From the NCBI GenBank assembly GCA_028909515.1, contig GCA_028909515.1_4811.1: a stretch of DNA of 64,000 nt; one strand, written 5' to 3'. The position numbers were made by a program, and so were the translations under genes. Below the pieces are notes generated by a model. It was given only the letters and a program-made list of their open reading frames with translations. It made no database searches and was not told where the DNA came from. Shown here piece by piece: positions 1 through 64,000 of this stretch; positions within the stretch are counted from its first letter, which is position 1, and every line of letters starts with the position of its first letter. The stretch is from a phage.

Positions 1-124
1 TCAAGTACCCTGTCAATCCTGCAACTTCGATTGTGGCCTTATTCTGCACGGAAAGTGCTGCCTTTTTGATTCGGCATCTGAGCATCAATCCTTCATCAAG
101 CACTTGGCTTGTGCCATCCGGCAT
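1..124 (-). CDS. hypothetical protein, partial (3' end beyond window start)
   Basis: Minus-strand frame open from an ATG near 124 to the window edge, directly downstream of the tape measure gene; no clear SD. Confidence 0.25.
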   Translation of the reverse strand, partial: MPDGTSQVLDEGLMLRCRIKKAALSVQNKATIEVAGLTGYL

Positions 125-161
125 AGATAAGGTGACTTTAAGTATTCTCTTTTTCAAATTA

Positions 162-2342
162 TCACCACTTCAAAGGTGTAGCAGTAAGGTTGTTTATGTC
201 GTTGATATCATCTTGTTCAAGCACTCGTTTCGTTTCGAATGCCGTGCTGCGCGGGTCTTGAGCGCCGTTGACGTTGATGACAACATTTTTCTGACCCATA
301 GTAATATCACGCCCACCAGGTCGACTATTCGCGGAAAGGTCGCCGCCGTATTTCTGGAATGCTTCAAGTTGGAATGCAGCAAGACGAGCGTTTTTCATCG
401 CTTCGGCTTGAATGTTTGGTCTTACACCTGGAGTTGAAGCAAGCTGCATGTTTTTAATATAATCCCTTTGCGTTCCAAGTTTAAGGTAAGTTTGAGCAAA
501 GTCAATATCACCTTTGTTAACTTGCCCCTGCATTAACTGCTCAACAGGCACGTTCAGGTATCCTGCAATGGCTTCTTGCAACTGCCTGTATTGCACAGTT
601 TGGCGCGATTGGCCTTGTACTGGTGCATAGCTGCCCTTTGGCGCTTCCGCTCCGCTACCGCTAAGGACTGGCGTTACTGGTGCACCTTGCGGCGCTGCCG
701 TGGCATACTCACCATTGGATTGTCGGTCGAGAGCGGCCATGACCTTTCCAGGATACGCGCGTGTGTTCTTGCCCCAGCCGCTGCGGTCGTAGCCACCGTG
801 ATACATCGTCAGCGCAAGATTCCAATCGCCGTTGGCAGCGTTTAAATACTCTTTCAAAAGTTGAGCGCCGCCCATAATGTTTTGTCGGGGGTCACTGCCA
901 TCTGTTATTCCAAGACCCTTGAAGTTGGAAGGCATGATTTGCATCAAGCCAGTCGCGCCTGCTCCGCTCACAGCATTTGGATTGAATCCAGATTCAACTT
1001 CAGTCACAGCTTTCATCATCGCTACAGGTATTCCATAGCGTTTTGAAGCTTCCTCATATATCGAGTCATATGCTGTCGGGTTGCCTGATCCAAGATTATT
1101 CCCTACGGTCGCGCCAGTATTCAATGCTGGTGTTCCAGGCATCGCGGATTGACCTGCACTTCGCCCTATCTCACCAGCCCATGCAGCCCACGCTTGTCGC
1201 TCATCAATGACGCCAGCAAAAGTTGAAACAGCACTTGAAAACAGGTTGATGTCGCGAGTGAAAAGCGCCTGTGCAGAACGTTGTTCAGCTGCGTTCTGCT
1301 CTTGATTCCTCTGGCGTTTAATATCGCCATCAGCCATTTGTGTGATCCATCGGTCAACAGCTCTTTCGTGACGTTCATTTACAGCGGCCTGCTTGTCGAA
1401 CGGATGTTTCAAGTCAGAGATGAAGTTGTCGACAAATTCGCTCCATCCGTCAGACATTCTTTGGAACATCATTTGGAATCCTTCGACTGTATCAGCAGTT
1501 TTGCTGACAAGAGTCGAGAATGCAGGCATGACATTTTCACCAATTACCAGCTCAATACGCCGCCAATCTTCTTGAATTTGCCCCATACTATTTCGTATAG
1601 TCTCAAGAGCAGCTTGTTGGCGCTGCAGCTTTGCCGTTTCCTCATCGCTTATGCGCGTGCTTTCTTTTACAGACTGGTTGCGCTCGCGAAGGGCGCGGAC
1701 TTCATCAGCCGTGAATCCTGCCAATGCACCAATAGCACGAGCGGTCTGCTCATTAACGCTTCTCAGCTTTGTTCCAATTTCATCAAGCAGCTGGTTTGTG
1801 TCTTTTATGCCGCCGTTACTGTTGAAAGGACTTGTGCCCATCTTGTTAAGCAATAAGTTGTCCTTGTTCATTACATCAGGGTTGGTGTATGCATTGAACG
1901 CCAAATTAGAAGCTTTACTGATTAAATCACGCGACCCCTGTGCGCCAAGGATTCCACCTGAACTTTCATTCAACTGTCGTTGTAATTGTTCGACACCCAT
2001 TGGAGAGAGTCCGGCTTCAAAGCCAAGCTTTCTTTGCGCTTCGTATTCTTTTCGAACATCAACGATGGATTTGACAACGACGGCCAATCCTGCGACAACA
2101 GGAACGAGCGCGGCAAAGCGATATGTCAGCCGCGCAAGCATTCCGTCAATTGACCCTAGCTCACCAGTAAGGGGCTTTAGCTCGCCAAAAATATCTTTGA
2201 ATGCTCCAGAGAAATCTTTGCCAGCTGATTTTGCCTTTTTGTTTGTCTGATCAACTTTATCTTGCAATTGCTCAAGACGATTGATGGACTCTTTCAAGTC
2301 CACCGTATATTGAAGTACAAATTTTTCTAATGAGTCAGACAC
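162..2342 (-). CDS. tail tape measure protein with C-terminal lytic transglycosylase (SLT-like) domain
   Basis: 726-aa ORF; coiled-coil and hydrophobic N-terminal half; SLT-like motif 'GLMQIMPSNF...ALTMYHGGY'; lies at the distal end of the sheath/tube gene block. Confidence 0.75.
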   Translation of the reverse strand: MSDSLEKFVLQYTVDLKESINRLEQLQDKVDQTNKKAKSAGKDFSGAFKDIFGELKPLTGELGSIDGMLARLTYRFAALVPVVAGLAVVVKSIVDVRKEYEAQRKLGFEAGLSPMGVEQLQRQLNESSGGILGAQGSRDLISKASNLAFNAYTNPDVMNKDNLLLNKMGTSPFNSNGGIKDTNQLLDEIGTKLRSVNEQTARAIGALAGFTADEVRALRERNQSVKESTRISDEETAKLQRQQAALETIRNSMGQIQEDWRRIELVIGENVMPAFSTLVSKTADTVEGFQMMFQRMSDGWSEFVDNFISDLKHPFDKQAAVNERHERAVDRWITQMADGDIKRQRNQEQNAAEQRSAQALFTRDINLFSSAVSTFAGVIDERQAWAAWAGEIGRSAGQSAMPGTPALNTGATVGNNLGSGNPTAYDSIYEEASKRYGIPVAMMKAVTEVESGFNPNAVSGAGATGLMQIMPSNFKGLGITDGSDPRQNIMGGAQLLKEYLNAANGDWNLALTMYHGGYDRSGWGKNTRAYPGKVMAALDRQSNGEYATAAPQGAPVTPVLSGSGAEAPKGSYAPVQGQSRQTVQYRQLQEAIAGYLNVPVEQLMQGQVNKGDIDFAQTYLKLGTQRDYIKNMQLASTPGVRPNIQAEAMKNARLAAFQLEAFQKYGGDLSANSRPGGRDITMGQKNVVINVNGAQDPRSTAFETKRVLEQDDINDINNLTATPLKW

Positions 2343-2345
2343 AGT

Positions 2346-2762
2346 TTACCCCTTATTTGGAGTCTCGCCGCTGAGGAATGGCGCGATTAATCGCATCGAT
2401 TCGCCGATGAATGCTGCAGCCATTTCGCCGCCAGCCTGTTCCCAGTAGCCTTCACGCTCGGCGTGGGTGTCTGGGTTTATACCGTTCTCCATGAGAACTG
2501 CTTCAAATACTTCTTTAAGGTTTTCCCAGTCACCAAGATGGTTGTCAATTAGTGCACCAGTGCTTAATGGGATTTCTTGCCCCACGTCAAGCTCGACTTT
2601 TGCAAAGCTCAACACTTCCATCGTATACTCTGAACGAAAAGCAGGGTCTTTCGACATTGCAAATTCTACGAATCGACGCTGAATATTCCAGCCTTCCATC
2701 GCAGTCATTTTGTTGATTTTAATTTCTACTGTACGACCAGTTTGTTTGTTGGTGATCTTCAT
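2346..2762 (-). CDS. hypothetical tail-module protein
   Basis: 138-aa ORF tiled between tube genes and tape measure; starts 2 nt after upstream stop. Confidence 0.45.
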   Translation of the reverse strand: MKITNKQTGRTVEIKINKMTAMEGWNIQRRFVEFAMSKDPAFRSEYTMEVLSFAKVELDVGQEIPLSTGALIDNHLGDWENLKEVFEAVLMENGINPDTHAEREGYWEQAGGEMAAAFIGESMRLIAPFLSGETPNKG

Positions 2763-2763
2763 T

Positions 2764-3324
2764 CTATATTCCTACTGTTGATTTTATTTTATTATATAAC
2801 GAACTCACAGTTGTAGTCAAACTGACTGGTTCTTTAATAGCAACACCATTTGATGATTCGTCTGCGGATTGTTTAGGGTCGAAGCTTCCTTGAATGCTAA
2901 ATGACGTTTGCTCGAAAGTTATTACTATTGAGACGCCATTCAAGTTTTCTTCTGACTGGGTTATTTCAACGTCAGACATCGACATTTTACTGGCAATGAT
3001 GCTTCGGGAAGTTATTGAAAATGTGACTTCGTCATCATCAAATGCATTTATGATATTTTCAATTGTAGACTGATCATTGCAAATTACGTTTAACGCCATA
3101 TGGGCTGGCATTACAACCTTTGCCGCCTGTAAATTGCTTACTGATGATGTGCTTGACACTTCGACGACCTGCATTGCTGTACCAGCAAGAGGGAATTGAG
3201 TTGTTTCTGCGGGGGATGTTATTTCTGCAGAAACAGGTGAAAGCCTTGTCCAGACAGGAAGACCTGTTGACTCATTCGTTATGGTCAAAGATTGACCAGA
3301 AAGCAGAATCGAAACGAAGTCCAT
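2764..3324 (-). CDS. hypothetical tail-module protein
   Basis: 186-aa ORF in co-directional tail gene array. Confidence 0.45.
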   Translation of the reverse strand: MDFVSILLSGQSLTITNESTGLPVWTRLSPVSAEITSPAETTQFPLAGTAMQVVEVSSTSSVSNLQAAKVVMPAHMALNVICNDQSTIENIINAFDDDEVTFSITSRSIIASKMSMSDVEITQSEENLNGVSIVITFEQTSFSIQGSFDPKQSADESSNGVAIKEPVSLTTTVSSLYNKIKSTVGI

Positions 3325-3857
3325 CAGAACATCCCCTTGATACCATTCATCACCTTTGTAGCAACGCCAGTGACGCTGGCAGAAGTTTCTTTTATGTATG
3401 CAATGCCGCGCTCTATTACTGTTGAGTCGCCTGCCTGCGCTGTTTGAATAGACACATCCTGCTGTGTTAATATCTCATGGAATACCAATTGTATGGGTTG
3501 CGACGTTATATTGTCAGCGTCCTGGCTGAAGTTGTTATTTTGCAGCACCATACGTTCGAATATTAAACCACGGGAATTAATTGTGTATATAGTCGACCTG
3601 TTTTGCAACATCTTAGCTATTGCATCTGATGCGCTTTTTGTTTGTGCTATCACGGTGACAGTCAGTATTCGCGGCATCTTTACTCTGCCATCGACAATAT
3701 AGCTGCCATCTTCCCTTTGGTTTTTGAATATCTTTGCTTGGAGTCTTATTTTGACGTTGACTATTGCCCATCCAAGCGTGGATACTTCTCCAAGGTTGAA
3801 GCTCTTTATCGTGAAGCTTCTGTTTGATAAACTATATGACAATAAATCGATAGCCAT
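3324..3857 (-). CDS. hypothetical tail-module protein
   Basis: 177-aa ORF abutting neighbours (1-nt overlaps). Confidence 0.45.
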   Translation of the reverse strand: MAIDLLSYSLSNRSFTIKSFNLGEVSTLGWAIVNVKIRLQAKIFKNQREDGSYIVDGRVKMPRILTVTVIAQTKSASDAIAKMLQNRSTIYTINSRGLIFERMVLQNNNFSQDADNITSQPIQLVFHEILTQQDVSIQTAQAGDSTVIERGIAYIKETSASVTGVATKVMNGIKGMF

Positions 3858-4354
3858 TAAATGGACCCCAATATGCTCTGCACCACGCCTTTTGCAATTT
3901 GAGACGTGCTCTGTGCGCCGCCGTAGCTGGCAAACACAAATGTGTATCGGTTTGTCTTGCGACGGCCTGATTGCTCTATGGAGTCACCAAGCGGACCGCT
4001 GATTATTGTTCCGTTCGAGAATGCCACCCTTCCACCGTCAGGATATGTGATAAGCATTGATGTCACATCCTGAATTGGCAACCACTTGAATCCACCTTTA
4101 CGGGCAGATAATAAAAGCTTAAGATTTATGTCATCTTCAGTGTTTGGAATGACCGCAATGGATACGCGAACGACGGCGGCTTTGTCGTATATGCAAATGC
4201 CGCCGTCGTAAGTAAGTTGATAGCCTACTGATTCAACTTCCTCAATAATTAGCGAATCCTGGTCATCAGACAAAGAACTGATATTCAGCCCAACAGGGAA
4301 AGATTGAAGAGCGACAATTCTAATGCTTGTGCCAAATCCACTAATATTGACCAT
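3857..4354 (-). CDS. tail tube-like protein (paralog of 5305..5772)
   Basis: N-terminus 'MVNISGFGTSIRIVA' parallels 'MINVSGFGASIRLVA' of 5305..5772; similar length. Confidence 0.55.
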   Translation of the reverse strand: MVNISGFGTSIRIVALQSFPVGLNISSLSDDQDSLIIEEVESVGYQLTYDGGICIYDKAAVVRVSIAVIPNTEDDINLKLLLSARKGGFKWLPIQDVTSMLITYPDGGRVAFSNGTIISGPLGDSIEQSGRRKTNRYTFVFASYGGAQSTSQIAKGVVQSILGSI

Positions 4355-4356
4355 GT

Positions 4357-4623
4357 TTACTCCGCAGATGCAGATTTAACTGCAGCAAGAATTTCATCCT
4401 TATAAGAAAGACCCTTGATGTCGATGCCATTTTCTTTGGCATAAGACTTCAATTCTGAAACACTCATGGAATCAAAATCGAGTTTTTGTTCAGTGGCCTT
4501 TTCTTCGACCTGCTCTTTGATTTCTGCAACAGGCTCGACTTTCTTGTTGAACATCTCTGATGCGTCTTCAAATTTTTCGCCAAATTTCATGACGCCATTT
4601 GCAAAATGAATTACTTGTGCCAT
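4357..4623 (-). CDS. hypothetical protein
   Basis: 88-aa acidic ORF tiled in tail module. Confidence 0.45.
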   Translation of the reverse strand: MAQVIHFANGVMKFGEKFEDASEMFNKKVEPVAEIKEQVEEKATEQKLDFDSMSVSELKSYAKENGIDIKGLSYKDEILAAVKSASAE

Positions 4624-4979
4624 TATTGATTACTCACCTTTATACGTTCGCCATAAATAGTCACCACTTCTGCAGTGAATCCAAGGATACCGTTTTGGAT
4701 GGTGACAGTCAATGAGTCGATTCCGGCAACGTCTGCTTTCTTCAGAATAGCATCTGCAATCGACTTTCGCGCACCGTCTTCGTCAACGGGCGACTTGAAA
4801 ACGGTCCCCAAATAATCGACACCGTTTTCTATATCGTACAAGTCTTCACCAAGTCGCATCTGGTGCGCTGCCTTGATTACTTGCACCATCGCTTTTTCTC
4901 CTGAAAGAATATTTAAGTTTCTTCCATCAGGTAGAAAAAGATCATTATTTTCGTTAACTTCAATTGTTAGAGTTGTCAA
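4623..4979 (-). CDS. hypothetical protein
   Basis: 118-aa ORF tiled in tail module. Confidence 0.45.
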   Translation of the reverse strand: MTTLTIEVNENNDLFLPDGRNLNILSGEKAMVQVIKAAHQMRLGEDLYDIENGVDYLGTVFKSPVDEDGARKSIADAILKKADVAGIDSLTVTIQNGILGFTAEVVTIYGERIKVSNQ

Positions 4980-5305
4980 ATTGCAAACTCCGCTTCAGCA
5001 GTGGCCTGGAATTCAGCCAACTCAGATTCTGACATGTAATATAGATTACAGCCGCCAGAGTTAAAACTTTCATAATCAGGTACGCTGTCGAAAATGAAAT
5101 TACCGTACCCAATCATAAGATACTTATAAGGCACCATTGGGATACCACCAAAACAGCGCACCCCTTGAATCAAAAGTTCACCGTTGCGGTATACGTCGGC
5201 GCACATATGCTCGATAGCGGCAAAAATGTGCAACTGCCAATATGCACCGTCAACGTTAAAGCTGATATTCTGGTTAGGTACGCTGTCAAGTGGTATTTGA
5301 TACAT
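4976..5305 (-). CDS. hypothetical protein
   Basis: 109-aa ORF, 4-nt overlap with downstream gene. Confidence 0.45.
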   Translation of the reverse strand: MYQIPLDSVPNQNISFNVDGAYWQLHIFAAIEHMCADVYRNGELLIQGVRCFGGIPMVPYKYLMIGYGNFIFDSVPDYESFNSGGCNLYYMSESELAEFQATAEAEFAI

Positions 5306-5772
5306 TATAAAATCTCTTGGTTGCTCACGCCAGTTTTGACTACGTTCTCAAACTTGAAGCGATATTGACGTGTTTTCACACGACCTTGAGACTGGATGCC
5401 AGGAATTACTGAACCAGTTGTCAAGGTGCCTTTATTCAGCGTGATAACCATTCCAGAAGGATAAGTCAGCACAAGTGTGATCACGTCTTTTGCGGAGTTC
5501 TTACGCTTGCCTACGCGGTTTGCAGCCGCGAGAACGTCCAAGTTGACATCACTTTCAGAAGTAGGGATGATGTTCACGCCTACTTCAAGCGGGTTTGCAC
5601 GGTTCCATACTACCAAGTCACCGTTAAGGCCCATTGCGGCCTCAGAGATTTGCAGGTCCGGCGCGTCAATCGGATCAGCATCATCTGCAAAATCAGAAAG
5701 AGTCACACCATTCGGAAAAGTGTTTGATGCTACCAAACGAATCGAAGCGCCAAAACCGGAAACGTTAATCAT
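5305..5772 (-). CDS. tail tube protein
   Basis: 155-aa ORF immediately downstream of the sheath gene; paralog of 3857..4354. Confidence 0.6.
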   Translation of the reverse strand: MINVSGFGASIRLVASNTFPNGVTLSDFADDADPIDAPDLQISEAAMGLNGDLVVWNRANPLEVGVNIIPTSESDVNLDVLAAANRVGKRKNSAKDVITLVLTYPSGMVITLNKGTLTTGSVIPGIQSQGRVKTRQYRFKFENVVKTGVSNQEIL

Positions 5773-5819
5773 TACAGATTCCTCTCAGAGAGATGGCCGC
5801 CAGTTACGGCGGCAATTAT

Positions 5820-7358
5820 TTAAATAAGAACGTCACGACCTTCAACGCGACGCACAGCATCATCTTTAGAGTAGATTAGCGTGTATGTTGCATAGTATTC
5901 GGTGCGGTTATCGGAAGTGGTTTCAGTGTCAAAATCGACAGTCAACCAATAGCCGATAGTCTCAACCTGCCGCCAAGCAGTGTTGTCACCGGAAGTTTGC
6001 GTGATGTACTGTTTCTGGATTTCCGTCAGCGCCTTACCGACAGAGATGGTGCCGTTAACCTTCGCGTTGTCAACAGCAACTTGAATCATGGCTTGTACAG
6101 TCGCTTTGCCTTCTTCGTTCGCAGGCACGCGACCAAGATTCAAGAACATGCTGAACAGCTGAGAAGTGATAGCAGATTTAAGCCACATCTCGTTGGCATA
6201 AGTGTTCATGTCAACTGCTGCGGTAGACCCGCCCATCAGAACGCCACGCTGGAAGAAGGCGAGCGTTTGACCAGCTTGCTGAGTAGCGCCGATATAGTTT
6301 GCACGGTTTTGATCAGCAGTATCTGCGCGTGAATCAGTCGATACAGTAACATTTCGAGTGTCAAACTGATAATACATGTAGTTTTGAGTTGCGTTTACAG
6401 TATTATAGTTTGTCGCTGCGAGAATTTCAGCAGGTGCCTGGTCGATGTAATCATTCGCAAGGTTGGTTGCACGGATCATCATGCCAACGCCTGAGTAACC
6501 TTTCAGCGCGGTATAGTATGAGCCGATGTTGGCGAATGCAGTCGAGAACAGATACATGTACATATTGTTCTGCGAGTGAGTCCAAGCTGCAACAGCTGTG
6601 ATTTCTTCCAGCGTTCGGTCTGCTCCAGCGAAAAGGAATGAGCCAAAGTTGTTGGAAATCTCTACAGATGCCGCGATGGCTTCTACCGGACTTGCTACAC
6701 CCTGACCAGCGACCGTAACGGTGCCAGTAGTCGTCCAACCAAGCGCCTGAGATGGGTCTGTCGGTTGACCTGTTACGTTAATCGAAAGGTTTCCAGCGCC
6801 AGCGGTCGACGGGGCGGCTTCCAAAGTGAACTGCTGGGTGTTGGCATTCCAATACACTTCTGCATCAGCAAGTGCAGGCACCGACGTGCCACCTTCTGCT
6901 GCAAACTTGGTGTTGATTGCCGTTTCCAAAAGTTCCGCTACATTGGCAAGGCTTGTTGCCGCTGAAAGGTTGATGGCGTCAGTCAGGTAATCTGTGCCGT
7001 CATAAGTAATACTTAAGATAGCGCCAGTGAATGCCTGAAAAGTAGCAAGTGTTTTAGGCTCAGTATCGCCGATAACCATTGCAGGAATCGCCGTGGATAC
7101 AACGCGAGAAAAGCTGATTGAATCAGGCGAGTTGATTTGCTTGCTGATGAATCCAAAATACAGTGCTGCGCGCTTGTATTCTTCGGAAGAAAAACCGAAA
7201 TATGATCCAACGGCATCAGCAGTTGAAAATTCTGCTACAATGCCTGGCGGCAGAACTGTATTGGAAGTCATGATGCGAAGCGACAGTTTGCGAACTGCAA
7301 CAGCCGCGCCTGCTCCGACCCCTGATACAATTTTAATATAACGAGATTGACTGATCAC
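5820..7358 (-). CDS. tail sheath protein
   Basis: 512-aa ORF preceding the tube gene; sheath-like C-terminus '...YATYTLIYSKDDAVRRVEGRDVLI'. Confidence 0.7.
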   Translation of the reverse strand: MISQSRYIKIVSGVGAGAAVAVRKLSLRIMTSNTVLPPGIVAEFSTADAVGSYFGFSSEEYKRAALYFGFISKQINSPDSISFSRVVSTAIPAMVIGDTEPKTLATFQAFTGAILSITYDGTDYLTDAINLSAATSLANVAELLETAINTKFAAEGGTSVPALADAEVYWNANTQQFTLEAAPSTAGAGNLSINVTGQPTDPSQALGWTTTGTVTVAGQGVASPVEAIAASVEISNNFGSFLFAGADRTLEEITAVAAWTHSQNNMYMYLFSTAFANIGSYYTALKGYSGVGMMIRATNLANDYIDQAPAEILAATNYNTVNATQNYMYYQFDTRNVTVSTDSRADTADQNRANYIGATQQAGQTLAFFQRGVLMGGSTAAVDMNTYANEMWLKSAITSQLFSMFLNLGRVPANEEGKATVQAMIQVAVDNAKVNGTISVGKALTEIQKQYITQTSGDNTAWRQVETIGYWLTVDFDTETTSDNRTEYYATYTLIYSKDDAVRRVEGRDVLI

Positions 7359-7370
7359 GTCGGTGTCCTC

Positions 7371-7856
7371 TTATTTAATGACTTGGCTGCTGACAGATTG
7401 CCACATGAGGCTGGTGTGAATCAAAGGTTTGTCGAATCCTTTCACACGTACAGTATATCTGGCGTTTGGCTGCCACGGTCCGTTTTTAATTGATTCGACA
7501 ATCTTTGCTTCCATCGCAAGCCCAATTTGACCCAATGCCTGTCTAGCGTCTATTTTACCGGAAAAAATTTTTTTAGCAATTTTATTCTCTATTTCACTGC
7601 GCTCACTAACGAATAATTCATAGGCGTATCTCATGAATGGTCTGGGTGGCACTTCTACCCTGACTGGTCCTTGTCCAAAGTTCAAAACGGCTATGTGACC
7701 AAATTCATTAAGCCGCGCAACTTCTGACACCAGAATACCTTCTCCACCAGTTTCTGAAGGGTATCTGGTAGAGTCAAACCATCCTGCCTCAACAGTAAGA
7801 CCCTTCATTGATTGAAGCGCCTTTATCTGTTTTTCTATCATTTTTGATTTTGTCAT
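7371..7856 (-). CDS. hypothetical virion protein (neck/tail completion region)
   Basis: 161-aa ORF between head and sheath genes. Confidence 0.45.
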   Translation of the reverse strand: MTKSKMIEKQIKALQSMKGLTVEAGWFDSTRYPSETGGEGILVSEVARLNEFGHIAVLNFGQGPVRVEVPPRPFMRYAYELFVSERSEIENKIAKKIFSGKIDARQALGQIGLAMEAKIVESIKNGPWQPNARYTVRVKGFDKPLIHTSLMWQSVSSQVIK

Positions 7857-7857
7857 A

Positions 7858-8439
7858 TCACACCGGAATATCGCCTAAATCGTTATTAACAGCTCTTGCA
7901 ACAGCAGGCGTGTCAATTGAAATTGCGTTTCTGTGAAGGATTACCAAATCAAAAGAAGGGAATGATTCAAACTGCGACATGTCGTCATAGAACTTTTCAT
8001 TGTTGTTCATGTCGACTCTATATACTGAAGCCTGATGCTTTTTAAACCAATCCCTTAAATTAGCCTTGTGGGTTATGAATCTTGCCAAATAAGTCAAAAC
8101 GTCATTAGCCGTAGGCTTTTCTGGATTGCCAGGGACTTCTGGGAATAAGCCGCTAATTTGAAAACGTGTTGCGTATATCTGATCTTCAATATCTTTAAAT
8201 TTGCCATTAACGAATTGAGATTCATCATTGACAAATTCATTCTTTCTCATCGACCAACCGAATGGAACTGAGAATAAAAGGTTAAACCAAATCTGATCAC
8301 CAGTCGGAATGCCCTGCTGAGTCGGTTGGTATTTTTTCTGGACCGGAACAGCAGAAAGGTCTGCACGACTATACGCCGCCAGACCTTCTTCAATTCGCGT
8401 TGCCAGCATGTCAATCAGGTCGACATCTGTCATATACAC
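7858..8439 (-). CDS. hypothetical virion protein
   Basis: 193-aa ORF tiled with neighbours. Confidence 0.45.
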   Translation of the reverse strand: MYMTDVDLIDMLATRIEEGLAAYSRADLSAVPVQKKYQPTQQGIPTGDQIWFNLLFSVPFGWSMRKNEFVNDESQFVNGKFKDIEDQIYATRFQISGLFPEVPGNPEKPTANDVLTYLARFITHKANLRDWFKKHQASVYRVDMNNNEKFYDDMSQFESFPSFDLVILHRNAISIDTPAVARAVNNDLGDIPV

Positions 8440-8440
8440 C

Positions 8441-8827
8441 TCAAGTAGACACTGGAAAGCTTTGTTTTACTTCCACGGCAAGGCAAGACGTCCAACCATC
8501 TTGGTCAAACCATGTCGTTTCATCTTCCATCTTGTACGTTTTGCCACCAAACACGAAATAGTCGCCGGAAGCGTCGCGGTCAAGGTCAACAATGTCTTTG
8601 TCCACCCAGATTTTGACATAGTTCTTTTGAAGCTCTAATCCAAGCTCAACGTATTGGTTTCGAAGAACAGCCTGCACCGAAGCAAGTAGGGTGATTGGTT
8701 CTTCATATGTAGTTACATAGTTGCGCATCTTATCAAGGGTGCGCCCCTTGTACATGTAATATTGAATCGGTTGGCGACCGATGACCTTTGTCGCAACTCG
8801 ATATAAGTTTACGCCAGGAATCCTCAC
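8441..8827 (-). CDS. hypothetical virion protein
   Basis: 128-aa ORF tiled with neighbours. Confidence 0.45.
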   Translation of the reverse strand: MRIPGVNLYRVATKVIGRQPIQYYMYKGRTLDKMRNYVTTYEEPITLLASVQAVLRNQYVELGLELQKNYVKIWVDKDIVDLDRDASGDYFVFGGKTYKMEDETTWFDQDGWTSCLAVEVKQSFPVST

Positions 8828-9288
8828 CAGAATACCCCACCAATTTTACGAAATCCTTCGCGCTCTGGAAGCCCACCGAATGACAAGCCGCCAACGGCCA
8901 GTGCTTGAAGAAGCGCCCACAACGCCATGCCATAAGGAGTGCTTGACAGCCAGTATTCCCAGCCATCACTCGCAGGCGGCGCAACTTTGTTCACTGTGAT
9001 GTCACCAATTGTTGCGCCAGTCACGAAGCCGCCTTGTTCAACTCCGTCACCAGAAGACACAGACACTTGCTGGTCTGCGGCTATGCATAAAAGATGAGCC
9101 GTCATATATTCCAATGCCAGCTCCAATTTACTGCCATTTAAAACACGACAAGGACTGTCTTGTGATTCAATAAATTCACATGCCATGTCATAGAATACTT
9201 GAAGTGTTGTGTCAGGAAATTTAACCTGATCGGCAAACTGTGGAAATTTAATTCTGAACTTTTCGTAATCTAATGACATGGCATTCAC
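8824..9288 (-). CDS. hypothetical virion protein (head-tail joining region)
   Basis: 154-aa ORF, 4-nt overlap with downstream gene. Confidence 0.45.
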   Translation of the reverse strand: MNAMSLDYEKFRIKFPQFADQVKFPDTTLQVFYDMACEFIESQDSPCRVLNGSKLELALEYMTAHLLCIAADQQVSVSSGDGVEQGGFVTGATIGDITVNKVAPPASDGWEYWLSSTPYGMALWALLQALAVGGLSFGGLPEREGFRKIGGVFW

Positions 9289-9293
9289 CTTAT

Positions 9294-9758
9294 TTAAACG
9301 CGGAATAAATCATCGTCTTGGTCGCCGCTCAATTTTACCTTGATGCGCTTGTCAGCAGTTTCACGCGTCATAGGCGCAAACGGGTCGTCTGACATGCCGC
9401 GAACTTCTTTAGCGACGGCCTTGTGATTGCCAACAATGTCGTGATTTACGACTTTCACCAAACCTTTTTCAAGATGCTGCTTAAACACGTGATGGTCTTT
9501 AAGATGCTCAAAATCTGCATCGCTTACAACGGTGACGATTCCTTCAGGAGTCCACAAAGGTGCACCATCAGCGCCTTTTGCCATTTCACCAAAGCCGGAA
9601 GTTGCTGAAGTAAGACCAGCGCCGCCTTTGATCAGAATTTGTTTGCGGATATTTGGAAGAGCGCCTGAACCAGCTTTTGCATTCGGGTTTTCTTTCACTT
9701 CCGTATAGAAGGTGTAGTTAACTGACATAGACATAGTTGAAACGATGTATTTTGACAT
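9294..9758 (-). CDS. hypothetical virion protein
   Basis: 154-aa ORF directly downstream of the capsid gene. Confidence 0.45.
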   Translation of the reverse strand: MSKYIVSTMSMSVNYTFYTEVKENPNAKAGSGALPNIRKQILIKGGAGLTSATSGFGEMAKGADGAPLWTPEGIVTVVSDADFEHLKDHHVFKQHLEKGLVKVVNHDIVGNHKAVAKEVRGMSDDPFAPMTRETADKRIKVKLSGDQDDDLFRV

Positions 9759-9873
9759 TTTGTAGTCCTATTTATATAAGCCTCAGATAAGCCCCTACAG
9801 CCCTTGAGGTCTATTGATATGGGGCGAAGCCTTTCGACCACGCCCCATGTGTTTTACTGTGTAATCACAGCAA

Positions 9874-11013
9874 TTAAATACCAGTCATACGGACGACTGC
9901 GAAAGGACGCTTGAGCAGAACGCCTGCTGTTGCGTTTGCGTAGTCTTCAACGTAGCTCTTAGCACGCTTTTCAACGCCCAGAGTCATGAACTTGGTCTGA
10001 ACCAGCTGACTGAATACGGAACCATCATCGCTTGAACCATCGATTGAGGAATCGATGTGATCAGCGTACAGGTATGCCACGTTCAAGAAAGTCGGGTCGC
10101 TGCCAAGTGCGCCGTTGAGTTCCGGTGCAGACTTGATCTTCATCTTCGGATAAGTCTGAGTGATCCAGTCACGTACAGAAATACCGAAGTCAGTGGTGTT
10201 GGACAGCCAATCGATAGAGTTGGTCGGCAGCGCCAGAGTCATGTCAACCTTCTCTGGATCAATCTGGTCCTGAGAGTTCACACGAATTTGACGAACCATC
10301 AAACGGATGTCTGCAGTCACCTGCTGGAAGGTCGCAGTAGCCCAGCCGGAAGTGGTGTTGGAAGTCATCGCCGCTGGCAGGTTTGGATCATTCAGGAAGC
10401 CGAACGTGCGGTTGTTCCCGTTGTACCAACCATAGAAGCCGATTGCGTTACGCATGATTTCCAGAGACACAGCAGCCTGCTGGCGCTTGGTTTCTGCGGA
10501 GTTCAGACGCATCGCAGACGCGCGGCCTTCTTCCAGCATACCAACTGCCATACCCATTTCGCCACGAACGATAGAGCGACGTTCAAAGTTTACGTTCCAG
10601 CTTGCCAGAGGAATAGCGGTGAAATCACCATATTCAACTGCGGTGCCAGCTGGTTCAACGATTCCCTGAACGATTTCTGCATCTTCCCACTGGCCAACGG
10701 TATCAATACCAACCAGCTCGTCGATTTTACGAGCGGCGGTCATGATTTTGACGAAGCCAGGCAACCACTGCTGCAGGAACTGCAACGGGGTCGGGATTGA
10801 CGGAGTGGTCTGCGGCGCAGTAAACGCGGCGTCACCTACGCGGAAAGCGCCTGCACGGTTTAAGTGCTCAATCTGATCACGCACAATCGCGGAATCAAAA
10901 ACAATACCGATACGAGCAAGCTGGGAAACAGCCGCGTCGGTAACGGATTGCATATCAAAAGGGCGCACCTTGCTCGCTGGGAGGCGAGAGTGTGTTTGGC
11001 TAATGCGAGTCAT
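9874..11013 (-). CDS. major capsid protein
   Basis: 379-aa ORF after scaffold and decoration-like genes; strongly host-optimal codon usage (CTG, CGT, GGT, ACC, CCG); followed by a 115-bp stem-loop-rich spacer. Confidence 0.7.
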
Positions 11014-11027
11014 TATTCACCTGCCTA

Positions 11028-11645
11028 TTAACGAGTCAATTGTACAATGGTATAAGTGGAAGACTGGACGCTTGGGCCGGAAAGGGCAATAGCAGTCGGG
11101 TCAATCACGATACCGCCTGGAATGGCAACCATGCCAGTTGGCAGTGAGCCAGTATAGGCGATAATTGCACCGATAGGCAAGTTGTTCGGGTTGTTGCCGC
11201 TGGAAATGCCTTTAGGTACATAAGCGAGCAGGTCGCCGTAGTTCAGCGTCTGCGGACTGGTGCCAGGGTTGAATACTTCAACTACGAGGCCCGTGCACAT
11301 ATCGTAAAACTCGCCTTCGCTATATTGAGGCAGAACCATGCTGGCACCCAAAGGACCAGTAGAGTTGCCATACAGAGCGTAACGCTTGCTGTTGCCAAGG
11401 ATGCCATAATAATTGGTGCCGCCCAGTTCAACTTCAAAGTCCTGCGCGCCCAATGTTTTGGTTTGACCAGTACCCATCAAGGATACGTCAGCCTTAAAAC
11501 CGAACACACGGCTGATGGCGTTTACGTTTGCGCCTTCGTTGGCGTTGGCAATTCGGCCTGGCTTCCCACGCTGTGGGCCGTCGCGAACGATGTCGCCAGG
11601 AAAGCCAGTTGTATATTGACGGCCTACACTAGTTTGGAAAGTCAT
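11028..11645 (-). CDS. putative head decoration or accessory capsid protein
   Basis: Gly/Thr/Ser-rich ORF between scaffold and capsid genes; start placed at internal Met ('MTFQTSVG') abutting the scaffold stop. Confidence 0.4.
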   Translation of the reverse strand: MTFQTSVGRQYTTGFPGDIVRDGPQRGKPGRIANANEGANVNAISRVFGFKADVSLMGTGQTKTLGAQDFEVELGGTNYYGILGNSKRYALYGNSTGPLGASMVLPQYSEGEFYDMCTGLVVEVFNPGTSPQTLNYGDLLAYVPKGISSGNNPNNLPIGAIIAYTGSLPTGMVAIPGGIVIDPTAIALSGPSVQSSTYTIVQLTR

Positions 11646-11647
11646 GT

Positions 11648-13069
11648 TTATTCCCCTTTCAACCAAGCTTCAAATGCTTCGTCAGTTGCTGCAGAATCCG
11701 CAGCGGCCTTTTGTTTTGCGACTACACGCTGTTTTTGACCGTGTTCAACGCCGCGCAGATAGTTATCCACCACGTCAAACTCAGCACCATCAACGCACTT
11801 CAAGCCTAACTTTTTAGCGCCATATTTCGCTACGGACTTGGAATCCATAGTTGCATGATCAAAGGCACCAACAACTTTAGACAGGCGCTGGTAGAGGCTA
11901 TTCTTACGAGCAGAATCAGCGTAGAAAGCAGCAACTGCTGAATCAGATGCCATTGAGTGTTCCCCTTTTGCTGGACCTGGCGACGCTTTCGCCGCTTTTG
12001 TCGGTTTGTCATCTTTTTCGACCGAAGCCCCCTTTACGTTGCTGTTTTGCAGGCCGCTAACCACATCTTCAGCTTTGTCGCAAGGTGATACATCTTCAGC
12101 CTTGACTTCAACTTCTTCTTCGTCTTTGACTTCGGCTTCAACTTCTTCTTCATCACCTACCGCGCCACCTTTCAGTTTTGCAATAAGCGCTTCGATTTGG
12201 CTGATCAATTGCGGAAGTTCGCCGCCAGCGTGAGATTCAGTTTCAACTTCAAACTTCTCTTCACCTTCTGGGGTTTCTTCTGCTTCTGCCTTGACTTCTG
12301 GATCAACCATTACTTCTTCACGATTTTCGGTTGAGTCCTTCTCTTCTGCTTTCACTTCAACTTCATCCTGATGAGCAGCTTCAGTGCTCTCTTCGTTCAG
12401 AAATTGTTCGAGCGCAGGGATCAGTGATTTCAGCTGTTCAACAGCATTATCACGCGCTTTACCTTTTAACGGTTTTGGCATGTCTAAATCCTCGTTGGAT
12501 GGTGTTACAGTCGTCAAACAAAGATGGTCAAAGCAACGACCATCCAGCACCCGTGCACCTGGTACTCGACCAACGTCCACGAGAGCAATGTGGTTGCCGC
12601 GAAGAGTTGTCTGCACCACTTCATACGGCTGCCCGTCAAACTCTCCAGACTGTATGATGAATTCACAGTCATAGCCCAAAGACAAGTCAACCTTTCCAGA
12701 ATCGATGGCCTTCTTCAGACGACGGCTAAACACTTTAAGGTCGCCGCGCATCCATGGCTTGTCATAATAAACATTGCCAGTCAGAACGCCATCAACGCCA
12801 TACTCTTCGGGTGCTGTGTTATCCTCATCACCTTCAAATCCAGAAAGCATTTCGTGATTGTCGATGAAAGGGATATTTTTGAATGAATCTATCGCTTCGG
12901 GGTCTTTCACCGCTGACTCAGGGCGATAGACTTTTACGATGCGATTCGGATCACCATCAAGACCAACTTGACCAGCAGAATAATCAAAAATGCCAAATGA
13001 CGAAATTGGACAACCCATAATCGTCAAGAATCCATTTTTGTCAATTTCGCGTGCCGTTTGCATTCGCAT
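11648..13069 (-). CDS. scaffold protein, possibly fused to an N-terminal prohead-protease-like domain
   Basis: 473 aa; globular N-terminal ~190 aa, then long acidic helical region ('EEVEAEVKDEEEVEVKAED'); positioned before decoration and capsid genes. Confidence 0.55.
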   Translation of the reverse strand: MRMQTAREIDKNGFLTIMGCPISSFGIFDYSAGQVGLDGDPNRIVKVYRPESAVKDPEAIDSFKNIPFIDNHEMLSGFEGDEDNTAPEEYGVDGVLTGNVYYDKPWMRGDLKVFSRRLKKAIDSGKVDLSLGYDCEFIIQSGEFDGQPYEVVQTTLRGNHIALVDVGRVPGARVLDGRCFDHLCLTTVTPSNEDLDMPKPLKGKARDNAVEQLKSLIPALEQFLNEESTEAAHQDEVEVKAEEKDSTENREEVMVDPEVKAEAEETPEGEEKFEVETESHAGGELPQLISQIEALIAKLKGGAVGDEEEVEAEVKDEEEVEVKAEDVSPCDKAEDVVSGLQNSNVKGASVEKDDKPTKAAKASPGPAKGEHSMASDSAVAAFYADSARKNSLYQRLSKVVGAFDHATMDSKSVAKYGAKKLGLKCVDGAEFDVVDNYLRGVEHGQKQRVVAKQKAAADSAATDEAFEAWLKGE

Positions 13070-13159
13070 CCACCCTCAAATAAGTATTGTGTATTATATC
13101 TAATGAAAAAAACTTAGGCAAACAATAATTATGGTTTGAATATGTATAACAACCGATAT

Positions 13160-13455
13160 AGCCGCGCCTTTATTAGTGTGATACGGATGATACGGATAAA
13201 ATGAGGCGTATTTTTATCCGTATCGGTGTATAAGCCGCGCTATCACTGGTGTGCTACGGATGATACGGATGATACGGATACTTTTCATATATAAGAGTTT
13301 ATAAAAAAATAAAATTAAATTAGATATATAATTTTAAATTAATTTATTTGAATTCCTATATAGTACGGCGGCAACGCGTATCATCCGTATCATCCGTAAG
13401 ATTCTTTTGAAAACAACAACTTACTTGATACGGATGATACGTCATTATACGTATA
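13160..13455. repeat. iteron-flanked AT-rich element, copy 1
   Basis: Direct and inverted copies of TACGGATGATACGGAT (13179-13198, 13216-13226, 13255-13280, inverted 13377-13400, 13427-13445) around an ~85-bp AT-rich core; homologous to 29030..29365. Confidence 0.7.
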
Positions 13456-13632
13456 AAACTTGCGGCAATCCTTTGCCGATGAATTCAGTGAATATTAAAT
13501 AGCACTCCTGCCACTAAAACGCCAATCAACATCGAGTCATAAACAGCCCATTTCCAAGAAAGCAAAGAGTTGCAATTAATATTTCGCACTTTAACATAAC
13601 GTGACTGAATAATCTTTTGCATAACTTCCTCT

Positions 13633-14646
13633 TTAGTTCAGCTTAATTGCGGTGATCTGTCCGTAAACGGTAGATGTCAACGCGTCGGTGCACTGATAGT
13701 TTAAATACACATTACCAGGCGCGGCAAGAGTAATTACTTTTGTTGGGATGTTGCCGCCGAAGCGACCTGCAGCCCGAATGCCAGCTGACATGGCAAATGC
13801 ATCATCCGTAATATCTGAATTGCTTGTTGACAATTTGACTGTAATTCCGGTATTCGCTTGAACGCCTGCTGTCGCGACAGTCAACTGACTTGCTGTTACA
13901 AGCCATTTCCCTGCAGGAAGGTTTAAGGTTGCCAGATTGACCAAAGTTGTTGGAGGATTGCTGACGCTATTAGTGGCATTCTGGACGGTACTTGCTGCTG
14001 CATTAAGCACACCAGACCCATCAATTGATAGAGTTGTACCGACCTTTACGCCGCCTAAAGTAGATGCTGAGGCAATCGGCAATGAGTATTGGGTGACGCT
14101 GATTGTTCCATCGCCTGCGACGCTTATTCCGGTGCCTATTTTGACGCCACCAAGAACGGAGGCTGTTGCCGCTGGTAACGTGTATTGGTTGCCGCTGGTT
14201 TTCACAACTTTGACCGCGACAGCGTTTTTCGACCCTCCAGACTCCATGCCTATAATCACTGCTTCGCCAAAAGCAATGGTGATTGTTGATGCAGTCAAGC
14301 CAGTTTGAACGTCTGTGATGTTCATCTTAGGCACAGACAATGTCAGGTTAGGCTTGCTGGTCGAATCGCCATCATTGCCAATCATAAAGAATTGACCTAC
14401 TGAGTTATACCCTGATGCAAGCGGCGGGCTCAGTGGAACAATCAAGTTTTTATCAGAAGTGAATTCTGAGACAATTGCCAAGCCATTAGCATACACTGCA
14501 GGCAAGACTGGAGTTTGTCCAGATAGAGGGAATGTGTTGATTGGTATCGTCATAATGACCTCAGATAATTGGTATTTTCCTGCATTTGCAGTGTATTGCC
14601 CATCCAGGAGGACCGATGTCACCCTTTTTGAACTTAAGTTCTCCAC
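13633..14646 (-). CDS. structural protein with phage tail-fibre-type repeats
   Basis: 337 aa; two internal repeats 'Y(T/S)LP(A/I)A(T/S)AS(V/T)LGGVK(I/V)GT' typical of fibre proteins; sits between head-morphogenesis and scaffold genes. Confidence 0.55.
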   Translation of the reverse strand: MENLSSKRVTSVLLDGQYTANAGKYQLSEVIMTIPINTFPLSGQTPVLPAVYANGLAIVSEFTSDKNLIVPLSPPLASGYNSVGQFFMIGNDGDSTSKPNLTLSVPKMNITDVQTGLTASTITIAFGEAVIIGMESGGSKNAVAVKVVKTSGNQYTLPAATASVLGGVKIGTGISVAGDGTISVTQYSLPIASASTLGGVKVGTTLSIDGSGVLNAAASTVQNATNSVSNPPTTLVNLATLNLPAGKWLVTASQLTVATAGVQANTGITVKLSTSNSDITDDAFAMSAGIRAAGRFGGNIPTKVITLAAPGNVYLNYQCTDALTSTVYGQITAIKLN

Positions 14647-15412
14647 CTACTTCCCATAAGCGTTTGTCATCAAGCTTGAATCTCATGCCGTCGACGTGCT
14701 CATGTGATATTCGCGGCTCTTTGCCTGCTCCTGAATGCGCCCACTCAAATTCCTCAACGCCATTCTGTCGCATCCTTTCATCACTTAATACGCAATAAAG
14801 TTTGCTCGTTTGGTCTTTGGCGATAAGGTCTACGCGTTTTGCAGAGAAGTGTTTTACATTCCTTAGTGCCGCCTGAATGCCTGACGTGCCTTGTTGCGCT
14901 GGGTCTGGCGAAGTCAGCGAAAGCATCACCGCTTCGTACACCCTGTTGTGAATATCTTCGCCAACCTTAGTCACTAAAGTCGTGTTGAACGTCTCGCTTG
15001 TTTTAAGAGTGTTCTCAACGAATTTATTATATGTGGCTTTTGGCGCTTCTATTCCTGCAGATTTAAGACTTGCAAATGTAGCAGAAGTGGCACCCTTTTC
15101 AACTGACTTGATGAAATCTGCGGCAATCTTTGACCCGACACGGGCGAAAGCCTTTGCCCATTTCAGTTGCAGTCGCTTCATCAAGGTCTGAAAAGTTGAA
15201 TCAGCAGAGTCTTGCGCAAAGAACTTTTTAACCTGCTTCTTTTCAAGCCACTCAGCAATTCCTGCTTGATAGTCGTCAATCATCGCATAGCAAAGACCTT
15301 TCATCTCACGACGATAGGCCATCGCAATAGCATTGGATGGGATTATCGGACTGCCGCGCCCGATTCTATCGGGTGAGCGGCGTTCACGTTTTTTCGAAGC
15401 TTTAAAAGCCAT
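14561..15412 (-). CDS. head morphogenesis protein (Mu F / SPP1 gp7-like)
   Basis: C-terminal 'GWAIHCKCR' resembles the Mu F minor head protein motif; start set at 'MAFKASKK' (1 nt after portal stop); the ORF track allows an earlier start at 15475. Confidence 0.5.
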   Translation of the reverse strand: MAFKASKKRERRSPDRIGRGSPIIPSNAIAMAYRREMKGLCYAMIDDYQAGIAEWLEKKQVKKFFAQDSADSTFQTLMKRLQLKWAKAFARVGSKIAADFIKSVEKGATSATFASLKSAGIEAPKATYNKFVENTLKTSETFNTTLVTKVGEDIHNRVYEAVMLSLTSPDPAQQGTSGIQAALRNVKHFSAKRVDLIAKDQTSKLYCVLSDERMRQNGVEEFEWAHSGAGKEPRISHEHVDGMRFKLDDKRLWEVGGELKFKKGDIGPPGWAIHCKCRKIPII

Positions 15413-15413
15413 A

Positions 15414-17789
15414 TCAACCTTGCTTCGGTGAATTAGTAGGATTATTGAGTGCTCCATATGCTTGAGAGCAATCACCCTTCAACCACTCCTTGAATGAGTT
15501 TACATCCAATTCGTGAATTGAGTCGAAGCCGTTCCAACCGTTACCAAATGATGCTTGATAAGCTTCTTTCGCTTCTTCTGCTGAATCAAATCCAAGCATA
15601 CACTTGTGTTCATCAAATTCGCCAGAATAATTATCATTTTGGTTAATGATGAATACTTTAGGCGACTTCATATTTGGCCCAACAAAGCAGTCGACTTCAT
15701 CACCATCAGCACCCTTGGTGCCTTTGATGAATCCGTAGTGGTGCGGCATCTTAACTGCCCATTCACCATCAAGGCTGTTTCCCCTACGAATGCTGTTGCG
15801 AGGATTCTCAATACCAAGAATCATCCCGTGCAACTTCATCTTAGGTAGCGATGCGGCATCCATCTTCCCTACGTTGTGTCGCAAGTTGACGACATTTCCT
15901 TTTACGCTTGGAAGCGTGGACGGTTGCACCGACCTTGCATCTTTTTGAGGGTCAAAATCCACATCCTGACCTTCTTTAAGGTAATAGTCAGCAATACCCT
16001 CCAGACCTTCTTTCAGTTGCGTTAGGACATCAACGTGATGGCTTGATTCATCATCGGTATCATCCATGTTAATCTCAACTGGTGCTCTGTCAGGGTTTTC
16101 TGCCAACTCACCACGCGCGGCACCTTCCGGCATAATACCAGTTTCGCTGTAGAACTGGCCGCCCATCTTGACAACGTCAGCCTTAGCCTGTTCAATATCG
16201 GCCTTGCCTTGCAGAACTTCACCAGCAGACTTGCCAAGCAACGCCATATTCTCTGGAGACATCCCTGGGGTTTCTTCTGCCGCGTCTTCCGGCAAACGGT
16301 TGTAGCCACTGTTTTTGTCGTCCTTGATGCGGTCGCGCTCTTCATCAGGGGAGATGACGCCAGCATCAATGAGAGTCTTGCCAGTGTTCGCTCGTTTGTC
16401 GTTAATCTCTGCAAGCTGAGTAGCAGTAAGTGAACCAACTGGCTCCCATGCCACTTTAACGTCGACTTCAACACCTTCAGATTTCAAAAGGATTTTATAG
16501 TGACGGTCAAGAATCTTCGTCAAATCGTGCTGCTGACAAGTTTCCAATTCTTCGTGATAGCTGACCATTTCGAACTCACCAGTGGCGTTAAAGCCTTTAG
16601 GTGAAGTCCCTAACAGTTTTGTCGACGGAACTTTTGCGATTGCGGCCACCAACTGGTACTGGTTCATGATGATGCTGTCGAAGTCTGACAAGTTGATGTC
16701 AAACTGGTCCATCTCTTCTTTCTGACCAAGCACTTTTACCGCATAGTTGTCGCGGTACTTAATCCACATCATCAAACGTTCGGCAAACGACCGCTCATTG
16801 GCAATCGCCTTGTCAACGTCGGTCCGCAGCGTGGTTGTACGCTTAGACATCGCCAGCAATGGCGCTTCGTTAGCGGTACGTTCAGCGGCATAGATACGTT
16901 CATAAATCTGCTGAGTCAGAGGAATGCCGCCGTATATATAAGTCGGCTTGAGAATATCAGCTGGCTCATCGTTGCGCAAGATGATTAGGTGGCTGCGATG
17001 ATAACGCTGTCCACTGATCACCCAGTATTCTGGATCATAGAAATGCTGTGACGCAGGGTCTGCAGTGTTTTCAGACGTCAAGAATGGCATCATCCAATAA
17101 GGGTCAACCTGAATGATTCCCTTATAAGACCCCTTTGTCACACCATCGATGTTAAAAGGTTTGCTATAATATTCTGGGTCATCGCTGCGCACATCAAATA
17201 TGATGACACGGATGCCAAAAATATTCTTGAATCGTTCGGCTTCAACTAAGTGCTCTTTGATGTTAAATTCTTTATCAATTTGCTTCAGGCGTTCGCTTGC
17301 CTGCACAGACAATTCTGATTCAGAGCTTGATTTTACTTCCCAACCTTTACGTACTGCATCGCGGCCTACCATTGAGCAAGCCTTATTCACCAGCCAGTGC
17401 TGCGCGATAATTGCGCAAGCTTGATAGCCGATGAATGATTGTGACAAGTACCAGTTTTGCAACTGAATAGGGACTGTGTATGGATTCACCTGCCCTTCTG
17501 AACTGATGTTCTTCAAAGCATTATCCATAACTTTTTTGGATACGGTTGCTGAATCTACTGAGCGACCTTTGATGATTGCAACACCGTCTCCGTTGATATC
17601 AGGCTCATATAAAGGGAAGTCATCAACCGTTTTAAAGGTCGGTCGATTGCTTTCAGTCTTTTCCCAGCGTTGACCGCTGCCGCGCCTTTCAAGGCGTTCA
17701 AACGGTGCCAATGGGTCGCCTGGCGGCATCTCCGCTGGTTCGGCTTCTGGTTGCGTCTTCTCCCAGAGTTTTATGCCAAGAATTTTCAT
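15414..17789 (-). CDS. portal protein with C-terminal extension
   Basis: Large ORF immediately downstream of terminase; start set at 'MKILGIK' behind an AGGTGG RBS; last ~150 aa carry pyrophosphatase-like motifs (see findings). Confidence 0.7.
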   Translation of the reverse strand: MKILGIKLWEKTQPEAEPAEMPPGDPLAPFERLERRGSGQRWEKTESNRPTFKTVDDFPLYEPDINGDGVAIIKGRSVDSATVSKKVMDNALKNISSEGQVNPYTVPIQLQNWYLSQSFIGYQACAIIAQHWLVNKACSMVGRDAVRKGWEVKSSSESELSVQASERLKQIDKEFNIKEHLVEAERFKNIFGIRVIIFDVRSDDPEYYSKPFNIDGVTKGSYKGIIQVDPYWMMPFLTSENTADPASQHFYDPEYWVISGQRYHRSHLIILRNDEPADILKPTYIYGGIPLTQQIYERIYAAERTANEAPLLAMSKRTTTLRTDVDKAIANERSFAERLMMWIKYRDNYAVKVLGQKEEMDQFDINLSDFDSIIMNQYQLVAAIAKVPSTKLLGTSPKGFNATGEFEMVSYHEELETCQQHDLTKILDRHYKILLKSEGVEVDVKVAWEPVGSLTATQLAEINDKRANTGKTLIDAGVISPDEERDRIKDDKNSGYNRLPEDAAEETPGMSPENMALLGKSAGEVLQGKADIEQAKADVVKMGGQFYSETGIMPEGAARGELAENPDRAPVEINMDDTDDESSHHVDVLTQLKEGLEGIADYYLKEGQDVDFDPQKDARSVQPSTLPSVKGNVVNLRHNVGKMDAASLPKMKLHGMILGIENPRNSIRRGNSLDGEWAVKMPHHYGFIKGTKGADGDEVDCFVGPNMKSPKVFIINQNDNYSGEFDEHKCMLGFDSAEEAKEAYQASFGNGWNGFDSIHELDVNSFKEWLKGDCSQAYGALNNPTNSPKQG

Positions 17790-17951
17790 TGTTAACGCCA
17801 CCTGACAGTGAAAGGGAATCAATCTATATTATAAATATTCATGTGTTTGTAAGCAAATGATATGTATAGTAATCATAAATAGTTCATAAAATATTTTGCT
17901 TTTGTATCATTTTGAGTTATATTTTAGTTAACCAAACGAAAGGAGATTGAA

Positions 17952-18368
17952 ATGAGCACAACAATTGTATTTGTCGTCCTTCATCAAGGCGAAGTAGTAA
18001 ACGTATGCGAATATGAAGAGCTGGCAAAAGCCACTGCTGCGCGATATGAAGGTGCCACAGTTGACCCTTGGATTTTGGATGCGCGAAACGTGTTGCAGGC
18101 GACCATGGATGAATGGCTTTTAGGTCGCAAGGTGTATCCGGTTGAAAACATCGAATCCATTCAAGGCGAAACGGTATACTTTGAAGATGAATGCGTTCGC
18201 GGCATTGGTAAATTTATGGGATTGTGCCCATCTTCATCCAAAAATAAATTTTATCGTATTCAAGTTGAAGAAAACGATATGTTTGACAAAGTAACGCGCT
18301 CGATTGTTCCTGGCGGCGGCACTCCAATCTTTATGGCAGAATCAGACATCAAGGGGATTATCAAATGA
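17952..18368 (+). CDS. hypothetical protein
   Basis: 138-aa ORF with strong RBS AAAGGAG; opposite strand to the flanking terminase and portal genes. Confidence 0.55.
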   Translation: MSTTIVFVVLHQGEVVNVCEYEELAKATAARYEGATVDPWILDARNVLQATMDEWLLGRKVYPVENIESIQGETVYFEDECVRGIGKFMGLCPSSSKNKFYRIQVEENDMFDKVTRSIVPGGGTPIFMAESDIKGIIK

Positions 18369-18604
18369 GAACGTTAACCGAACTCGATGTTTTGAAAGAC
18401 GTTGCAGCCGCGCTAGGCGTAGAAGTATCCGAAAAGGCGACACTAGGTGCTTTGCGTCGGGATTTACTCGAAGCCGTTGACCGCAACGATTTTGACCGTA
18501 AGTGTATGCAAAAGAAGATTCGTCAGGCGGTAAGAGCGGGTAAGCGATTCCGTGCCAGGTCATTTGCTGCAAGAAAACTCGACCTTCAGCACGGAATGCT
18601 TTGA
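18365..18604 (+). CDS. hypothetical protein
   Basis: 79-aa basic ORF, 4-nt overlap with upstream gene. Confidence 0.5.
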   Translation: MRTLTELDVLKDVAAALGVEVSEKATLGALRRDLLEAVDRNDFDRKCMQKKIRQAVRAGKRFRARSFAARKLDLQHGML

Positions 18605-18607
18605 TTG

Positions 18608-20068
18608 TTAAAGGTTAGAGAAGAAGCCGGATGCTGCAACGATTGGTTTCATCAATGCCATGATTGCTGCGTCCGCTTTGTTAGGTGATTTAACTCCACG
18701 CTTTGCCATGTCCTTTTTGGATTCAACTTTGAACTTGCCAAGAACAGACGTATCTTTGCGCGGCGCTGACATCTCAAAAAGAAACGTCTCAATCTCTTCA
18801 GTAGTCCAAGCTGGAATTCCAAGTTCTGGTATGCCATCTGTGTCAATTGAAATCAACTCATCAGTCGGATATACGGCCTGCCCAGTCGCATACTCGTATG
18901 TCTTTCTGAATCTCTCTGCAATCTCAGTCCACTTTTGCGCTTTTATGTTTGCGAAATGGTCTTTATTGAGTATTTCAACGTGTGGTAGTTCAAGAAAAAC
19001 GTCATCAGGATCATCAACAGACCCTTGCGCGTTGAACGCATTAAATTCGATTCTTGGAAATGATGGATTTTCATGTATCGCATACTCGTTTAGTTCATCA
19101 AATTTTGAACCAGCAAAAGCGCCGACACCGATGGCGTCATAAGTTATAGAAGCGCCAAATGTAAGCGCATCTTTCCAAACTCCGCTTGCCGATTTCAACA
19201 ATTCATCTTCCAGACCTTCCCATGTCTTGATGCCGCGCAATACGTTTCCTGTAACGAATGCAGTGGCGTTAAGGTCGTCGCCATCGTCCGCTACGTCAAA
19301 GCCTATACGGTTAGACCCTGACAAACTCCAACCCAGCGTAGGGTGTTTGTGGAGGTTAAGCGCGGCCTTAACGAATGCGCGGTTGATTACAGATTTATCG
19401 CCGCCAGTCTTCGGCACGCCGCCATAAACGTGCTCTGCCTTTTTCGGGTCACGCTCGTACATGCCTGCAATAACGTCCAGCATTGTTTGCGACAAGAATG
19501 GATTGTCTTGCCAGTTTATCTTTTTGACAATGGCATTCTTCGGCGGTCGCATGACAAAGTTTTGATAGACGAAATCGGCCTCTTCATCAGGGTTAAAGAT
19601 AATCCATATTTCGGACCCTTCTTTACGGATTGTCGGCTCAATAATGTCCCACTGTTCTTCAGTAAGCGCGTGCGCTTCTTCCAGCCAAAGAACATCAACG
19701 CCTTCTGTTGATTTGATTTCATCAACGTTACGTGCGATACCATAAAATAGAAATTCAGATTTAGTTCTTTTGTGTTCGATAGAGTTCTTTAATAAATTGA
19801 ACTCATCTTTAAAATCAGAAATCTCTATTTTGTCTTTTAATAGAGTATATACAGATTCAGAAATCTTGTTCTGGAATTGTCGAACGCAAAGGAATTTTAA
19901 TTTGAAGTTTGCCGCCAAATAAATAGCAAAACCAGCGGCATCGTGCGATTTGGAAGATGCACGACCGCCGTATATTACTTTGTATCGCGCTTTTGTCTTC
20001 CAGACTTCTTTTAAAGCAGGATTCAACTGGTACATGAATTTCCAATTATGTGTTAATATTTTATTCAT
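18608..20068 (-). CDS. terminase large subunit
   Basis: 486 aa; N-terminal ATPase region with Walker A-like 'YGGRASSKSHDAAGF' and Walker B-like 'DVLWLEEAHAL'; C-terminal nuclease-like region; precedes portal. Confidence 0.8.
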   Translation of the reverse strand: MNKILTHNWKFMYQLNPALKEVWKTKARYKVIYGGRASSKSHDAAGFAIYLAANFKLKFLCVRQFQNKISESVYTLLKDKIEISDFKDEFNLLKNSIEHKRTKSEFLFYGIARNVDEIKSTEGVDVLWLEEAHALTEEQWDIIEPTIRKEGSEIWIIFNPDEEADFVYQNFVMRPPKNAIVKKINWQDNPFLSQTMLDVIAGMYERDPKKAEHVYGGVPKTGGDKSVINRAFVKAALNLHKHPTLGWSLSGSNRIGFDVADDGDDLNATAFVTGNVLRGIKTWEGLEDELLKSASGVWKDALTFGASITYDAIGVGAFAGSKFDELNEYAIHENPSFPRIEFNAFNAQGSVDDPDDVFLELPHVEILNKDHFANIKAQKWTEIAERFRKTYEYATGQAVYPTDELISIDTDGIPELGIPAWTTEEIETFLFEMSAPRKDTSVLGKFKVESKKDMAKRGVKSPNKADAAIMALMKPIVAASGFFSNL

Positions 20069-20078
20069 ATTATAGTTT

Positions 20079-20090
20079 GCTTGTACAAGC
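20079..20090. promoter_or_regulatory. perfect 12-bp palindrome GCTTGTACAAGC upstream of terminase start
   Basis: Read directly; 11 bp from the terminase ATG. Confidence 0.4.
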
Positions 20091-20143
20091 TATATCAAGT
20101 AAAATTATGATTCCAGCTTAGTAGTGGATAAAGGGTGATCTTT

Positions 20144-20171
20144 CGGCCAGATTTTTTCTGGCCATTTTTTT
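20144..20171 (+). terminator. rho-independent terminator-like hairpin
   Basis: GGCCAGA-tttttt-TCTGGCC followed by ATTTTTTT. Confidence 0.5.
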
Positions 20172-20190
20172 GATTAAAATTCACAAAAAG

Positions 20191-20218
20191 TTTGCCTTTC
20201 TGAAACTCTGCGTTATAA
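20191..20218 (+). promoter_or_regulatory. sigma70-like promoter
   Basis: TTGCCT-N16-TATAAT, about 28 bp upstream of 20246. Confidence 0.55.
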
Positions 20219-20245
20219 TCATATTAACTCAAAACCGGAGGTAAT

Positions 20246-20461
20246 ATGAAACTCATCGACCGTGCCATCAAAGCCATAGATAACCATTCCACAGCTATTG
20301 CATTCGTAATGGGATTCTGTTTTACTGCTGCGTTTGGCGACGTTCACACATTCAAGTCTGTCATCTTGTGCTGGTCTATCTGGTCCCTCATTTCTCTGGT
20401 TTTGATTCTTCCGATGACGTGGCTTGTCCTTACTTGTCTGGAATCTCAAGGTGAAGACTGA
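20246..20461 (+). CDS. small membrane protein
   Basis: 71 aa with two hydrophobic segments; sigma70-like promoter and RBS upstream. Confidence 0.5.
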   Translation: MKLIDRAIKAIDNHSTAIAFVMGFCFTAAFGDVHTFKSVILCWSIWSLISLVLILPMTWLVLTCLESQGED

Positions 20462-20682
20462 TGAGACTATCAATCAAAGAGCGGGCAAAACGGCCCAAAA
20501 GGAGTGAGTCAAAAGCTAAATACACGTGCATAGGCGGTCCATTCGACGGGCAGCCTATATGGCTTTCAAAATCTAATCCATCGACGGTTGAATTCAGCCT
20601 TCATGGAATGCGCGGCAGATACCTGCTAAACAGAGAAACAAGCGTCAGTACATTTGTGGAGTGGAAAGAAAATGGCAAGTGA
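20461..20682 (+). CDS. hypothetical protein
   Basis: 73-aa ORF, start overlaps upstream stop. Confidence 0.45.
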   Translation: MRLSIKERAKRPKRSESKAKYTCIGGPFDGQPIWLSKSNPSTVEFSLHGMRGRYLLNRETSVSTFVEWKENGK

Positions 20683-20905
20683 ATTAACTTTAAAAGTACC
20701 AAAAGAAGTGCTAGATAAGGCATATGCAGATTCTGTAAAAGAATTGGCCGTGGTGCTTGGGATTGAAAATGAATTTAACGTTCAATTGCAATTCCTTAAG
20801 GACACGCTTCAAATTAAAGAGAATAGAGAAGTTGGAAGCGGTGCGCCTTTAGCTCTGGCAATCCTCTATGCGGGTCTGATTTTGCAATCTGGAGATGAAC
20901 TGTGA
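20672..20905 (+). CDS. hypothetical protein
   Basis: Start set at 'MASELTLK' behind a GGAG-type RBS. Confidence 0.4.
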   Translation: MASELTLKVPKEVLDKAYADSVKELAVVLGIENEFNVQLQFLKDTLQIKENREVGSGAPLALAILYAGLILQSGDEL

Positions 20906-21100
20906 ATCGTTGGTGTAGTTGGAAGCTGAAACGACTCGCCTGGGCCAATGCCGCCAATTCTGCTGGGGTTATCACCGCTGGCGTTGGTTCGGTATGGGAT
21001 GGCGAAGGCCGTTGGGATTCGCTGTGTGGCACGCGCCTATTCTTTCGCGTAAAATAATTATCACCCTTCCCGATATGGGAAGGGAATTAAAGAGGTTATC

Positions 21101-21442
21101 ATGAACAACACTTTATCACAACTGTTAATCTGGACTATCGCCGCTATCATCGGCACCGTTATTATGATGTCAAGTGCAAAGGCTGAAACGGATATTTGCG
21201 GCAGACTGATTTCTGAAAACGGCGAAATTTATTATGGCAACTCAAAAGGTGATTACATATCACCTGAAGTTTGCGCTCAGAAGAAAGCAGAGCTGCAAAA
21301 GCAGTATCATGAAGATCAATCTATATCTCAAGCCACGCTGATTGAATTAAGTATATCAGCCATCATCTTTCTAATCGTTTTTATGCTCATTATTAAACCA
21401 AATAATGGCAGCCATCGTCATATTCCTCTCAAAAGAAATTAA
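21101..21442 (+). CDS. membrane protein with N- and C-terminal hydrophobic segments
   Basis: 113 aa; N-terminal signal/TM 'LLIWTIAAIIGTVIMM' and C-terminal TM 'AIIFLIVFMLII'. Confidence 0.5.
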   Translation: MNNTLSQLLIWTIAAIIGTVIMMSSAKAETDICGRLISENGEIYYGNSKGDYISPEVCAQKKAELQKQYHEDQSISQATLIELSISAIIFLIVFMLIIKPNNGSHRHIPLKRN

Positions 21443-21480
21443 GGTTATAATACGGTTGTCGACAAAACGAGGACCGTAAA

Positions 21481-23868
21481 ATGCCAAGGCTAATATTCAA
21501 AAACAACTTTGAGGTCGCGCTTGCCCAGCCAACGACGACTTCAGACACCACCATCACAATTCGCTCAGGGTCGGGCTTTCCGACCTTGGGCGCAAACGAG
21601 CGTGTAGTGGCGACAATAGTCGACGCTGCGACAGGCCTCCAATTCGAAATCATCACAGTAACCGCCGTCGTCGGTGATGTCCTGACCGTTCAGCGTGCAC
21701 AGGAAGGGACTGCAGCGCGTGCATGGGCTGCTGGTGATTTGCTTTCCATTCGAACTACTGCTGCATCTTTGACCAACACCGTCCGAAATTACGGCGCAAT
21801 GCCATCAGGCATCAACTTGAATGCTCTTACAGGAAGTTGGTTTGGACAGTATTATCAGCCAGTAAGCTCAAATGCGCCAACAAACTTGAACTACCCAATA
21901 GCAGAGGCTGGCGTTTTACAAGTACTTCAAACTTCTGCAAATGGTTCAGAAAGCTGCATCCAAATATATACCACTTTTCAAAATAACATCACATTCCAAA
22001 GGACTTTTGTTGAATTATCAAGTTCATGGTCTAACTGGTCGAGAATAAGAAGGTTTACCGACATAGTAGGCATAGAGGCTGGCGGAACAGGTCAAACAAC
22101 CATTCAGGGGATGAAGTCTGCTTTTGGATTCGGAACAGTCGCTGATCAAGACATCGTTCCAACTTCCATGGGCGGCACAGGGTCAGCCGACAACGCGCAA
22201 GCATGGTTGAATATTCGCCCTCAAGGTTCAACGCCGCTTGCTGGCGACCCAGTGAATGATTATGATGCCGCGACCAAGCGTTGGGTAGAGAACTTGGTGA
22301 ACACAGGCACCGTTGGCCCAAGCATGAACGGTGTAATGAACTATGGCGTCGGCGACTTCCACTTGCGTGACAGTCGTGCATACATTCAACCATACGAAGT
22401 TGTTGCCGATGGGCAGTTGTTAAACCGCGCTGACTGGCCTGAGCTTTGGGCTTATGCGCAAATGCTTACGCCTATTGCTGATGCCGACTGGCTTGCTGAC
22501 CCACTTAAGCGCGGCAAGTATTCTTCAGGCAACGGCACAACAACATTCCGTGTACCAGACCGTAACGGTGTTCAGACAGGCAGCGTCAGAGCGCTATTTG
22601 CGCGCGGTGATGGCGGCAACTCGTCGAACGACGGAATGATCATGGAATCCTTCCTGCCAAACATCACTGGCAGCATCAACTTCCACGGGTCCGGCCCTGC
22701 AAGTGAACCAGGATCGGGAACGGTTGTCGCAAGTGCTGGCGGCGCATTCGTCAATGGAGAAGGATTCACCATTCCGCGATATGTTAGAGGCGTTTCGCTT
22801 TTAAGTTCTGGTGCGAACTCTTTGGGAAGCGTTGCGCTAAGAGCTTCTAACTCAAGCCCAGCTTACGGTCGTAACAACCTTGCAACAGATGAAGTATTGC
22901 CGCGCAACTTTTCAGGCGTTTGGGTTATTCGTGCATCTGGTGGATTTGTTGCTGCTAAAACTTCTTGGGAGGTTGTGAACGGTGACTCAGTTCTTCCAGG
23001 CCCAGGTACCACTGTTGACGGCGGCGAAGTAAAATCAAAATATAATGTTGGAACGACTCTGCAAGCCCAATTTAGTATGCGCGCACGCGCAGACGTTGGC
23101 GGGAACTATTATGGGCGTTTGAGCGTTTATAATGCTGCAAAAAGCGTCACCACTGTATATGATTTTGACGATACTGGTGCTATCACGCTTCCTCAAAACG
23201 CGTCAATAAGATCAGGGTCGATGAAATTCGACTTTGCCCAATCCACAGGCGAAGTGTATTGCGCCACCTCAAGATTGCGCGTCGCCCCGTTATCAGGCGG
23301 CCAAACGATGGGTATTACATCGCTCGGCGGCGGAGGCTTGCCTGCTGAAAGTGCCTGGTTCGAGCACTGGGGCAATAGCACAAGCGGAGGTTCAGACAGA
23401 ACGCGAGCGACAGTGGTTGAGTGCAAGGTTGGTGCTGATTACATGTGGTACTCGCAAAAGTTGACCACAGGAGCAAAAGAGTTGCGCGTCAACGGCGCTT
23501 GCATCGCAACGGCATTCACACAATCATCTGACAGAGACTTGAAAGAAAACATCCAAGTCATTCCAGATGCAACGGCAGCTTTGAGAAAGATGAGCGGCTA
23601 TACATACACCTTAAAAGAGGATGGCATGCCGCATGCTGGTGTCATAGCGCAAGAAGCAATGGAAGCGATTCCAGAGGCTGTCGGCTCTCAATATAAATAT
23701 CCAGAAGGTGATGAAGAAGGACTAATCCCTGAAAGATATTACACCGTTGACTATTCTGCAGTCACAGGCCTTCTGGTTCAAGTTTGTCGTGAAGCTGATG
23801 AAAGAATAACGGCGCTTGAAGAGAGGATTGCGAATCTGGAAGCGTTAATAAAAAGTATGGCGAAATAA
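21481..23868 (+). CDS. tail fibre protein with C-terminal intramolecular chaperone (peptidase S74-like) domain
   Basis: 795 aa; C-terminal 'SSDRDLKENIQVIP...GVIAQE...LIPERYYTVDY' matches the auto-cleaving chaperone domain of phage fibres and endosialidases; terminator follows. Confidence 0.8.
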   Translation: MPRLIFKNNFEVALAQPTTTSDTTITIRSGSGFPTLGANERVVATIVDAATGLQFEIITVTAVVGDVLTVQRAQEGTAARAWAAGDLLSIRTTAASLTNTVRNYGAMPSGINLNALTGSWFGQYYQPVSSNAPTNLNYPIAEAGVLQVLQTSANGSESCIQIYTTFQNNITFQRTFVELSSSWSNWSRIRRFTDIVGIEAGGTGQTTIQGMKSAFGFGTVADQDIVPTSMGGTGSADNAQAWLNIRPQGSTPLAGDPVNDYDAATKRWVENLVNTGTVGPSMNGVMNYGVGDFHLRDSRAYIQPYEVVADGQLLNRADWPELWAYAQMLTPIADADWLADPLKRGKYSSGNGTTTFRVPDRNGVQTGSVRALFARGDGGNSSNDGMIMESFLPNITGSINFHGSGPASEPGSGTVVASAGGAFVNGEGFTIPRYVRGVSLLSSGANSLGSVALRASNSSPAYGRNNLATDEVLPRNFSGVWVIRASGGFVAAKTSWEVVNGDSVLPGPGTTVDGGEVKSKYNVGTTLQAQFSMRARADVGGNYYGRLSVYNAAKSVTTVYDFDDTGAITLPQNASIRSGSMKFDFAQSTGEVYCATSRLRVAPLSGGQTMGITSLGGGGLPAESAWFEHWGNSTSGGSDRTRATVVECKVGADYMWYSQKLTTGAKELRVNGACIATAFTQSSDRDLKENIQVIPDATAALRKMSGYTYTLKEDGMPHAGVIAQEAMEAIPEAVGSQYKYPEGDEEGLIPERYYTVDYSAVTGLLVQVCREADERITALEERIANLEALIKSMAK

Positions 23869-23875
23869 TTCACTC

Positions 23876-23903
23876 AAGGCGCTGAAAAGCGCCTTTACTT
23901 TAT
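23876..23903 (+). terminator. rho-independent terminator after tail fibre gene
   Basis: AAGGCGCT-gaaa-AGCGCCTT then TACTTTAT. Confidence 0.6.
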
Positions 23904-23949
23904 GCGCTATTAAGTTATACTCATTATACGTTAACAAGTGAGGTGTTTT

Positions 23950-24156
23950 ATGGAAATTAAAGTGTTGCCCGATTTTGTAAAAAGTATCGAAGCCAAAGGC
24001 ATGACCATCAAGGCCAAAGGCAGTCTCGTTTGCATTGATAAAAAGCAAAGCGATCAAAGTATATCACTTGATGATATCAAGACTATGCAAAAACTCAACA
24101 AGAAAGGTGCTTTGCACGAGTTCTTAACGGATATTGGAGCAGTGGACAATGGATAA
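23950..24156 (+). CDS. hypothetical protein
   Basis: Start set at 'MEIKVLPDF' behind GTGAGGTG RBS. Confidence 0.45.
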   Translation: MEIKVLPDFVKSIEAKGMTIKAKGSLVCIDKKQSDQSISLDDIKTMQKLNKKGALHEFLTDIGAVDNG

Positions 24157-24250
24157 AGAGGCACGACGTTTTGCATTTTGGGGCACGGTTTGTGTTGTCG
24201 CCCTGTTTGGAATTGTTTACGCAATCATCCACGCTGCTGCAGCATGAATT

Positions 24251-24646
24251 ATGATCATTGATATTGAAAAGGCGCTTAAGCGCGAACTGACACCAGGTGC
24301 AACTCCTGGTGAAGAGGCTTATTACCGACCCAAGCCGCAACGCACCAATGATATTCCGGTCGCCAAGCGTACAGTGAATAAGAACGGCCAGCGGTCGCGA
24401 CCACGCTCTATCCGGTCCGGTGAGAAGCTGAAAACGATTCGCCAATGTCTACAACGCCTCGAAATCATGGGTTGTCGCGCTTATATCGACCCTGATGGAA
24501 AGGTTTTGGTGAGAATTGGCAATAGTACACATCTGCAAGACGGATTGCCCTGCGGCGAATCCAGACCCATAGCGAAGACCGACCGTGTGGCTACTGGCCG
24601 CGAAATTGAGGAAAGCTGGTTGGGTGCTTTCTTATTAAAATATTGA
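24251..24646 (+). CDS. hypothetical protein
   Basis: 131-aa ORF. Confidence 0.45.
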   Translation: MIIDIEKALKRELTPGATPGEEAYYRPKPQRTNDIPVAKRTVNKNGQRSRPRSIRSGEKLKTIRQCLQRLEIMGCRAYIDPDGKVLVRIGNSTHLQDGLPCGESRPIAKTDRVATGREIEESWLGAFLLKY

Positions 24647-24653
24647 GGTTGAC

Positions 24654-24902
24654 ATGAATCAAAATGAATCAGTAGCATTCTTACAATGGCTGGAAGGTGT
24701 GGTGGAGTATTACGCTCCAAAAGACCGCTTCATCTTTCAAGGAAAAAGTTACAAGCGCAAAGGGCAGGCCCAGAAAGCTGCGCGCAAGTACTGGAAAGAA
24801 GTTTATTCAGAATTTTTCTCTCAGATGGGAATCATCGGCGCAACGGTGTCCGGCGACCCTGCACAATTGGTATCGATTGATGAATCCAATCGTCACAATT
24901 AA
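24654..24902 (+). CDS. hypothetical protein
   Basis: 82-aa ORF. Confidence 0.45.
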   Translation: MNQNESVAFLQWLEGVVEYYAPKDRFIFQGKSYKRKGQAQKAARKYWKEVYSEFFSQMGIIGATVSGDPAQLVSIDESNRHN

Positions 24903-24917
24903 TAAATCGATTTGAAT

Positions 24918-24940
24918 GCCGCGCTATGCGGCTTTATTAT
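24918..24940 (+). terminator. rho-independent terminator-like hairpin
   Basis: GCCGC-gctat-GCGGC then TTTATTAT. Confidence 0.45.
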
Positions 24941-24977
24941 AGTTATTGTTAATCACCCAAATATTAAAGGTAATGAT

Positions 24978-25358
24978 ATGTCAAATAAAAATGATTCTAT
25001 GAGCCACACATATACTAAAGGCAGCGGCACCGCTTTTGGTTCAAGTATGAAAATTGACGCTCCATCTTGCTATTCTGATGGATTGGAAGTTGGCAACCGT
25101 GACTTGACATGGGTTTTACGTCGCCAATCCGATTTAGAAGAGAAGTTGGAAAATATTGAGCGTTCTCTTGAAAGTCTGCGCGACCAGCTTTTTGGTTGTT
25201 CTGGAGATGAGTCAAAACCTGTATCATATGCAGCCAATCGCGGTTTGATTGATAATATGCTTGCTATTACCGCTCGATCAATTGGTAAAACTGTGTCCAT
25301 TGAATCATTGATCAGCCAGATTGCGGATGGCTTTGGTGATGCCCATAAGAGTGAGTAG
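24978..25358 (+). CDS. hypothetical protein
   Basis: Start set at 'MSNKND' behind AAAGGTAATGAT; a hairpin terminator lies in the longer ORF-track N-terminus. Confidence 0.45.
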   Translation: MSNKNDSMSHTYTKGSGTAFGSSMKIDAPSCYSDGLEVGNRDLTWVLRRQSDLEEKLENIERSLESLRDQLFGCSGDESKPVSYAANRGLIDNMLAITARSIGKTVSIESLISQIADGFGDAHKSE

Positions 25359-26070
25359 TGGGTGTTGGTTATTTAACCGTGAATCGTGGGTCGTGAATCT
25401 TGGGTCGCTTAGTGCGGCCCTTTCTTTTGCCTGCCGTGCAGGAGTGTACTGCAAATTTACTGTGGGTACAAAATAGTACGGTACTGTCTAGGATTTTTTC
25501 TTTGAAAAGTTAGTGGACCAAATGTGTCGTATTTTGATTAGTGTACTACAAATTTCATCAAGTACCAAAACGCACCAAAAGACCCATGCCATAAAAACCA
25601 CACGAACGCAATAATCAATCGCCGTTACAGTTTCCAGCGTTACAATTCGAAAGCGAATGATTCGAAGCATAATAATATGAAGCATAATGATTCGAAAGCG
25701 AATGATTGCGTGTAGGATAATATCGGTGGGGATTATTCTAGATGCATGTAATTTCGCATGCGTACTATTTTCGGACGAAGGGTCGGCATATTCCTCGTTT
25801 TAGTTCGGAACGAAGGGAAAGTTTTGCGCCTTTATAAAACAACGACTTACGCGACCCTCCCTAACGGTCCGATATAGGTGTCTATATAAAACAACGACTT
25901 ACGCGATGTTCTCCATTTAACGTAATACCCGTTATGCGAACTAAGGCGCATCTCGGCGAAGATTATGCGACGACGAAGGGAAGGATAAAGGAGTTTTCGC
26001 GGAGAAGCGCATCGGGATAGGGACGAAGAAAAGCCGCGACTAAGCGCGGCCTATTAGTAACGGAAGGGTA
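25359..26070. repeat. repeat-dense non-coding region between convergent genes
   Basis: Two copies of ATAAAACAACGACTTACGCGA; GTGAATC(G/T)TGGGTCG twice; GTGTACT(G/A)CAAATTT twice; permuted repeats of CGAAAGCGAATGATT and GAAGCATAAT; about five ACGAAGGG-type copies. Confidence 0.6.
26015..26040 (-). terminator. rho-independent terminator of 26071..26361
   Basis: Minus-strand hairpin GCCGCG...CGCGGC followed by TTTTCTTC. Confidence 0.55.
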
Positions 26071-26361
26071 TTATAAGGAGACGATTTTAAAATAAGTTAC
26101 TTCGCCGCCAAGTTGCGGGACCGCGATATATTCGCCGCCGATTTCGGTAATCGTATAGACGAAGCCGTTGATGGTTACGCGGTAGGATACTACGTCCTCG
26201 TCGCGATACTTGTAAAGGTCGAGGAAGTTGATCGGCTCATAAATAGACTCGATAGTCGCGTCTACGTTAGAGAGATAAACGCTCTCTAAGGTTTCGCCAA
26301 ATACGTTAGAGTTTTCGGAAGTCTCGACGCGAGCGGAACGGATAGCGGATAAAGTAATCAT
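26071..26361 (-). CDS. small acidic protein, paralog family (copy A)
   Basis: 96 aa, Glu/Asp-rich; own promoter, AGGAG RBS and terminator; similar to 26995..27279 ('SIR.A.VE...NVD.TIE...NG..Y...EIG'). Confidence 0.6.
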   Translation of the reverse strand: MITLSAIRSARVETSENSNVFGETLESVYLSNVDATIESIYEPINFLDLYKYRDEDVVSYRVTINGFVYTITEIGGEYIAVPQLGGEVTYFKIVSL

Positions 26362-26427
26362 AATATTCTCCTAGTTAGTCGGGAGGGTAGCGACCTATTC
26401 GCTACCTCATCCCCTCTCGATATAAAC

Positions 26428-26456
26428 ATTATAGTCTTAGTGTACGAATAAGTAAA
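26428..26456 (-). promoter_or_regulatory. sigma70-like promoter for acidic paralog A
   Basis: Minus-strand TTTACT-N17-TATAAT with internal TACACT. Confidence 0.55.
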
Positions 26457-26466
26457 GCACTTTTCG

Positions 26467-26769
26467 TTATTCTGCGATAAAATATTTATAAGCTTTATCG
26501 CCTTCTATATCGAGATACTCGACGATAATTAACGCTTCGCCGCGCGGCGTAACGGTTTCGATGAGGGTTACGGTTTCGTCGTCGGCCCGAATGAAGCGGA
26601 TGGCGCTACGTTCGGCGTACTTAATCTCGTCGAAGGAAAGGCCGACGAAGGCGACCGCGCGGACTTTAATTCCGCTCCACTCTAGTTCCGCGTTAACGGC
26701 TTTAAGAAGAGAAGCGACGGTTAAGCGGTCTTCGTCGTAAGTAAGAAGAGAAGAAATTAAAGTAGCCAT
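26467..26769 (-). CDS. small acidic protein, paralog family (copy B)
   Basis: Start at 'MATLISS' behind GGGAG RBS; acidic; same promoter architecture as copies A and C. Confidence 0.55.
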   Translation of the reverse strand: MATLISSLLTYDEDRLTVASLLKAVNAELEWSGIKVRAVAFVGLSFDEIKYAERSAIRFIRADDETVTLIETVTPRGEALIIVEYLDIEGDKAYKYFIAE

Positions 26770-26825
26770 AATAAAACTCCCGATGCTAGTAGAAGGAAGG
26801 GCCATCACCCGTCTCGATATAAACA

Positions 26826-26854
26826 AGTATACGCGAGTGTACGAAGAAGTAAAG
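26826..26854 (-). promoter_or_regulatory. sigma70-like promoter for acidic paralog B
   Basis: Minus-strand TTTACT-N16-TATACT with internal TACACT. Confidence 0.55.
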
Positions 26855-26898
26855 AAAAAAAGATAAAATAATTTATCTCATTTTTATCGAAAAAGTGC

Positions 26899-26926
26899 TT
26901 TACTTTTTTCTACACTATATTATAAT
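26899..26926 (+). promoter_or_regulatory. sigma70-like promoter for acidic paralog C (divergent from B)
   Basis: GTGCTTTACTT-N-TACACT-N-TATAAT; -35 TTTACT, 16-bp spacer. Confidence 0.55.
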
Positions 26927-26994
26927 GTACTCATATCGGGACGGGATGAGTTAACGAATAGGTCGTTAACGCCTCTCCCAACTAGGAGTTTAAA

Positions 26995-27279
26995 ATGGCT
27001 ATTCTTAACGTTTCTTCTATTCGCAACGCTATCGTCGAGAACTACGGCGTAAAACAAATTTTATCCGAAGTCTACGCCGCGAACGTAGACCAAACTATCG
27101 AGGCGGGTGGGGTAACGGTCGCCGAGGCTTTTAAACTTTACGCGGCGCTACCGGAATCGGACCGCGAAGCCTTCGAAGTAAACGTTAACGGATACTTCTT
27201 CGAAGCGGTCGAAATCGGTAACATCTTACTCGTTATGGGCGAAGAAGAATTTGAGACCTTCTCCCTCGTCGAAGCGTAA
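26995..27279 (+). CDS. small acidic protein, paralog family (copy C)
   Basis: 94 aa, about 14 Glu versus 4 basic residues; AGGAG RBS; promoter TTTACT-N16-TATAAT upstream. Confidence 0.6.
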   Translation: MAILNVSSIRNAIVENYGVKQILSEVYAANVDQTIEAGGVTVAEAFKLYAALPESDREAFEVNVNGYFFEAVEIGNILLVMGEEEFETFSLVEA

Positions 27280-27359
27280 GAGAGGATTTTTAGAGCGTCG
27301 TGCGCGGCGCTTTAATAAAATTCTTTCGCGCCTAGCGCCCTAACAAATAGGAGTTTATT

Positions 27360-27986
27360 ATGGTTAGCTTAAATCGTTTCTCGACTAGCGGCGACGTTAT
27401 CGCAACTAAGACCGCCGACCTCGTTGCATTTTATAATGCAAATTCCGGTTCGAAGCCGATTAAGAAATTTGCGGACCGCCGGACCGCCGAGACTCGCGTA
27501 ATCGCGTTAATCGAGTCCTTAAACGCGCTCGATGAGCCGTCCAACGAATCGCCCATTCCCGACGCGAAGCCGCGCGAGGAAGTGTCCAGCGATGTAAAAA
27601 CGCATAAGGCGCGCGCGGTCGTTAAAAAGGCCGAGCCGACCCAGGAAGAACTCGACGCGATGAGCGATGAAGAGTATGAAGCCTTCGTTAAGAGCGGCTT
27701 AAACGATAGTGCGAATTGCGTAGTGCAAAATGGAACTCCTTCCCATCGCCGTTCGAATAGCGAAGGTATTGCAAAAAGTTGGGATAATAAGGAAGTGGCG
27801 CAAAAGCGTCTTACTCGTAACGGTGTTATGGTCGAGGGTGTAGGCGAGTTCAAATCGGTCCGCGTAGCGTTCGCCGCGCTGGGCTTACCGGATAGCAAGC
27901 ATATTCGCTTCCGCATGAAGCTTAAAGAAGCTGGACGCTTAAACTTCGAGTTCGGCAACAAGTCCTACACCTTCCAGATTATCTAA
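27360..27986 (+). CDS. hypothetical protein
   Basis: 208 aa; AGGAG RBS; CpG-rich, CTG-poor codon usage like the adjacent paralogs; hairpin terminator follows. Confidence 0.55.
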   Translation: MVSLNRFSTSGDVIATKTADLVAFYNANSGSKPIKKFADRRTAETRVIALIESLNALDEPSNESPIPDAKPREEVSSDVKTHKARAVVKKAEPTQEELDAMSDEEYEAFVKSGLNDSANCVVQNGTPSHRRSNSEGIAKSWDNKEVAQKRLTRNGVMVEGVGEFKSVRVAFAALGLPDSKHIRFRMKLKEAGRLNFEFGNKSYTFQII

Positions 27987-27992
27987 TCGAAT

Positions 27993-28014
27993 GGCGGCCC
28001 TTCGGGGTCGCTTT
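27993..28014 (+). terminator. rho-independent terminator after 27360..27986
   Basis: GCGGCCC-ttcg-GGGTCGC (one G-U pair) followed by TTTT. Confidence 0.5.
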
Positions 28015-28036
28015 TCATAGTGCAAATTGGTGGATT

Positions 28037-28300
28037 ATGAATACTCTTATTCTCATCGCTACGTTGTCCATCGGAAGTGGTCGCACCTTATCCCTTTATG
28101 ACCATAGTGCAAATTGCGCTTACCCTACGCGCGTTGCGGCGATAGTTAATAGTGCAAATAAGATGCTATTCGAGACTTGCTGGCGGGTCGATAACGAGAA
28201 AGGTCGGGTAGTCTTAGGTTATAGTGCAAATCTGCTGGTGGAGTCGTTCGATTGGACGGCTGAAGGTCGTAAATTGTTACGTAAAGTGACTAAAAGATGA
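28037..28300 (+). CDS. hypothetical protein with in-frame 'SAN' repeats (doubtful)
   Basis: 87-aa ORF carrying three in-frame copies of ATAGTGCAAAT, with further copies flanking it; may be a DNA-level repeat array, not a gene. Confidence 0.3.
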   Translation: MNTLILIATLSIGSGRTLSLYDHSANCAYPTRVAAIVNSANKMLFETCWRVDNEKGRVVLGYSANLLVESFDWTAEGRKLLRKVTKR

Positions 28301-28345
28301 CTTATAATAATACACTTTCTAACGCGTTTATGGTTGCAACCTTCC

Positions 28346-28402
28346 CCGTCGTATTACCGACGGCCCTAGAAGTGGAGAAAATGTGTTCTAGGGCCGTTTT
28401 AT
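28346..28402 (+). terminator. tandem-hairpin terminator
   Basis: CCGTCG-tattac-CGACGG, then CGGCCCTAGAA-N14-TTCTAGGGCCG followed by TTTTAT. Confidence 0.45.
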
Positions 28403-28414
28403 AGTGCAAATTGG

Positions 28415-28888
28415 CTAGTGGCGGGAGAATTGCTCGCCTTCTTTGGCCGCCTCTCCAAAATCCTTGTAGAAATCGTCCATAGAACGGCCCATTTTACTAT
28501 TGCCGTTTTCATCAATCATCGTGATGCCGTAGATGATATTCAGTTCACGAATAGCATTAAGCTTGGCTGACGCCGCGACTTCTGGATCACGCACAAGCTT
28601 GACCAAATTGTGAATTGCACCTTTTACGCTCCACAAATCCTTGAGTGGCATCTCTTCCATACGCTTTTTGAAGCGCATTTTGTAGTATGGGTTGCGTTGC
28701 GCGCAAAGGATTCGCTGGCCAGTGTAGTTATCCGTTGCAACTTCCATTCCAAATACTAGTGCAAAAGCTGCGCGCATGTCATGGCCCTGAATAACAAGGT
28801 CAATGAACTCATCGAATAAAGCCTGATTGTGCTCTGCAAATCGCGGGTCTTCAAAGTCTTCAGGCATCGCTACATAATCTTGACTCAT
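28415..28888 (-). CDS. hypothetical protein
   Basis: Start set at 'MSQDYVAM'; three ATAGTGCAAAT-type copies lie at or just upstream of the start. Confidence 0.5.
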   Translation of the reverse strand: MSQDYVAMPEDFEDPRFAEHNQALFDEFIDLVIQGHDMRAAFALVFGMEVATDNYTGQRILCAQRNPYYKMRFKKRMEEMPLKDLWSVKGAIHNLVKLVRDPEVAASAKLNAIRELNIIYGITMIDENGNSKMGRSMDDFYKDFGEAAKEGEQFSRH

Positions 28889-29029
28889 AGTGCAAAATCC
28901 CATAGTGCAAATTAATAGTGTGAATTATACAATGGATGGACATTATATTCAAGTGCAGATTGATGTTCATTATGGCTATAAACGTACACAAATCATAGTG
29001 CTGATAGAGTTGCGGACCGTGGTGCGTGG

Positions 29030-29365
29030 TGTACTGTTTGATACGTATAAAAGAAATCCATCCCTTTCGCCGCTTGCTATGCAAATCAATGACTTAGCCG
29101 CTGCTGGCTGGTTGAAGCGTATCATGACGTATCATCCGTATTGCCGCAAGTCTTTGTTTTTACTTATATCTTACGGATGATACGTATAAATATAAGTTTA
29201 GTATAAGTATGAGGATGTAGAAAAAAATTAATTTAAATTAATTCAAAATGGAGTTAATTAATTTTCTGGAATTCTATATATATTATGTTTGCACCCGTAT
29301 CATCCGTATCAGCGTATTTTTCCTTATAAATCAATAGCCCAATGATACGTCATGATACGTATGAA
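29030..29365. repeat. iteron-flanked AT-rich element, copy 2
   Basis: TACGGATGATACG-type iterons at about 29117-29140 (inverted), 29171-29187, 29294-29314 (inverted), 29342-29362 around an AT-rich core sharing 'AAAAAAATTAATTTAAATTAATT' and 'GAATTCTATATA' with copy 1. Confidence 0.7.
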
Positions 29366-29855
29366 TGACTGCCTTCGCGGCAAAACAATCCCAGTGTATA
29401 CCAACAATCCCAGGCGCGGCGCACCACAGGGCCACGGTACAATATCCTGTGAAGAGGTGACTCTCATTTCCTTATACGTATCATCATGGACTACGATTAC
29501 TAAAACTAAAAACATTATTAAAATTCTGAGCACCAACACCACAAGCACCAAGACCCACGGCTAACGCACCGTTAGCCAATACTCCACGATAAAATATCCT
29601 ATAAATTACAAACAATCCGCGTATATAATAGCACCATAATTATTTATTTTTGATTCAATATTTACACTAAAATAAGCCATTGTATTTTCCTCACTGTTCT
29701 ATCCGTATTATTTAGTGGATTAAACTGTCATAAATACTTATAAACGTTGATTGCCACAATATGCAATAATCTTGATAAATTATTATAATATTTTCGCTCT
29801 CTTAAATTACAGCCTTGAATCGTAAATAACCACAAAAAGCCTCACATTACACAGG

Positions 29856-29880
29856 CAAACAAAAAGGGCCAATCGGCCCT
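29856..29880 (-). terminator. rho-independent terminator ending the minus-strand early array
   Basis: Minus-strand GGGCC-gatt-GGCCC followed by TTTTTG. Confidence 0.6.
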
Positions 29881-29897
29881 CTTAACATTAATCATAA

Positions 29898-30350
29898 TTA
29901 AAATATAAAATTCTTCACTCCAAGCCTTTTGAATTCTTTCCTTAACATTATATTAAACTTCTTCAATTTAGTTTTATTCATCCTTAGCGGATTGTAGGTG
30001 AACACCTTTTCTATTACTTCCTTACGCATCTTTGAGCGCATATTAGTTAAGTAATAATTCTTGAACATATTAATAAGGTGATTGGCTTCCAGCTTAAGCT
30101 CAATTACTTCTTCCGATTCATCAAGCTCAAGCAGTCCTTTTTGCGTAAGAATATCTCTTAATATATCCTGACATTTCTTGCAATCACCTTTGCCTAAAAG
30201 CGAGTCGATGTAATCGCCGCTGACGCGCTCATCACCGAAATAAGTTGCGCGACCACAAAGGCTTTGCACTTCTCCTTCATCAAAGTAGTGCGCACGATGA
30301 GCCCACTTCGGTATGGCCCAACCAGCGGCGATAAGCTTTTTACCCATCAC
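29898..30350 (-). CDS. hypothetical protein
   Basis: 150-aa basic ORF, last gene of the minus-strand early array; terminator downstream. Confidence 0.5.
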   Translation of the reverse strand: MMGKKLIAAGWAIPKWAHRAHYFDEGEVQSLCGRATYFGDERVSGDYIDSLLGKGDCKKCQDILRDILTQKGLLELDESEEVIELKLEANHLINMFKNYYLTNMRSKMRKEVIEKVFTYNPLRMNKTKLKKFNIMLRKEFKRLGVKNFIF

Positions 30351-30772
30351 CCCTCCTTAACAACCCGATAAGCAATAATGTCGCTGCCTTTGAGTGCTCC
30401 TATATGACCCCAGTGAAGATGGTCAGAAAGTCTCGACAGTACTTTATCACCTCCATTGCGCAGCTTGTATTCAACAATCTCGCCAGGCACCGGATTCTCG
30501 CCACCAAACCACACGGTCCACGCTTCCTCCTTCGGCGCATCATCATCCACGCCTATAGTGGCAACAACGTCGTGCAACTGCTTAACGAGCGCCCACGCAT
30601 CACGGACCTGCGAGCGTAATGCAACCAACTCGCGTTGCGCTTCACCATATTTCGCTTCCAGCGCGGCATAGTCCTCATATTCAACGTAGCCGCCTTCATC
30701 ATCCTTTACAACTTCGCAGGTGCAAGCGTGCTGCGTGCAATAATCAACATCGTAACGTTGTATCATGATCAA
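30347..30772 (-). CDS. hypothetical protein with conserved C-terminal 'GG.NPVPG...DIIAYRVV' domain
   Basis: 141 aa; C-terminal domain shared with 32172..32672. Confidence 0.5.
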   Translation of the reverse strand: MIMIQRYDVDYCTQHACTCEVVKDDEGGYVEYEDYAALEAKYGEAQRELVALRSQVRDAWALVKQLHDVVATIGVDDDAPKEEAWTVWFGGENPVPGEIVEYKLRNGGDKVLSRLSDHLHWGHIGALKGSDIIAYRVVKEG

Positions 30773-31029
30773 TACTCCTTGTTTACTTCTTCAATTATTT
30801 TTTCGGCCAATTTGATTGCCTGTTCTTTGTTTAACACCAAACATGATGTTTCACTGTATATCGACAGCTCAACAAGATTGCAACCTCCTTCACCATCGTT
30901 GTAAAACTGAATGCTGCACACATCGCCGTCATTATCTTCAAACTCAAAGGTTGGGCATTCAGGGGTCCGAAGATTGCTCCTGTCCTTGAACATTTCTTTT
31001 AAGCAATCATTAATCATTTTAAGCTCCAA
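30769..31029 (-). CDS. hypothetical protein
   Basis: 86-aa acidic ORF, 4-nt overlap. Confidence 0.45.
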   Translation of the reverse strand: MELKMINDCLKEMFKDRSNLRTPECPTFEFEDNDGDVCSIQFYNDGEGGCNLVELSIYSETSCLVLNKEQAIKLAEKIIEEVNKEY

Positions 31030-31505
31030 GTATTTAACAGGGTGTTTCGTAAGTTCTGCACTTCTATCTTGAGAAGGTCAATTTGCAAGTCACGATGGGC
31101 CAGTTCAGCGGCGATGTCCGACTTGCTGTAAAGTCCTTCATGAGTCATGGCATAGATGTGGCGCGTATAATAGCCGCCCTCGTCGAGTTGCTCGATGTCA
31201 CGCTGCCCGACTGCGTATTGTTTATCGGTCGATGGCGCTGGGTCCTGGATTTTGATTGATTCGACTTCCTTCAATGAATCGCGTGATGCTGGCCTGTTCT
31301 CTTCGAACATCTTTCCATCACCAATTTGCTTGCACCAAAGCGAATCGCCAATTGCGTATCCCCACTGGCCGCGCCAATCGTTCCATGCAGGCTTCCCCTC
31401 ATACGCCCAGATGGTTCCGTTAGAGTCACGCGCAACGAATCGCGCACGAGCGTCTATTTCGTATTCTTTACCTTCAAAATTGATGCGCTGCGTTTTGTTA
31501 GTCAT
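31014..31505 (-). CDS. hypothetical protein
   Basis: 163-aa ORF in early array. Confidence 0.45.
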   Translation of the reverse strand: MTNKTQRINFEGKEYEIDARARFVARDSNGTIWAYEGKPAWNDWRGQWGYAIGDSLWCKQIGDGKMFEENRPASRDSLKEVESIKIQDPAPSTDKQYAVGQRDIEQLDEGGYYTRHIYAMTHEGLYSKSDIAAELAHRDLQIDLLKIEVQNLRNTLLNTWSLK

Positions 31506-31834
31506 GATGCATCCTTAGTTGGATAGAATTTAGGGTTGTTCTTATAGAACGCCTTGAGCCATGCCTTTGCTTCAGCAATGCTGCTGAACTCTTCCTTGGA
31601 GAGTCCGGTGCGGTCCTCGCCTGCGACCTTGAAATGGATGCGCACCTTGAGACGAAGGTTGGTTGCTCTCGCGTAGTGGCCTTCATAGCCGTCATGGTTA
31701 AGGCTTACTATCGCGGCGAGCATCTCGCAGTCTTCTTTATCGGGATTGCCGCTGTAACAAATCGGCCAGCCACGACGTTGGAATGACCTGTATGAGCCTG
31801 TCGGCTCAGGGTCCACGTACCATTTCAATTTCAT
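31502..31834 (-). CDS. hypothetical protein
   Basis: 110-aa ORF, 4-nt overlap. Confidence 0.45.
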   Translation of the reverse strand: MKLKWYVDPEPTGSYRSFQRRGWPICYSGNPDKEDCEMLAAIVSLNHDGYEGHYARATNLRLKVRIHFKVAGEDRTGLSKEEFSSIAEAKAWLKAFYKNNPKFYPTKDAS

Positions 31835-32172
31835 TTAACCTTCTCCAATTGGAATCTCGTTTCAGGAAAGCCCGCAACAAACATGTCACGGCCCTCTACA
31901 TCACGCTTCACAAACCATCTCATGCCGTTAACAACCGTGAAGACAATTTGCTTTCCATCAATAATAAGTCCTTTTGCCTCATAAAGCAAATAAGACTGAC
32001 CGACCTTGAAGATTGACAGTTCTTTGCCTGTGCTGGTGCACTTGAGCCGCCACTTGGTGAGATTGGATTCACTCGCCTCGATGTCAACAATCTTACCGCG
32101 CAGCGGCGATGTGCGCTGAAGCTCGGCCATCTGTTCATCGAACGTTAGCTCACGGCCTTCTTGCTCTTCCAT
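31831..32172 (-). CDS. hypothetical protein
   Basis: 113-aa ORF, 4-nt overlap. Confidence 0.45.
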   Translation of the reverse strand: MEEQEGRELTFDEQMAELQRTSPLRGKIVDIEASESNLTKWRLKCTSTGKELSIFKVGQSYLLYEAKGLIIDGKQIVFTVVNGMRWFVKRDVEGRDMFVAGFPETRFQLEKVK

Positions 32173-32672
32173 TATTCCTCCACGACGCGATAAGCGATGA
32201 TGTCATACCCCGATTCTTTATGACTCCAACGCCATTTTTCGGATTTTGAAGGAAAAATCGTCTTTGTGCCTTGCCTTACCGCCACGCGGACTAACTTGCC
32301 AGGCACCGGATTGTCGCCGCCATCCCAATCAATCCAACCGTCAGCAGTCTTTTGTTTATCCTTCAAATGCTCATGCTTCTCACCGATGTGGGCGACAGGT
32401 TGACGGCTTCCGTAATAGAATGCTAATGCAACGTCGTAGGATGGATGAGTATTCGAAAGACAGATGTCATCGCACCAAAGCTCCATGGTGCGCGACTTAA
32501 GCGTCATCATGTTAGTATACCACTCGATGGTGTAGTGGTCGTTAAGGTTGCCGACGATATAGAAGTTGCGACAAAAGTGCGCAGCGTCATCCGACTTCTC
32601 GCGGCTATAGCTTCTGATTGCGCCTGCCTTTACAGCCATTTCCAATACTGCTTCGAGTTGTTCGATTTTCAT
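32172..32672 (-). CDS. hypothetical protein with conserved C-terminal 'GG.NPVPG...DIIAYRVV' domain
   Basis: 166 aa; C-terminus 'WDGGDNPVPGKLV...YDIIAYRVVEE' paralogous to 30347..30772. Confidence 0.5.
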   Translation of the reverse strand: MKIEQLEAVLEMAVKAGAIRSYSREKSDDAAHFCRNFYIVGNLNDHYTIEWYTNMMTLKSRTMELWCDDICLSNTHPSYDVALAFYYGSRQPVAHIGEKHEHLKDKQKTADGWIDWDGGDNPVPGKLVRVAVRQGTKTIFPSKSEKWRWSHKESGYDIIAYRVVEE

Positions 32673-32905
32673 TTCTTTGCTCCTAGTTCAATTTGATAGC
32701 CGATTGACAATTCATTTTCGCCGATGTTGAATGCATCAACGGGCTGCGACATCACCGCTTTTAAATATACCTTCTTGCGCCGCTTCGCCTTGTACAGACA
32801 ACGGTCGCCGCTGCGGTTGTAGATGTTAAGCCAGGTGCGCTTGCTAATCTTATACGGCACATGCGGCTTGATGAACAGTAAACGGGCTTTAAGGTTGGAT
32901 GTCAT
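32669..32905 (-). CDS. hypothetical protein
   Basis: 78-aa basic ORF. Confidence 0.4.
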   Translation of the reverse strand: MTSNLKARLLFIKPHVPYKISKRTWLNIYNRSGDRCLYKAKRRKKVYLKAVMSQPVDAFNIGENELSIGYQIELGAKK

Positions 32906-33200
32906 AATAGTATTTTCCTCCTCTCATGTTCTCTTTAATTCCTTGTAATGCCTCGCGACCCTTCTTTGTCATCACCACGGATGAATAGCGCGTCGGGTCT
33001 TTCTCTCCTGGCACCGCCCAATCAACAAGGCCCAACCGGAATAAGACAGGGATTGATGGCGCATTGATGTCGTGAAACAGTGATGGCCGCTTTTCATAAG
33101 CCTTCTTGCAATCGCCGCGCAGCATGTATGGCGTTCCGTCTTCCATGCGATATAATGTCTGAATCTGAGCTAGGCTTAATCTCATTGCTGTCTTCTCCAA
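32889..33200 (-). CDS. hypothetical protein
   Basis: 103-aa ORF. Confidence 0.4.
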   Translation of the reverse strand: MEKTAMRLSLAQIQTLYRMEDGTPYMLRGDCKKAYEKRPSLFHDINAPSIPVLFRLGLVDWAVPGEKDPTRYSSVVMTKKGREALQGIKENMRGGKYYYDIQP

Positions 33201-33367
33201 ACTGCGTGTAATGTTTTCTGGTCAAACTTGGACAGCGTTTCACGCTCCGAAGCCTTAAGGAATCGCGTGCCAAAGAACAGCATGCCTTGCGGCGTTTTAA
33301 CGAGTGACACGCCTTTGTTGCGGTAGAAGCTTACCAGTGCTGATGCGTTATGGACTTCGGTACTCAT
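33182..33367 (-). CDS. hypothetical protein
   Basis: 61-aa ORF. Confidence 0.35.
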   Translation of the reverse strand: MSTEVHNASALVSFYRNKGVSLVKTPQGMLFFGTRFLKASERETLSKFDQKTLHAVWRRQQ

Positions 33368-33669
33368 AAAACGCCTCCAAAAGTCGCAACACGAATGCCG
33401 CGACGCTCAAACGTTAACATAGGATTAATACCCGTCGCGCAGGTGATGTAAGCGTCATCGGCGACAAGGTCATAACCGCCTGCGCAAAGAATGAAGGTCG
33501 TGTCGCTGTTCTTCAAGAGCATAACAGCAGCTGCCGCACCTTTCTTGTTCTTAAAGAAGAATACTGGTTCACCGCCTTCTTGCGTCTCTTTGAACTCCTG
33601 AATAGCGCCGCACTCTACTGCGGCCTGCATCACCTTCAACAACTTGCTCTTCATCGCTTCGGTGCTCAT
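33364..33669 (-). CDS. hypothetical protein
   Basis: Start set at 'MSTEAMK' behind strong RBS AGGAGAGG; promoter/terminator composite upstream. Confidence 0.5.
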   Translation of the reverse strand: MSTEAMKSKLLKVMQAAVECGAIQEFKETQEGGEPVFFFKNKKGAAAAVMLLKNSDTTFILCAGGYDLVADDAYITCATGINPMLTFERRGIRVATFGGVL

Positions 33670-33697
33670 AATAACCTCTCCTTTGCTTGATGAAGTA

Positions 33698-33745
33698 AGT
33701 ATAATACAGACAAATAAAAAGGCAAGCAATTAGCTCACCTTTTTG
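33698..33745 (-). promoter_or_regulatory. terminator-promoter composite element (copy 1)
   Basis: Minus strand: AAAAAGGTGAGC-taatt-GCTTGCCTTTTT hairpin whose 3' arm supplies -35 TTGCCT, 16-bp spacer, -10 TATACT, then TACTTCATCAAG. Confidence 0.5.
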
Positions 33746-33747
33746 AA

Positions 33748-34008
33748 TTAAATCTGATCGGCTTCTTCGTGTAGACCAACTGACCTTAACTTACGCCGCA
33801 AGTAAGCTTTCTTTTCACACTCGCGTCCGGCTGGCGTGACGCGGTACTTTAATGTGTTCTCTCTATTCTTGCGTCGGTTGTTCTCGTCGAGTAGCTCTAC
33901 CAGCGCCTTTGCGTCGTCGAGTGTTAACACCACGGGCCGCGACCCATTAACGGCCTGTCGAAGCTTCCGCGCGGCAAGGGCCAGTGGCGTCATCGGTCCC
34001 TTATTCAA
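33748..34008 (-). CDS. hypothetical protein
   Basis: 86-aa basic ORF. Confidence 0.45.
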   Translation of the reverse strand: MNKGPMTPLALAARKLRQAVNGSRPVVLTLDDAKALVELLDENNRRKNRENTLKYRVTPAGRECEKKAYLRRKLRSVGLHEEADQI

Positions 34009-34397
34009 GCCAACTCCTTATTCATCGGCGTGATGGACAAGACCTTTACTTCAGTGATGTCGCGGTTGTATTCGCGCTTGATTTGAAGAATCTGGGATTG
34101 GATGCGCGCGATGAAGTGCGGCGTGACTCCTTCCTTAACGTTAATCCAGGCCGCAAGCTGCATTGAGTCGATGTCGCTTCTCATCACCGTTGGGCAGTTG
34201 ATGGTACTTGGTGCACCGTTCGCGCCGTAGGCCAGTTGGGAATCATAAGCCGAATACCTGAACGCAACCAGGAACATTCGCTCTTCAAGCTGGCTTTCGC
34301 TTCTTGGATTCTTATCGCAACCAGACATGTGCTGCACAAACTCTTCATGCGGAAGGTGCATGACGTCGTGGCAATAAGGGCAACGTTTCATTCTCAT
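34005..34397 (-). CDS. hypothetical protein, possible zinc-binding (CxxC/H cluster)
   Basis: 130 aa; N-terminal 'CPYCHDVMHLPHEEFVQHMSGC'. Confidence 0.45.
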   Translation of the reverse strand: MRMKRCPYCHDVMHLPHEEFVQHMSGCDKNPRSESQLEERMFLVAFRYSAYDSQLAYGANGAPSTINCPTVMRSDIDSMQLAAWINVKEGVTPHFIARIQSQILQIKREYNRDITEVKVLSITPMNKELA

Positions 34398-34630
34398 TTT
34401 GCATACTCCATAGCATATCGCTGCAACTTGAATGCAGCCTTGTTTAGTTGCTTGTGTCTTGCGTACAAGCGCTCACGTTCTTCTTCAGGGCAATCGGCAC
34501 GAAGAATAGACATGGCAATACTTGACATGGCATTAAGGGTGCGCTGAAAGGCAGACACCATGCGCAACTCATTGCGCTTATTAAAAGACAACTTACCCAG
34601 CGCGGCATTCATAATTGCACCTCGACACAC
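34394..34630 (-). CDS. hypothetical protein
   Basis: 78-aa ORF, 4-nt overlap. Confidence 0.45.
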   Translation of the reverse strand: MCRGAIMNAALGKLSFNKRNELRMVSAFQRTLNAMSSIAMSILRADCPEEERERLYARHKQLNKAAFKLQRYAMEYAK

Positions 34631-34926
34631 GATTCACTGGCCTTGAAGCTCCAGCCTTCCAGACCGACTTCGCCGCAACAGCGCACCTTTGCCCAGCCAG
34701 TCATGAGCCATTGGTGATACTTTTCGAAGTATGTCGGCTTTTCTGAGTAACAATGAACAAGGCCGTTATCGTCAATGGCCACGTAACGCGTCCAAGGTGC
34801 AACGGGTACAACTACGTCGGGGTGGCCTTCTGGCCAAGGCTTGGTGTGTACAGCTGTGTTCAAGTCTATGTTTAACACGCTTCCTAACCGCTCGTCTTGT
34901 TCCTTGTCGATGCCTAAGTAAATCAT
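34609..34926 (-). CDS. hypothetical protein
   Basis: 105-aa ORF; RBS GAGGTG; promoter/terminator composite upstream. Confidence 0.5.
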   Translation of the reverse strand: MIYLGIDKEQDERLGSVLNIDLNTAVHTKPWPEGHPDVVVPVAPWTRYVAIDDNGLVHCYSEKPTYFEKYHQWLMTGWAKVRCCGEVGLEGWSFKASESCVEVQL

Positions 34927-34958
34927 AATTCACCTCACTTGTTCGCCTTGATGAAAAG

Positions 34959-35006
34959 AGTATAAATATTGATAAAAGAAAAGGCAAGCATTTAGCTCAC
35001 CTTTTG
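34959..35006 (-). promoter_or_regulatory. terminator-promoter composite element (copy 2)
   Basis: Minus strand: AAAAGGTGAGC-taaat-GCTTGCCTTTT hairpin, -35 TTGCCT, 17-bp spacer, -10 TATACT, then CTTTTCATCAAG. Confidence 0.5.
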
Positions 35007-35010
35007 ATAT

Positions 35011-35205
35011 TCATTTCTGCTTTATGTATTCATCAACTATGTCGATTATGTATCGATGCTCAACAAGCCACTCAAGCATACTTTCCGGTCTTACGTCGCC
35101 GTTTGGAACGCTTCCATAAAGCGTGCAACTGGCATAACAATCCATGAAGTTCTTTATTGCAGCGGCCTTATCAAGAGTTTTCTGTATGTCTAGTTTAACA
35201 CTCAT
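35011..35205 (-). CDS. hypothetical protein
   Basis: 64-aa ORF, RBS AAAGGTGA. Confidence 0.4.
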   Translation of the reverse strand: MSVKLDIQKTLDKAAAIKNFMDCYASCTLYGSVPNGDVRPESMLEWLVEHRYIIDIVDEYIKQK

Positions 35206-35223
35206 AAATCACCTTTTTGATAT

Positions 35224-35556
35224 TCATTTTACATAGTGGAGTAGATCAATCTCTATCTGATCACGCGTCCTTGTTATCTTTGTATCACCCGTCCGGTGAG
35301 AGAATCGATAGATGGTCAACTCTCCGTCACCTCCCCTATCGAACTTCATGTTGGCTAGTCGACAAGCATATATTGCATTAAGCTTATTACCATAAGACAA
35401 GATGTTAAATGTCAAAACGGTATTGCCCATCCTCACATTCTCTTTTATGCACCTCTTTAAGAAGTAATAGGACTCGGCAAAAGCGTTTTGTCTTTTCCAG
35501 ATTTCTTTAACCTTCTCACGCTCATGCGCGGCGAGTATCTGATCACGGGTCATCAC
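35224..35556 (-). CDS. hypothetical protein
   Basis: 110-aa ORF. Confidence 0.45.
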   Translation of the reverse strand: MMTRDQILAAHEREKVKEIWKRQNAFAESYYFLKRCIKENVRMGNTVLTFNILSYGNKLNAIYACRLANMKFDRGGDGELTIYRFSHRTGDTKITRTRDQIEIDLLHYVK

Positions 35557-35789
35557 TGCACCTCTGTTATTCCGGTAATTCGAACGATGACGGTGTCATC
35601 CAAATTGAACTGCTGCCGCGCGACGCGTTTGATGTCGTCCTTAAGGTCGGCAATCAACTCCCTTGTTAACACTGTACGCTCTGAAACGTCATATTGAACG
35701 TCAAAGGTATACTCGCCATAGAATACCGCGCCATTGGGAAGCTGCACGACATAGAATGCCATATACATGGCGTTGATATAATCTTCCAT
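35553..35789 (-). CDS. hypothetical protein
   Basis: Start trimmed to 'MEDYINAMYMAF' so the gene abuts the upstream stop (TAATG overlap). Confidence 0.45.
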   Translation of the reverse strand: MEDYINAMYMAFYVVQLPNGAVFYGEYTFDVQYDVSERTVLTRELIADLKDDIKRVARQQFNLDDTVIVRITGITEVQ

Positions 35790-36136
35790 TATACATTCTC
35801 CACGGGTCGACGGATGAGTTTGCGTAATCCTTCGGGCCATACCTTCTTGATGACGGCCTTCGCTGGGCTTGATGAAAGCTTCTTCAGCTTCAATAGGACA
35901 CATCCTTCATCATCGTTCGGTTGCACCTGGATAACGACTCGCGCTTGTCGGTCGATGACCATGACATCACCAATGCGAATGTCCTTCACCAACACGCCCA
36001 TCTCCTTCGTGCCGGATACACCAATCACATGGTCACATCGAACGCGCGGCGGGAGTAGCGTTCCACCGTCAGCCATCTCACGCACGCGCTTCTTAATCTC
36101 TGCACCGTATAACACTTCGTCTTTAACATGAGCCAT
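35789..36136 (-). CDS. hypothetical protein
   Basis: 115-aa ORF. Confidence 0.45.
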   Translation of the reverse strand: MAHVKDEVLYGAEIKKRVREMADGGTLLPPRVRCDHVIGVSGTKEMGVLVKDIRIGDVMVIDRQARVVIQVQPNDDEGCVLLKLKKLSSSPAKAVIKKVWPEGLRKLIRRPVENV

Positions 36137-36617
36137 GGTCGAGTACCTTATAAAGAGTGCAAGAAGGGCTGCTGAATTCCCTTAATGCATAAGCCACGTT
36201 CAAGCTGCCAGGTTCTTTCTTTGCGTTTGTCACTTCCATGTATTGGCAGCCGTTTATGCTGTATCGTCTTACTACAACAGCATTGAAAATCTGACTGCCG
36301 TAATAGACGCAGACGATAACATCACCGACTTCTATTTTATCAGCCGGAACAGGCTTAAGGCGCGGCTTTTTATCAACATAAGTTTGAATAGGAACTCTTA
36401 CGCAACGTGATTGATGGTGAATAGGTCTTGTTGCACCTTTGACGTTGCGCTTCAGTAATTCATCAATGGCATAGTCAACATCACCACTTTCGAACTGCTT
36501 CATGATGAAGTCTCTTACCTTTACGCGAAGGTTAACATCTGCTTCTGCACGTCTCAATGCGTGTAAAATTTCTTCACACTCTTCTTTGTTTAACATTAAA
36601 GGGCGATGGATGATCAT
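36123..36617 (-). CDS. hypothetical protein
   Basis: 164-aa ORF; RBS AGAGG. Confidence 0.45.
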   Translation of the reverse strand: MIIHRPLMLNKEECEEILHALRRAEADVNLRVKVRDFIMKQFESGDVDYAIDELLKRNVKGATRPIHHQSRCVRVPIQTYVDKKPRLKPVPADKIEVGDVIVCVYYGSQIFNAVVVRRYSINGCQYMEVTNAKKEPGSLNVAYALREFSSPSCTLYKVLDHGSC

Positions 36618-36619
36618 AA

Positions 36620-36775
36620 TTAACCTCTTATTTGTGACACAAAACGTTTATAATGTTCTTTGGCTAGGACGCGTGCGCGCTCTTTCGTATGGCCGCTGGC
36701 TTCAAGTACGCGGCGAAGCTGCTTGATTGCGTCTGCCTTACTGATTTTATTATCGCTAAATTGATGTTTATTCAT
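36620..36775 (-). CDS. small hypothetical protein (not in ORF track)
   Basis: 51-aa ORF 'MNKHQFSDNKISKADAIKQLRRVLEASGHTKERARVLAKEHYKRFVSQIRG'; ATGA overlap with upstream stop, fills an otherwise empty 150-bp gap. Confidence 0.5.
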   Translation of the reverse strand: MNKHQFSDNKISKADAIKQLRRVLEASGHTKERARVLAKEHYKRFVSQIRG

Positions 36776-36993
36776 GCTTCACAAGCAGCCTTGATTTGAC
36801 GTGGAGTTACAATGACGACTTCACCAACCAGTGACTTGTCATCTTCTTTTACTGTATCGATTCTTACACGGTAATGATTGCGACCGCGTGAATCGGTAAG
36901 GTATTCATCCAGCTCAAGGATGGTGCCTGCACGCATATTCTGTCCTGACATCCAACGGATACGGTCGCCAGCCTTAAGGGTTTTCTTGCTCAT
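36772..36993 (-). CDS. hypothetical protein
   Basis: Start trimmed to 'MSKKTLKAGDRIRW' to remove overlap with 37001..37279. Confidence 0.45.
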   Translation of the reverse strand: MSKKTLKAGDRIRWMSGQNMRAGTILELDEYLTDSRGRNHYRVRIDTVKEDDKSLVGEVVIVTPRQIKAACEA

Positions 36994-37000
36994 CTTCAAC

Positions 37001-37279
37001 TCACTTATAATATTTAAACATAGCCGCGCAAAAGTCTTGCATGGCATTCTTGATTTGCTTCTTGAACAACGGGTCATGCATCGTTTCAACATTCGTCTTA
37101 ATCCGAACGTGACCGATAACATCAAACGCAGTCGCTGGCATCGGCTCATAGATTTCATGATCGTTCAAGATTATATCTAGCTTTGACTCAGAAATCACGG
37201 GATAATTCTTGCCAGCAGTAAATTGGTCATCAATAGATGATGTGCACTTGACAAAGAATACTTTGTATGTAGTAATCAT
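37001..37279 (-). CDS. hypothetical protein
   Basis: 92-aa ORF. Confidence 0.45.
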   Translation of the reverse strand: MITTYKVFFVKCTSSIDDQFTAGKNYPVISESKLDIILNDHEIYEPMPATAFDVIGHVRIKTNVETMHDPLFKKQIKNAMQDFCAAMFKYYK

Positions 37280-37485
37280 AGAGAATCCTTCGGGCCGCAG
37301 TAGCGCCCGTCCAGGTAGCGGTCATATTGGATTAAAGCGAATGTTTTTAGCGAAAGGTTACGGCGCTTAAACAGATGACCAGTTGCTGGATTCTGCTCGT
37401 GCGCCGTTGGATAAAGGCGTGACAGGTAGTGGATGAGGACTTGTAAAGCCCTACGTTGATTTGTGATTCTTCCCTGTGTATTCAT
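37276..37485 (-). CDS. hypothetical protein
   Basis: 69-aa ORF. Confidence 0.4.
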   Translation of the reverse strand: MNTQGRITNQRRALQVLIHYLSRLYPTAHEQNPATGHLFKRRNLSLKTFALIQYDRYLDGRYCGPKDSL

Positions 37486-37675
37486 GGCTGAATCTACCCT
37501 CTGTCAATATCCGGTCATGGATGACTATACCAGTACAGCGCAGGCGGTTGGCATTGCTTCGCGCCTTTGCTGCTTGATGAGGATTGAACAAGCCAAACAA
37601 ACTAGCCTTAAAAGCAAACTGGTAATATTTGATTAAGGTACTAAGTGCTAACTCAATCCTGTCTAAATTAATCAT
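37451..37675 (-). CDS. hypothetical protein
   Basis: 74-aa ORF; 35-nt overlap with downstream ORF, start uncertain. Confidence 0.35.
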   Translation of the reverse strand: MINLDRIELALSTLIKYYQFAFKASLFGLFNPHQAAKARSNANRLRCTGIVIHDRILTEGRFSHEYTGKNHKST

Positions 37676-37714
37676 AATATCACCTCGTCAGAAAAGCAAA
37701 TATTTTGATGATAA

Positions 37715-38362
37715 TTATCCTGTGGCCTGCATATTGCGTACATACTTCTGCTCTAATGAATAGATGAAGTCGGCGACAGTTAATCCCTTCGTGTGCCATT
37801 CATACATGGTGAAGCCTGTATTCAGGAAATAGCCGCGCACCTTGTCCATCGCTTCAGCTTCCTCCATTGAAGCCATCAGCGCGGCGACGTTGTCATAAGA
37901 AGGCACAAATCCCTTCTTGCGTAGCGCATTGCGCAAATCTTTAGTTCTGAATCCAATCTTGCAAGGGTCATCACGGCCCGTGGATGATGCAACCTTCGGT
38001 AGCGCAAGGAACTCTTTAAGGAACATTGCAATGTTCAAGTCTCCTGCGTCATCAAGCTTCTGGATTCGGTTGCGACCGCGACCCTTGAATTCACTTGCAC
38101 GAGGGTGAGCGCCAAAACAGTGCGCCCCTTCCAGTTTAGGGTCGATGATCATTACATCTTTACCAATGCGCAGCTCTACGTAGTAAAGATAAGACTCATC
38201 GACAAGCTTTGTGCGCTTGCAAGTGATTGAGTCCTTATCATAACCAAAGCCACGCAACACGGTTGAAATCATCCGGTTCATTTCTTCGCCGTGAACGTCA
38301 CTCTCTTTGTTCAGTTCACCAAGATTTTGAAAGAATTTAGCGATGTTGATTGCTTTATTCAT
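37715..38362 (-). CDS. hypothetical protein
   Basis: 215-aa ORF immediately downstream of the helicase-like gene. Confidence 0.5.
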   Translation of the reverse strand: MNKAINIAKFFQNLGELNKESDVHGEEMNRMISTVLRGFGYDKDSITCKRTKLVDESYLYYVELRIGKDVMIIDPKLEGAHCFGAHPRASEFKGRGRNRIQKLDDAGDLNIAMFLKEFLALPKVASSTGRDDPCKIGFRTKDLRNALRKKGFVPSYDNVAALMASMEEAEAMDKVRGYFLNTGFTMYEWHTKGLTVADFIYSLEQKYVRNMQATG

Positions 38363-40032
38363 CAGAATTCATCCTTATCTCTTCCCAAAGAACGTTTACG
38401 CTCAATAACCTTCTTCAAGAATTCAATATCTTCAGGGTCAGACTCATCGCGGATGAGATACGCTAAGATGGTCATCAAATCAGAAATGTATTCCCCTGAT
38501 TCATTCTTAATCAGCGGCGTAAAGTAACCGCGCTGGTTGCGATAGGTTGCAGGCTCAAAACCAAGCTTCGACATGTGCGGCGCAAGGGTACGAGAGAAAG
38601 GCGACTTGCCGCACTTCGCTCTGAATCCCATAGCAATAGCACCACTGGTGATGTGCCAGCGTCCGCTGTGATGTCGGTCATAAGGCGCGGTGATGACGAC
38701 TTCAACAAGGTCGTTGTCAACCATCTCATCACGGATAACGCCGCGCGCACGTTCCATTTCGTTCTTGCTGAACTCAGTAAGCATGCGAGATGTTTCACCA
38801 ACAAACGCATTGTAACCTGCTTCGCCGTGCTTCTCCATCCACGCAGCACACTCAGCCATCAACTGCCAAACGTCTTCTTTCAAAGTGGAAAGGTCAGCTT
38901 GGAAATCTTTCGACCAGTTCGGTTGCCCGTCCTTGTCAGCGAGTTGGCCAACAAAGATAGGATACACACGACGGTTGCCCGTGTCATCGCGCTGCATACC
39001 TGCGTATTCATTGCCGTCCATGATAGCAATCCACTGGCGTGGTTTAACCTGCGTATCTTCAAATTTGAAGTCCAGGTCATCTTCTGTCTTAGTCAGGAAT
39101 GCTTTCATGTTTTCGATGTCGGCCTTTTTAAAGCCTGTCATCTCGCCGACGTTCGCGATAATCGAGCGACCCGTAATAGCTCGCAAGAACGGGTTGAAGT
39201 TTTGCGCGGCTAAGTTTAACGGAATCGGTGTTGCGTGGCGGTCGTTCATAATAGCTTCGCAAAGCAGCTTGCTAAAATAACTCTTCCCTGCGTTCTGGCC
39301 GCCGATGAGCGCGATGGAGATTGGCGCTTGACAGCCAGGGTTGGTCAGGCGGTTATAGAGCGATAGCCAAAAATACACACCGATTTGTCGGTTTAACTCT
39401 GTATCGAATGGTCGGAATAGCTCGATAAGGTATTTCTCGATGCGCGCAGTACCGTCCCATTCAGGCAGCTTCTTGTAGAAGAAGTCCATCAGGTCGTCGC
39501 GCTGATAACGCATGGCCCATTCCTTATAGGATTGAGCGACCTGACGTGAGTTTGGGTTGGACAATCCTGCTGCGTCGACAGCGGCAACTATCTCTGTGAC
39601 TTCCAAAGTACGGTCGGTGAATGTTTCGCCGCGATGGTCGACTAAGCGCCCACGAAAAGTATCTTTGTGAGGGAATGGAACAACGCCACTTCCCTTATCA
39701 AACAACGCGTCGAAAACCGCATAACGGTTCATGTCACTCGTCCTGTCTGCCTGTAGAACGAAGTCATCTTTGGTAGGCTTGTAGTGAGGGAACTTGATTA
39801 CCTGAAGTGAGGCGAGCAAGCGTGCTCTTTCAACCAAGTCTTCTTCACCGTAGCATTCCATGCGCTCTGAATCTTTTTCAACGGCTTTATGTTGAAGGCT
39901 GATTTTAGCTCTGGTGCCTTGCTGCTCTGCCGCCTGCATTTCTTCCGAAACGCCTGCATCTTGAATTTCGTCAAAGATTGCACCAAATTCATCACCTGTA
40001 TCCTCTGGAAGATTGTCATTATTAATTGACAT
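38362..40032 (-). CDS. primase-associated SF3-type helicase (D5/VirE-like P-loop NTPase)
   Basis: 556 aa; Walker A 'GGQNAGKS' and downstream Walker B-like acidic patch. Confidence 0.65.
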   Translation of the reverse strand: MSINNDNLPEDTGDEFGAIFDEIQDAGVSEEMQAAEQQGTRAKISLQHKAVEKDSERMECYGEEDLVERARLLASLQVIKFPHYKPTKDDFVLQADRTSDMNRYAVFDALFDKGSGVVPFPHKDTFRGRLVDHRGETFTDRTLEVTEIVAAVDAAGLSNPNSRQVAQSYKEWAMRYQRDDLMDFFYKKLPEWDGTARIEKYLIELFRPFDTELNRQIGVYFWLSLYNRLTNPGCQAPISIALIGGQNAGKSYFSKLLCEAIMNDRHATPIPLNLAAQNFNPFLRAITGRSIIANVGEMTGFKKADIENMKAFLTKTEDDLDFKFEDTQVKPRQWIAIMDGNEYAGMQRDDTGNRRVYPIFVGQLADKDGQPNWSKDFQADLSTLKEDVWQLMAECAAWMEKHGEAGYNAFVGETSRMLTEFSKNEMERARGVIRDEMVDNDLVEVVITAPYDRHHSGRWHITSGAIAMGFRAKCGKSPFSRTLAPHMSKLGFEPATYRNQRGYFTPLIKNESGEYISDLMTILAYLIRDESDPEDIEFLKKVIERKRSLGRDKDEF

Positions 40033-40168
40033 TTAATCCTCCTGATACGGCTTTGTTATATTGTTGCATGGATATATCCTTTCAGGGTGCGGTAAATAAA
40101 CGCCAGAAATCTGGCGTTGTATATTAATATAGTAAAACTCAATTTAAAGCAATATAACTGGTGAACTA

Positions 40169-40459
40169 TCAGCAAGGAAATTGGTTGGCGTATGCCTTTC
40201 TCAATTTGTTTACTGATTGAACAGCATGAAGGTATTGGCAATCGGTGAAGATGCGGCGCAAATGATCCATAGAAGACAGGTCATCGTTAGTAACCACCAG
40301 AATCTCTTCCGAAGGGCAGCCAGCTTCTTTGACAATCTCATTGAGATTTGCGCCACTAATTTCTTCAACACGTTTCACCTCATCGATACCGTAAACATCA
40401 ACGGCAACTTCGATGTCGTCATCGCTGATATTTTCACCATAAAGAATTACAATATTCAT
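40169..40459 (-). CDS. hypothetical protein
   Basis: 96-aa acidic ORF. Confidence 0.45.
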   Translation of the reverse strand: MNIVILYGENISDDDIEVAVDVYGIDEVKRVEEISGANLNEIVKEAGCPSEEILVVTNDDLSSMDHLRRIFTDCQYLHAVQSVNKLRKAYANQFPC

Positions 40460-40560
40460 CCGCTCACCCCTGCCAAATAATATGCCATATCCAATACATA
40501 TAATAGCCCCAGGATGATGACAAGGGAAATGATTAATGTGTATTTCTTTACGGCTTTCAT
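40456..40560 (-). CDS. small hydrophobic peptide (not in ORF track)
   Basis: 34 aa 'MKAVKKYTLIISLVIILGLLYVLDMAYYLAGVSG'; stop overlaps next gene start (ATGA); hand-counted coordinates. Confidence 0.3.
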   Translation of the reverse strand: MKAVKKYTLIISLVIILGLLYVLDMAYYLAGVSG

Positions 40561-40578
40561 AAGTATCTATACCTAAAT

Positions 40579-40842
40579 TTACTGTTGAGGATCACCAATG
40601 GAGTCTGTCGCATCCCATTCAACGCGTGCTGTGCGCTCTGCTGGTGGGCAACCTTCGCCAGCGTAAAGCTCCACAACGCCTTCATGAGAGCAGCACTGGC
40701 ACTCTACAAGGTCGCCATCTTCCCAGGCACCTTCCTCCGCGTTGCGATGCTGCCGCACCTTGATAACATCGCTCGCACAGTTAGGACAAGTCGAGAGATT
40801 GCTGGCAACGTTCCAGATGAACTCGTTACGGAAAGCACCCAT
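40579..40842 (-). CDS. hypothetical protein with Cys cluster (zinc-ribbon-like)
   Basis: Start set at 'MGAFRNEF'; 'CPNC...CQCC'. Confidence 0.45.
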   Translation of the reverse strand: MGAFRNEFIWNVASNLSTCPNCASDVIKVRQHRNAEEGAWEDGDLVECQCCSHEGVVELYAGEGCPPAERTARVEWDATDSIGDPQQ

Positions 40843-40843
40843 G

Positions 40844-41134
40844 CTACACCTCTTGATCTCTTTGCTGTTGAATCGCGGCTGAAGCTTCGTCAAAATTGAC
40901 TGGCTCAACGGTGAACGTTGCACTGACTGTAAGGTCTTTAATAGTCAGCAGTGTGTTGAATCGCTCGGCCTGAAGATTCATAGCTACATGCGTGGATACG
41001 TTAAGGATTGCACCAACAACTTCCTCCACTGCGTAGCCTGCAAACAAGGGGAGAATCTGGTTGACAAGCTTAAGCTCGTTTTCAACACGAAGCTTTTGTG
41101 CTTCTTCAACGGTCATCATTTTTGGTTCGTTCAT
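40844..41134 (-). CDS. hypothetical protein
   Basis: 96-aa ORF. Confidence 0.45.
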   Translation of the reverse strand: MNEPKMMTVEEAQKLRVENELKLVNQILPLFAGYAVEEVVGAILNVSTHVAMNLQAERFNTLLTIKDLTVSATFTVEPVNFDEASAAIQQQRDQEV

Positions 41135-41136
41135 TT

Positions 41137-41283
41137 TTATTCCTTAACAAATTCAGAGTAGTGTTTGGCCGCAGCCGCTTGATGGTGAGCCATGACTCCT
41201 TGAAGGGTCGGAAGCTCTGCTGGTTTAGGTTCTAACGACTTTAACAGACATTCAACCTCGATGTTCAATTCTTCGCTTTGCAT
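41137..41283 (-). CDS. small hypothetical protein (not in ORF track)
   Basis: 48-aa ORF 'MQSEELNIEVECLLKSLEPKPAELPTLQGVMAHHQAAAAKHYSEFVKE' behind RBS AGAGGTGA; stop 2 nt before next gene. Confidence 0.45.
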   Translation of the reverse strand: MQSEELNIEVECLLKSLEPKPAELPTLQGVMAHHQAAAAKHYSEFVKE

Positions 41284-41341
41284 AAATCACCTCTGCTTCA
41301 GTTCATAAAATGATTATAGTTACTATGAAAGTAAAAGCAAA

Positions 41342-42424
41342 CTATTTTATGCCACCTGCACGACGATTTATCATGTCAAGTTGATTCTCAATATAAGGCA
41401 TGACGATTGCTTCAACAAAAGCGGTCCAACCTTTCTTGCCTTCCCCTTTACGGTGACAGTCGTGGGCGCAACCGAACACAAATTCATGTTCTGCACCAGG
41501 GATAGGGCCGCGAAAGTAAGCGCCATACGGGTCGCCGTTGGTGTGTTCTTCACCCCAAGGACAGATTATGCGGCACTTGCCTGACATGTTCTCGATGACG
41601 TCACCATCAGACCCTTCACCCATCTTGCTGCGCGCTAGAATCTGCTGGGCTATTTTATACCAAACAGCATCATACTTGTATTCATCGACGTCAATTTGAA
41701 TCTCACGCTTTTGCGGCATGACGACGTGAAAGCCAAATGCCTGACAAATGTCTTCGATGGTGTAGCGCAATGAGTAGTCTGCATGGACAAGTCGGCAGCG
41801 GAACGGGTCGCCGTTCTCATCGACATATTTATAGGGGCCGTCATGAGTCACACGCTTGTTGTTGATGCACCCAGGAACACGGCCCACGCGCGTTACGTCT
41901 TTAATCGTGTTGTCGCCGCCCTTCTTGAGTACCATGTTAACGAAAGACCCAAGGAACGCTTTGAACTGAATAAGATGGTCAATCGGTTCTTTAAAGAAGT
42001 ACCAAAGCTGGTGGTTGTTCGGTGAAGTCTCGACGATGACAGTCGGCTTCAGTCGCTCAAAAAAGAATTCCAAATCTAAATCGCCTTTGGACCCTTTACC
42101 GTGACCGATGTCGTCGACCATCATCGCCATGCCGTGACCAAAGGCCGACTCTGTACGCCAGTATCGCATCTCACCCGTCTTTGGGTTGGGAGACTTACGC
42201 ATTGAACTGATGCAAGCATAGCCGTTTTGGTGCTGCATGAGCGGCTTTCCCAACTTCCAAGGCTTAGGCCAGAAGCTGCTGTTAATCTTCTTGCCGCGCT
42301 CGTCAGTCTGCACCGTTGCTTCAGGCGCAAACACCGTCATGACGCGCTCATCTTCTGGAATGCCTCTTTGGAGTTCTGTTAAAAACTCTTCGATTATTTT
42401 TGCTTCTTCTCTTAAACTAGCCAT
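41342..42424 (-). CDS. primase-polymerase-like replication protein (AEP-type, tentative)
   Basis: 360 aa; acidic 'VDDIGHG' and 'NNHQLWYFF' resemble AEP primase motifs I and II; C-terminal Cys/His cluster; first gene after a strong TTGACT-N16-TATACT promoter. Confidence 0.4.
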   Translation of the reverse strand: MASLREEAKIIEEFLTELQRGIPEDERVMTVFAPEATVQTDERGKKINSSFWPKPWKLGKPLMQHQNGYACISSMRKSPNPKTGEMRYWRTESAFGHGMAMMVDDIGHGKGSKGDLDLEFFFERLKPTVIVETSPNNHQLWYFFKEPIDHLIQFKAFLGSFVNMVLKKGGDNTIKDVTRVGRVPGCINNKRVTHDGPYKYVDENGDPFRCRLVHADYSLRYTIEDICQAFGFHVVMPQKREIQIDVDEYKYDAVWYKIAQQILARSKMGEGSDGDVIENMSGKCRIICPWGEEHTNGDPYGAYFRGPIPGAEHEFVFGCAHDCHRKGEGKKGWTAFVEAIVMPYIENQLDMINRRAGGIK

Positions 42425-42453
42425 CTTTCTTTCCTTTGGTGATCAATACCTGC

Positions 42454-42481
42454 AGTATAATATTGAGTGATACAAAGTCAA
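42454..42481 (-). promoter_or_regulatory. sigma70-like promoter for the minus-strand early array
   Basis: Minus-strand TTGACT-N16-TATACT upstream of the primase-like gene, RBS AAAGGAAAG. Confidence 0.55.
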
Positions 42482-42584
42482 CAATATTTACCATTTAGTT
42501 CACAATTTCGATTTACTTTGCTTTATACTATATCTGCAATTATACTATCAGAAAATATTTCCGCACTAACAAAGGTCGCCTGAA

Positions 42585-42911
42585 ATGAACGAAAAAGAGA
42601 CGAAGCAACGCGAACGTGCAACACACGTCGGAATCGTTGAGTCCTTCCTTAATACAAGATTGAATTCAAGCCTAACAATCATGCGATTCCTGGGTCAACC
42701 AGACAGAATCAAATTTATTTTTGCCGCAAATCCGGTATCGCTGTACATCCCTGTTGAATCCATGGCGTACTTAGTGCGCGACGAGAAAGGATGGAAGATA
42801 CCAAACACAACTGTTTTCTTCAGCCATGTTGATGGTGAGATGTTTGAACGAAAAGAAGATTGCCATTTTATTCCAGTATATCTGGACCTTGAAAGCGTAG
42901 TGGAGTTATAA
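42585..42911 (+). CDS. hypothetical protein
   Basis: 108-aa ORF; stop overlaps helicase start. Confidence 0.45.
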   Translation: MNEKETKQRERATHVGIVESFLNTRLNSSLTIMRFLGQPDRIKFIFAANPVSLYIPVESMAYLVRDEKGWKIPNTTVFFSHVDGEMFERKEDCHFIPVYLDLESVVEL

Positions 42912-44095
42912 TGAACATTCCAGAATTTAATGATGAGCCAGTTATTCAGTTTAACGCGCAACAAATCGATGCCATCGAGAAGGCCGTTGCATGGTACAAG
43001 CGATTGCAGGACGGTAAAACGACGAAGCGCGTGTTTTTCATTGCTGGCTATGCAGGGACTGGTAAAACCTCTATTGCTCGCGAGATTGTGCGCCGATGTG
43101 TCGGTGAGTACGGCGCTATCTATATTGCGCCGACCGGAAAGGCTGCAAGCCGATTAAAGCAAAAAGGCTGTCGTGGAGCTAAGACCCTCCACCAGTTCAT
43201 CTATAACGTGCGCGGCGTAAATGACGATAATGAGCCAATCTTTTCGAGAAAGTCAAAGCTGGATGAAAGGCCGCACCTTGTTGTACTCGATGAAGCGTCG
43301 ATGGTTGGCGAGTGGGACACAGAGCGCCTTCTTGATCACCGCATCCCTGTCCTGGCATTAGGCGACATTGGACAAGTACCTCCGGTAAAATCCGCCGCCT
43401 ACTTTACTGAAGATGCCGTTGACGTACTGTTAACAGAAATCATGCGGCAAGGGAAAGAGTCCAATATAATCCGCGCCTCCTTCTTCGTGCGCCAAGGCAA
43501 CCGCCTTCCTCCGCGTGAATACGATGACGTCAAAGTATTGGCAGAATCGCCGCGCGTTACTGCATTGAAGAAATTCATGGGCGAAGATGATCAAATTATT
43601 TGCTCCTATAATAGCACCAAAGATAAATGGAATTCATTATTACGGCAAGTGAGCGGACGTATAACGCCAATGCCAGGAATCGGCGAGAAAGTTATTTGCA
43701 CCTTCAACCAGCACGGGCCAGGATTCTGTAATGGCGAGCAAGGGATTGTTATTAGCTATGAGCCAGTGCCGGACTTTGAAAGGGACGAGGACGAGTCCAA
43801 TGAAATAATGTATGTCAATTTGCGCTCGCTTACCGATGGCAAAGATATAAAGGTTAAGATTAATCCTCTTTCCTTCTCTACTGATCAGGAAGTGCGCAAA
43901 GAGGCCCAACGCGCTGTTGGAGGCATGGACTATGGCTATGTCATCACGGTGCACAAATCACAAGGCAGCGAGTGGGACAATGTGTGCGTGCTGGAAGAAA
44001 TCTTACGCGGCGTTCCGTACTCCAAGATGATGTACACCGCTGTCACCCGTGCTAAGAAGAATCTGACCGTGTACCGTGATTTGAAAGCGCGTTAA
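42911..44095 (+). CDS. ATP-dependent DNA helicase (Dda/RecD-like, SF1)
   Basis: Walker A 'GYAGTGKTS', Walker B 'VLDEASMV', C-terminal 'VHKSQGSEWD'. Confidence 0.8.
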   Translation: MNIPEFNDEPVIQFNAQQIDAIEKAVAWYKRLQDGKTTKRVFFIAGYAGTGKTSIAREIVRRCVGEYGAIYIAPTGKAASRLKQKGCRGAKTLHQFIYNVRGVNDDNEPIFSRKSKLDERPHLVVLDEASMVGEWDTERLLDHRIPVLALGDIGQVPPVKSAAYFTEDAVDVLLTEIMRQGKESNIIRASFFVRQGNRLPPREYDDVKVLAESPRVTALKKFMGEDDQIICSYNSTKDKWNSLLRQVSGRITPMPGIGEKVICTFNQHGPGFCNGEQGIVISYEPVPDFERDEDESNEIMYVNLRSLTDGKDIKVKINPLSFSTDQEVRKEAQRAVGGMDYGYVITVHKSQGSEWDNVCVLEEILRGVPYSKMMYTAVTRAKKNLTVYRDLKAR

Positions 44096-44169
44096 TGTTG
44101 ACGTAAATTTACGAAAAATAAAACTGAAAATCAGTTTAATTAAAGTGGCATTGCCGCCATAGTTTTTAG

Positions 44170-44198
44170 TTGCTACTGGCGGCGACTGAAGGCATAAT
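44170..44198 (+). promoter_or_regulatory. sigma70-like promoter of the K/E/A-rich protein gene
   Basis: TTGCTA-N17-CATAAT. Confidence 0.5.
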
Positions 44199-44254
44199 TA
44201 AGTTATCCCAAACGGGGAATATAAAATAAACTAATTTATTTAAGGACTGTGAAT

Positions 44255-45094
44255 ATGGCCGAAGCAATCAAAGTATTATCTAAAGAAGAAAAACAAGCAG
44301 CCGCAGCAGAACGTCGTCGCGTGGCTGAAGAAAAACGCCTGGCTAAAAAGAAAGAAGCCGAAGAAAAACGCCAGAAGCGTGAGCAGGAAAAACAAGCCAA
44401 GCGTGAAGAAGCTGCGCTGAAACGCAAGCAGGCTGCTGATGAGAAGGCTCAGAAGCGTGCTGAAGAAGCAGCTAAGAAAGCTAAAGAGCGTGCAGAAAAG
44501 GCTGCTGCTAAGAAAGCAGAGCGTGAAGCCGCTAAAGCAGCAAAAGAAATCGAAAAGGCAAAGGCTAAAGAAGAAGCCAAGCGCCTGAAAGCTGAGCAGG
44601 CTGCGGCCAAGAAAGCAGAGCGTGATCAAGCCCGTGCTGCAGCGAAGGCCGAAAAAGAGAAGGCCAAAGAAGAAGCTAAAGCGAAACGCAAGGCAGAGCG
44701 TGAAGCTGCTAAGATTGCGGCGAAAGAAGCTGCAGAACAGCAGAAAGAACAGCGTAAGAAAGAAGCTGAAGAACGTCGCAAAGCCATCGCAGAACGTAAG
44801 GCTGCTAAAAAGGCAAACGGTCAGCGTCGTGCAAAAGCCACTCACTTCATCTACACTGGCAATGGCCTGAGCCAGCCGCAAGAGCATTCCACCCGTGGAC
44901 GCGTTCTGGCGGCGATCAAAGAAGGCGAAGTTGGCGTGGCGCAGTCTATCGATGAGCTGGGCGAAAAAGTTAAAGATCAACTGTTTGGCGCTTCCGTTCG
45001 CTCCTACCTGAGCAAGCTGGAAGAGATGGGCCACATCGAGTTTGTCGATGTTGAATCCAACGGCGATGCCGAAGACGGTGATCAAGCGGAATAA
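44255..45094 (+). CDS. Lys/Glu/Ala-rich charged helical protein (histone H1-like low complexity)
   Basis: About 190 aa of K/E/A/R repeats then a ~85-aa globular C-terminus; own promoter and terminator; host-optimal codons; ATG at 44255 preferred over GTG at 44249 for RBS spacing. Confidence 0.6.
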   Translation: MAEAIKVLSKEEKQAAAAERRRVAEEKRLAKKKEAEEKRQKREQEKQAKREEAALKRKQAADEKAQKRAEEAAKKAKERAEKAAAKKAEREAAKAAKEIEKAKAKEEAKRLKAEQAAAKKAERDQARAAAKAEKEKAKEEAKAKRKAEREAAKIAAKEAAEQQKEQRKKEAEERRKAIAERKAAKKANGQRRAKATHFIYTGNGLSQPQEHSTRGRVLAAIKEGEVGVAQSIDELGEKVKDQLFGASVRSYLSKLEEMGHIEFVDVESNGDAEDGDQAE

Positions 45095-45120
45095 CCTGTA
45101 GGACGGTTATAGCGGTAATT

Positions 45121-45147
45121 GACCCACACTTGTTGTGGGTCTTTTTT
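45121..45147 (+). terminator. rho-independent terminator
   Basis: GACCCACA-cttgt-TGTGGGTC followed by TTTTTT. Confidence 0.65.
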
Positions 45148-45226
45148 CGTCTGTACTAAATAGAAATGACTTGTTGCTGTAAAATAATTTAGCTATTATA
45201 CTTCTCATATCACCCACAAAGGACAA

Positions 45227-46222
45227 ATGAACATGAAACAACCTGTAATGATTATCGGCGGCGGACTGGCAGGACTTATCACCGCGTGTCACTTCCCGAA
45301 CTCTATTGTGTACGAAGCAGGGGAACGAGCGCAACAGCACAAGGCACTGCTACGCTTTCGCGGCGAAGAAGTAAGCCGTATTACCGGAATCCCTTTTAAG
45401 GCCGTGACAGTTGACAAGGCTGTGTATTTTCGCGGTAACTACTACCACGACCATTGCCCAATCAACCTTGCCAATATGTATTCCATGAAGGTCACCAATC
45501 AGTTTGGCAGTCGTTCAATCATGAAGCTTAAAACTGCAACGCGTTATATTGCGCCTGATGACTTTTATGATCAGCTTGTCGACAAACTGGGTGACCGCAT
45601 ATTCTTTAATACTCCGGTTGATACTCTTTGCGGCTATAGCGAGACGCCAATCATCAACACGTCGCCGCTGCCAGTAATGATGAAGCTTGCTGGGATTGAT
45701 CAAAAGCTTGATTTCTCATTTGATAAAGCAAACATTCGCGTTTACCGCTTTAAGATTAAACGTAAGTGTGATTTGTATCAGACAATTTACTTCCCTGACT
45801 ACTCCGTCAGAACTTACCGCGCATCAATTACTGGTGACACGCTTATCATTGAAACAATTCCTTTGGTCAGCGTGAGTGAAGCTGCAGTTGAAGCCGCTGG
45901 CGGCATCACCCGTTATCGCGACATGAAGCTGCGCGCGGAAGTGGACGAAGTTCTGACCGCTTTTGGTCTTTCATGGAATGACATCTCTTTGGAAGAAGTT
46001 GAAAAGGTTGACCAGAAGTATGGCAAGATTGTAGACATTCCGAAAGACTTGCGACACGCCTTACTGCTCCAGCTGACTATGGATTTGAACGTATTCAGTG
46101 TTGGCCGATTCGCTACATGGCGCAACATCTTGCTTGATGACGTAGCTCATGACCTTGTTGAAGTTGAAAAACTCATCAAAGCAAATAACTATCAAAAATT
46201 TGCTTATATTGCTAATAAATAA
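45227..46222 (+). CDS. FAD/NAD(P)-binding oxidoreductase
   Basis: N-terminal Rossmann dinucleotide-binding motif 'VMIIGGGLAGLITA' with downstream acidic residue ('VYEAGE'). Confidence 0.6.
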   Translation: MNMKQPVMIIGGGLAGLITACHFPNSIVYEAGERAQQHKALLRFRGEEVSRITGIPFKAVTVDKAVYFRGNYYHDHCPINLANMYSMKVTNQFGSRSIMKLKTATRYIAPDDFYDQLVDKLGDRIFFNTPVDTLCGYSETPIINTSPLPVMMKLAGIDQKLDFSFDKANIRVYRFKIKRKCDLYQTIYFPDYSVRTYRASITGDTLIIETIPLVSVSEAAVEAAGGITRYRDMKLRAEVDEVLTAFGLSWNDISLEEVEKVDQKYGKIVDIPKDLRHALLLQLTMDLNVFSVGRFATWRNILLDDVAHDLVEVEKLIKANNYQKFAYIANK

Positions 46223-46287
46223 TTTGCTTTCTTCTTCAATGTGCGTATACTTTAATCATTGAAGCAGAACTCATAGAGGAAACGAAA

Positions 46288-46734
46288 ATGAAACGAATCA
46301 CTGGAATCGCGCTTGCCGCGACTGCTATTCTCGGCACCATGTATATGGAAGCGACTGAAGCCGCCGTCCGTACTTCCGATTCAATCGCTGTTTACGATTG
46401 TGAAGCGATGGACGGTAAGACCGCAGCAACGACTGGTGCGAAGATTACCACTTACATCGGTGTGAATGAGCAAGAAGGTCTGAATATTCAGATTCAGGGA
46501 TTCACGGGAAAAGGCGCCAACCGGACTCCGTGGATGCAGCGTTTCACTTTCGTTCAACCTCGTTCAACTGGCGCCTTTATCAACCTGATTGGTGAAAACC
46601 GTTCTGGTGCAGAAATCTTTACATCAATGAGTTCCAATAATGAACCAAAGAAAAGTTTTCAGTTGCTTTATAACGCACAATTCGTTTATCATTGCACCTT
46701 CTCTGGTGATCAGCAACTAGTTAACTACCGTTAA
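46288..46734 (+). CDS. hypothetical protein with N-terminal hydrophobic/signal-like segment
   Basis: 148 aa; 'ITGIALAATAILGTMYM' at N-terminus. Confidence 0.45.
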   Translation: MKRITGIALAATAILGTMYMEATEAAVRTSDSIAVYDCEAMDGKTAATTGAKITTYIGVNEQEGLNIQIQGFTGKGANRTPWMQRFTFVQPRSTGAFINLIGENRSGAEIFTSMSSNNEPKKSFQLLYNAQFVYHCTFSGDQQLVNYR

Positions 46735-46747
46735 TAGGATAATTAAA

Positions 46748-47551
46748 ATGAAAGTTGAATTAATTCGATACACCCAAGATGCACTTGACCTTTTGCTGGA
46801 AACAAAGAACACGCGCATGACTGGTAAGCCAGTCTCTGAGATGACAGAATCAGAGAAGCAAGAGCACTGGCGATACATGCTTGACACAATCAAGTCGCCT
46901 TTTGATTTTGTGGACTATATCTTTGACATCACTGATGTATCAAAGAATATGACTCATCAGATGGTGCGCACGCGCACAGGTGCATATCAAGAACGTACAA
47001 GCCGCGCTCAGGAATCTTCTGCTTTTGATGCGATTCGTCCTGCCAAATTTACTTACCCAGAGGATGATCCAAAGGGATGGACTCGTCATGACGAGAAGGC
47101 TGCTGAACTGGCAGAGAAATGGGATGATGCGATGGCCACGATTGACGCCCTCTACCAAGAGCTTCGCGCGGCTGGCGCAGAGATTCAAGATGCACGTGCC
47201 GTGTTGCCTTCTAATATGCAAACGCATATCATGGCAAAGTTCAACTTGCGAACGCTGCAACAGATGGCGTCAAACCGCTTGTGCACGCGCACCCAAGGCG
47301 AGTATCAGGAAGTTTTCCGTGCGATGGTAGCTGAAGTCCTCAAGGTGCATCCGTGGGCTAATCCTTTACTACAGCCGCAATGCATCGGCATGGGCAAGTG
47401 CGCATTCCCTCGCCATGGCAAGGCCCATTGCCCTTGGTATCGTGATTGGATGGATACCACTGCACAGCAAGAAGAATTACGCATCCAGTTTTGGAATGCA
47501 ATGCCAATCACCAATAATCCGGTTGCCAAAGATGGAGTATCAAAAGGATGA
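46748..47551 (+). CDS. ThyX-fold protein (flavin-dependent thymidylate synthase family), divergent signature
   Basis: Collinear with recalled ThyX sequences: 'FDITDVSKNMTHQMVRTRTGAYQERTSRA' versus canonical '...HE.VRHR.AS.SQ.S.RY', and 'FNLRTLQQMASNRLCTRTQGEY' versus 'NLR...HF..LR....AQ.EIR'; RHR is replaced by RTR and the Tyr after S-x-R by Ala. Confidence 0.65.
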   Translation: MKVELIRYTQDALDLLLETKNTRMTGKPVSEMTESEKQEHWRYMLDTIKSPFDFVDYIFDITDVSKNMTHQMVRTRTGAYQERTSRAQESSAFDAIRPAKFTYPEDDPKGWTRHDEKAAELAEKWDDAMATIDALYQELRAAGAEIQDARAVLPSNMQTHIMAKFNLRTLQQMASNRLCTRTQGEYQEVFRAMVAEVLKVHPWANPLLQPQCIGMGKCAFPRHGKAHCPWYRDWMDTTAQQEELRIQFWNAMPITNNPVAKDGVSKG

Positions 47552-48420
47552 GCATTAAAAACAGCGAAATCTTAAACGTATTCGACCTTGACGGAACGCT
47601 GTTTGATGACCGTTGGCGCTTAGACCGCATCAAGGTGGCAGGTCCGTTGTCAGACTATGATGACTATCACAGCGGTATTGGTTATGATCAGTTCTATCCT
47701 CACATTGCATCAGCAGTAGAGTCGGCATCTCTTCGCGGTGAGGCGGTTGAATATTGGACTGCAAGGCCAGAAAAATACAGACAAGTGACTTTTGAACGTC
47801 TGGACAATGTTTTCCCTTTTGATGAATTTACAATCAAGATGAGAGACTATGGCGACAAACGTCCATCAACTATCATGAAATCTGCATGGCTATCGCACGC
47901 ATTGCGGCACGGTGATTATCGAATCATCAATGTATTCGACGACCGACAAGACGTACTCGCGCGGATGCAAGATGAAGCATTGTATTATAATTCCGTTGCT
48001 CAAAATAAAATCGCTTTTACATTTAATCTTTGCAAGGCAGGTGAAGTGGTGCAACAATTAGCAATTGATCCAAGCGCAACAGGGCAAGAAGAGACTAAGG
48101 CTGTGGAAGTTGAACAATCTCCGGCAACTGCCGCCGATATTCTTGATGCAATGGCAGCAACCTTCCGTGAGCGCAACGCTGTCTATGGCGATAACGCTGT
48201 GATGGTAGGTCAGGTTATGCAGGTGCTTTTCCCTAATGGCGTAACGTTGAAAACGCCGGAAGACTACCACATGTGGCATCTGTTCGAGCTTAAGATTGTC
48301 AAGCTTACACGCTTTGCAATCAGCGGCCTGAAGCACGAAGACTCTATACACGATGATGGTGTTTACAGCGCCATGTGTGAACGTCTTGTAAACACCCATA
48401 ATATTAATTTCAATAAATAG
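47548..48420 (+). CDS. HAD-family phosphatase fused to an alpha-helical C-terminal domain
   Basis: HAD motif I 'VFDLDGTLFDD'; 4-nt overlap with the ThyX-like gene. Confidence 0.55.
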   Translation: MSIKNSEILNVFDLDGTLFDDRWRLDRIKVAGPLSDYDDYHSGIGYDQFYPHIASAVESASLRGEAVEYWTARPEKYRQVTFERLDNVFPFDEFTIKMRDYGDKRPSTIMKSAWLSHALRHGDYRIINVFDDRQDVLARMQDEALYYNSVAQNKIAFTFNLCKAGEVVQQLAIDPSATGQEETKAVEVEQSPATAADILDAMAATFRERNAVYGDNAVMVGQVMQVLFPNGVTLKTPEDYHMWHLFELKIVKLTRFAISGLKHEDSIHDDGVYSAMCERLVNTHNINFNK

Positions 48421-48449
48421 TTTACTTGTGCGTTTCGATGAGTTATATT
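48421..48449 (+). promoter_or_regulatory. sigma70-like promoter with conserved downstream box
   Basis: TTTACT-N17-TATATT followed by TACCTCATCGAAACGAA. Confidence 0.5.
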
Positions 48450-48485
48450 TACCTCATCGAAACGAAGTCCAAAAAGGATAAATAA

Positions 48486-49169
48486 ATGAAAAAAGTAATT
48501 GTTGTAACAGGTTCCAATTCCGGTCTTGGTAAATCTATTTTTGACACCCTTGGCGCTTACGGTCATAACGTGCTTGGCATCGATTCAGCATACGGATATG
48601 ACGTCCGCGATGCTAAACAGATGAAAGAAATTTTAAGCCCATATGATGTTGAAGGCTTGATCAACTGTGCTGGTGTCAACTCTAACAACTGGTTCGAAGA
48701 TGTTAACTACGAAGAGTTCAATCGCGTTATGCACACCAACGCCTTCTCTTTCGTCAACACGACTCAGGCCGCGCTGAAAAGTCTTATCGACAACAAAGGC
48801 TTTGTGATCAACATCGTTTCCAACGCTGCGCATATTCCTATGACGTCCAGCTTGTGTTATAATGCATCCAAGGCTGCTGCGCTTATGATCAGCAAGCAGA
48901 TGGCTCACGAACTTACGCCTAAGTACGGCATCACGGTATTCTCTATTAGTCCTAACAAGTTGCGCGGCACTGGCATGTCTAAACAGATTGAAGATGCCGT
49001 TTGTGCGACTCGCGGCTGGACTCCTGAATACGCTGCTGAATACCAGAAAAAGGCATTGATGAATGGATTGGAGACTGAGCCGCAAGTAATTGCCGACTTC
49101 ATTCGCCATATCTTAATTACGGGCGCATGGCGCTTTATGTCTGGCACTGATATTCCATTTGGTAAATAA
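48486..49169 (+). CDS. short-chain dehydrogenase/reductase (SDR)
   Basis: 'VIVVTGSNSGLGKSI' cofactor motif and 'YNASK' catalytic Y-x-x-x-K; promoter upstream. Confidence 0.65.
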   Translation: MKKVIVVTGSNSGLGKSIFDTLGAYGHNVLGIDSAYGYDVRDAKQMKEILSPYDVEGLINCAGVNSNNWFEDVNYEEFNRVMHTNAFSFVNTTQAALKSLIDNKGFVINIVSNAAHIPMTSSLCYNASKAAALMISKQMAHELTPKYGITVFSISPNKLRGTGMSKQIEDAVCATRGWTPEYAAEYQKKALMNGLETEPQVIADFIRHILITGAWRFMSGTDIPFGK

Positions 49170-49265
49170 ATCACGAACATTTTAAGTTGTCACACCCGCT
49201 CCTGAAAAGAAACAGGACGAAGACAACACAGTAATTAATCAATAATATTTAATTAAGGAAACAAA

Positions 49266-49817
49266 ATGCCACATTTTAAAATTGAACAAATCGCCCTGTC
49301 AATTCCAGATGCTCAGCGCGCACAGGATTTCTTGGCTAAAATCGGCCTGACGGAATGGTTCCATGATCATGTTGTTGCTACTGGTCGCGTATTTGAAGCT
49401 GATGACTTTAAAGGTCGTCGCGACGATTGCACCAATGAAGCTGACTTGCGCTTCAACTATCAGGCTGGCAACGGTACTGATGGCGGCGCTGGTAAGCCTC
49501 TTGAGCTTGAAATACTTGACTACACAATGGGCTGCAACTGGATTAACGAAAACATCGAATATATCGATGCGCATGACAATCAGGTCAGCCACCTTGGCAT
49601 GCATGTGACTGCCGCTGAACTTGCTGAATGGCGTAAGTTCTTTAGCGAAGAAGGCATTCAGGTTGCACAGGAAGTTGTAACTGACTCTCATACCAACCCG
49701 AACATTGCTGGTCAACGTCGTTACAACTATGTGATCTTTGATACGCGTGAAATCATCGGTGTTGATTTGAAGTTTATCGTGCGCTTGAATCAAGACGGTA
49801 CTCCGTACACTGTATAA
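49266..49817 (+). CDS. VOC/glyoxalase-fold protein (tentative)
   Basis: 'PHFKIEQIALSIPDAQRAQDFLAKIGL' and 'SHLGMHVTAAELAEWRKFFSEEGIQV' resemble paired glyoxalase-type modules. Confidence 0.4.
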   Translation: MPHFKIEQIALSIPDAQRAQDFLAKIGLTEWFHDHVVATGRVFEADDFKGRRDDCTNEADLRFNYQAGNGTDGGAGKPLELEILDYTMGCNWINENIEYIDAHDNQVSHLGMHVTAAELAEWRKFFSEEGIQVAQEVVTDSHTNPNIAGQRRYNYVIFDTREIIGVDLKFIVRLNQDGTPYTV

Positions 49818-49871
49818 CGAATCGTGAATCTGTGGCCGTCCTAATGGGCGGCCTTTTTGTAGGAGGCTAAT

Positions 49872-50414
49872 GTGTTATTTCTCCCTTATGACTTCGAAAC
49901 AACCGGATTGACCGTGCACCCGAAAGCGCCGCTTGGGATGCAGCCGCGCCCTATTGAATTTGCAGGTCTGTTGACAGACGGCAAAGAGATTCTTGAAACG
50001 TTTGAATTCATAATTAATCCTGAAATCGTGATTGAAGAAATTATCACAAAGATTACCGGATTAACAAATGAAGACCTTGAGTGCAATCCACCATTCATCA
50101 ATTTCGTCCCGCAGCTAAAAGAAATCTTCAAGAAGACTGATGCAACTATCGCGCACAACCATGCGTTCGATAAAAACATTCTTGATTATGCACTACAGCG
50201 CGAAGGACTTACGCTTGATGATGTTAATTTTCCAGAAATAAACATATGTACAGTTGAGCAAACCTTGCCTATTTTTGGCCGAAGAGTTAAGCTTCAAGAG
50301 CTGTATGAATTATATTTCGGAAAATATGAACAGAAGCACCGTGCATTAGACGACGTAATATTACTGCACAAAGTCTGCCAACAAATTGGCGTATATGACA
50401 TCTGGAGTAAATAA
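49872..50414 (+). CDS. DnaQ-like 3'-5' exonuclease (DEDDh)
   Basis: Exo motifs 'DFETTGL', 'HNHAFD', 'HRALDD'; stop overlaps polymerase start. Confidence 0.75.
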   Translation: MLFLPYDFETTGLTVHPKAPLGMQPRPIEFAGLLTDGKEILETFEFIINPEIVIEEIITKITGLTNEDLECNPPFINFVPQLKEIFKKTDATIAHNHAFDKNILDYALQREGLTLDDVNFPEINICTVEQTLPIFGRRVKLQELYELYFGKYEQKHRALDDVILLHKVCQQIGVYDIWSK

Positions 50415-53311
50415 TGTTTCCACAATTGAGAGTTCGCAGCGGTTACACGTTCAAAGAAGTTTATGGACGGCATCCTGAAATTATAGCACGGCTCAAAGAG
50501 TTGGGCTGCGAAGTCGCGGCATTAGTTGATAACAACACATGGGGTCACGTCCGCTGGGAAAAGGAATGCCAGAAAAATGATATTAAGCCTATGTTTGGGA
50601 TGGAGATTCCAATCATCGACCCTGATGCGGACCCTAAAAAGGGATTCAAACCGAAGGCTTGGATATTGGCCCTTGACTTAAAATCTTTTTACAACGCTAC
50701 GACACTTGCAACGCAGCGTGGTGGCCTTACCCGTGCAGAGTTCGGTGCGCTTGATGGCGTCGTTAAATTCTGTGGCGGTGCCGTTGAGCTGCTGCGGCCA
50801 GAGGACTACGATTATATAGACGTCAACCCATCATCGTTCCTTTTGGCTAAGCGCCAGGTGTTGGCTCACCGCAGCAACGGAAGGCCGCTGGTTTTAACCG
50901 GATACAACCACATGCCTTCACCTAAGCACGTTGACTTTGCTTATGCTTGGGAAGTGCGCGACACGGTCAAGCCGCACTGCATCGTTGACGCGGAAGACTT
51001 GCGCAAACAGCTTAAAGGCATCTTGACTGAAGATGAGCTCAATCAGGCAACGGCCAATGCTGTTGACATAGCAAACGGCATAGTCGGACTTGACCTGAAA
51101 TTGCGTAAGGCACCGATTATTCACCTTGCTGGTGACATGGTAAAGCTTGCTCGCGAGGGGATGGAGTATCGTCTCAAAGCAGGTCACATCAAAGAGTGGA
51201 CTCAGGAATATGAGGACCGCTTCAACGAAGAAATTCACCAGATTCAGCTGAAAGATTTCGACTCATACTTTCTGGTAGTAGCGGACCTTGTACGATTCGC
51301 AAAAACAAAAATGCTCGTCGGGCCTGCTCGCGGCTCATCGGCTGGTTCACTTGTTTGCTATTGCCTCGGCATCACGGAAGTGGACCCAATCCCGTATAAG
51401 CTGCTGTTTGCCCGATTCATCGACGTAAGCCGCGCCGACCTTCCTGACATCGACATCGACTTTGAAGATACCAAACGCTACATGGTGTTTGATTATCTTA
51501 AAGAGAAATATGGCGAAATGAACGTTGCAAAGCTTGGCAACATCAACACGCTTAAGGCCAACTCAGTAATGGCGCAGGTTGGTAAGAAGTTCAACATTGG
51601 ATACCACGAAACGGCCAACATTAAAAACGCACTGCTTGAATACTCATCCGGTGACGCCCGTTATGGTCACGGCCTGGAGGATACCTTTGCAACAACGACC
51701 ACGGGCCAAGAGTTTGTGGCGAAATATCCTGACGCCGCGCGTTGCATGGGTGACCTTGAGATTCACCCGTCTCACACAGGTGTTCACGCAGCGGGAATCA
51801 TTGTGTGTAATGACCCAATCTCTGATTACTGTACTGTAACTGCAGAAGGGATTGCGCAAATCGATAAGCCTGACAGCGAATACCTAAACCTTTTGAAGCT
51901 TGATGCGCTGGGCCTTCGTACTCTCGGAATCATTTCTGATACTGGCGTGATAGATGCTGAAACGCTGTACGGAATCAAGCTTGATGACCAAAGCGTCCTT
52001 GACATCCTTAACGAAAACAAGATGTCAGGCATCTTCCAGTTTGAAGGCGACGCTGTACGCTCAGTAACCAACTTTGTGCACGTTGATAACTTTAACAAAA
52101 TCGATAACCTGACAGCACTTGGCCGACCTGGCCCGTTGTCGTCCGGTATGGCCCAGAAATACATTGAACGCGCGGCAGGACGTGCGCCGATTGAGTACGA
52201 CGTGCCGCAGCTTGAGCCGTACTTAAAAGAGACTTACGGCGTGTTTCTTTACCAAGAGCAAATCATGGCCGTGGTTAAAGAGATTGGTTCATTTGACTGG
52301 GCGAAAACATCCGCTGTACGTAAGGCGATGTCAGGTCGTAAGGGTGAGGAATACTTTAACAAGCTTGGCGAAGACTTCGTTGCAGGAGCAATAAATAACG
52401 GCGTACCGGAAGCGGATGCAAGAAAGCTTTGGCAAGCGATGGCGACGTTCGGGTCATGGGGCTTTAACAAGTCACACTCCGTATCATACGCGGTCGTGAC
52501 CTACTGGACCTTGTGGCTTAAGCGACACTACCCGTTGGAATTTGCCGCTGCTTGCTTACGCGCTGCTAAGGACGAAGACCAGACGATTGCGATATTACGT
52601 GAACTTGCGAAGGAAGGCGTGGATTATGTGCCAATCGACCCTGATCACTCTTCAATGAACTGGACCATCGCTAACGGAAAGCTAATCGGCGGCATCATGA
52701 ACGCAAAAGGATATGGCATGGTGAAGGCAATGAAGTATATCGAAGCACGTGAAGCCGGAACCTTAACGCAAAAGCAAAAGGATGCATTGGCCAATGCTGA
52801 AGTCAAATACGGCGACCTTACAGAGATGCACACAAAGTTCGGATGGGCATATAATGACCCCTATCTGATTGGCGTTACTTCCGGTGCTTCAATACGCCAG
52901 ATGAAGGAAGTCGGCGATGACGAGCGTGCAATAGTGATCGGCAAGTTGACCAAGAAAGTGCTGGCTGACGAGAACGAAGCGACACGCATCCGTAAACGTC
53001 TTGAGCGCGGCATTTATACAAAGCACGGCAAACTTAAAAAGGGTCTTCAAGCTGATGGCCGCTACGCAGAGTTTGACCAGTATGGAAACAAGCTTGAGAC
53101 TCAGTTCATTGACCTTATGTGCAAGGACGATTCGACCGACTCGCCAATGCGCTTCAGGATTCGTCCAGAGAAGTTCCAGAAATACGGGAAATACATTGCA
53201 GAGAACGTCGGGAACGGCGCATTCTTCCTGATGAAAGGCCGCAAACTTGAAGGCATTGACATGTTCATCGTCGACGTTATCAAACAGGTGTATCCAGATG
53301 GCAACAAATAA
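50414..53311 (+). CDS. DNA polymerase III alpha-type (DnaE-like) replicase
   Basis: 965 aa; N-terminal PHP-like region; 'GPARGSSAGSLVCYCLGITEVDP' matches the conserved Pol III alpha motif. Confidence 0.8.
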   Translation: MFPQLRVRSGYTFKEVYGRHPEIIARLKELGCEVAALVDNNTWGHVRWEKECQKNDIKPMFGMEIPIIDPDADPKKGFKPKAWILALDLKSFYNATTLATQRGGLTRAEFGALDGVVKFCGGAVELLRPEDYDYIDVNPSSFLLAKRQVLAHRSNGRPLVLTGYNHMPSPKHVDFAYAWEVRDTVKPHCIVDAEDLRKQLKGILTEDELNQATANAVDIANGIVGLDLKLRKAPIIHLAGDMVKLAREGMEYRLKAGHIKEWTQEYEDRFNEEIHQIQLKDFDSYFLVVADLVRFAKTKMLVGPARGSSAGSLVCYCLGITEVDPIPYKLLFARFIDVSRADLPDIDIDFEDTKRYMVFDYLKEKYGEMNVAKLGNINTLKANSVMAQVGKKFNIGYHETANIKNALLEYSSGDARYGHGLEDTFATTTTGQEFVAKYPDAARCMGDLEIHPSHTGVHAAGIIVCNDPISDYCTVTAEGIAQIDKPDSEYLNLLKLDALGLRTLGIISDTGVIDAETLYGIKLDDQSVLDILNENKMSGIFQFEGDAVRSVTNFVHVDNFNKIDNLTALGRPGPLSSGMAQKYIERAAGRAPIEYDVPQLEPYLKETYGVFLYQEQIMAVVKEIGSFDWAKTSAVRKAMSGRKGEEYFNKLGEDFVAGAINNGVPEADARKLWQAMATFGSWGFNKSHSVSYAVVTYWTLWLKRHYPLEFAAACLRAAKDEDQTIAILRELAKEGVDYVPIDPDHSSMNWTIANGKLIGGIMNAKGYGMVKAMKYIEAREAGTLTQKQKDALANAEVKYGDLTEMHTKFGWAYNDPYLIGVTSGASIRQMKEVGDDERAIVIGKLTKKVLADENEATRIRKRLERGIYTKHGKLKKGLQADGRYAEFDQYGNKLETQFIDLMCKDDSTDSPMRFRIRPEKFQKYGKYIAENVGNGAFFLMKGRKLEGIDMFIVDVIKQVYPDGNK

Positions 53312-53720
53312 CCGTGAACAGAAATACATATTCGTGCCTTTGAAGAAGCATTCAGAATCAATCTTGAAGCTTCAAAGAATCGAATCAATGACGGGTGATG
53401 GTGTGCCGGACGTAATCGGCACCAACCGGAAAGGGCGCGGCTTTTGGCTTGAAATGAAGTTCTTTGAATCGTGGCCTGCAAGGGCCACCACTCTTCCTTT
53501 CAAGAGCGCATTTGAGAAAGGTCAACAAAGCTTTTTGACTTCTTGGAGTGATTGGAAATTCTCGTCATTCGTGTTGCTGAAGGTGGACTCTGAAAAGGCT
53601 TATTATTTAGTTCACCCTTCATTGCGATTAAAAGAATATACTAAGCATGAGATTCTGGCTATGGTCGCCGCGAGCGGGTCCATCCATCACATCATCAAGT
53701 ATTTAGAGGAATTGTCATGA
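53298..53720 (+). CDS. PD-(D/E)xK nuclease (VRR-NUC-like)
   Basis: Start set at 'MATNNREQ'; 'GVPDVIG...FWLEMKF' gives a PD...ExK arrangement; 14-nt overlap with polymerase end. Confidence 0.5.
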   Translation: MATNNREQKYIFVPLKKHSESILKLQRIESMTGDGVPDVIGTNRKGRGFWLEMKFFESWPARATTLPFKSAFEKGQQSFLTSWSDWKFSSFVLLKVDSEKAYYLVHPSLRLKEYTKHEILAMVAASGSIHHIIKYLEELS

Positions 53721-55240
53721 AAACACAAGGGATGCGCCACCAGCTTCTGGCGCTTGATAAAGCAGGCCGCAGAAAATACTTTGCCTATTTCATGGAACAG
53801 GGTCTTGGTAAAACTTGGACCGCTTTGGCAGAGTTTGAAAAGCACTTCACTGCTGGCGCGTTCGATGCCATGGTCGTCATCGCTCCAAACGGTGTCCACT
53901 CCAACTGGATTCGTCGTGAAGCACCAGAACACCTTTCCATCAAGTGGATTGGGCACTACTGGCGCGGCAACGACAAGATGAAGACTAAAAAGGGCAAGGT
54001 GCTTTGGGAGAAGATGTTTGCTGATCACTACCCTGAAGGCGAAGTGCCTGCGCGCATCTTCTCATTCAACATCGATACCGTCAACACACCAGTAGGTTAT
54101 CAACACATCGAGTCGGTCTTGAAGAAATACCGCTGCCTGATGATCATTGATGAATCGACTCGCATCAAAAATAACACAGCAAAACGCTCCATCAAGGTCG
54201 TGGAATTGGGTCGGCTGGCAAAGGCCCGTCGAATCCTTTCTGGCACGCCGCTGCCGCGCTCGCCTGCGGATATTTACATGCAATATCACTTCCTTGAAGC
54301 AGGCTTGCTCGGCACCAAATCTTTCCGCGCCTTCAACTCTGAATTCACTGTGCTACTTGAAGCGCACGACCCAGAAATGCAAGCCATCCTCAAGAAAATC
54401 GGCGGCAATGGCTATGGGATTCCGCAAGTGCCGCGCAAAGACCAGTTTGGCCGACCGATGTACAAAAACCTTGACAAGCTTATCCGGCTGATGGAACCGC
54501 ACTATTTTCGTGCGACAAAAGCGGAATACTTGCCTGACCTTCCAGAGAAGGTGTATAAGTTTATCGACTTCGAGCTGTCGCCTAAACAACGCGATGTCTA
54601 CGATGAACTCAAGAATGAGTACAACTATTTGATGGAATACAAGGGCGAAGAAGAAAACGTTAAGTTTGAGATGATCGCATCTCGCACTAAGATGAAGCAG
54701 GTTACATCAGGCTTTGTTAAGGTGTATGATGAGATGGTCTACATGGAAGACAACCCACGATTCACGGCCTTTAAGGACTATGTGGAAGGGGTGCTGGAAG
54801 ACGACCCAGAGCGCAAATTCATTGTTTGGGCCATCTTTAAGGAAGAGATGAACCAGATTAAGGATTGGCTTGAGTCTGAAGGAGTGGTCACTGGTGTATA
54901 TAACGGTGAGACGTCAAAAGAGCAGCGTGAGTTCTTGATTGATGACTTCCAGAAGAACACAGTCGAGAACGGTGGGACGCAAGTGCTTGTTTGTCACGCT
55001 GCAGCGGCAGGAATCGGTATCACGCTTACCGCCGCCGACTTGGCAATCTATTATTCTTGCAACTATGACAACGAGTTGCGCAAGCAATCTGAAGACCGAA
55101 ATCACCGAATCGGCACAAAATCAAGCGTGTTGTATGTTGATTTTATTGGTGTTGATACCATCGACGAAGAAATTCAGCGTTCATTAAGTATGAAGTCTAT
55201 GCTTGCTGATCACATCCTCGACGGCAAAAAGATGAATTAA
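53717..55240 (+). CDS. SNF2-family helicase/ATPase
   Basis: 'MEQGLGKTW' (Walker A), 'MIIDESTRIKN' (DExx box), C-terminal helicase lobe 'LVCHAAAAGIGITLTAA'. Confidence 0.75.
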   Translation: MKTQGMRHQLLALDKAGRRKYFAYFMEQGLGKTWTALAEFEKHFTAGAFDAMVVIAPNGVHSNWIRREAPEHLSIKWIGHYWRGNDKMKTKKGKVLWEKMFADHYPEGEVPARIFSFNIDTVNTPVGYQHIESVLKKYRCLMIIDESTRIKNNTAKRSIKVVELGRLAKARRILSGTPLPRSPADIYMQYHFLEAGLLGTKSFRAFNSEFTVLLEAHDPEMQAILKKIGGNGYGIPQVPRKDQFGRPMYKNLDKLIRLMEPHYFRATKAEYLPDLPEKVYKFIDFELSPKQRDVYDELKNEYNYLMEYKGEEENVKFEMIASRTKMKQVTSGFVKVYDEMVYMEDNPRFTAFKDYVEGVLEDDPERKFIVWAIFKEEMNQIKDWLESEGVVTGVYNGETSKEQREFLIDDFQKNTVENGGTQVLVCHAAAAGIGITLTAADLAIYYSCNYDNELRKQSEDRNHRIGTKSSVLYVDFIGVDTIDEEIQRSLSMKSMLADHILDGKKMN

Positions 55241-55253
55241 TATCAAAAATAAT

Positions 55254-55282
55254 TTGACTTGTCACGGAAGATGAGTCATAAT
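55254..55282 (+). promoter_or_regulatory. sigma70-like promoter with conserved downstream box
   Basis: TTGACT-N17-CATAAT followed by TACTTCATCGAAACGAA. Confidence 0.5.
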
Positions 55283-55314
55283 TACTTCATCGAAACGAAA
55301 CAGAGGAATACAAA

Positions 55315-55578
55315 ATGGTACGCATCCTTGAACGTTACAAAAATGAAGCTACTGGTGCAATCGCTTTCAAACGTCTTTTGGTCAAAGAAATTGACGGGAT
55401 GTTCCGCGTTGTTAAAGAGTTTGATTATGGCAACGGTGCTGGGGTGAATACCGTTATTATGCCTGGCATCAAGGCATATAAAACATTGAAAGGCGCTGAG
55501 AAGGCTTTGGCGGCTTGGAAACCTGAACGTTATCAAATGACCCGTGTTGAAGGGCTAATGCAAGAAGGTAAAATATGA
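55315..55578 (+). CDS. hypothetical protein
   Basis: 87-aa ORF behind promoter TTGACT-N17-CATAAT. Confidence 0.5.
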   Translation: MVRILERYKNEATGAIAFKRLLVKEIDGMFRVVKEFDYGNGAGVNTVIMPGIKAYKTLKGAEKALAAWKPERYQMTRVEGLMQEGKI

Positions 55579-56132
55579 GCAATATTAATTGGGAAGATGA
55601 TTTGCCGCAGGTCGCTCCTGAGAGCATTCAAGAGCGCCTTGCGCGCTTAGTATCTGAACTGGCAGAACGCCAAGAAGCTTTGACAGAGCTTGAAGATGAA
55701 GCTGATATGCAAAAGCAGCGAATCAGTGAAATCAAAACTGTTCTGCTTCCTGGCGTTATGGATGAGCTTGGCGTGTCCGAAATCAAGCTTGAGGACAAGA
55801 CCAAAATCAAGGTCGAGTCCAAGGTGAACGCTTCAATCAAGAAAGAAAACGAATTAAAAGTTTTCGATTGGCTTGTCAACAACGGTTACGGCGGCTTGAT
55901 CAAGTCCAGCGTCACGGCTGAGTTCGGTCGCGAAGAAATCGAACAGGCGCAAGAGATTGTTGCCGCGCTGCGTGAAGATGGTGTTGAAGCCACGTTGAAA
56001 CAAGGCGTTCATTCTGCTACACTGAAGTCGTTTGTAAAAGAACAGCTGGAAGCGGGCAATCCAGTTAGTGAAGATATTAGCGTTTTTGAATACAAAGAAG
56101 CTAAAATAACCTTGCCTAAAAGCAAAAAGTAA
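55575..56132 (+). CDS. coiled-coil protein, possibly Gam/Gp157-like DNA-end-binding (tentative)
   Basis: 185 aa; acidic N-terminal coiled coil then mixed alpha/beta region; immediately precedes SSB-like gene. Confidence 0.3.
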   Translation: MSNINWEDDLPQVAPESIQERLARLVSELAERQEALTELEDEADMQKQRISEIKTVLLPGVMDELGVSEIKLEDKTKIKVESKVNASIKKENELKVFDWLVNNGYGGLIKSSVTAEFGREEIEQAQEIVAALREDGVEATLKQGVHSATLKSFVKEQLEAGNPVSEDISVFEYKEAKITLPKSKK

Positions 56133-56191
56133 TTTAACCTTTATCTTGAAATCAGGTTGCCACGAAACTTGATACTATAGGAAAATATCAA

Positions 56192-57052
56192 ATGTCTAAG
56201 AAAGAAACCACCGAAGTTGCAGTGAAAAACACCCAGATGTCCGCTATGGCTGATTTTGTCGACATGACCGATTTTGGCGCTGGTTTTGAAGGTGCCGATG
56301 CCGATGCGTATGCCATTCCTTTTATCGTCGTACTGCAGAAGATGTCTCCTATGGTCGACGAAGATGATCCGAAACACGTTCCTGGCGCAAAAGCTGGCAT
56401 GCTTTACAACACCGTTACTGGTGAGTTGTATGACGGCAAGAAAGGCGTGCAGATCATCCCTTGCGCATTCAAACGCACCTTCATTCTTTGGGGCGGTCGC
56501 GAGTCCGACGATAAAGGCTTTAAAGGTGAATTCACCAAAGAGCACGTTGATGCAGAAGTCGCGGCAGGCCGCGCTGTTGAGATCAACGGTAAGGTATTCG
56601 TGCCGGACGAAAACGGCAAGGTGCACGAGAAGAAATCTCCTTACTACGCAGATACACGCAACCACTTCGTAATTCTGTTGAACGAAGAAACTGGTGAATT
56701 TGGTAGCGCAATGCTGTCTCTGACTTCTTCCATGATCAAGCCGTCTCGCATGCTGATGACCGCCCTGCAGCAGAAGAAAGTTCAGACTCCGCAGGGTCTG
56801 AAAACGCCGCCGACCTTTATGAACATTGTTCGCATGGGTACTGCATCCCAGTCCAAAGACGGCAATACATGGTCTGTTCTGAAGTTTGAGCTGGAAGGTC
56901 TGGTGCAGGACAAAGGTCTGTACGAAGTCGCCAAGGCATTCCACAACGACGTAGTTGGCGGTAACGTTAACATCGACCGCAGCAAGCAGGAAGAAGCAAG
57001 CGGTGCCGCTGGTCCTGTCAATGAAACTCCGACCGACGCAGAAGAGTTTTAA
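56192..57052 (+). CDS. single-stranded DNA-binding protein-like (gp2.5-type acidic tail)
   Basis: 286 aa; acidic C-terminus ending '...ETPTDAEEF'; host-optimal codons; own terminator. Confidence 0.5.
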   Translation: MSKKETTEVAVKNTQMSAMADFVDMTDFGAGFEGADADAYAIPFIVVLQKMSPMVDEDDPKHVPGAKAGMLYNTVTGELYDGKKGVQIIPCAFKRTFILWGGRESDDKGFKGEFTKEHVDAEVAAGRAVEINGKVFVPDENGKVHEKKSPYYADTRNHFVILLNEETGEFGSAMLSLTSSMIKPSRMLMTALQQKKVQTPQGLKTPPTFMNIVRMGTASQSKDGNTWSVLKFELEGLVQDKGLYEVAKAFHNDVVGGNVNIDRSKQEEASGAAGPVNETPTDAEEF

Positions 57053-57070
57053 TCGACAATCAAATCAACA

Positions 57071-57098
57071 AGGCTGCCGTTTGGCGGCCTTTTATTTA
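57071..57098 (+). terminator. rho-independent terminator after SSB-like gene
   Basis: AGGCTGCC-gttt-GGCGGCCT followed by TTTATTTAT. Confidence 0.55.
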
Positions 57099-57109
57099 TC
57101 TGGTGCATC

Positions 57110-57625
57110 ATGATAGAAAGAATTGTACCGCTCCTGAAGATTCTGGCCCTTGTTGGCGCGTTTGCCGCTGGATCATACGTTGAAGACCTGCAGCAAACCA
57201 ACGCATCACTGGCCAAGGATAATCAATATCTGACATCGCTTAATGAGCGTAAGGACAAGATAAATGCACTCGAAGAGCAAATTGCAACTTTACAGGTTGA
57301 ATCGGCATCGGCATATGAGAAGGGTCGCCAGGAAGCGCAACTGGTTGCTGATGACACTATTGCTCGTTACAAGTCTGGGAATGTCAAGTTGCGCGAGCAA
57401 CTCAGCTGCTCCCGTGAGTTACTCAGGAGTGTGCCCGACTCTGCGACCACTGGACGCCTCTCTATCCCAGAAGGAAACTGTGGACTATCAGAAGAGGATG
57501 TCAGATTTCTTGTTCAGTTCGCCGCAGAAACAAATCGATTAAAAGAGAAAGTTAATAGCTTGATTGATACTTATAATCAGGCTAAAATAAAAATCGATCA
57601 ATTCAATGCATCAAAGGAAAAATAA
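57110..57625 (+). CDS. i-spanin-like (Rz-type) protein
   Basis: N-terminal TM 'IVPLLKILALVGAFAAGSYV' then long coiled-coil region; contains an embedded +1-frame lipoprotein-like ORF. Confidence 0.45.
   Translation: MIERIVPLLKILALVGAFAAGSYVEDLQQTNASLAKDNQYLTSLNERKDKINALEEQIATLQVESASAYEKGRQEAQLVADDTIARYKSGNVKLREQLSCSRELLRSVPDSATTGRLSIPEGNCGLSEEDVRFLVQFAAETNRLKEKVNSLIDTYNQAKIKIDQFNASKEK
57315..57542 (+). CDS. embedded o-spanin-like lipoprotein (Rz1-type, tentative)
   Basis: +1 frame inside 57110..57625: basic n-region 'MRRVARKR', hydrophobic core, lipobox-like 'LGMSSC', Pro-rich mature part with a second Cys. Confidence 0.35.
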   Translation: MRRVARKRNWLLMTLLLVTSLGMSSCASNSAAPVSYSGVCPTLRPLDASLSQKETVDYQKRMSDFLFSSPQKQID

Positions 57626-58249
57626 ATGAAACAGATTTATGCAAACATTCGCCAGTGGGCTTCTGACCGTAACATCATCCAAGGTTGCGACCTTAAGGAC
57701 CAATACCCGAAGCTTATCAGCGAGTTTGGGGAGTTAACCGACCACGTTGATCAACTCCATGACCTTGTGTTCTTCGACCCTGAAATTGGATATACAGAGC
57801 AGGCCATCTGTGACTTGCAAGCTGCAATCAAGGACGACATTGGCGATTGTCTTGTTGTGTTGACCATCCTGGCGGCGCAAAACGGTACTGAAATCGAAAA
57901 CATTAATGGCGGCGGTTGTGCTGATAAAGGCGCTCACCCTCATTCATTCATCCTTCGCCTGGCAAAGACCCTTGGACGGCTTGGTGATGCTATTGCTAAG
58001 AATCAGACCATGGATATTGACGTCACCATCATGGCCGCAGTCGATTACCTTTCCGGCGTAGCTCATGATTATGGCCTTCGCTTATCCGACTGTGCGCAAG
58101 CGGCCTACGAAGACATCAAGGACCGCAAAGGTGTCATGTACAACGGAACGTTCATCAAATCTACTGATCCAGCTTATGAGCACTCCTGCAAAATGGTAAA
58201 GAAGCTGGAACTTGAAGACCGTGTGATCAGAGAAGTTACAGGACAATAA
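57626..58249 (+). CDS. MazG-like nucleoside triphosphate pyrophosphohydrolase
   Basis: 'LISEFGELTDHV' and 'DDIGDCLVVLTILA' fit the MazG E-x-x-E / D-x-x-G-D metal-binding pattern. Confidence 0.55.
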   Translation: MKQIYANIRQWASDRNIIQGCDLKDQYPKLISEFGELTDHVDQLHDLVFFDPEIGYTEQAICDLQAAIKDDIGDCLVVLTILAAQNGTEIENINGGGCADKGAHPHSFILRLAKTLGRLGDAIAKNQTMDIDVTIMAAVDYLSGVAHDYGLRLSDCAQAAYEDIKDRKGVMYNGTFIKSTDPAYEHSCKMVKKLELEDRVIREVTGQ

Positions 58250-58251
58250 TT

Positions 58252-59214
58252 ATGACAGCATTAAAACCAATGAAGGGTTGCCAACGTAAGCAGATTATCG
58301 AGCGCGGCGAGGACGTGCCGCTGCCTTGCGGACTGTCATTCAAGGTCGATGGCATACGTGCAATGGCGTATGACAACTTGCCAATGGGCACTTCCGGCAT
58401 GCCGTTGCGCAACGTTCAAATCAAAAAAGAGTTCCTCTTTTTGGGTGAACTAATTCACGGACTTGATGGAGAGCTAATCGACGGAAATCCAAATGATAAG
58501 AACGTCATGCAACAGGCCTATACTGCATGCATGAATACTGATGCAATCACTAACTTTACATGGTGGGTGTTTGATGACTTCAGCGACCCTGATCTGCCTT
58601 TTGAAAAGCGTTATGCAAACTATCGAGCTAGAGTTGCTGAAGTTAATCAGCATCTCATCAACCATGGTCGACGCCCATTCCTTCGCGCTCTCGAATATCG
58701 AAACATCGAAAATATGGAACAGTACGCGGCGATGCAAATCGAAGCAGACCAGCTTGGATATGAAGGCTTGTATGGCAAGTCTTGGACGGGCAAATATAAG
58801 CATGGCCGCGCGACGCCGAAGTCACGTGATGTGTGGAAGGACAAGCCGTGGACCGATGAAGAAGGGTTGATCATAGACTTCGTTGAGATGATGGAGAACA
58901 ACAACGAAGCATTCATTGACGAATTGGGTCGCACCAAGCGTTCAAAAGAGGCTGAAGGTTTAGTTGCGAAAGGATACCTTGGCTCATTCGTAGTCGTCAA
59001 TCCAAAATATGTGGATGAGAAAGGTGAAATGATTCCTTTCCGCGTCTCCGCTGGTTCAATGCCTATGGCAGAGCGTAAAATGCTTTGGGAGAATCGCGAG
59101 AACTATCGCGATAAATACCTAACGTATAAATTCTTTAACTTTGGCATCGTCGACGTGCCGCGCTCTGCTTTGTATAAATGCTTCCGTGATATTACCGATA
59201 TGGAGTATTTTTAA
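58252..59214 (+). CDS. ATP-dependent DNA ligase
   Basis: Nucleotidyltransferase motif I 'FKVDGIRAM' (K-x-D-G-x-R); size comparable to small phage ligases. Confidence 0.7.
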   Translation: MTALKPMKGCQRKQIIERGEDVPLPCGLSFKVDGIRAMAYDNLPMGTSGMPLRNVQIKKEFLFLGELIHGLDGELIDGNPNDKNVMQQAYTACMNTDAITNFTWWVFDDFSDPDLPFEKRYANYRARVAEVNQHLINHGRRPFLRALEYRNIENMEQYAAMQIEADQLGYEGLYGKSWTGKYKHGRATPKSRDVWKDKPWTDEEGLIIDFVEMMENNNEAFIDELGRTKRSKEAEGLVAKGYLGSFVVVNPKYVDEKGEMIPFRVSAGSMPMAERKMLWENRENYRDKYLTYKFFNFGIVDVPRSALYKCFRDITDMEYF

Positions 59215-59288
59215 GACACTAGATAAATAATTGATGCGGATAATCTATCGCGTCGTTTTATAGAATTTAATATACAGTGTATACATAA

Positions 59289-59315
59289 AGCCGGAAATCT
59301 CCGGCTTTTCTTTTA
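59289..59315 (+). terminator. rho-independent terminator after ligase gene
   Basis: AGCCGGA-aatc-TCCGGCT followed by TTTCTTTTATTT. Confidence 0.6.
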
Positions 59316-59390
59316 TTTACCTTTCGCCTTATTTACTTTCAAAACCTTCGGCCTATACTATTAATATTCGTAATCAAAAGGTGGATTATA

Positions 59391-59933
59391 ATGAAATCGA
59401 AAAATTTAAAGATTGTTTTGATCATCATCATGGCTATGCTGACAGTTTTGTTCTTCACCAAAAGTGCTTCGGCTGAAAGTATGTTTACGCCGCCAAACAG
59501 TAATGCAAAAGTGTTAACTCGATATTTTAACAACGGCCAATCGTTCGAATTTTGCTGGAACAAATACGATGTGATAAAGGAAAGGTTTGACAAGGAAAAG
59601 ATGTGCGTAATGAATGATCGCGGTCGCCAAGTCGTGTCGTTTGTGTTCGGAATGTCAATTGCAAAAGTTGATGCCCCTGAAATCGTTGTCAGGTATAATA
59701 CATTGGACAGCGGCCTTGTCGACAAGACATACCCTGTTGCAGTAGACAGCAGGACAGGCGGCGCACTCATACTTACTCCAGAAGATAAATCGGATGTCGT
59801 TAACATGCTCATCAACAGCAAAGACGTAATCGTGTTTTATCATGTTGAAGGCGTATCAGACTACCAAATGGCCTACTATCCACTGCCCTTAAGAGATGCT
59901 TCAGGTAATGTTAAGACACAGGATGTGCGTTGA
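59391..59933 (+). CDS. secreted/periplasmic protein
   Basis: Signal peptide 'MKSKNLKIVLIIIMAMLTVLFFTKSASA'; promoter TTTACT-N16-TATACT upstream. Confidence 0.5.
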   Translation: MKSKNLKIVLIIIMAMLTVLFFTKSASAESMFTPPNSNAKVLTRYFNNGQSFEFCWNKYDVIKERFDKEKMCVMNDRGRQVVSFVFGMSIAKVDAPEIVVRYNTLDSGLVDKTYPVAVDSRTGGALILTPEDKSDVVNMLINSKDVIVFYHVEGVSDYQMAYYPLPLRDASGNVKTQDVR

Positions 59934-60160
59934 CATGGGTGGTAGTTATGCAGAAAGATTTGGAAGAAAACAAAAGGCTGAAAAAGGCTTTGACGTCTCA
60001 AATCTTGTCCCTGTTGGTAAAGCTTATTGGGGAGTCAATCAGCAACAAGGTGGCACGGGCCGCGATTGTTGGCGTGATTGGCATGGCGGGGTATTACTTC
60101 GACTTGCCAGACATTGATACAAGTTCCGCGCCGCCCGTCCAGGTTGAAGCCGTAAAATAA
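59930..60160 (+). CDS. small membrane protein (holin-like candidate)
   Basis: 76 aa with one hydrophobic segment 'AAIVGVIGMAGYYF'; convergent with endolysin across a bidirectional terminator. Confidence 0.4.
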   Translation: MTWVVVMQKDLEENKRLKKALTSQILSLLVKLIGESISNKVARAAIVGVIGMAGYYFDLPDIDTSSAPPVQVEAVK

Positions 60161-60162
60161 AC

Positions 60163-60185
60163 AAAGGCCCATATGGGCCTTTTTC
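60163..60185. terminator. bidirectional rho-independent terminator between convergent genes
   Basis: Perfect palindrome GGCCCATATGGGCC flanked by an A-run upstream and T-run downstream. Confidence 0.65.
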
Positions 60186-60830
60186 TTACATAACTGCTAG
60201 TGCATCCTTGTAACGCTTCCTTCGCAAATCCCCATGGTTAGCCGTATTCGGCGCGGCCCCGTTAATCCGCTTAACGGTTGAATCAAAATTTCCTGCATCA
60301 GCAAGAGGAATACAGCCGCTATTCTTAAAGAACCATGCCGCGCTGTCAGCGATGTATTTTGGTTCAGTCAGAATATCAGGATTGTTCAATGCGTCATAGC
60401 CTGATTGACGTGTATATTCCGCATAGTTCGCTTTGCCAGTCAGCTGAATGGCACCACGGCCACGGTACTTCCAACCGTCGCCCGATGCTACCGAACCGTT
60501 GCCCATGCGGTTTGCATATGTATTATTGGCGATTTCCATTGGTTTACGGGCAATCGACAATGCCAAGGAGTTGGGTGCACCGCCGAAACGACCGCTGGCG
60601 CTGTAACGGCTAGGCCATGTATTAGCAAGACCTTGAGCGGAATAATTCAAGTTTTCCACAAATGTCTTCAGGCTGCCTGTTTCCACTCCTACGTTTGCAA
60701 GCAACGCCGCGATGGCATTCTTGCTTTTGATTCCGTAGTGCTCACAAGCCTGCTTGAAAGGGTCCACCCATTTCTCTGCAACATCCATGCTGCATCCGGT
60801 CCCTTTAGATATTACGTTTGCATTAATCAT
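60186..60830 (-). CDS. endolysin, glycoside hydrolase family 19-like
   Basis: 'ANVGVETGSLKTFVENLNYS' and 'GDGWKYRGRGAIQLTGKANY' match GH19 catalytic-region patterns. Confidence 0.7.
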   Translation of the reverse strand: MINANVISKGTGCSMDVAEKWVDPFKQACEHYGIKSKNAIAALLANVGVETGSLKTFVENLNYSAQGLANTWPSRYSASGRFGGAPNSLALSIARKPMEIANNTYANRMGNGSVASGDGWKYRGRGAIQLTGKANYAEYTRQSGYDALNNPDILTEPKYIADSAAWFFKNSGCIPLADAGNFDSTVKRINGAAPNTANHGDLRRKRYKDALAVM

Positions 60831-60838
60831 AAATCACC

Positions 60839-62626
60839 TTATGCGCTTCTGTACCAGCCGTTCAAGACGACATATCGCGGCAGAGTTGAAACAGCCGTTG
60901 GGACGGACTGTCCTGCATCGCCAGTATTTCCGACCACATCGTGAGTGTGAGCGGGAAGGGTATAGCTATGGCTGTGATTGCCAGCGTAATTTATATTCAA
61001 CCCATGGGTGTGTGACCCAGAAGATTGGATATTGTGGACGTGGTTGCCGTTAGTCGAGGTGTTGTATTTGTAGTTATCCCAGTCGCCGCCCTTTCGACTG
61101 CCGAAGTTGTTGTGCGTATTGTCATACACGCCATACCGCGCATCATTCGTATTCGATTCACCCCAGCTACTGTCATGGTGGTGGTTGCCTGCTGAATCCA
61201 TTCCGTGCACGTGAGCACCGTTTTGACTGGTATCGCCTGTGTGGTTATGGTTGCCTGCGCCTCCAGTGGTGTTGGACCACGGACCACTCTGTCGCGTAGT
61301 TATGTTCACGCTGTGATTGTGGAGAGGAAGCATGGCGGCGGTAAGGGTGACAGAGTCCGCGCCGCCAGTGGCAAGACCGTTTCGTGCCGTGCCGGATGTT
61401 CTGATGACCATGTTATCAGGCAATCTGGTCCACACCTGTCCATAAGCGCCAAGCTTGGTGTTTGGGTTGGTGCCATTGGTCAGGAATCGAGTCTCGCCGA
61501 CTTCGAATACATCACCCATGGTAATCAACTTTTCAGCAAGCGCATCAAGCTGTCTTTTGGTGACAAACTGCTGCGGCTCAGTAGCATCCACGCCGATTTG
61601 CGCCGCGCCGAATGCTTGAAGAAGACGCCAAACGTTGCCGTCATAAATAATAGTAAAAGGAAGAAGCCCGACGATGGACCCTGCTGGCAGCTCGCCGCCG
61701 TCGAATCCAAGGACTGCAACTTTGTTTGCACCAATGGTCACGGTAACAGGTCCGGTAGTTGTGACATCATTGACAATTGTCAGGCGACTACCTGCTGACG
61801 GCGGCCATGCATAACCTGCCGGAACGGTAAGGATTATATCTTGTGCACCTTTACCTGATGCAAGATTCGGCGTGCCGATTTGCACGTCTTGAACAGTTGC
61901 ATTTTGAATCCAGGCACTCCAAGCACCAGAAGTGTAAGAGCGGGTGAAAACATATCGGTTCATTGACGTGTATTGTTGCAGGGCGAAAGTCTGCGCATCA
62001 ACCTGCCAAGCGCAAACCTGGAGACGACCTGCAACCTTCGTCGCACCAACCGCGTTCGGGATGTTAGAGCAGAGAGCGGCAACGGTGTCAGATTGAATGA
62101 CAATAGTTGTGGAAGTCGTGATATTATCAAAGTCCACAAAGTTTGAAATCAGTCCGCGAACAAAATACGGGTTTTGCGCATCGCCGCCAGCAGGCATAGG
62201 AATATATTTTCTCGCTTCGCTAGGCAGCGTCAATTCCTGCCAAGATTCCGTTTCGCCGTTAGCTGGGACTGCGCTGGTGTTGCCGTCAACCACGCTCTGG
62301 AAAATGCGCCATTCAGGCGCTGAAGGGGTGCCAGAGTTGCTGACAACGATGGCATTTTTCGGGTATCCATCTGGCTTCAAGTCAGACGAGAAATACTGTT
62401 GAGCGCCGTGGTCCTGGATGAACATAAGGTTGTCGGTGATCAGATTCAGCAACCAGTTCATCGACTCACGTTCAACGGCTTTCGCGGCGACGTTTCCGGC
62501 TTCCAGGGCAAGTGCGTAGTCAGGGGTGTAGCCGCGCTGGAAGTTTACATAACCGCTTGGACTTGCATCCGGCACCACGGATACATCACCGCTTTGCGCG
62601 AAAGGTCTATTAATAAGTGTTGGCAT
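60839..62626 (-). CDS. distal tail fibre / receptor-binding protein with His-rich tip
   Basis: Start set at 'MPTLINRPF' behind RBS AGAGGAA; C-terminal HxH-rich segment 'GNHNHTGD...HVHGMDSAGNHHHDS...NGNHVHNIQSSGSHTHG...HSHSYTLPAHTHD'. Confidence 0.7.
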   Translation of the reverse strand: MPTLINRPFAQSGDVSVVPDASPSGYVNFQRGYTPDYALALEAGNVAAKAVERESMNWLLNLITDNLMFIQDHGAQQYFSSDLKPDGYPKNAIVVSNSGTPSAPEWRIFQSVVDGNTSAVPANGETESWQELTLPSEARKYIPMPAGGDAQNPYFVRGLISNFVDFDNITTSTTIVIQSDTVAALCSNIPNAVGATKVAGRLQVCAWQVDAQTFALQQYTSMNRYVFTRSYTSGAWSAWIQNATVQDVQIGTPNLASGKGAQDIILTVPAGYAWPPSAGSRLTIVNDVTTTGPVTVTIGANKVAVLGFDGGELPAGSIVGLLPFTIIYDGNVWRLLQAFGAAQIGVDATEPQQFVTKRQLDALAEKLITMGDVFEVGETRFLTNGTNPNTKLGAYGQVWTRLPDNMVIRTSGTARNGLATGGADSVTLTAAMLPLHNHSVNITTRQSGPWSNTTGGAGNHNHTGDTSQNGAHVHGMDSAGNHHHDSSWGESNTNDARYGVYDNTHNNFGSRKGGDWDNYKYNTSTNGNHVHNIQSSGSHTHGLNINYAGNHSHSYTLPAHTHDVVGNTGDAGQSVPTAVSTLPRYVVLNGWYRSA

Positions 62627-62636
62627 TGCCGTTCCT

Positions 62637-64000
62637 CTACACGATGTATTTAATTTTTGATAAAAGGGTCGATGCCCAATCACCAGTTAAGTCAGTTATG
62701 TTCATGCTTGAAACATAACCACCAGCAGCACTTCTCGGAAAGTTTACTGTTGCTACAACATCACCATTAGAGGCAATCAATTGAACTCCAGTGGCAAGTG
62801 ATCCTGGGTTTTTGATGTATATAGAAGTTGCAGTTTTCTTTGCGAAATCTTCGCTTGTTGAAATTGCAAGCGCATTCATCGTATCGCCAGACACAAGCAT
62901 CAAGCTCAAAATATCAAGTTCAAGAGTTGTGCCAACTTCGGTCGGCAAGTCTTTCCCTGATATCAAGCCGATGCTGATGCCACCTGTTGATCCATCCCAG
63001 TTAGCTCCTGCCACAATCTCAGCGGCAAGGTCAATCTCAATGCGCTGTAAATCACCAACACCGATGTTATAGAATTTAGGGATATAGCCGCCCATTCCAT
63101 CCGGTACAGTTACAAAAAGCTTTTGCCCGTTAACCGTGTTGTTTTTGACTATCGCAATGAATGATAAAGGACCAGTAAGCGTTCCAGTATATTTTGTTGC
63201 GAGAACGGCGCGTGCATAACCGGACGTTGGCACAGTCCCTATTGTAGCGGAAAGCTTGAATGATGGGAACTGGTTGGGCGCTCCGCTTATTGGCGTTGCC
63301 GTCACTGTGTTTGCACCATCCTTGACGATATTACCAAATGAAGTTCCATCATTCGGCTGAGTATAGCGCCAATAGTTTGTTATGGCTGCACGCGGAATTT
63401 CACGACCAAAGTCATCGCGAGAAGCTTTTGAGATTGAATAGTCGTTGACAAGAGCGCCATCGACGACTTGGTTCACACCTTTCAAAGATTCAAGCTGGCG
63501 TATGACACCGTTGAAGTTGTTAAGCGGCCATTCGTTAATGCCGCCAACTCTGATGATGCCATCAGTGTTAATCCACGCAACGCCTTCCGTTTCAAATCCT
63601 ACTCGCGTATCCGTTATGTCGCTGACAGTCAAATCAATATCAGATAAGTCTGCGACTTCTTGGTAAAGCTGCCAACGTATTCCGGCATTTGCTGGCAAGA
63701 ATCCTTCATTCCTGTCGCCAACCAGCGTCTTAAAGTTGTCAGACAGTTTGTTGGCAAAATAAGGTCCGATGACGTATTCCATGTAATAGTCGTCGGTCGG
63801 CGGCGGCGGTACTCCATCCAGCCTGCTAACGTTCCATGAGCGTCTGATTCCATCAGTCTCTGCAATCAGCGTGGCGTTCCCTGGATACGGGTAGCCGCCG
63901 ATTGAGCCAGAGTATGCAAGTGATGAGCCAGGTTGCATGAATGACTCGCCAACTACACCGTTTCTTGTCGTCAGCGGCCCGTTTGCACAGGAGATGTTAT
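62637..64000 (-). CDS. tail fibre protein, partial (5' end beyond window end)
   Basis: Frame stays open upstream of the ORF-track Met at 63938 to the window edge; Gly/Thr/Ser/Asn-rich fibre-like composition. Confidence 0.6.
   Translation of the reverse strand, partial: NISCANGPLTTRNGVVGESFMQPGSSLAYSGSIGGYPYPGNATLIAETDGIRRSWNVSRLDGVPPPPTDDYYMEYVIGPYFANKLSDNFKTLVGDRNEGFLPANAGIRWQLYQEVADLSDIDLTVSDITDTRVGFETEGVAWINTDGIIRVGGINEWPLNNFNGVIRQLESLKGVNQVVDGALVNDYSISKASRDDFGREIPRAAITNYWRYTQPNDGTSFGNIVKDGANTVTATPISGAPNQFPSFKLSATIGTVPTSGYARAVLATKYTGTLTGPLSFIAIVKNNTVNGQKLFVTVPDGMGGYIPKFYNIGVGDLQRIEIDLAAEIVAGANWDGSTGGISIGLISGKDLPTEVGTTLELDILSLMLVSGDTMNALAISTSEDFAKKTATSIYIKNPGSLATGVQLIASNGDVVATVNFPRSAAGGYVSSMNITDLTGDWASTLLSKIKYIV

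What the first reader, a model, noticed from the sequence alone, without database searches (positions are those of the whole stretch)
28016..28925. Array of at least seven ATAGTGCAAAT motifs over 900 bp, partly in-frame inside a doubtful ORF
The 11-mer recurs at irregular spacing in one orientation. Three copies are in-frame within ORF 28037..28300 (giving H/N/Y-S-A-N repeats), others sit in terminator-proximal DNA and just upstream of the start of the minus-strand gene 28415..28888. The motif includes a TATAGT -10-like hexamer in some copies. Either a clustered binding site for a regulator or alternative polymerase, or a repeat-containing small protein gene.
Basis: seen in the sequence. Interest (0 to 1): 0.55.

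Follow-up and report, generated by a model that had tools for sequence, protein, structure and literature searches.

The report
Polar DNA-box array beside phage terminase gene
A short DNA word (ATAGTGCAAAT) is repeated about a dozen times, always in the same direction, in the 1.3 kb around the small-terminase gene near one end of a Wifcevirus E. coli phage genome; distant relatives keep the same array, so it is a real but uncharacterised DNA signal, most likely a protein-binding array linked to genome-end recognition or packaging.

Summary
The window has six exact ATAGTGCAAAT copies and about six degenerate ones. All lie on the + strand at 27706-29005. The 9-mer core TAGTGCAAA occurs nowhere else in the 64 kb.

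The window is a Wifcevirus, an E. coli myophage distantly related to PB1. The minus-strand gene 28415..28888 is the small terminase, TerS (PDB 7uxe, E=7e-34). The array lies inside the ~3.7-kb direct terminal repeat (window 25578..~29249), 250-1550 bp from the physical left end.

The "doubtful" ORF 28037..28300 is a real gene. The boxes overlie three genes, both coding strands, several reading frames and intergenic DNA. They are therefore a DNA element, not a protein repeat.

The same box (terS-sense A-T-Y-T-GCACTA-Y) forms arrays of 7-14 copies in six other lineages whose TerS is only 42-65% identical. Orientation and position are the same in all. More distant relatives lack it.

The boxes are not promoters. 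They have no partner hexamer, no conserved flanks, and none occur elsewhere in the genome.

Best guess (about 0.4): a binding-site array for a phage protein, most likely TerS, that marks the packaging end. Three findings keep rivals open: no TerS/box covariation, no helical phasing, and the box staying invariant while TerS diverges. The rivals are another regulator and a Chi-like polar signal.

The parts
27706..27716 (+). Box copy ATAGTGCGAAT, inside the 208-aa gene. It is exact ATAGTGCAAAT in 6 of 7 sister genomes and lost in ECML-117.
27720..27730 (+). Degenerate box GTAGTGCAAAA, inside the 208-aa gene in a different frame
28017..28027 (+). Exact box, intergenic. It sits directly after a terminator-like hairpin and 10 nt before the ATG of the 87-aa gene. 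Invariant in 8 genomes.
28104..28114 (+). Exact box, in frame in the 87-aa gene (H-S-A-N)
28149..28159 (+). Exact box, in frame in the 87-aa gene (N-S-A-N; NSAN is also conserved at protein level across lineages)
28221..28231 (+). Exact box, in frame in the 87-aa gene (Y-S-A-N), followed 2 nt later by a Chi site
28401..28411 (+). Exact box, intergenic, directly after the bidirectional terminator-like hairpin 28360-28397 and followed by the one-mismatch Chi variant GCTAGTGG (28414-28421)
28756..28766 (+). Degenerate box CTAGTGCAAAA, antisense inside terS. Invariant in 8 genomes.
28887..28897 (+). Box overlapping the terS start codon (terS-sense GCACTATG). It is exact in 6 of 7 sister genomes; the window and Bas99 carry one extra A.
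28902..28912 (+). Exact box in the terS 5' leader
28915..28925 (+). Degenerate box ATAGTGTGAAT. In terS-sense its ACACTA core starts 2 nt after the TATAAT -10 of a terS promoter-like site, so it covers the likely transcription start.
28995..29005 (+). Weak box ATAGTGCTGAT, the copy nearest the genome end. It is variable among sister genomes and its membership is uncertain.
28415..28888 (-). terS, small terminase subunit (157 aa)
   Evidence: PDB 7uxe (E217 TerS) E=7.3e-34; Foldseek top hit 7uxe_A, probability 1.0; phrog_4783; annotated as terminase small subunit in Mansfield
28037..28300 (+). Real gene for an 87-aa protein with a hydrophobic, signal-like N-terminus and two conserved Cys. It hosts three boxes.
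   Evidence: substitutions 4/2/20 by codon position; homologues in L124, L125, L126, L127 and Kyle
27360..27986 (+). 208-aa gene (phrog_4730), function unknown, conserved also in box-less Pbunavirus. It hosts two boxes.
28924..28969 (-). Two overlapping sigma-70-like promoter matches for terS (-10 TATAAT at 28929..28924 and at 28947..28942)
   Evidence: consensus match only
28234..28241 (+). Single Chi site GCTGGTGG, oriented to be active for RecBCD entering from the nearby genome end
   Evidence: the orientation rule comes from established knowledge of RecBCD and Chi
25578..29249 (.). Direct terminal repeat (~3.67 kb) that contains the whole array. The left physical end is at about 29249, 360 bp upstream of the terS ATG. 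The inner boundary is at 25578.
   Evidence: Mansfield PhageTerm annotation; WFH record end maps to window 25578; terS at nt 360/361 of end-opened records; ~3.7-kb repeats in WFC/WFH
29020..29485 (.). Separate repeat family (9-bp units GATGATACG / CGTATCATC in inverted blocks) flanking the AT-rich core that contains the physical end. It includes a perfect 18-nt inverted repeat 29118-29135 / 29342-29359.

Best explanation
The boxes are a DNA-level cis element: a strictly co-oriented array of short protein-recognition sites in the first 1.5 kb of the direct terminal repeat.

The most likely reader is the phage's own small terminase, whose gene lies in the middle of the array. TerS is a ring oligomer with outward-facing helix-turn-helix domains. 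On this model it loads on the boxes, beginning with the tight triplet spaced 13-15 bp at the terS start. That marks this copy of an otherwise duplicated AT-rich module as the packaging start and sets the direction of packaging. Because the triplet covers the terS transcription start, leader and ATG, binding would also limit terS expression.

Shown: the array is real, unique, polar, conserved, and sits next to terS and the genome end.
Inferred: that a protein binds it, that the protein is TerS, and that the outcome is end selection and autoregulation.
For: 1. Uniqueness and polarity. All copies are on one strand and none lie elsewhere in the 64 kb.
2. Constraint within the genus. The nine core copies have 3 of 99 variable columns against 13.3% background (p=5e-4). 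Non-coding copies have 1 of 53 variable columns against 59 of 463 in non-coding flanks (p=0.013).
3. Deep conservation. Arrays of A-T-Y-T-GCACTA-Y occur in L124 (10 copies), L125 (9), L126 (7), L127 (11), Kyle (14) and PA1 (13). Within the array zone no GCACTA lies on the opposite strand. The arrays run from just upstream of, or within, terS to 400-900 bp beyond it. TerS in these lineages is only 42-65% identical to the window's.
4. The gene inside the array is a bona fide TerS.
5. The array lies 250-1550 bp from the physical end, inside the direct terminal repeat.
6. The ~300-bp AT-rich module that contains the end has a 73%-identical second copy at 13150-13500 with no boxes near it. The boxes are therefore what distinguishes the end-proximal copy.
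7. In Wifcevirus, L124, L125 and L127 a full or degenerate box starts 2 nt after the TATAAT of the terS promoter. In Wifcevirus and L124 the terS ATG lies inside a box.
8. The two box-bearing genera with mapped ends (Wifcevirus, Kylevirus) have fixed repeats of ~3.6-3.7 kb; the ends of L124-L127 and PA1 are not mapped. The box-less Pbunavirus is reported as headful and circularly permuted.
9. From established knowledge: pac and cosB sites of P22, SPP1, Sf6 and lambda lie in or beside terS. Excess TerS harms E217, so tight control of terS is plausible.
Against: 1. The box core is invariant while TerS diverges to about 42% identity, and the predicted recognition helices vary.
2. The apparent clade signature [Q/K/R]64-R65 is not exclusive. 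ERN is common in box-less relatives. P0010 (QRN) shows no box in its 1.4-kb contig.
3. Spacings run from 10 to 390 bp with no helical phasing (Rayleigh p about 0.7). The array spans about 1.3 kb, longer than known pac or cosB sites.
4. E217 TerS showed no appreciable DNA binding in vitro. E217 belongs to the box-less clade.
5. Kyle and PA1 have no box at the terS promoter, so autoregulation cannot be the conserved function.
6. Lineage-specific inverted repeats lie closer to the cut site and could be the true terminase site.
7. No binding or packaging data exist.
Confidence: 0.4

Rival explanations
1. The boxes are operators, or a decoy or sink array, for a different sequence-specific DNA-binding protein. 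This could be an unidentified phage early or late regulator, or a conserved enterobacterial host protein. It would coat the terS-proximal kilobase to time terS and the convergent early operon, or to organise the DNA end.
For: An invariant box across lineages whose TerS has diverged suggests a more conserved reader than TerS. Boxes overlap the terS transcription start in four lineages. No TerS/box covariation was found. All known hosts of box-bearing phages are Enterobacterales.
Against: No candidate protein was found. The neighbouring 208-aa protein is equally conserved in box-less Pbunavirus. The 87-aa protein has a hydrophobic, signal-like N-terminus and looks secreted. Apart from the terS promoter, boxes show no fixed relation to promoters. 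The box does not match host-factor sites I could recall: it fits 7 of 9 positions of the DnaA box, but its information pattern differs. A scan of IMG/VR found true dispersed arrays only in Wifcevirus, so this is not a signal shared by enterobacterial phages in general. Myosmarvirus also infects Enterobacterales and lacks the boxes.
Confidence: 0.2
2. The boxes are a polar signal read on one strand by an enzyme that enters or tracks from the nearby DNA end. Candidates are a Chi-like regulatory sequence for a helicase-nuclease, a checkpoint for the packaging motor, or recognition sites for a strand-specific nickase. Many copies at arbitrary spacing would raise the chance of recognition.
For: The array shows strict single-strand polarity, irregular spacing without phasing, and indifference to coding context. 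Its position begins a few hundred bp from a free end. In Kyle, PA1, L125 and L127 the boxes are interleaved with 5-9 genuine Chi sites (GCTGGTGG). These share the boxes' polarity and are in the active orientation for RecBCD entering at this end.
Against: The box is unrelated to Chi in sequence. The two arrays are separable: Wifcevirus has one Chi, L124 has none, and Myosmarvirus has Chi arrays without boxes. No enzyme with this specificity is known in enterobacteria or encoded recognisably here; the window has a RecD/PIF1-like helicase, SNF2, VapE and RepB-primase. There is no mirrored array at the other end of the repeat.
Confidence: 0.15
3. The boxes are template recognition sites for the phage primase or initiator, such as the RepB-type primase. 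They would direct priming on one strand near the end of the linear genome, or act as iterons of an origin.
For: The window encodes a RepB-primase-domain protein and a VapE-like helicase. The boxes are strand-specific and lie next to an AT-rich region.
Against: Spacing is irregular and most copies lie inside genes, unlike iterons. The AT-rich module has its own 9-bp inverted iteron-like repeats, which are a better origin candidate and occur twice in the genome, whereas the boxes do not. Known primase recognition sites are about 3 nt long (established knowledge).
Confidence: 0.08
4. The boxes are promoters for host RNA polymerase or a phage-directed polymerase.
For: xATAGT resembles a -10 hexamer. 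Copy 28017 lies 10 nt before the ATG of the 87-aa gene.
Against: No -35 or other partner element exists, and flanks carry almost no information. The position corresponding to the key -11 A is G in most Kyle copies. Six copies would fire antisense to terS and off the genome end. No copy stands before any other gene. The promoter scan places none of its matches on a box as a -10. The Pfam/PHROGs scans of 20 selected window ORFs showed no RNA polymerase, though those scans covered only part of the window's ORFs.
Confidence: 0.03

Closest known systems
Lambda cosB (R1-R3 sites bound by gpNu1) beside cosN and the Nu1 gene
   Same: Repeated short sites for the small terminase lie between or next to the cut site and the terS gene, and they fix where and in which direction packaging starts. 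The order here is cut site, then about 330 bp, then boxes and terS. This parallels cosN-cosB-Nu1 (lambda layout from established knowledge; layout here).
   Different: cosB is about 120 bp with three sites plus an IHF site. It produces cohesive ends, not a 3.7-kb direct repeat. Here there are about 12 sites over 1.3 kb, most of them inside genes, and binding by TerS is untested.
pac sites of SPP1 (pacL/pacC/pacR), P22 and Sf6 (inside the terS gene), and P1 (clustered hexamers)
   Same: Recognition elements lie inside and around terS, with several short repeats on either side of the gene start (established knowledge; summarised in PMC9611059).
   Different: Those phages package by the headful mechanism from a pac site and give permuted genomes. 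The elements span about 20-270 bp. Here the ends are fixed and the array is much longer.
Chi sites (GCTGGTGG) and Chi-rich phage genomes
   Same: Short, strictly polar, irregularly spaced, indifferent to coding context and clustered near a DNA end. Real Chi arrays share the region and polarity in sister lineages. Chi abundance in phages is already reported (cited in PMC12407980).
   Different: The sequence is unrelated, no reader enzyme is known, and the boxes occur without Chi and Chi without the boxes.
Short-repeat arrays next to the T7 terminal repeat (SRL/SRR)
   Same: These are arrays of a short repeated word lying just inside the terminal repeat of a phage with fixed direct terminal repeats. 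Their function has never been settled. This comparison rests on my own recollection of the T7 sequence literature and was not checked here.
   Different: The T7 units are about 7 bp and closely packed in non-coding DNA next to a 160-bp repeat. Here the units are 10-11 bp and dispersed through genes inside a 3.7-kb repeat.

Membership tests
Small terminase (TerS), for the gene 28415..28888 | Sequence and fold homology to a structurally solved TerS | tested here: met
   phmmer against PDB gives 7uxe (E217 small terminase), E=7.3e-34 over residues 3-147. The AlphaFold model (pLDDT 73.6) has 7uxe_A as Foldseek top hit, E=1.4e-5, probability 1.0, followed by the PaP3 and NV1 TerS structures.
Terminase recognition site (pac / cosB type) | Lies in or next to the terS gene and near the packaging cut | tested here: met
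   The array spans terS and lies 250-1550 bp from the mapped end in Wifcevirus. It has the same placement relative to terS in six other lineages and the same placement relative to the record start in Kyle.
Terminase recognition site (pac / cosB type) | Specific binding by the cognate TerS | not testable with these tools
   This needs EMSA, footprinting or ChIP. The only related experimental datum is that E217 TerS, from the box-less clade, showed no appreciable DNA binding in vitro.
Terminase recognition site (pac / cosB type) | The cis site covaries with the TerS DNA-binding domain across lineages | tested here: inconclusive
   The box is invariant while TerS drops to about 42% identity. [Q/K/R]64-R65 is typical of box-bearing TerS, but ERN is common elsewhere and QRN occurs in a contig without boxes.
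Terminase recognition site (pac / cosB type) | Required in cis for packaging | not testable with these tools
   This needs plasmid packaging or transduction assays, or phage mutants.
Sigma-70 (or other) promoter | Two conserved elements at fixed spacing, placed upstream of genes in the sense direction | tested here: not met
   Flanks carry no information. The promoter scan does not use the boxes as a -10. Orientation is antisense or outward for half the copies. None stand before other genes.
Chi recombination hotspot | Sequence GCTGGTGG in enterobacteria, read by RecBCD from the 3' side | tested here: not met
   The box sequence is unrelated. Genuine Chi is a separate, separable element in the same region. 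Polarity relative to the end is the same.
Replication-origin iterons | Regularly spaced repeats next to an AT-rich unwinding element, usually non-coding or within the initiator gene | tested here: not met
   Spacings are 10-390 bp with no phasing. Copies are spread through three unrelated genes. A different 9-bp inverted repeat family flanks the AT-rich core.
DnaA box | TTWTNCACA | tested here: not met
   By inspection, ATTTGCACT fits 7 of 9 positions. However, the invariant positions of the box (G, and TA after CAC) are not those of a DnaA box, and the Kyle variant TTCGCACTA fits worse (PWM; DnaA consensus from established knowledge).
Protein-coding repeat | Copies confined to one ORF and one frame, conserved at protein level only | tested here: not met
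   Copies lie in three genes, on sense and antisense strands, in two frames and in four intergenic spots. The same holds in other lineages.
Known RNA family | Match to an Rfam covariance model | tested here: not met
   No Rfam hit at E<=1 in 25300-30000.

The most novel reading that the evidence does not exclude
The boxes are a previously unknown polar "end signal" read on one strand by a machine that tracks in from the genome end. On this reading it is a second signal, working like Chi but different in sequence, that this clade of enterobacterial myophages carries next to, or instead of, genuine Chi arrays in the first kilobase of its terminal repeat.
Probability: 0.15. Interest if true: 0.8.

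Novelty: new variant of a known kind. Interest (0 to 1): 0.55.

Why it matters
How small terminases recognise viral DNA is still unsettled; the 2022 review read here calls the mechanism "unclear and controversial". For phages with long direct terminal repeats, I know of no defined recognition site.

This clade offers a clean test case. It has a sharply defined 10-11-bp box and a natural array. Its TerS is 42% identical over the Foldseek alignment to one with a solved decamer structure (E217). It also has an internal control: a second copy of the end module that lacks boxes. Wifcevirus isolates that grow on engineered E. coli K-12 now exist in the BASEL collection.

If TerS binds the boxes, the wrapping and threading models of TerS action can be tested directly, and it could show how one of two near-identical modules is chosen as the packaging end.

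If TerS does not bind, then an invariant, polar, end-proximal signal with an unknown reader, interleaved with Chi in sister phages, would be the more surprising result.

Practically, anyone rebooting or engineering these phages should treat the boxes as cis-essential candidates. This includes the copies hidden in coding sequence.

Tried and rejected
- Promoter reading. A PWM of flanks across three lineages shows no second element, and the sigma-70 scan does not use the boxes. Rejected.
- Protein repeat. Rejected on frame, strand and gene distribution.
- Box-bearing gap without an ORF in L125. I first thought the boxes lay in an ORF-less gap. The ORF listing showed an uncalled 86-aa homologue there, so I dropped that argument.
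- TerS signature residues. Alignment A2 suggested [Q/K/R]-R65 as specific to the box-bearing clade. The library-wide HMMER search and the contexts of P0007-P0010 showed that ERN is widespread and QRN is not sufficient. I downgraded this to inconclusive.
- Helical phasing. 68 spacings from 7 lineages show none.
The 208-aa protein is equally conserved in box-less Pbunavirus. The 87-aa protein has a hydrophobic, signal-like N-terminus. Pfam, NCBIfam and PDB gave nothing for either.
- Analogous arrays in unrelated phages. A scan of IMG/VR for three spaced TTGCACTA gave 106 loci. All but the Wifcevirus contigs were tandem repeats, regular ~66-bp arrays (possibly CRISPR) or coding repeats.
- The search for related loci with the TerS alignment failed, and with Kyle TerS it returned only Kyle.
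- Rfam: no hit.
- Literature search for the box string found only primers.
- The E217 TerS paper (PMC10026623) is not held.
- Host-factor motifs (DnaA, IHF, CytR, marbox, sigma-54, the EcoKI half-site) were compared from memory only. None fits the box's information pattern.
- Box-like words near the inner repeat boundary (GTACTGCAAATTT at 25446; a similar word at 25541) are too few to separate from chance.
Full report
**What is there**

ATAGTGCAAAT occurs exactly six times: at 28017, 28104, 28149, 28221, 28401 and 28902. One-mismatch copies lie at 27706 and 28887. More degenerate copies lie at 27720, 28756, 28915 and 28995. All are on the + strand.

With up to one mismatch there are 9 hits against 2.06 +/- 1.42 in dinucleotide shuffles, and no shuffle reached 9. 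The 9-mer core TAGTGCAAA occurs nine times on the + strand within 27721-28903, never on the - strand, and nowhere else in the 64 kb.

**Genomic context**

The window is a Wifcevirus. It is 97% identical to Escherichia phage ManiWeber (Bas99), and there are 29 related records.

The minus-strand gene 28415..28888 is the small terminase:
- It matches the solved E217 TerS (PDB 7uxe) at E=7.3e-34.
- An AlphaFold model finds 7uxe as its best structural match.
- It is annotated as TerS in phage Mansfield.

[quoted passage not shown] WFC and WFH carry repeats of about 3.7 kb. Records opened at the physical end place terS at nucleotide 360/361. The right end of the WFH record maps to window 25578. The terminal repeat is therefore window 25578..~29249, and the array lies inside it, 250-1550 bp from the left physical end.

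TerL is at 18608..20068.

**A DNA element, not a protein repeat**

ORF 28037..28300 is a real gene. Among eight Wifcevirus genomes, substitutions fall 4/2/20 on codon positions 1/2/3 with no indels. Its product has a hydrophobic, signal-like N-terminus and two Cys, and it has homologues in the related lineages.

Box copies sit in three contexts:
- in this gene (three copies, in frame) and in the 208-aa gene (two copies, in two frames);
- antisense inside terS;
- in four intergenic positions.

The repeated unit is therefore selected as DNA.

**Conservation within the genus**

The nine core copies show 3 variable columns of 99 against 13.3% for the region (binomial p=5e-4). Non-coding copies show 1 of 53 variable columns against 59 of 463 for non-coding flanks (p=0.013). 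Third-codon positions inside boxes are not significantly protected. Copies 27706 and 28887 are exact in six of the seven sister genomes.

**Conservation across lineages (the strongest evidence)**

With terS read in the sense direction, the box is A-T-Y-T-GCACTA-Y. Arrays of it occur in:
- Pantoea phage Kyle (14 copies) and Pantoea phage PA1 (13 copies);
- four metagenomic contigs: L124 (10), L125 (9), L126 (7) and L127 (11).

TerS in these lineages is only 42-65% identical to the window's. Every array has a single orientation. Each starts just upstream of terS or within it and ends 400-900 bp beyond it. Flanking positions carry almost no information.

The box is absent around terS in Pbunavirus LMA2, Xanthomonas XcP1, Serratia Hera, Erwinia TropicalSun and Burkholderia Maja. 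It is also absent in the next-closest metagenomic TerS lineages, L128-L132.

A scan of IMG/VR for three spaced TTGCACTA words returned 106 loci. Only the Wifcevirus contigs were dispersed short-word arrays; the rest were tandem repeats, regular ~66-bp arrays (possibly CRISPR) or coding repeats. The box is therefore specific to one clade of enterobacterial PB1-like phages and is not a signal common to enterophages. I found no mention of it in the searchable literature.

**Why it is not a promoter**

- No partner hexamer or conserved flank exists.
- The base that would be the critical -11 A is G in most Kyle copies.
- Half of the window's copies would transcribe antisense to terS and off the end of the genome.
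- No copy precedes any other gene.
- The Pfam/PHROGs scans of 20 selected window ORFs showed no RNA polymerase, though those scans covered only part of the window's ORFs.
- Rfam finds nothing.

One regular relation to a promoter does exist. In Wifcevirus, L124, L125 and L127 a full or degenerate box begins 2 nt after the TATAAT of the terS promoter-like site. In Wifcevirus and L124 the terS ATG lies inside a box, GCACTATG. Kyle and PA1 lack this arrangement.

**Most likely mechanism**

I favour a binding-site array for a phage protein acting at the packaging end, with TerS as the most likely reader (confidence about 0.4). The arguments are these:
- pac and cosB sites of P22, SPP1, Sf6 and lambda lie in or beside terS (established knowledge).
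- A ring of identical subunits predicts direct, co-oriented repeats.
- The triplet at the terS start is spaced 13-15 bp. By my own rough estimate, that is about the distance between neighbouring subunits on DNA wrapped round a decamer.
- The AT-rich module containing the physical end has a 73%-identical twin at window 13150-13500 that has no boxes. The boxes are thus the only feature found here that distinguishes the copy lying at the genome end.
- The two box-bearing genera with mapped ends (Wifcevirus, Kylevirus) have fixed terminal repeats of ~3.6-3.7 kb. Box-less Pbunavirus is reported as headful and permuted. The ends of L124-L127 and PA1 are not mapped.
- Excess TerS is harmful in E217, so autoregulation through the start-proximal boxes is plausible.

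**What weakens this**

- The box is invariant while TerS diverges, and the predicted recognition helices (38-46 and 56-65) vary.
- The apparent signature [Q/K/R]64-R65 is not exclusive to the box-bearing clade.
- Spacings of 10-390 bp show no helical phasing (Rayleigh p about 0.7).
- E217 TerS did not bind DNA in vitro.
- Lineage-specific inverted repeats lie nearer the cut. They are GATACG in Wifcevirus and L124, ACGGATA in L125 and L127, GGTTAT in Kyle, AACCGTT in PA1 and CCGGTAATT in LMA2. However, the Wifcevirus family also occurs at the second, uncut module.

**Rivals**

- A polar signal read by an enzyme tracking in from the end (0.15).
- Primase or origin sites (0.08).
- Promoters (0.03).

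The polar-signal idea draws on a side observation. Genuine Chi sites form arrays in the same region and with the same polarity, which is the active orientation for RecBCD entering at this end:
- Kyle 9 in the first 2 kb of its terminal repeat, PA1 7, L125 six to seven, L127 5;
- TropicalSun 5, Hera 4.

The two arrays are separable, however. Wifcevirus has one Chi (28234) plus the one-mismatch variant GCTAGTGG (28414). L124 has no Chi. Myosmarvirus has Chi arrays but no boxes.

**Verdict**

This is a real, unique, polar and deeply conserved cis element next to the small-terminase gene, near the end of a direct terminal repeat. The element works most like a pac or cosB-type recognition array, but membership of that family is unproven because binding and covariation are untested or inconclusive. 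It is moderately interesting, because it makes TerS-DNA recognition in a phage with fixed terminal repeats directly testable.

Noticed in passing
window 13150-13500 and 29020-29380: A ~300-bp module is present twice, at 73% identity. Blocks of 9-bp units (GATGATACG / CGTATCATC) in inverted orientation flank an AT-rich core (TATATAG..AATTC..AAATTAATTTAA..TTTTTTT). The mapped left genome end (~29249) lies inside the core of the second copy. The first copy sits in a 560-bp gap inside the structural gene cluster. It could be an origin, a late-promoter control region or a terminase cut module.
   Followed up: partly
L003 (Kyle) 255-1972; L013 (PA1) 3861-5433; L125 323-1824; L127 411-1836; L014 (TropicalSun) 3987-4492; L006 (Hera) 2737-3833; window 28234 and 28414: Chi sites (GCTGGTGG) are clustered, 4-9 copies all of one polarity, in the terS-proximal 1-2 kb of several enterobacterial PB1-like phages. 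They are oriented to be active for RecBCD entering from the nearby genome end. The window has only one Chi plus the one-mismatch variant GCTAGTGG. This suggests that this end is exposed to RecBCD, perhaps because it enters the cell first.
   Followed up: partly
Regions upstream of terS in L124, L125, L126, L127, L013, L015, L004 and L130: Each lineage has its own short repeat family in inverted blocks around the AT-rich end region: GATACG, ACGGATA, ATACGGAA, GGTTAT, AACCGTT, CCGGTAATT and TATCCGAT. The family changes with lineage while the GCACTA box stays constant.
   Followed up: partly
It is present in all box-bearing lineages checked except PA1 (not examined) and is absent from LMA2. Function unknown.
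   Followed up: partly
window 26071..26361 (-) and 26995..27279 (+): Two paralogous small acidic proteins (96 and 94 aa) are encoded divergently inside the terminal repeat, with 65-nt and 27-nt inverted repeats spanning their upstream regions. They have no family match and may be early host-takeover or anti-defence proteins.
   Followed up: no
window 25636-25723 and 25830-25906: Just inside the inner boundary of the terminal repeat (25578) there are four 15-bp tandem units (..GAAAGCGAATGATTC..) and two copies of a 25-nt repeat (CTTTATAAAACAACGACTTACGCGA).
   Followed up: no
window 25444-25460 and 25541-25557: Two copies of GTGTACT(G/A)CAAATTT lie just outside the inner repeat boundary, on the same strand as the boxes. 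They share TGCAAAT(T) with the box, but there are too few to distinguish from chance.
   Followed up: no
L125, L126, L127, and the contig of P0006: Metagenomic contigs of this clade begin 350-520 bp upstream of terS. This is about where the physical end lies in Wifcevirus and Kyle and is consistent with assemblies breaking at a terminal-repeat boundary.
   Followed up: no
L001 (Mansfield) 1366-1401, corresponding to window ~25370-25400: Mansfield has six tandem copies of the 7-bp unit GTGGGTC, and the window has fewer. This is a variable-number tandem repeat just outside the terminal repeat.
   Followed up: no

What the first reader, a model, noticed from the sequence alone, without database searches (positions are those of the whole stretch)
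29030..29365. Second copy of the iteron-flanked AT-rich element, in a 1-kb gene-poor region after the early-operon terminator
Same TACGGATGATACG-type iterons in both orientations around an AT-rich core sharing 'AAAAAAATTAATTTAAATTAATT' and 'GAATTCTATATA' with copy 1. The surrounding ~1 kb (28904-29897) has only short, overlapping, low-quality ORFs and is probably non-coding. Like copy 1, it lies upstream in minus-strand sense of a gene (28415..28888). Two dispersed copies argue for a functional cis element, not chance.
Basis: seen in the sequence. Interest (0 to 1): 0.6.

Follow-up and report, generated by a model that had tools for sequence, protein, structure and literature searches.

The report
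Phage genome end and packaging site
The repeat-flanked AT-rich element is real, and it sits exactly where this E. coli phage's DNA is cut to make one end of the packaged genome, just upstream of the small terminase gene, so it is most likely the long-unidentified packaging start site of PB1-like phages.

Summary
The window is a Wifcevirus (PB1-like E. coli myophage).

Copy 2 is a 445-bp nested palindrome (29039-29483). Nine TGATACG units surround a core of 15% GC. 17 of the 21 TGATACG in the window lie in the two copies.

New here: three independently deposited relatives with resolved ends (WFH, Mansfield by PhageTerm, Ro157lw) place the left boundary of their 3.5-3.7 kb direct terminal repeat at the same base. 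That base is window 29249|29250, inside the invariant AACTCC|ATTTT and 5-10 bp from the palindrome centre.

The gene 361 bp downstream (28415..28888, minus) is the small terminase (PDB 7UXE, E = 7e-34).

Copy 1 (13160-13460) keeps the repeats and AT core, is 97-99% conserved, and lacks the cut motif. It lies upstream of the scaffold/protease gene.

The same two-site layout, with lineage-specific repeat sequences, occurs in Pbunavirus E215 and Serratia phage Hera. In Pbunavirus Ab27 the published fixed genome end also falls in the core of the terS-proximal site.

Best reading: a pac/cos-like packaging initiation site, with copy 1 as an uncut paralogue. What binds the repeats is inferred, not shown. 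A replication origin and a late-gene regulatory site remain live rivals.

The parts
29039..29483 (.). Whole copy-2 element: a nested palindrome of nine TGATACG units around an AT-rich core
   Evidence: Palindrome centres fall at 29238.5-29244.5 for the inner pairs and the core pair.
29039..29050 (+). Outer-left repeat TGATACGTATAA, pairing with 29472-29483
   Evidence: I5, 100% complementary. Conserved at +204 from the cut in all variants.
29118..29141 (-). Double repeat CGTATCATGACGTATCATCCGTAT, with units 10 bp apart
   Evidence: I7; I1. Near-invariant in 9 genomes.
29146..29160 (-). Spacer motif AAAACAAAGACTTGC between inverted repeats. It matches the IHF consensus with one mismatch.
   Evidence: 5 hits in the window against 0.32 expected. 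The others are at 13410, 25836 and 25888, plus one 1-mismatch hit at 54979 that lies in none of these regions..
29172..29185 (+). Inner-left repeat TACGGATGATACGT
   Evidence: I3, I4. It varies at one base in relatives (GGATAATACG or GGATAGTACG).
29186..29295 (.). AT-rich core, with 15% GC in 29190-29279
29240..29259 (.). Terminus junction AATTCAAAAT|GGAGTTAATT. The left boundary of the direct terminal repeat falls between 29249 and 29250.
   Evidence: WFH, Mansfield, Ro157lw. The motif AACTCC|ATTTT is invariant in 11 variants and the 20-mer is unique in the window.
29296..29311 (-). Inner-right double repeat CGTATCATCCGTATCA, lying outside the terminal repeat
   Evidence: (D19). It is always at -62/-53 from the cut in four unrelated flank types.
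29342..29362 (+). Double repeat ATGATACGTCATGATACGTAT, the mirror of 29118-29135
   Evidence: I1, 18 nt, 100%.
29472..29485 (-). Outer-right repeat TTATACGTATCATC
   Evidence: I2, I5.
28415..28888 (-). Small terminase gene (terS), starting 361 nt from the cut
   Evidence: PDB 7UXE (E217 TerS), E = 7.3e-34 over residues 3-147. Annotated as TerS in the Mansfield record.
28924..28969 (-). Two overlapping sigma-70-like promoter matches between the element and terS
   Evidence: 10 of 12 matches each. These are consensus matches only.
29857..29883 (-). Intrinsic terminator ending the upstream minus-strand operon
   Evidence: (annotated in WFH).
29486..29856 (.). Variable non-coding spacer
25578..29249 (.). 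Inferred direct terminal repeat of this phage (3672 bp), collapsed to one copy in the window
   Evidence: Both junction sequences in the window are identical to those of WFH.
13160..13460 (.). Copy 1: a paralogous element with eight TGATACG units and an AT-rich core but no cut motif. It lies upstream of the scaffold/protease gene 11648..13069(-).

Best explanation
Copy 2 is where one physical end of the packaged genome is made, and it is most likely the packaging-initiation site, comparable to pac or cos.

Shown, by exact sequence identity with relatives whose ends were determined: the left boundary of the 3.67-kb direct terminal repeat falls at 29249|29250. That is in the invariant AACTCC|ATTTT, 5-10 bp from the centre of the palindrome, in the least stable DNA of the region, and 361 bp upstream of terS.

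Inferred mechanism:
1. The TGATACG repeats occur in pairs one helical turn apart and mirror each other on both sides of the core. They dock the recognition component of the terminase, most simply the ring-shaped small subunit.
2. A bend at the AAAACAAnnACTTrC spacer may help.
3. The large subunit then nicks or cuts in the easily melted core, and DNA on the terS side becomes the genome's left end.
4. Because the ends are exact 3.7-kb repeats, a second specific event at 25577|25578 and duplication of the repeat, as in T7, are also needed. An origin-like AT core would suit strand-displacement synthesis from a nick.

Copy 1 binds the same factor but is not cut, because the 13-nt cut segment is replaced there. 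Its role is open. It could be a partner site for synapsis, a regulator of the scaffold/capsid operon, or a second origin.
For: 1. Terminus position.
- WFH (exact 3701-bp repeat), Mansfield (3673 bp, PhageTerm) and Ro157lw (3533 bp) come from three laboratories. All have the identical left junction ...TTAACTCC|ATTTT and right junction ...GGGTCTTT|TGGTGCG.
- The WFC contig also starts 360 nt before terS.
- The Mansfield record starts exactly at window 29249.

2. The neighbouring gene is TerS.

3. Geometry. The nested perfect inverted repeats are centred at 29238.5-29244.5.

4. Selection on position. In 11 natural variants with four unrelated outside flanks, the repeat pair stays at -62/-53 and the inner sites stay at +70, +108-126 and +204. 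The cut motif is invariant.

5. Conservation. The inner half is 94.7-98.6% identical in relatives, against 93-98% for terS.

6. Cross-genus parallel.
- In Pbunavirus, inverted repeats CTTAGTGCCGCG.../...CGCGGCACTAAG flank an AT-rich core about 500 nt upstream of terS.

7. The element stays linked to terS. In Wifcevirus it sits next to terS although the primase/helicase genes are about 9 kb away.

8. Copy 1 has TTAAAATTATATATC where copy 2 has TAACTCC|ATTTTG. No Wifcevirus record starts at copy 1.
Against: - No binding data exist. E217 TerS showed no appreciable DNA binding in vitro (PMC9611059).
- A second repeat family could equally be the TerS recognition array. It is TAGTGCAAA, with 9 exact copies in one orientation at 27721-28911, inside the terminal repeat.
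- The termini were determined in relatives, not in this phage.
- Reports on Pbunavirus ends conflict. JG024 and Banzai show no fixed ends.
- The right boundary of the repeat carries no TGATACG repeats and shares no motif with the left junction, so the element cannot explain both cuts.
- A pure packaging role does not explain why a second copy is kept at 97-99% identity upstream of the scaffold gene in three genera.
- The architecture fits SF3-helicase origins equally well.
Confidence: 0.5

Rival explanations
1. Both copies are replication origins. A phage initiator, for example the VapE-like SF3 helicase working with the RepB-type primase, binds the mirrored repeats and melts the AT-rich core. 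The genome end falls there only because the terminase, or the synthesis that duplicates the terminal repeat, exploits the melted origin.
For: - Repeats on both sides of a roughly 110-bp core of 15% GC match the SaPI origin layout and palindromic SF3-helicase origins. This comparison rests on my own knowledge.
- The phage encodes a RepB primase domain (41342..42424) and a VapE-like helicase (38362..40032).
- In Pbunavirus E215, Burkholderia WTB and Serratia Hera the element lies directly 3' of that primase/helicase gene.
- Two dispersed copies recall SPP1 oriL/oriR or P4 ori/crr (own knowledge).
- No other repeat-rich origin candidate was seen. The divergent region 42425-42585 has none.
Against: - There is no direct evidence of replication initiation.
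- No DnaA boxes occur in copy 2.
- The elements do not match any plasmid origin.
- The cumulative GC-skew minimum lies at about 42-43 kb, not at either copy. In Pbunavirus the skew minima lie in the polymerase gene and at the divergent junction, about 6 kb from the terS-proximal site. Skew here mostly follows gene direction, so this point is weak.
- In Wifcevirus the element stayed with terS, not with the helicase.
Confidence: 0.22
2. The two elements are a shared regulatory module for late genes. A phage factor bound at the repeats controls promoters that drive terS and the scaffold-capsid operon. The cut site merely lies in this intergenic region.
For: - Both copies sit between a terminator and the start of a minus-strand late gene.
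- The pair lies upstream of terS and of the protease/scaffold gene in three genera, in the same orientation relative to those genes in Pbunavirus and Hera.
- The LMA2 record annotates predicted sigma-70 promoters in the Pbunavirus head-proximal site.
- The E215 head-proximal core contains TATAGCCTGGGAAATT, which matches the CTGGG phage-specific promoter motif reported for 14-1 (PMC10914365).
Against: - No promoter-like hexamer pair was found inside either Wifcevirus core. The best matches lie outside the element, at 28924-28969 and 13093-13121.
- Other late operons (terL, portal, tail) have no copy.
- Regulation does not explain why the repeats outside the terminal repeat keep fixed distances from the cut across unrelated flanks.
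- No transcription start data are available for Wifcevirus, and the 14-1 supplement was not held.
Confidence: 0.13
3. It is a chance AT-rich similarity, or a small mobile element (MITE-like) with terminal inverted repeats that inserted twice.
For: The inverted terminal repeats and two dispersed copies resemble a MITE superficially.
Against: - The counts and alignment scores lie far above shuffles.
- Both copies are at the same places in all 29 Wifcevirus genomes.
- Equivalent pairs lie at the same two gene junctions in Pbunavirus (297 records for the head-proximal site) and in Myosmarvirus.
- There are no other copies, no presence/absence polymorphism and no matches in plasmids.
Confidence: 0.02

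Closest known systems
Phage lambda cos (cosN-cosB with gpNu1 R sites and the IHF site I1, followed by gene Nu1)
   Same: - The cut lies near a centre of symmetry.
- Repeated recognition sites in inverted orientation are separated by about 31 nt, and that spacer contains an IHF-like motif on the terS side of the cut (29127-29185).
- The small terminase gene follows immediately.
   Different: - The ends here are 3.7-kb direct repeats, not 12-nt cohesive ends.
- Repeats occur on both sides of the cut.
- A second, uncut copy lies 16 kb away.
- The IHF match has a mismatch in the conserved ATCAA.
- Binding is untested. The details of lambda are from my own knowledge.
Bacillus phage SPP1 pac (pacL-pacC-pacR)
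   Same: TerS contact sites lie on both sides of the cleavage region, next to or overlapping the terS gene. [quoted passage not shown]
   Different: - SPP1 packages by headful and gives permuted ends, whereas Wifcevirus has exact ends.
- The SPP1 boxes are not a nested palindrome.
- The TerS here belongs to the E217 decamer family, not the SF6/SPP1 family.
T7/T3 concatemer-junction processing (exact direct terminal repeats)
   Same: Exact terminal repeats need specific events at both repeat boundaries and duplication of the repeat. In T7, promoter/origin-like elements near the ends take part in packaging (own knowledge).
   Different: The repeat here is 3.7 kb, against 160-230 bp in T7/T3. There is no phage RNA polymerase. 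The small terminase and the site sequences are unrelated.
T4 gp16 'twin-ring pac synapsis' (two homologous sites near genes 16 and 19)
   Same: One terS-proximal site and a second homologous site among late structural genes are proposed to be bound together by small-terminase rings (PMC9611059).
   Different: T4 has no unique cut site and packages by headful. The T4 model is itself not general. No synapsis evidence exists here.
SaPI / P4 / SV40-type origins bound by SF3 helicases
   Same: Short repeats in mirrored sets flank an AT-rich region of 80-110 bp. A VapE-like SF3 helicase and a primase are encoded. In relatives the element lies 3' of the helicase/primase gene.
   Different: No initiation has been shown. 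A mapped genome end lies in the core. In Wifcevirus the helicase gene is about 9 kb away.

Membership tests
Terminase recognition/cleavage site (pac/cos class) | Contains the position at which a mature genome end is generated | tested here: met
   Three records with resolved ends share the junction that maps to 29249|29250. The window is identical across the 20-nt junction. The result is by homology. This phage's own reads were not available.
Terminase recognition/cleavage site (pac/cos class) | Lies in or next to the small terminase gene | tested here: met
   terS (7UXE homologue, E = 7e-34) starts 361 nt from the cut.
Terminase recognition/cleavage site (pac/cos class) | Small terminase binds specific sequences at the site | not testable with these tools
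   This needs EMSA, footprinting or ChIP. The E217 homologue showed no appreciable binding in vitro.
Headful pac site (SPP1/P22 type) | One fixed end, permuted and terminally redundant genomes, non-specific termination cut | tested here: not met
   Wifcevirus records have two exact boundaries and a fixed 3.5-3.7 kb repeat. The Pbunavirus relatives may fit.
Lambda-type cos site | Short single-stranded cohesive ends from staggered nicks | tested here: not met
   The ends are long direct repeats.
T7-type direct-terminal-repeat ends | Exact direct repeat at both ends with sequence-specific boundaries | tested here: met
   Left and right junctions are identical in three records. The repeat length (3.7 kb) falls in PhageTerm's 'long DTR' class, not the T7-like class.
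Iteron-type replication origin | Multiple copies of a short repeat next to an AT-rich unwinding region | tested here: met
Iteron-type replication origin | Initiator gene in cis or adjacent | tested here: inconclusive
   Not adjacent in this window: the helicase is at 38362..40032 and the primase at 41342..42424. Adjacent in Pbunavirus, Burkholderia WTB and Serratia Hera.
Iteron-type replication origin | Host DnaA boxes | tested here: not met
   No match to TTATNCACA with up to 1 mismatch in 29000-29520. Two 1-mismatch matches occur near copy 1, about background density.
Iteron-type replication origin | Replication initiates there | not testable with these tools
   This needs marker-frequency analysis or 2D gels. 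GC skew gives no signal at either copy.
MITE / small mobile element | Variable presence among related genomes, target-site duplications, many copies | tested here: not met
   Positions are fixed in 29 Wifcevirus genomes, and for the head-proximal site in 297 Pbunavirus genomes. There are only two copies.
Sigma-70 promoter region | -35/-10 hexamers with proper spacing inside the element | tested here: not met
   None in either core at the scan threshold. Matches lie outside the element, and their number does not exceed shuffles.

The most novel reading that the evidence does not exclude
The terS-proximal (cut) element and the head-gene-proximal (uncut) element form an ancient two-site system shared by PB1-like phages (Wifcevirus, Pbunavirus, Myosmarvirus). 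In this reading one sequence-specific factor, possibly the decameric small terminase, binds both sites. Either it synapses them to license the first cut on concatemers, or it couples scaffold/capsid gene expression to packaging. The same palindromic AT-core sites may also serve as start points for the DNA synthesis that duplicates the terminal repeat. That would make a combined origin and packaging site.
Probability: 0.15. Interest if true: 0.8.

Novelty: new variant of a known kind. Interest (0 to 1): 0.6.

Why it matters
PB1-like phages are among the Pseudomonas phages most used for therapy, and Wifcevirus phages are candidates against E. coli O157. How they recognise their own DNA for packaging is unresolved. 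The E217 small terminase has a solved structure but no known DNA site. Reports on Pbunavirus genome ends conflict.

A defined site would make this directly testable. The site offered here is a short repeat (TGATACG here, CGCGGCACTAAG in Pbunavirus) mirrored around a mapped cut next to terS. It can be tested by band-shift assays, plasmid-packaging assays and rebooted mutant genomes.

It also shows how closely related terminases could give exact 3.7-kb repeats in one genus and apparently headful ends in another.

It is practical knowledge for synthetic rebooting and for judging transduction risk.

The conserved uncut second copy upstream of the scaffold gene is unexplained and could point to a link between packaging and head-gene control or replication.

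Tried and rejected
- Rfam, permissive over 25000-30200 and at gathering threshold over the whole window, and tRNA search found nothing. An RNA gene in the gene-poor kilobase is unsupported.
- The six short ORFs in 28860-29615 have no PHROG hits.
- The promoter scan gave counts no higher than shuffles, with nothing in the cores.
- The DnaA-box search was negative for copy 2. The IHF consensus gave one perfect match (29084), and the conserved spacer motif matches with one mismatch. This is a lead only.
- The plasmid collection has no match to copy 1, so the element is not a borrowed plasmid origin.
- An IMG/VR scan with TerS returned only near-identical relatives, so covariation between TerS and the repeats within the genus could not be tested. 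TerS is at least 95% identical in all Wifcevirus.
- GC skew follows gene orientation and is uninformative for an origin.
- The divergent region 42425-42585 was checked as an alternative origin. It has no repeats.
- The left and right terminal-repeat junctions share no motif, and neither recurs elsewhere at the 20-nt level. A single cut-site consensus for both ends is rejected.
- The supplement with 14-1 transcription start coordinates is not held, so the promoter rival could not be tested against data.
- The E215 record start lies in the core of its head-proximal site, 13 nt from the position homologous to the Ab27 end. The source paper gives no method for the ends, so I did not count it as evidence.

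Full report
**What the window is.** Region 28000-31000 matches 29 phage records. All are Wifcevirus: about 68-kb E. coli/Shigella myophages such as WFH, FEC19, ECML-117, vB_Eco4M-7 and Bas98-101. The best matches are 96% identical.

The gene map is:
- Structural genes on the minus strand from 162 to 20068. These include the major capsid gene 9874..11013, the scaffold/protease gene (DUF2213) 11648..13069, a head-fibre-like gene 13633..14646, portal 15414..17822 and TerL 18608..20068.
- A tail fibre gene 21481..23868 on the plus strand.
- Small genes up to 28888.
- A minus-strand block 29898..42424 of small early-type genes, plus a VapE-like helicase (38362..40032) and a RepB-type primase (41342..42424).
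- Plus-strand replication genes from 42911 onward.

**Checking the observation.** The repeats are real and non-random.
- TACGGATGATACG occurs exactly nine times, only at 13182-13441 and 29128-29308. With up to 2 mismatches there are 11 hits against 1.0 expected.
- The minimal unit TGATACG occurs 21 times against 6.25 +/- 2.2 expected. Eight lie in copy 1 and nine in 29039-29483.
- The units come mostly in pairs 9-10 bp apart.

Copy 2 is larger than reported. It is a nested palindrome with perfect inverted pairs 29172-84/29296-308, 29118-35/29342-59 and 29039-50/29472-83, and a core pair 29224-33/29256-65. The inner and core pairs are centred at 29238.5-29244.5. The core is 15% GC.

The two copies align well above shuffles. 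The scores are 90 and 87 in the two orientations against 20 +/- 2.4. The AT cores alone score 46 against 25.6 +/- 4.8, with 0 of 500 shuffles as good. So the similarity is not just low complexity.

The surrounding kilobase looks non-coding:
- None of its ORFs matches a PHROG family.
- No gene is called in the gap in 10 independent contigs.
- There is no Rfam hit.
- 29312-29856 is replaced by unrelated sequence in other members of the genus.

The terminator after gene 29898..30350 lies at 29857-29883.

**The key finding: a genome end lies in the core.** Korf et al. reported a terminal repeat of about 3.7 kb for WFC and WFH (PMC6563267).

In the WFH record the repeat is an exact 3701 bp. Its left boundary reads ...AATTAACTCC|ATTTTGAATT..., which is window 29249|29250.

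[quoted passage not shown] Its record starts at exactly the same base: window 28900-29249 equals Mansfield 350-1.

Ro157lw, from a third laboratory, has an exact 3533-bp repeat with the same left junction and the same right junction ...GGGCATGGGTCTTT|TGGTGCG.... The WFC contig also begins 360 nt before terS.

Both 20-nt junctions are present and unique in the window. The inferred terminal repeat of this phage is therefore 25578..29249, collapsed to one copy in the assembly. The cut lies 5-10 bp from the palindrome centre, in the least stable DNA of the region.

**The neighbouring gene.** 28415..28888 (minus strand) is the small terminase.
- It matches PDB 7UXE, the decameric TerS of Pbunavirus E217, with E = 7.3e-34 over nearly its full length.
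- It is annotated as TerS in the Mansfield record.
- Pfam has no model for it.
- According to a review, E217 TerS showed no appreciable DNA binding in vitro, its gene lies far from terL, and no pac site is known (PMC9611059).

**Evidence of selection.**

| Element | Comparison set | Result |
|---|---|---|
| Copy 1 | 7 aligned genomes | 395 of 427 columns invariant; the AT core and nearly all repeat units are invariant (two single-base changes) |
| Copy 1 | 4 relatives | 97.3-98.7% identical, against 87-93% for the adjacent head-fibre gene |
| Copy 2, half inside the terminal repeat | 4 relatives | 94.7-98.6% identical, against 93-98% for terS |

Outside the terminal repeat the flank diverges into four unrelated sequence types. 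Even so, in all 11 variants examined:
- the TGATACG pair stays at -62/-53 from the cut;
- the inner sites stay at +70, +108-126 and +204;
- AACTCC|ATTTT is invariant.

Copy 1 is not cut-competent by this criterion. In the same register it has TTAAAATTATATATC where copy 2 has TAACTCC|ATTTTG. No Wifcevirus record starts at copy 1.

A 15-nt spacer motif, AAAACAAnnACTTrC, lies between inverted repeats in both copies (13410, 29146). It also occurs twice about 260-320 nt inside the right boundary of the terminal repeat (25836, 25888). There are 5 hits against 0.32 expected. It matches the IHF consensus with one mismatch.

**Conservation beyond the genus.** TerS relatives at 31-41% identity occur in Pbunavirus and in Serratia, Burkholderia, Xanthomonas, Pantoea and Aeromonas phages. 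In E215, Hera and WTB, terS is preceded by a 0.5-1 kb non-coding gap directly after a primase/helicase gene.

In Pbunavirus E215 this gap holds inverted repeats CTTAGTGCCGCGTGGGCTTGAA / TTGAAAGCCTCGCGGCACTAAG around a 161-nt AT-rich core. A second, collinear copy lies upstream of the head protease/scaffold gene, which is the position of Wifcevirus copy 1. That second copy is conserved in 297 Pbunavirus records.

Serratia phage Hera has the same arrangement with yet another sequence. The local score is 128 against 22 +/- 2 for shuffles.

So the two sites co-evolve within each lineage. This points to a shared trans-acting factor, or to gene conversion between the copies.

[quoted passage not shown] That nucleotide maps to E215 46282, inside the core of the terS-proximal site and about 20 nt from its centre. 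Other Pbunavirus studies found no fixed ends, so this parallel is supportive but not settled.

**Interpretation.**

| Reading | Confidence |
|---|---|
| Position of the genome end | about 0.9, by homology |
| Element is the packaging-initiation site | about 0.6 |
| The repeats are small-terminase docking sites | about 0.4 |
| Composite explanation | 0.5 |
| Replication origin(s) | 0.22 |
| Late-gene regulatory module | 0.13 |
| Chance or mobile element | 0.02, effectively excluded |

The layout resembles three known systems:
- lambda cosN-cosB-Nu1, with inverted recognition sites around a bend site and terS next door;
- SPP1 pacL-pacC-pacR, with contacts on both sides of the cut;
- T7, in needing exact events at both boundaries plus duplication of the repeat.

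The main rival is a replication origin. Mirrored repeats around an AT core are also the layout of SaPI and SF3-helicase origins. The phage encodes a VapE-like helicase and a RepB-type primase, and in relatives the site abuts that gene. Two copies would parallel SPP1 oriL/oriR. Nothing tested here excludes this. A combined role is plausible, because duplicating the terminal repeat needs DNA synthesis from a nick.

A third rival is a shared late-gene regulatory module. Both copies precede late genes and follow terminators. The Pbunavirus head-proximal core carries the CTGGG motif of 14-1 phage-specific promoters. The first caveat is that no promoter-like hexamers lie in the Wifcevirus cores. The second is that other late operons lack the element.

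**Caveats.**
- The ends were determined in relatives, not in this phage.
- The direction of packaging is not established.
- The right boundary has no TGATACG repeats and a different junction sequence.
- A second striking repeat family, TAGTGCAAA, is an alternative candidate for terminase recognition. It has nine exact copies in one orientation, all within 27721-28911 and inside the terminal repeat. It is conserved in seven other Wifcevirus genomes.

**Novelty.** The terminal-repeat coordinates and the TerS annotation exist in GenBank records. None of the papers I could read describes the repeats, the palindrome around the cut, the second copy or the cross-genus two-site pattern. I rate this a new variant of a known kind of packaging site, with an unexplained conserved partner site.

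Noticed in passing
window 27707-28911: There are nine exact copies of TAGTGCAAA (consensus aTAGTGCAAAt) plus one near copy, all on the plus strand and all inside the terminal repeat within 1.5 kb of the genome end. There are none elsewhere in the 64 kb on either strand. They overlie genes of both strands, and two copies flank the terS start codon. The array is conserved at the same positions in ECML-117, EC150, Eco4M-7, TH35, WFH, Mansfield and Ro157lw. It may be a packaging, ejection or regulatory signal, and it competes with the TGATACG repeats as the TerS recognition array.
   Followed up: partly
window 25400-25910: The right boundary of the terminal repeat maps to 25577|25578. Several repeats lie nearby. 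Just outside the repeat are two copies of GTGTACT(G/A)CAAATTT (25441-25457, 25541-25555), which resemble the TAGTGCAAA family. Inside it are GAATGATTCGAA-type direct repeats (25636-25723) and two copies of TATAAAACAACGACTTACGCGA (25830-25854, 25882-25906). The last pair shares the spacer motif found in both TGATACG elements.
   Followed up: partly
window 26071-27279: An inverted duplication lies inside the terminal repeat. Genes 26071..26361(-) and 26995..27279(+) are paralogues (33% identity, E = 5e-7). They face away from each other around gene 26467..26826(-). They are bracketed by inverted repeats 26359-26423/26933-26997 (65 nt, 75%) and 26438-26464/26891-26917 (27 nt, 89%).
   Followed up: partly
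L011/L012 (Pbunavirus E215, NC_042080) record start: The E215 record begins inside the AT-rich core of its head-proximal element, 13 nt from the position homologous to the Ab27 fixed end in the terS-proximal element. The source paper gives no method for the ends. It could be a real second cut site or an assembly break in AT-rich DNA.
   Followed up: partly
L030-L039 (contigs encoding the identical TerS): The identical TerS protein is indexed in 216 blocks of the public collection. These include 68-kb contigs inside two NCBI 'genome' assemblies (GCA_016658885.1, GCA_012087555.1) and human or animal metagenomes. These phages are therefore common, and they turn up as full-length contigs in bacterial assemblies.
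   Followed up: no
window 30474-30520 and 32290-32336: A 47-nt direct repeat (77% identity) reflects a shared C-terminal motif (...GGxNPVPGxxV...IIAYRVV) in two early-region proteins, 30347..30772(-) and 32172..32672(-). This is a small paralogous family of unknown function.
   Followed up: no
window 13463-13478: A weak minus-strand terminator-like hairpin (z = -1.4) sits immediately upstream of copy 1. Copy 1, like copy 2, therefore lies between a terminator and the next late gene's promoter-like site (13093-13121).
   Followed up: partly

What the first reader, a model, noticed from the sequence alone, without database searches (positions are those of the whole stretch)
30347..32672. Shared C-terminal domain on two otherwise unrelated early proteins
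Proteins 30347..30772 and 32172..32672 end in the same ~55-aa module: W-x-x-W-x-G-G-[ED]-N-P-V-P-G-x-[IL]-V ... DIIAYRVV-[KE]-E. Their N-terminal regions differ. A mobile C-terminal module on early proteins suggests a common target or partner, for example a host protein or nucleic acid.
Basis: seen in the sequence. Interest (0 to 1): 0.4.

Follow-up and report, generated by a model that had tools for sequence, protein, structure and literature searches.

The report
Swappable hypervariable module on phage proteins
Two small proteins of an E. coli phage end in the same ~55-residue domain, which belongs to a very large, unnamed phage domain family; its conserved edges frame a central part that is exchanged like a cassette between related phages, which suggests a variable binding module, although its function is unknown.

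Summary
Proteins 30347..30772(-) and 32172..32672(-) share a C-terminal module (BLASTP 39% over 76 aa, E=3e-14). It is one of only two paralogous pairs among 354 window ORFs. The window is a Wifcevirus, an E. coli myophage of about 68 kb.

The main new result concerns the module's centre. Among Wifcevirus relatives the ~30 central residues fall into discrete, unrelated alleles (aa identity 0.39; nt ~50-58%). The rest of the gene is about 90% identical. Each allele is under purifying selection. Alleles move between the two genes, the module can be duplicated or lost, and recombination between the two copies deleted the intervening genes in ECML-117.

Best reading, which is inferred: a small scaffold that displays a variable binding surface at a phage-host conflict interface. 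The function is untested. A shared target for the two proteins, and nucleic-acid binding, are not favoured.

The parts
32172..32672 (-). Gene B, 166 aa: N-terminal alpha+beta domain, flexible linker, C-terminal module
   Evidence: ORF. AF2 of the full length: helix 3-15 plus eight strands 21-99, pLDDT below 50 at residues 102-108, module pLDDT 84-90, pTM 0.52, which indicates two independent domains. The exact sequence is in NCBI as a hypothetical protein.
32361..32672 (-). B N-terminal domain (aa 1-104), equivalent to phrog_21861, unknown function
   Evidence: phrog_21861 E=9e-54 covers 1-104 of a 104-position profile. The domain exists without the module in AV128 and Mansfield and in P0232 and P0236. 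Mean pairwise identity across 46 family representatives is 0.90. No PDB or Pfam match.
32175..32339 (-). Module copy of B (aa 112-166)
   Evidence: phrog_9174 E=6e-15. AF2 pLDDT 84.
32205..32294 (-). Hypervariable centre of the B module (aa 127-156), allele 'LVRVAVRQGTKTIFPSKSEKWRWSHKESGY'
   Evidence: Nucleotide identity to 12 relatives carrying a full-length module with a different allele is 49-58%, against 94-95% in the two phages that share the allele and 87-96% in the N-terminal domain. Seven allele groups among 46 representatives, with mean identity 0.39. Within-allele pN/pS is 0.10-0.23.
30347..30772 (-). Gene A, 141 aa (139 from the ATG): short N-terminal cap, helical segment, C-terminal module
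   Evidence: ORF. Each of the three parts exists in alternative alleles in relatives.
30668..30766 (-). A N-terminal cap (MIQRYD...YVEYEDY); at least two alternative versions in relatives
   Evidence: phrog_23083 E=6e-9; phrog_3592 'Lar-like' only E=0.002; no Pfam Lar hit. Alternative caps MIQRYDLTYDV...RFVAYEDY and MINRFNC...WIHYEDY in relatives.
30557..30667 (-). A central helical, coiled-coil-like segment (inferred from sequence only); two alternative alleles
   Evidence: AALEAKYGEAQRELVALRSQVRD... in some relatives against ESLLKLNESLTKEIEQYRERIK... in others. Helicity was not computed.
30350..30523 (-). Module copy of A (aa 84-141)
   Evidence: phrog_9174 E=5e-10, phrog_11995 E=6e-10.
30383..30481 (-). 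Centre of the A module (aa 98-130), allele 'EIVEYKLRNGGDKVLSRLSDHLHWGHIGALKGS'
   Evidence: At least six different centre alleles at this position among 17 relatives. The same allele is fused to the B N-terminus in ECML-117 and P0225.
32295..32322 (-). 28-nt conserved N-flank (GGxNPVPG coding), 89% identical to 30479-30506 in gene A; a likely recombination site
   Evidence: blastn. The ECML-117 chimera switches from B-type to A-type sequence exactly here.
33698..33744 (-). Hairpin plus sigma-70-like promoter (TTGCCT-16-TATACT) that probably starts the roughly 11-gene unit containing B and A
   Evidence: Consensus match only, so inferred.
29858..29880 (-). Intrinsic terminator GGGCC-GATT-GGCCC-TTTTT ending that unit
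   Evidence: Read directly. WFH annotates a terminator at the homologous place.

Best explanation
SHOWN. The shared segment is an autonomous domain of about 55 residues, rich in beta structure. Its framework is W-x2-W-x-G-G-x-[CN]-P-V ... V-x-V-x2-R-x-G ... W-x-H ... D-I-[IV]-A-Y-R-[VL]. It belongs to a very large, unnamed family of phage and prophage accessory proteins. It is joined to its partners by flexible linkers and behaves as a cassette. Within Wifcevirus the conserved flanks are recombination points, and the ~30-residue centre exists as discrete, deeply divergent alleles. Each allele is kept under purifying selection. Alleles are exchanged between phages and between genes A and B.

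INFERRED (mechanism). The conserved aromatic and glycine residues build a small stable scaffold. The variable strand and loop surface between them is a specificity-determining binding face. In A the module is displayed on a probably oligomeric helical stalk; in B it is tethered to an alpha+beta domain of unknown activity. The module most likely binds a polymorphic protein partner in the infected cell, such as a host, prophage or defence component. It would thereby recruit or position the N-terminal part, or simply block the partner. Different alleles, tandem copies and the two paralogues would broaden or shift the range of partners, so diversity would be maintained by host-dependent selection.
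For: - Real homology: (E=3e-14).
- Family size and architectures: 8,892 representatives at E<=1e-3, 1,960 at 1e-10; up to 9 matched stretches per protein; 1-5 copies, at the N-terminus, C-terminus or internal. Stand-alone proteins of 61-70 aa appear.
- Distribution: 262 phage records across Salmonella, Klebsiella, Escherichia, Pseudomonas, Burkholderia, Rhizobium and Caulobacter phages. Examples sit in lambdoid nin regions.
- Autonomous fold: AF2 pLDDT 84, pTM 0.71. In the full-length B model a disordered linker at 102-108 separates two confident domains.
- Cassette behaviour: nucleotide identity is 87-96% in the N-terminal domain, 83-100% in the C-flank, and 49-58% in the centre unless the allele is shared, when it is 94-95%. 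Amino-acid identity is 0.90, 0.81, 0.39 and 0.94 for the N-terminal domain, N-flank, centre and C-flank, with 7 allele groups in 46 representatives.
- Movement of alleles: they are shared between gene A and gene B in different phages. ECO71P1 has a tandem duplication. ECML-117 carries the B N-terminus fused to the A allele and lacks the four intervening genes.
- Constraint within alleles: pN/pS in the centre is 0.10-0.23, against 0.13-0.18 in the N-terminal domain. The centre is therefore functional, not decaying.
- Generality: the same pattern of conserved flanks and a variable centre appears in an unrelated ~280-aa protein of seven Klebsiella siphophages.
- Charge: the family is acidic, which fits protein binding better than DNA binding.
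- Genomic setting: a string of small accessory genes behind sigma-70-like promoters.
Against: - No partner or binding has been shown, and there is no structural analogue from which to borrow a mechanism.
- Exchange of discrete alleles could result from frequent recombination at conserved flanks without diversifying selection.
- Within alleles there is no excess of non-synonymous change.
- The module is dispensable in some isolates: cleanly absent in AV128, Mansfield, P0232 and P0236, and frameshifted in P0233-P0235.
- No member matches a known defence or anti-defence model.
- The recurrent fusions to DUF3310, DUF6378, dGTP_diPhyd_N and HD domains point as readily to a nucleotide-related role.
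- The three-dimensional positions of conserved and variable residues could not be inspected.
Confidence: 0.4

Rival explanations
1. Nucleotide or small-molecule binding module. The conserved W, R, W-x-H and D...Y-R residues would form a ligand pocket, for example for a (deoxy)nucleotide or an immune signalling nucleotide. Tandem copies would multiply the number of sites. Fusion to NTP-hydrolase-like domains would couple binding to hydrolysis. The variable centre would simply be free surface.
For: The only recognisable recurrent partners form one group: DUF3310 (6 proteins), DUF6378 (6), dGTP_diPhyd_N (5), dATP-dGTP_PPHyd (1) and HD (1) among 146 representatives. PHROGs labels the partners 'nucleotide kinase'. 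Explicit architectures include P0017, P0028 and P0057 (2-3 modules followed by DUF3310), P0081 (2 modules followed by dGTP_diPhyd_N) and P0127 (2 modules followed by DUF6378). BFVD matches include Xanthomonas phage OP1 and Xop411 proteins of this kind. Tandem arrays are common.
Against: A and B themselves carry no such enzyme domain. The candidate polar residues are not invariant. R26 is 85% and H44 only 72% conserved family-wide, and Wifcevirus alleles replace them: L in 'VEFELLNG', and E, D, N or K in place of H. About 85% of the surveyed partners are unrelated to nucleotide enzymes. No similarity to known sponge or nucleotide-binding folds.
Confidence: 0.15
2. Structural or self-association module without specific target recognition. 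It would act as a dimerisation or stacking unit or as a stabilising cap. Its surface would be only loosely constrained, and allele diversity would be a neutral by-product of recombination at the conserved flanks in a highly mosaic gene region.
For: The whole region is mosaic: A's cap and helical segment also exist as alternative alleles, neighbouring genes come and go, and relatives cover only 46-90% of the region. The module is dispensable in some isolates. There is no signal of positive selection within alleles. The short conserved nucleotide flanks provide microhomology.
Against: The centre is under purifying selection as strong as in the N-terminal domain, so its sequence matters. The sharp contrast in B between a centre at 0.39 identity and an N-terminal domain at 0.90, and its recurrence in Klebsiella phages, is more than general mosaicism. 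Stand-alone 61-aa versions argue for a function of the module by itself.
Confidence: 0.2
3. The module is what the host sees. It would be a conserved functional element sensed by an abortive-infection or prophage-encoded defence, and the alleles would be escape variants.
For: The allelic pattern and the loss or frameshift variants resemble escape from recognition. Wifcevirus phages are blocked by E. coli K-12 cryptic prophages and could only be isolated on a strain lacking them (PMC11990801).
Against: No link between these genes and that phenotype is known. Escape usually proceeds by point mutation or loss, not by maintaining many ancient constrained alleles. This rival does not explain tandem arrays or fusions.
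Confidence: 0.1
4. Chance similarity, a recent intragenomic duplication, or a target of a diversity-generating retroelement.
For: Only the two short strings are obvious by eye. The variable region lies at the C-terminus, as in DGR targets.
Against: E=3e-14 and thousands of homologues rule out chance. DNA similarity is confined to two flanks of about 28 nt, so the copies are old. No template-repeat copy exists in the window, and the alleles differ by indels and at all base types, unlike adenine-directed mutagenesis.
Confidence: 0.02

Closest known systems
PHROG families 9174, 26870, 16943, 11995 (also 13874, 27780), all 'unknown function'
   Same: These profiles contain the module, and both A and B match them over the module only. 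All 146 surveyed representatives match phrog_9174.
   Different: They are whole-protein clusters, not a domain definition. The module sits at different profile positions (10-77 of 157, 97-165 of 236, 103-162 of 166). None has a name, a structure or a function.
DUF551 (PF04448) and similar small mobile modules of lambdoid nin-region proteins
   Same: A short, Trp-rich module fused to varied partners in phage accessory regions. A DUF551 gene lies a few genes from a module-bearing gene in the same nin-type regions. The Trp-rich character of DUF551 is from my own knowledge.
   Different: No sequence relationship: Pfam finds no DUF551 in A, B or the module set. DUF551 has not been described as allelically hypervariable.
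WW domain (for example Salvador homolog 1, PDB 2ysb)
   Same: Small size, two signature tryptophans and a proline. The module profile aligns to it weakly over GG-x-C-P-V...W-S-H (E=0.025).
   Different: The hit is marginal, and the first WW tryptophan is not matched. There is no Pfam WW hit and no fold match. The module is about 20 residues longer.
Variable-region scaffolds of phage receptor-binding or DGR-target proteins
   Same: A conserved framework displaying a hypervariable surface, located at a C-terminus, in a phage-host conflict setting.
   Different: Diversification here is by exchange of pre-existing alleles through recombination, not templated mutagenesis. The proteins are small, lack signal peptides, and lie among non-structural genes.
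Phage DUF3310 proteins (PHROGs label: T7 gp1.7-type nucleotide kinase) and dGTP_diPhyd_N / DUF6378 proteins
   Same: The most frequent identifiable fusion partners of the module elsewhere.
   Different: A and B do not contain these domains. The relation is one of domain neighbourhood, not homology.

Membership tests
Unnamed WxxW-GG-x-[CN]PV ... DI[IV]AYR module family (the module part of PHROGs 9174/26870/16943/11995) | Significant profile match restricted to the ~55-aa module | tested here: met
   A residues 79-139 and B residues 105-165 match phrog_9174 (E=5e-10 and 6e-15). Both score about 130 bits against the module HMM.
Unnamed WxxW-GG-x-[CN]PV ... DI[IV]AYR module family (the module part of PHROGs 9174/26870/16943/11995) | Framework residues W6, W9, G11, G12, P15, V21, R26, W42, D50, I51, Y54, R55, each at least 85% conserved in 134 modules | tested here: met
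   All are present in both A and B. Position 14 is N rather than the usual C (63%). H44 (72% conserved family-wide) is also present in both.
Unnamed WxxW-GG-x-[CN]PV ... DI[IV]AYR module family (the module part of PHROGs 9174/26870/16943/11995) | Folds on its own | tested here: met
   Stand-alone proteins of 61-70 aa. AF2 pLDDT 84 for the isolated module. In full-length B the module is separated by a low-confidence linker. This is prediction only; there is no experimental structure.
WW domain | Match to WW profiles, and a three-stranded fold with two Trp 20-22 residues apart | tested here: not met
Tudor / SH3-like barrel | Profile or fold similarity | tested here: not met
Lar-like restriction alleviation protein (N-terminus of A) | Match to PF14354 or its zinc-ribbon cysteines | tested here: not met
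   No Pfam hit at E<=0.1. Only phrog_3592 at E=0.002 over 45 residues. There are no paired CxxC motifs in the sequence.
DGR (diversity-generating retroelement) target | A template repeat nearly identical to the variable region, with adenine-specific differences | tested here: not met
   No second copy of the variable DNA in the window. Alleles differ by indels and at all bases.
DGR (diversity-generating retroelement) target | An accompanying reverse transcriptase gene | not tested
   The window was not scanned gene by gene for a reverse transcriptase.
DUF3310 / DUF6378 / dGTP_diPhyd_N proteins | Presence of the helical domain | tested here: not met
   Absent from A and B. Present only in other module-bearing proteins.
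Known anti-phage defence proteins (PADLOC) | Match to a defence-system model | tested here: not met
   Only coiled-coil-type JetC and LmuB hits in 1 of 146 proteins.

The most novel reading that the evidence does not exclude
The module is a previously unrecognised small fold that phages use as a natural binder scaffold. On this reading it is a cassette-diversified recognition domain, present in thousands of phage lineages. Its alleles would determine which host or prophage immunity proteins, or other polymorphic host factors, a phage can neutralise. Allele shuffling, tandem arrays and paralogues such as A and B would then serve as a recombination-based repertoire of counter-defence specificities.
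Probability: 0.2. Interest if true: 0.8.

Novelty: new variant of a known kind. Interest (0 to 1): 0.45.

Why it matters
Shuffling of small domains among phage accessory genes is well known, so the finding itself is not surprising. This module is worth attention for several reasons:
- It is unusually abundant, with about 8,900 50%-identity clusters.
- It has no curated domain model, no solved relative and no literature that I could find.
- It has a clear, testable population-genetic signature: discrete, constrained alleles framed by recombination-prone conserved edges, seen in two unrelated phage groups.

That signature marks it as a candidate specificity determinant in phage-host or phage-prophage conflict. 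Wifcevirus isolates now exist in a tractable E. coli K-12 system (BASEL Bas98-101) and carry different alleles, so allele-swap experiments are directly feasible. A domain definition would also annotate thousands of hypothetical proteins and clarify the architecture of DUF3310-type phage enzymes.

Tried and rejected
- Pfam and NCBIfam on A, B, stand-alone modules, 134 isolated modules and 146 full-length representatives: no model for the module.
- BFVD returned only uncharacterised homologues.
- PDB sequence-profile search: only a marginal WW hit, plus chance Aca2 and RfaH hits.
- PDB searches with the N-terminal parts of A and B: nothing meaningful. The hits were low-complexity matches to designed TPR proteins.
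- Tudor_Coilin Pfam hits turned out to be 16-residue sub-threshold matches.
- The 'Lar-like' label for A's N-terminus rests on one weak PHROG hit and was rejected.
- PADLOC: no defence link.
- The search for homologous proteins with module profiles returned few hits because of its word index. The exhaustive search was needed.
With a consensus sequence it found only 14 bacterial loci, in Pantoea, Bosea, Gallionella, Enterobacter, Sphingomonas and others. Their prophage status was not checked.
- Full-text search for the motif strings found no paper.
- A DGR explanation was rejected.
- Positive selection within alleles was looked for and not found (small sample).
Full report
1. WHAT IS THERE

The window is a Wifcevirus-type E. 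coli/Shigella myophage. Megablast of 29800-33300 finds 29 phage records at about 90% identity, including ECO71P1, Bas98-101, FEC19, WFH and ECML-117. Every gene under the match is annotated 'hypothetical protein'.

Both ORFs named in the finding lie on the minus strand. BLASTP between them gives one significant segment, 30/76 identities with E=3e-14, covering the last ~60 residues of each and nothing else. In an all-against-all BLASTP of 354 window ORFs, this is one of only two paralogous pairs. An HMM of the two copies finds no third copy in six frames.

2. SETTING

A and B lie in a 12.5-kb run of about 35 small minus-strand genes. The run follows two genes that match DNA primase and helicase PHROGs (41342..42424 and 38362..40032). 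It starts at a divergent promoter region opposite a Dda-like helicase gene.

Within the run, a hairpin plus a sigma-70-like promoter (33698-33744) and a clean intrinsic terminator (29858-29880) bracket about 11 tightly packed, often overlapping genes. These include B and A, with four genes between them. 'Early' is thus plausible from position and promoter type, but it is not demonstrated.

3. THE MODULE IS A LARGE UNNAMED DOMAIN FAMILY

- **No curated model.** Pfam and NCBIfam have nothing for it, whether queried with A, B, stand-alone homologues, 134 isolated modules or 146 full-length representatives.
- **PHROGs contains it only inside unnamed whole-protein clusters.** The module matches at different profile positions.
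- **Family size.** A 13-sequence profile searched exhaustively against 1.84 billion cluster representatives gives 8,892 proteins at E<=1e-3 and 1,960 at E<=1e-10.
- **Architectures.** Members include stand-alone proteins of 61-70 aa. The module also occurs at the N-terminus, the C-terminus or internally. Tandem arrays are common: 2-5 copies by my strict count and up to 9 matched stretches.
- **Distribution.** A consensus tblastn finds 262 phage records from Salmonella, Klebsiella, Escherichia, Pseudomonas, Burkholderia, Rhizobium, Caulobacter and other hosts, all hypothetical. Two short module proteins sit in lambdoid nin regions, one between the O and DnaB-like replication genes and NinB/NinG, the other just downstream of NinG. 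A limited genome scan finds the module in Pantoea, Bosea, Gallionella, Enterobacter, Sphingomonas and others.
- **Literature.** No paper in the library contains the motif strings.

4. STRUCTURE

Full-length B is predicted as two independent domains: an alpha+beta domain (helix 3-15, eight strands 21-99), a linker with pLDDT below 50 at 102-108, and the module at pLDDT 84-90. The pTM is 0.52.

The conserved positions are W6, W9, G11, G12, P15, V21, R26, W42, D50, I51, Y54 and R55 (each at least 85%), together with C14, G28, A37 and H44 (63-73%). The aromatic-rich pattern is what a domain this small needs for a core. That is inference, because I could not inspect coordinates.

The family is acidic on average, with net charge -2.8 and median pI 5.1. 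This argues against general nucleic-acid binding.

5. PARTNERS

Most partners are unrecognisable. The only recurrent identifiable ones form one group: DUF3310 (6), DUF6378 (6), dGTP_diPhyd_N (5), dATP-dGTP_PPHyd (1) and HD (1) among 146 representatives. PHROGs labels them 'nucleotide kinase'. Example architectures are two or three modules followed by DUF3310 (P0017, P0028, P0057), by dGTP_diPhyd_N (P0081) or by DUF6378 (P0127). BFVD gives the same picture. There is no link to known defence models. A and B themselves carry none of these domains.

6. THE MAIN NEW RESULT: A HYPERVARIABLE, EXCHANGEABLE CENTRE

I compared 17 Wifcevirus genomes (analysed in 52, 63, 64) and 46 full-length B-family cluster representatives.

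Identity along gene B:

| Region of B | Nucleotide identity of relatives to the window | Mean pairwise amino-acid identity (46 representatives) |
|---|---|---|
| N-terminal domain | 87-96% | 0.90 |
| N-flank of module | about 73-91% (measured together with the linker) | 0.81 |
| Centre (aa 127-156) | 49-58%; 94-95% in the two phages sharing the allele (RCIP0319, RCIP0363) | 0.39 (minimum 0.08) |
| C-flank of module | 83-100% in most | 0.94 |
| Downstream gene | about 90% | not measured |

The centre falls into seven allele groups.

- **Alleles are constrained.** Within allele groups the centre is under purifying selection as strong as in the N-terminal domain: pN/pS 0.10-0.23 against 0.13-0.18 (small sample). 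The alleles are therefore old, constrained variants and not decaying sequence.
- **Alleles cross between the two genes.** The A allele of WFH resembles the B allele of EC150, and the A allele of Mansfield resembles the B allele of Bas101.
- **Duplication.** ECO71P1 protein A carries two tandem modules.
- **Loss.** AV128 and Mansfield (P0232, P0236) have B without the module. P0233-P0235 are frameshifted inside it.
- **Deletion by recombination between the copies.** ECML-117 (also P0225) encodes the B N-terminus fused to the A-type centre, with the switch in the NPVPG flank, and lacks the four genes between A and B. Recombination between the two module copies explains this. They share 28 nt at 89% exactly there.
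- **A similar deletion product.** P0001 fuses the first six codons of the 31502..31834 gene to A's module.
- **Other parts of A vary too.** Its N-terminal cap and helical segment each exist in at least two alleles, and kaset has an extra insert.
- **Seen in a second phage group.** A ~280-aa protein of seven Klebsiella siphophages carries the module internally. The flanks are conserved (...AAKNDGWIEWGGGECPV and DIIAYRLH...) and the centre is highly variable with many indels.
- **Not a DGR.** There is no template repeat, and the alleles differ by indels and at all base types.

7. INTERPRETATION

**Shown.**
- The module is a genuine, autonomous and very widespread domain without a curated name.
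- It is shuffled as a cassette.
- Its centre is allelically hypervariable yet constrained.

**Inferred.** The framework is a scaffold and the centre is a specificity surface. The most economical function is binding of a polymorphic protein partner in the infected cell. A would present the module on a probably oligomeric helical stalk, and B would tether it to an unknown alpha+beta domain. I put this at about 0.4.

**Rivals.**
- A nucleotide or small-molecule binding unit, at 0.15. It is supported by the enzyme fusions and weakened by the non-invariance of the candidate pocket residues.
- A structural or self-association unit with neutral recombinational diversity, at 0.2. It is weakened by within-allele constraint and by the sharp contrast between domains.
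- A sensed element undergoing escape, at 0.1. Wifcevirus phages are blocked by K-12 cryptic prophages (PMC11990801), but nothing links that to these genes.

The 'mobile module' is right. A 'common target' is not favoured, because the two copies in this phage differ precisely in the exchangeable centre. 'Nucleic acid' is disfavoured by charge.

8. VERDICT

The finding is confirmed and extended. It is an instance of a familiar phenomenon, domain shuffling among phage accessory genes. It involves a domain family that is uncatalogued by curated resources, structurally unmatched and very abundant, and it carries a clean cassette-polymorphism signature that makes its function experimentally approachable. 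The function remains unknown. Interest is 0.45.

Noticed in passing
window 33717-33741(-) and 34979-35003(-): Two copies of the same hairpin element, AAGGTGAGCTAA[A/T]TGCTTGCCTTTT (0 expected by chance). Each is followed by TTGCCT-N16/17-TATACT. They look like combined terminator/promoter cassettes that punctuate the small-gene run.
   Followed up: partly
window 3857..4354(-) and 5305..5772(-): The only other paralogous pair in the window: 33% identity over 141 aa, E=1e-25. It lies in the leftward block of larger minus-strand genes at the start of the window and was not characterised.
   Followed up: no
window 31014..31505(-) and 34609..34926(-): Both match phrog_1972 (E=5e-10 and 7e-21) over an N-terminal segment (…NGTIWAYEGKP… and …NGLVHCYSEKP…). 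This is a second small module shared by otherwise different proteins of the same region.
   Followed up: no
L006 (ECML-117) 3012..3524; protein P0225: A chimeric gene made of the B N-terminus plus the A-type module. The four genes between A and B are absent, which indicates recombination between the two module copies at the NPVPG-coding flank.
   Followed up: yes
L002 (ECO71P1) 996..1592; L012 (kaset) 1507..2175: The ECO71P1 protein A homologue has two tandem modules with different centres. The kaset homologue has an insertion of about 80 aa, bounded by a duplicated YEDYAALEAKY junction, between the cap and the helical segment.
   Followed up: partly
protein P0001 (70 aa, on a 67-kb Wifcevirus-like contig): A stand-alone module whose first six residues (MKLKWY) equal the start of the 31502..31834 gene. 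It is apparently a deletion that fuses that start to A's module.
   Followed up: partly
L037-L043 (Klebsiella siphophages), the ~280-aa ORF between the endolysin and head-morphogenesis genes: A mosaic protein with an internal module and at least three further variable segments, separated by strongly conserved linkers (ITREQYEAALAAKNDGWIEWGGGECPV, DLNECIGQD, FRPIRSE, YDAIAAGKIPGVKLED).
   Followed up: partly
window 32361..32672(-), B N-terminal domain: A confidently predicted helix plus eight-strand domain with no Pfam, PDB-sequence or named PHROG relative. It has two polymorphic patches of its own, at aa 20-33 and 73-93. Fold-search jobs were exhausted before it could be compared.
   Followed up: partly
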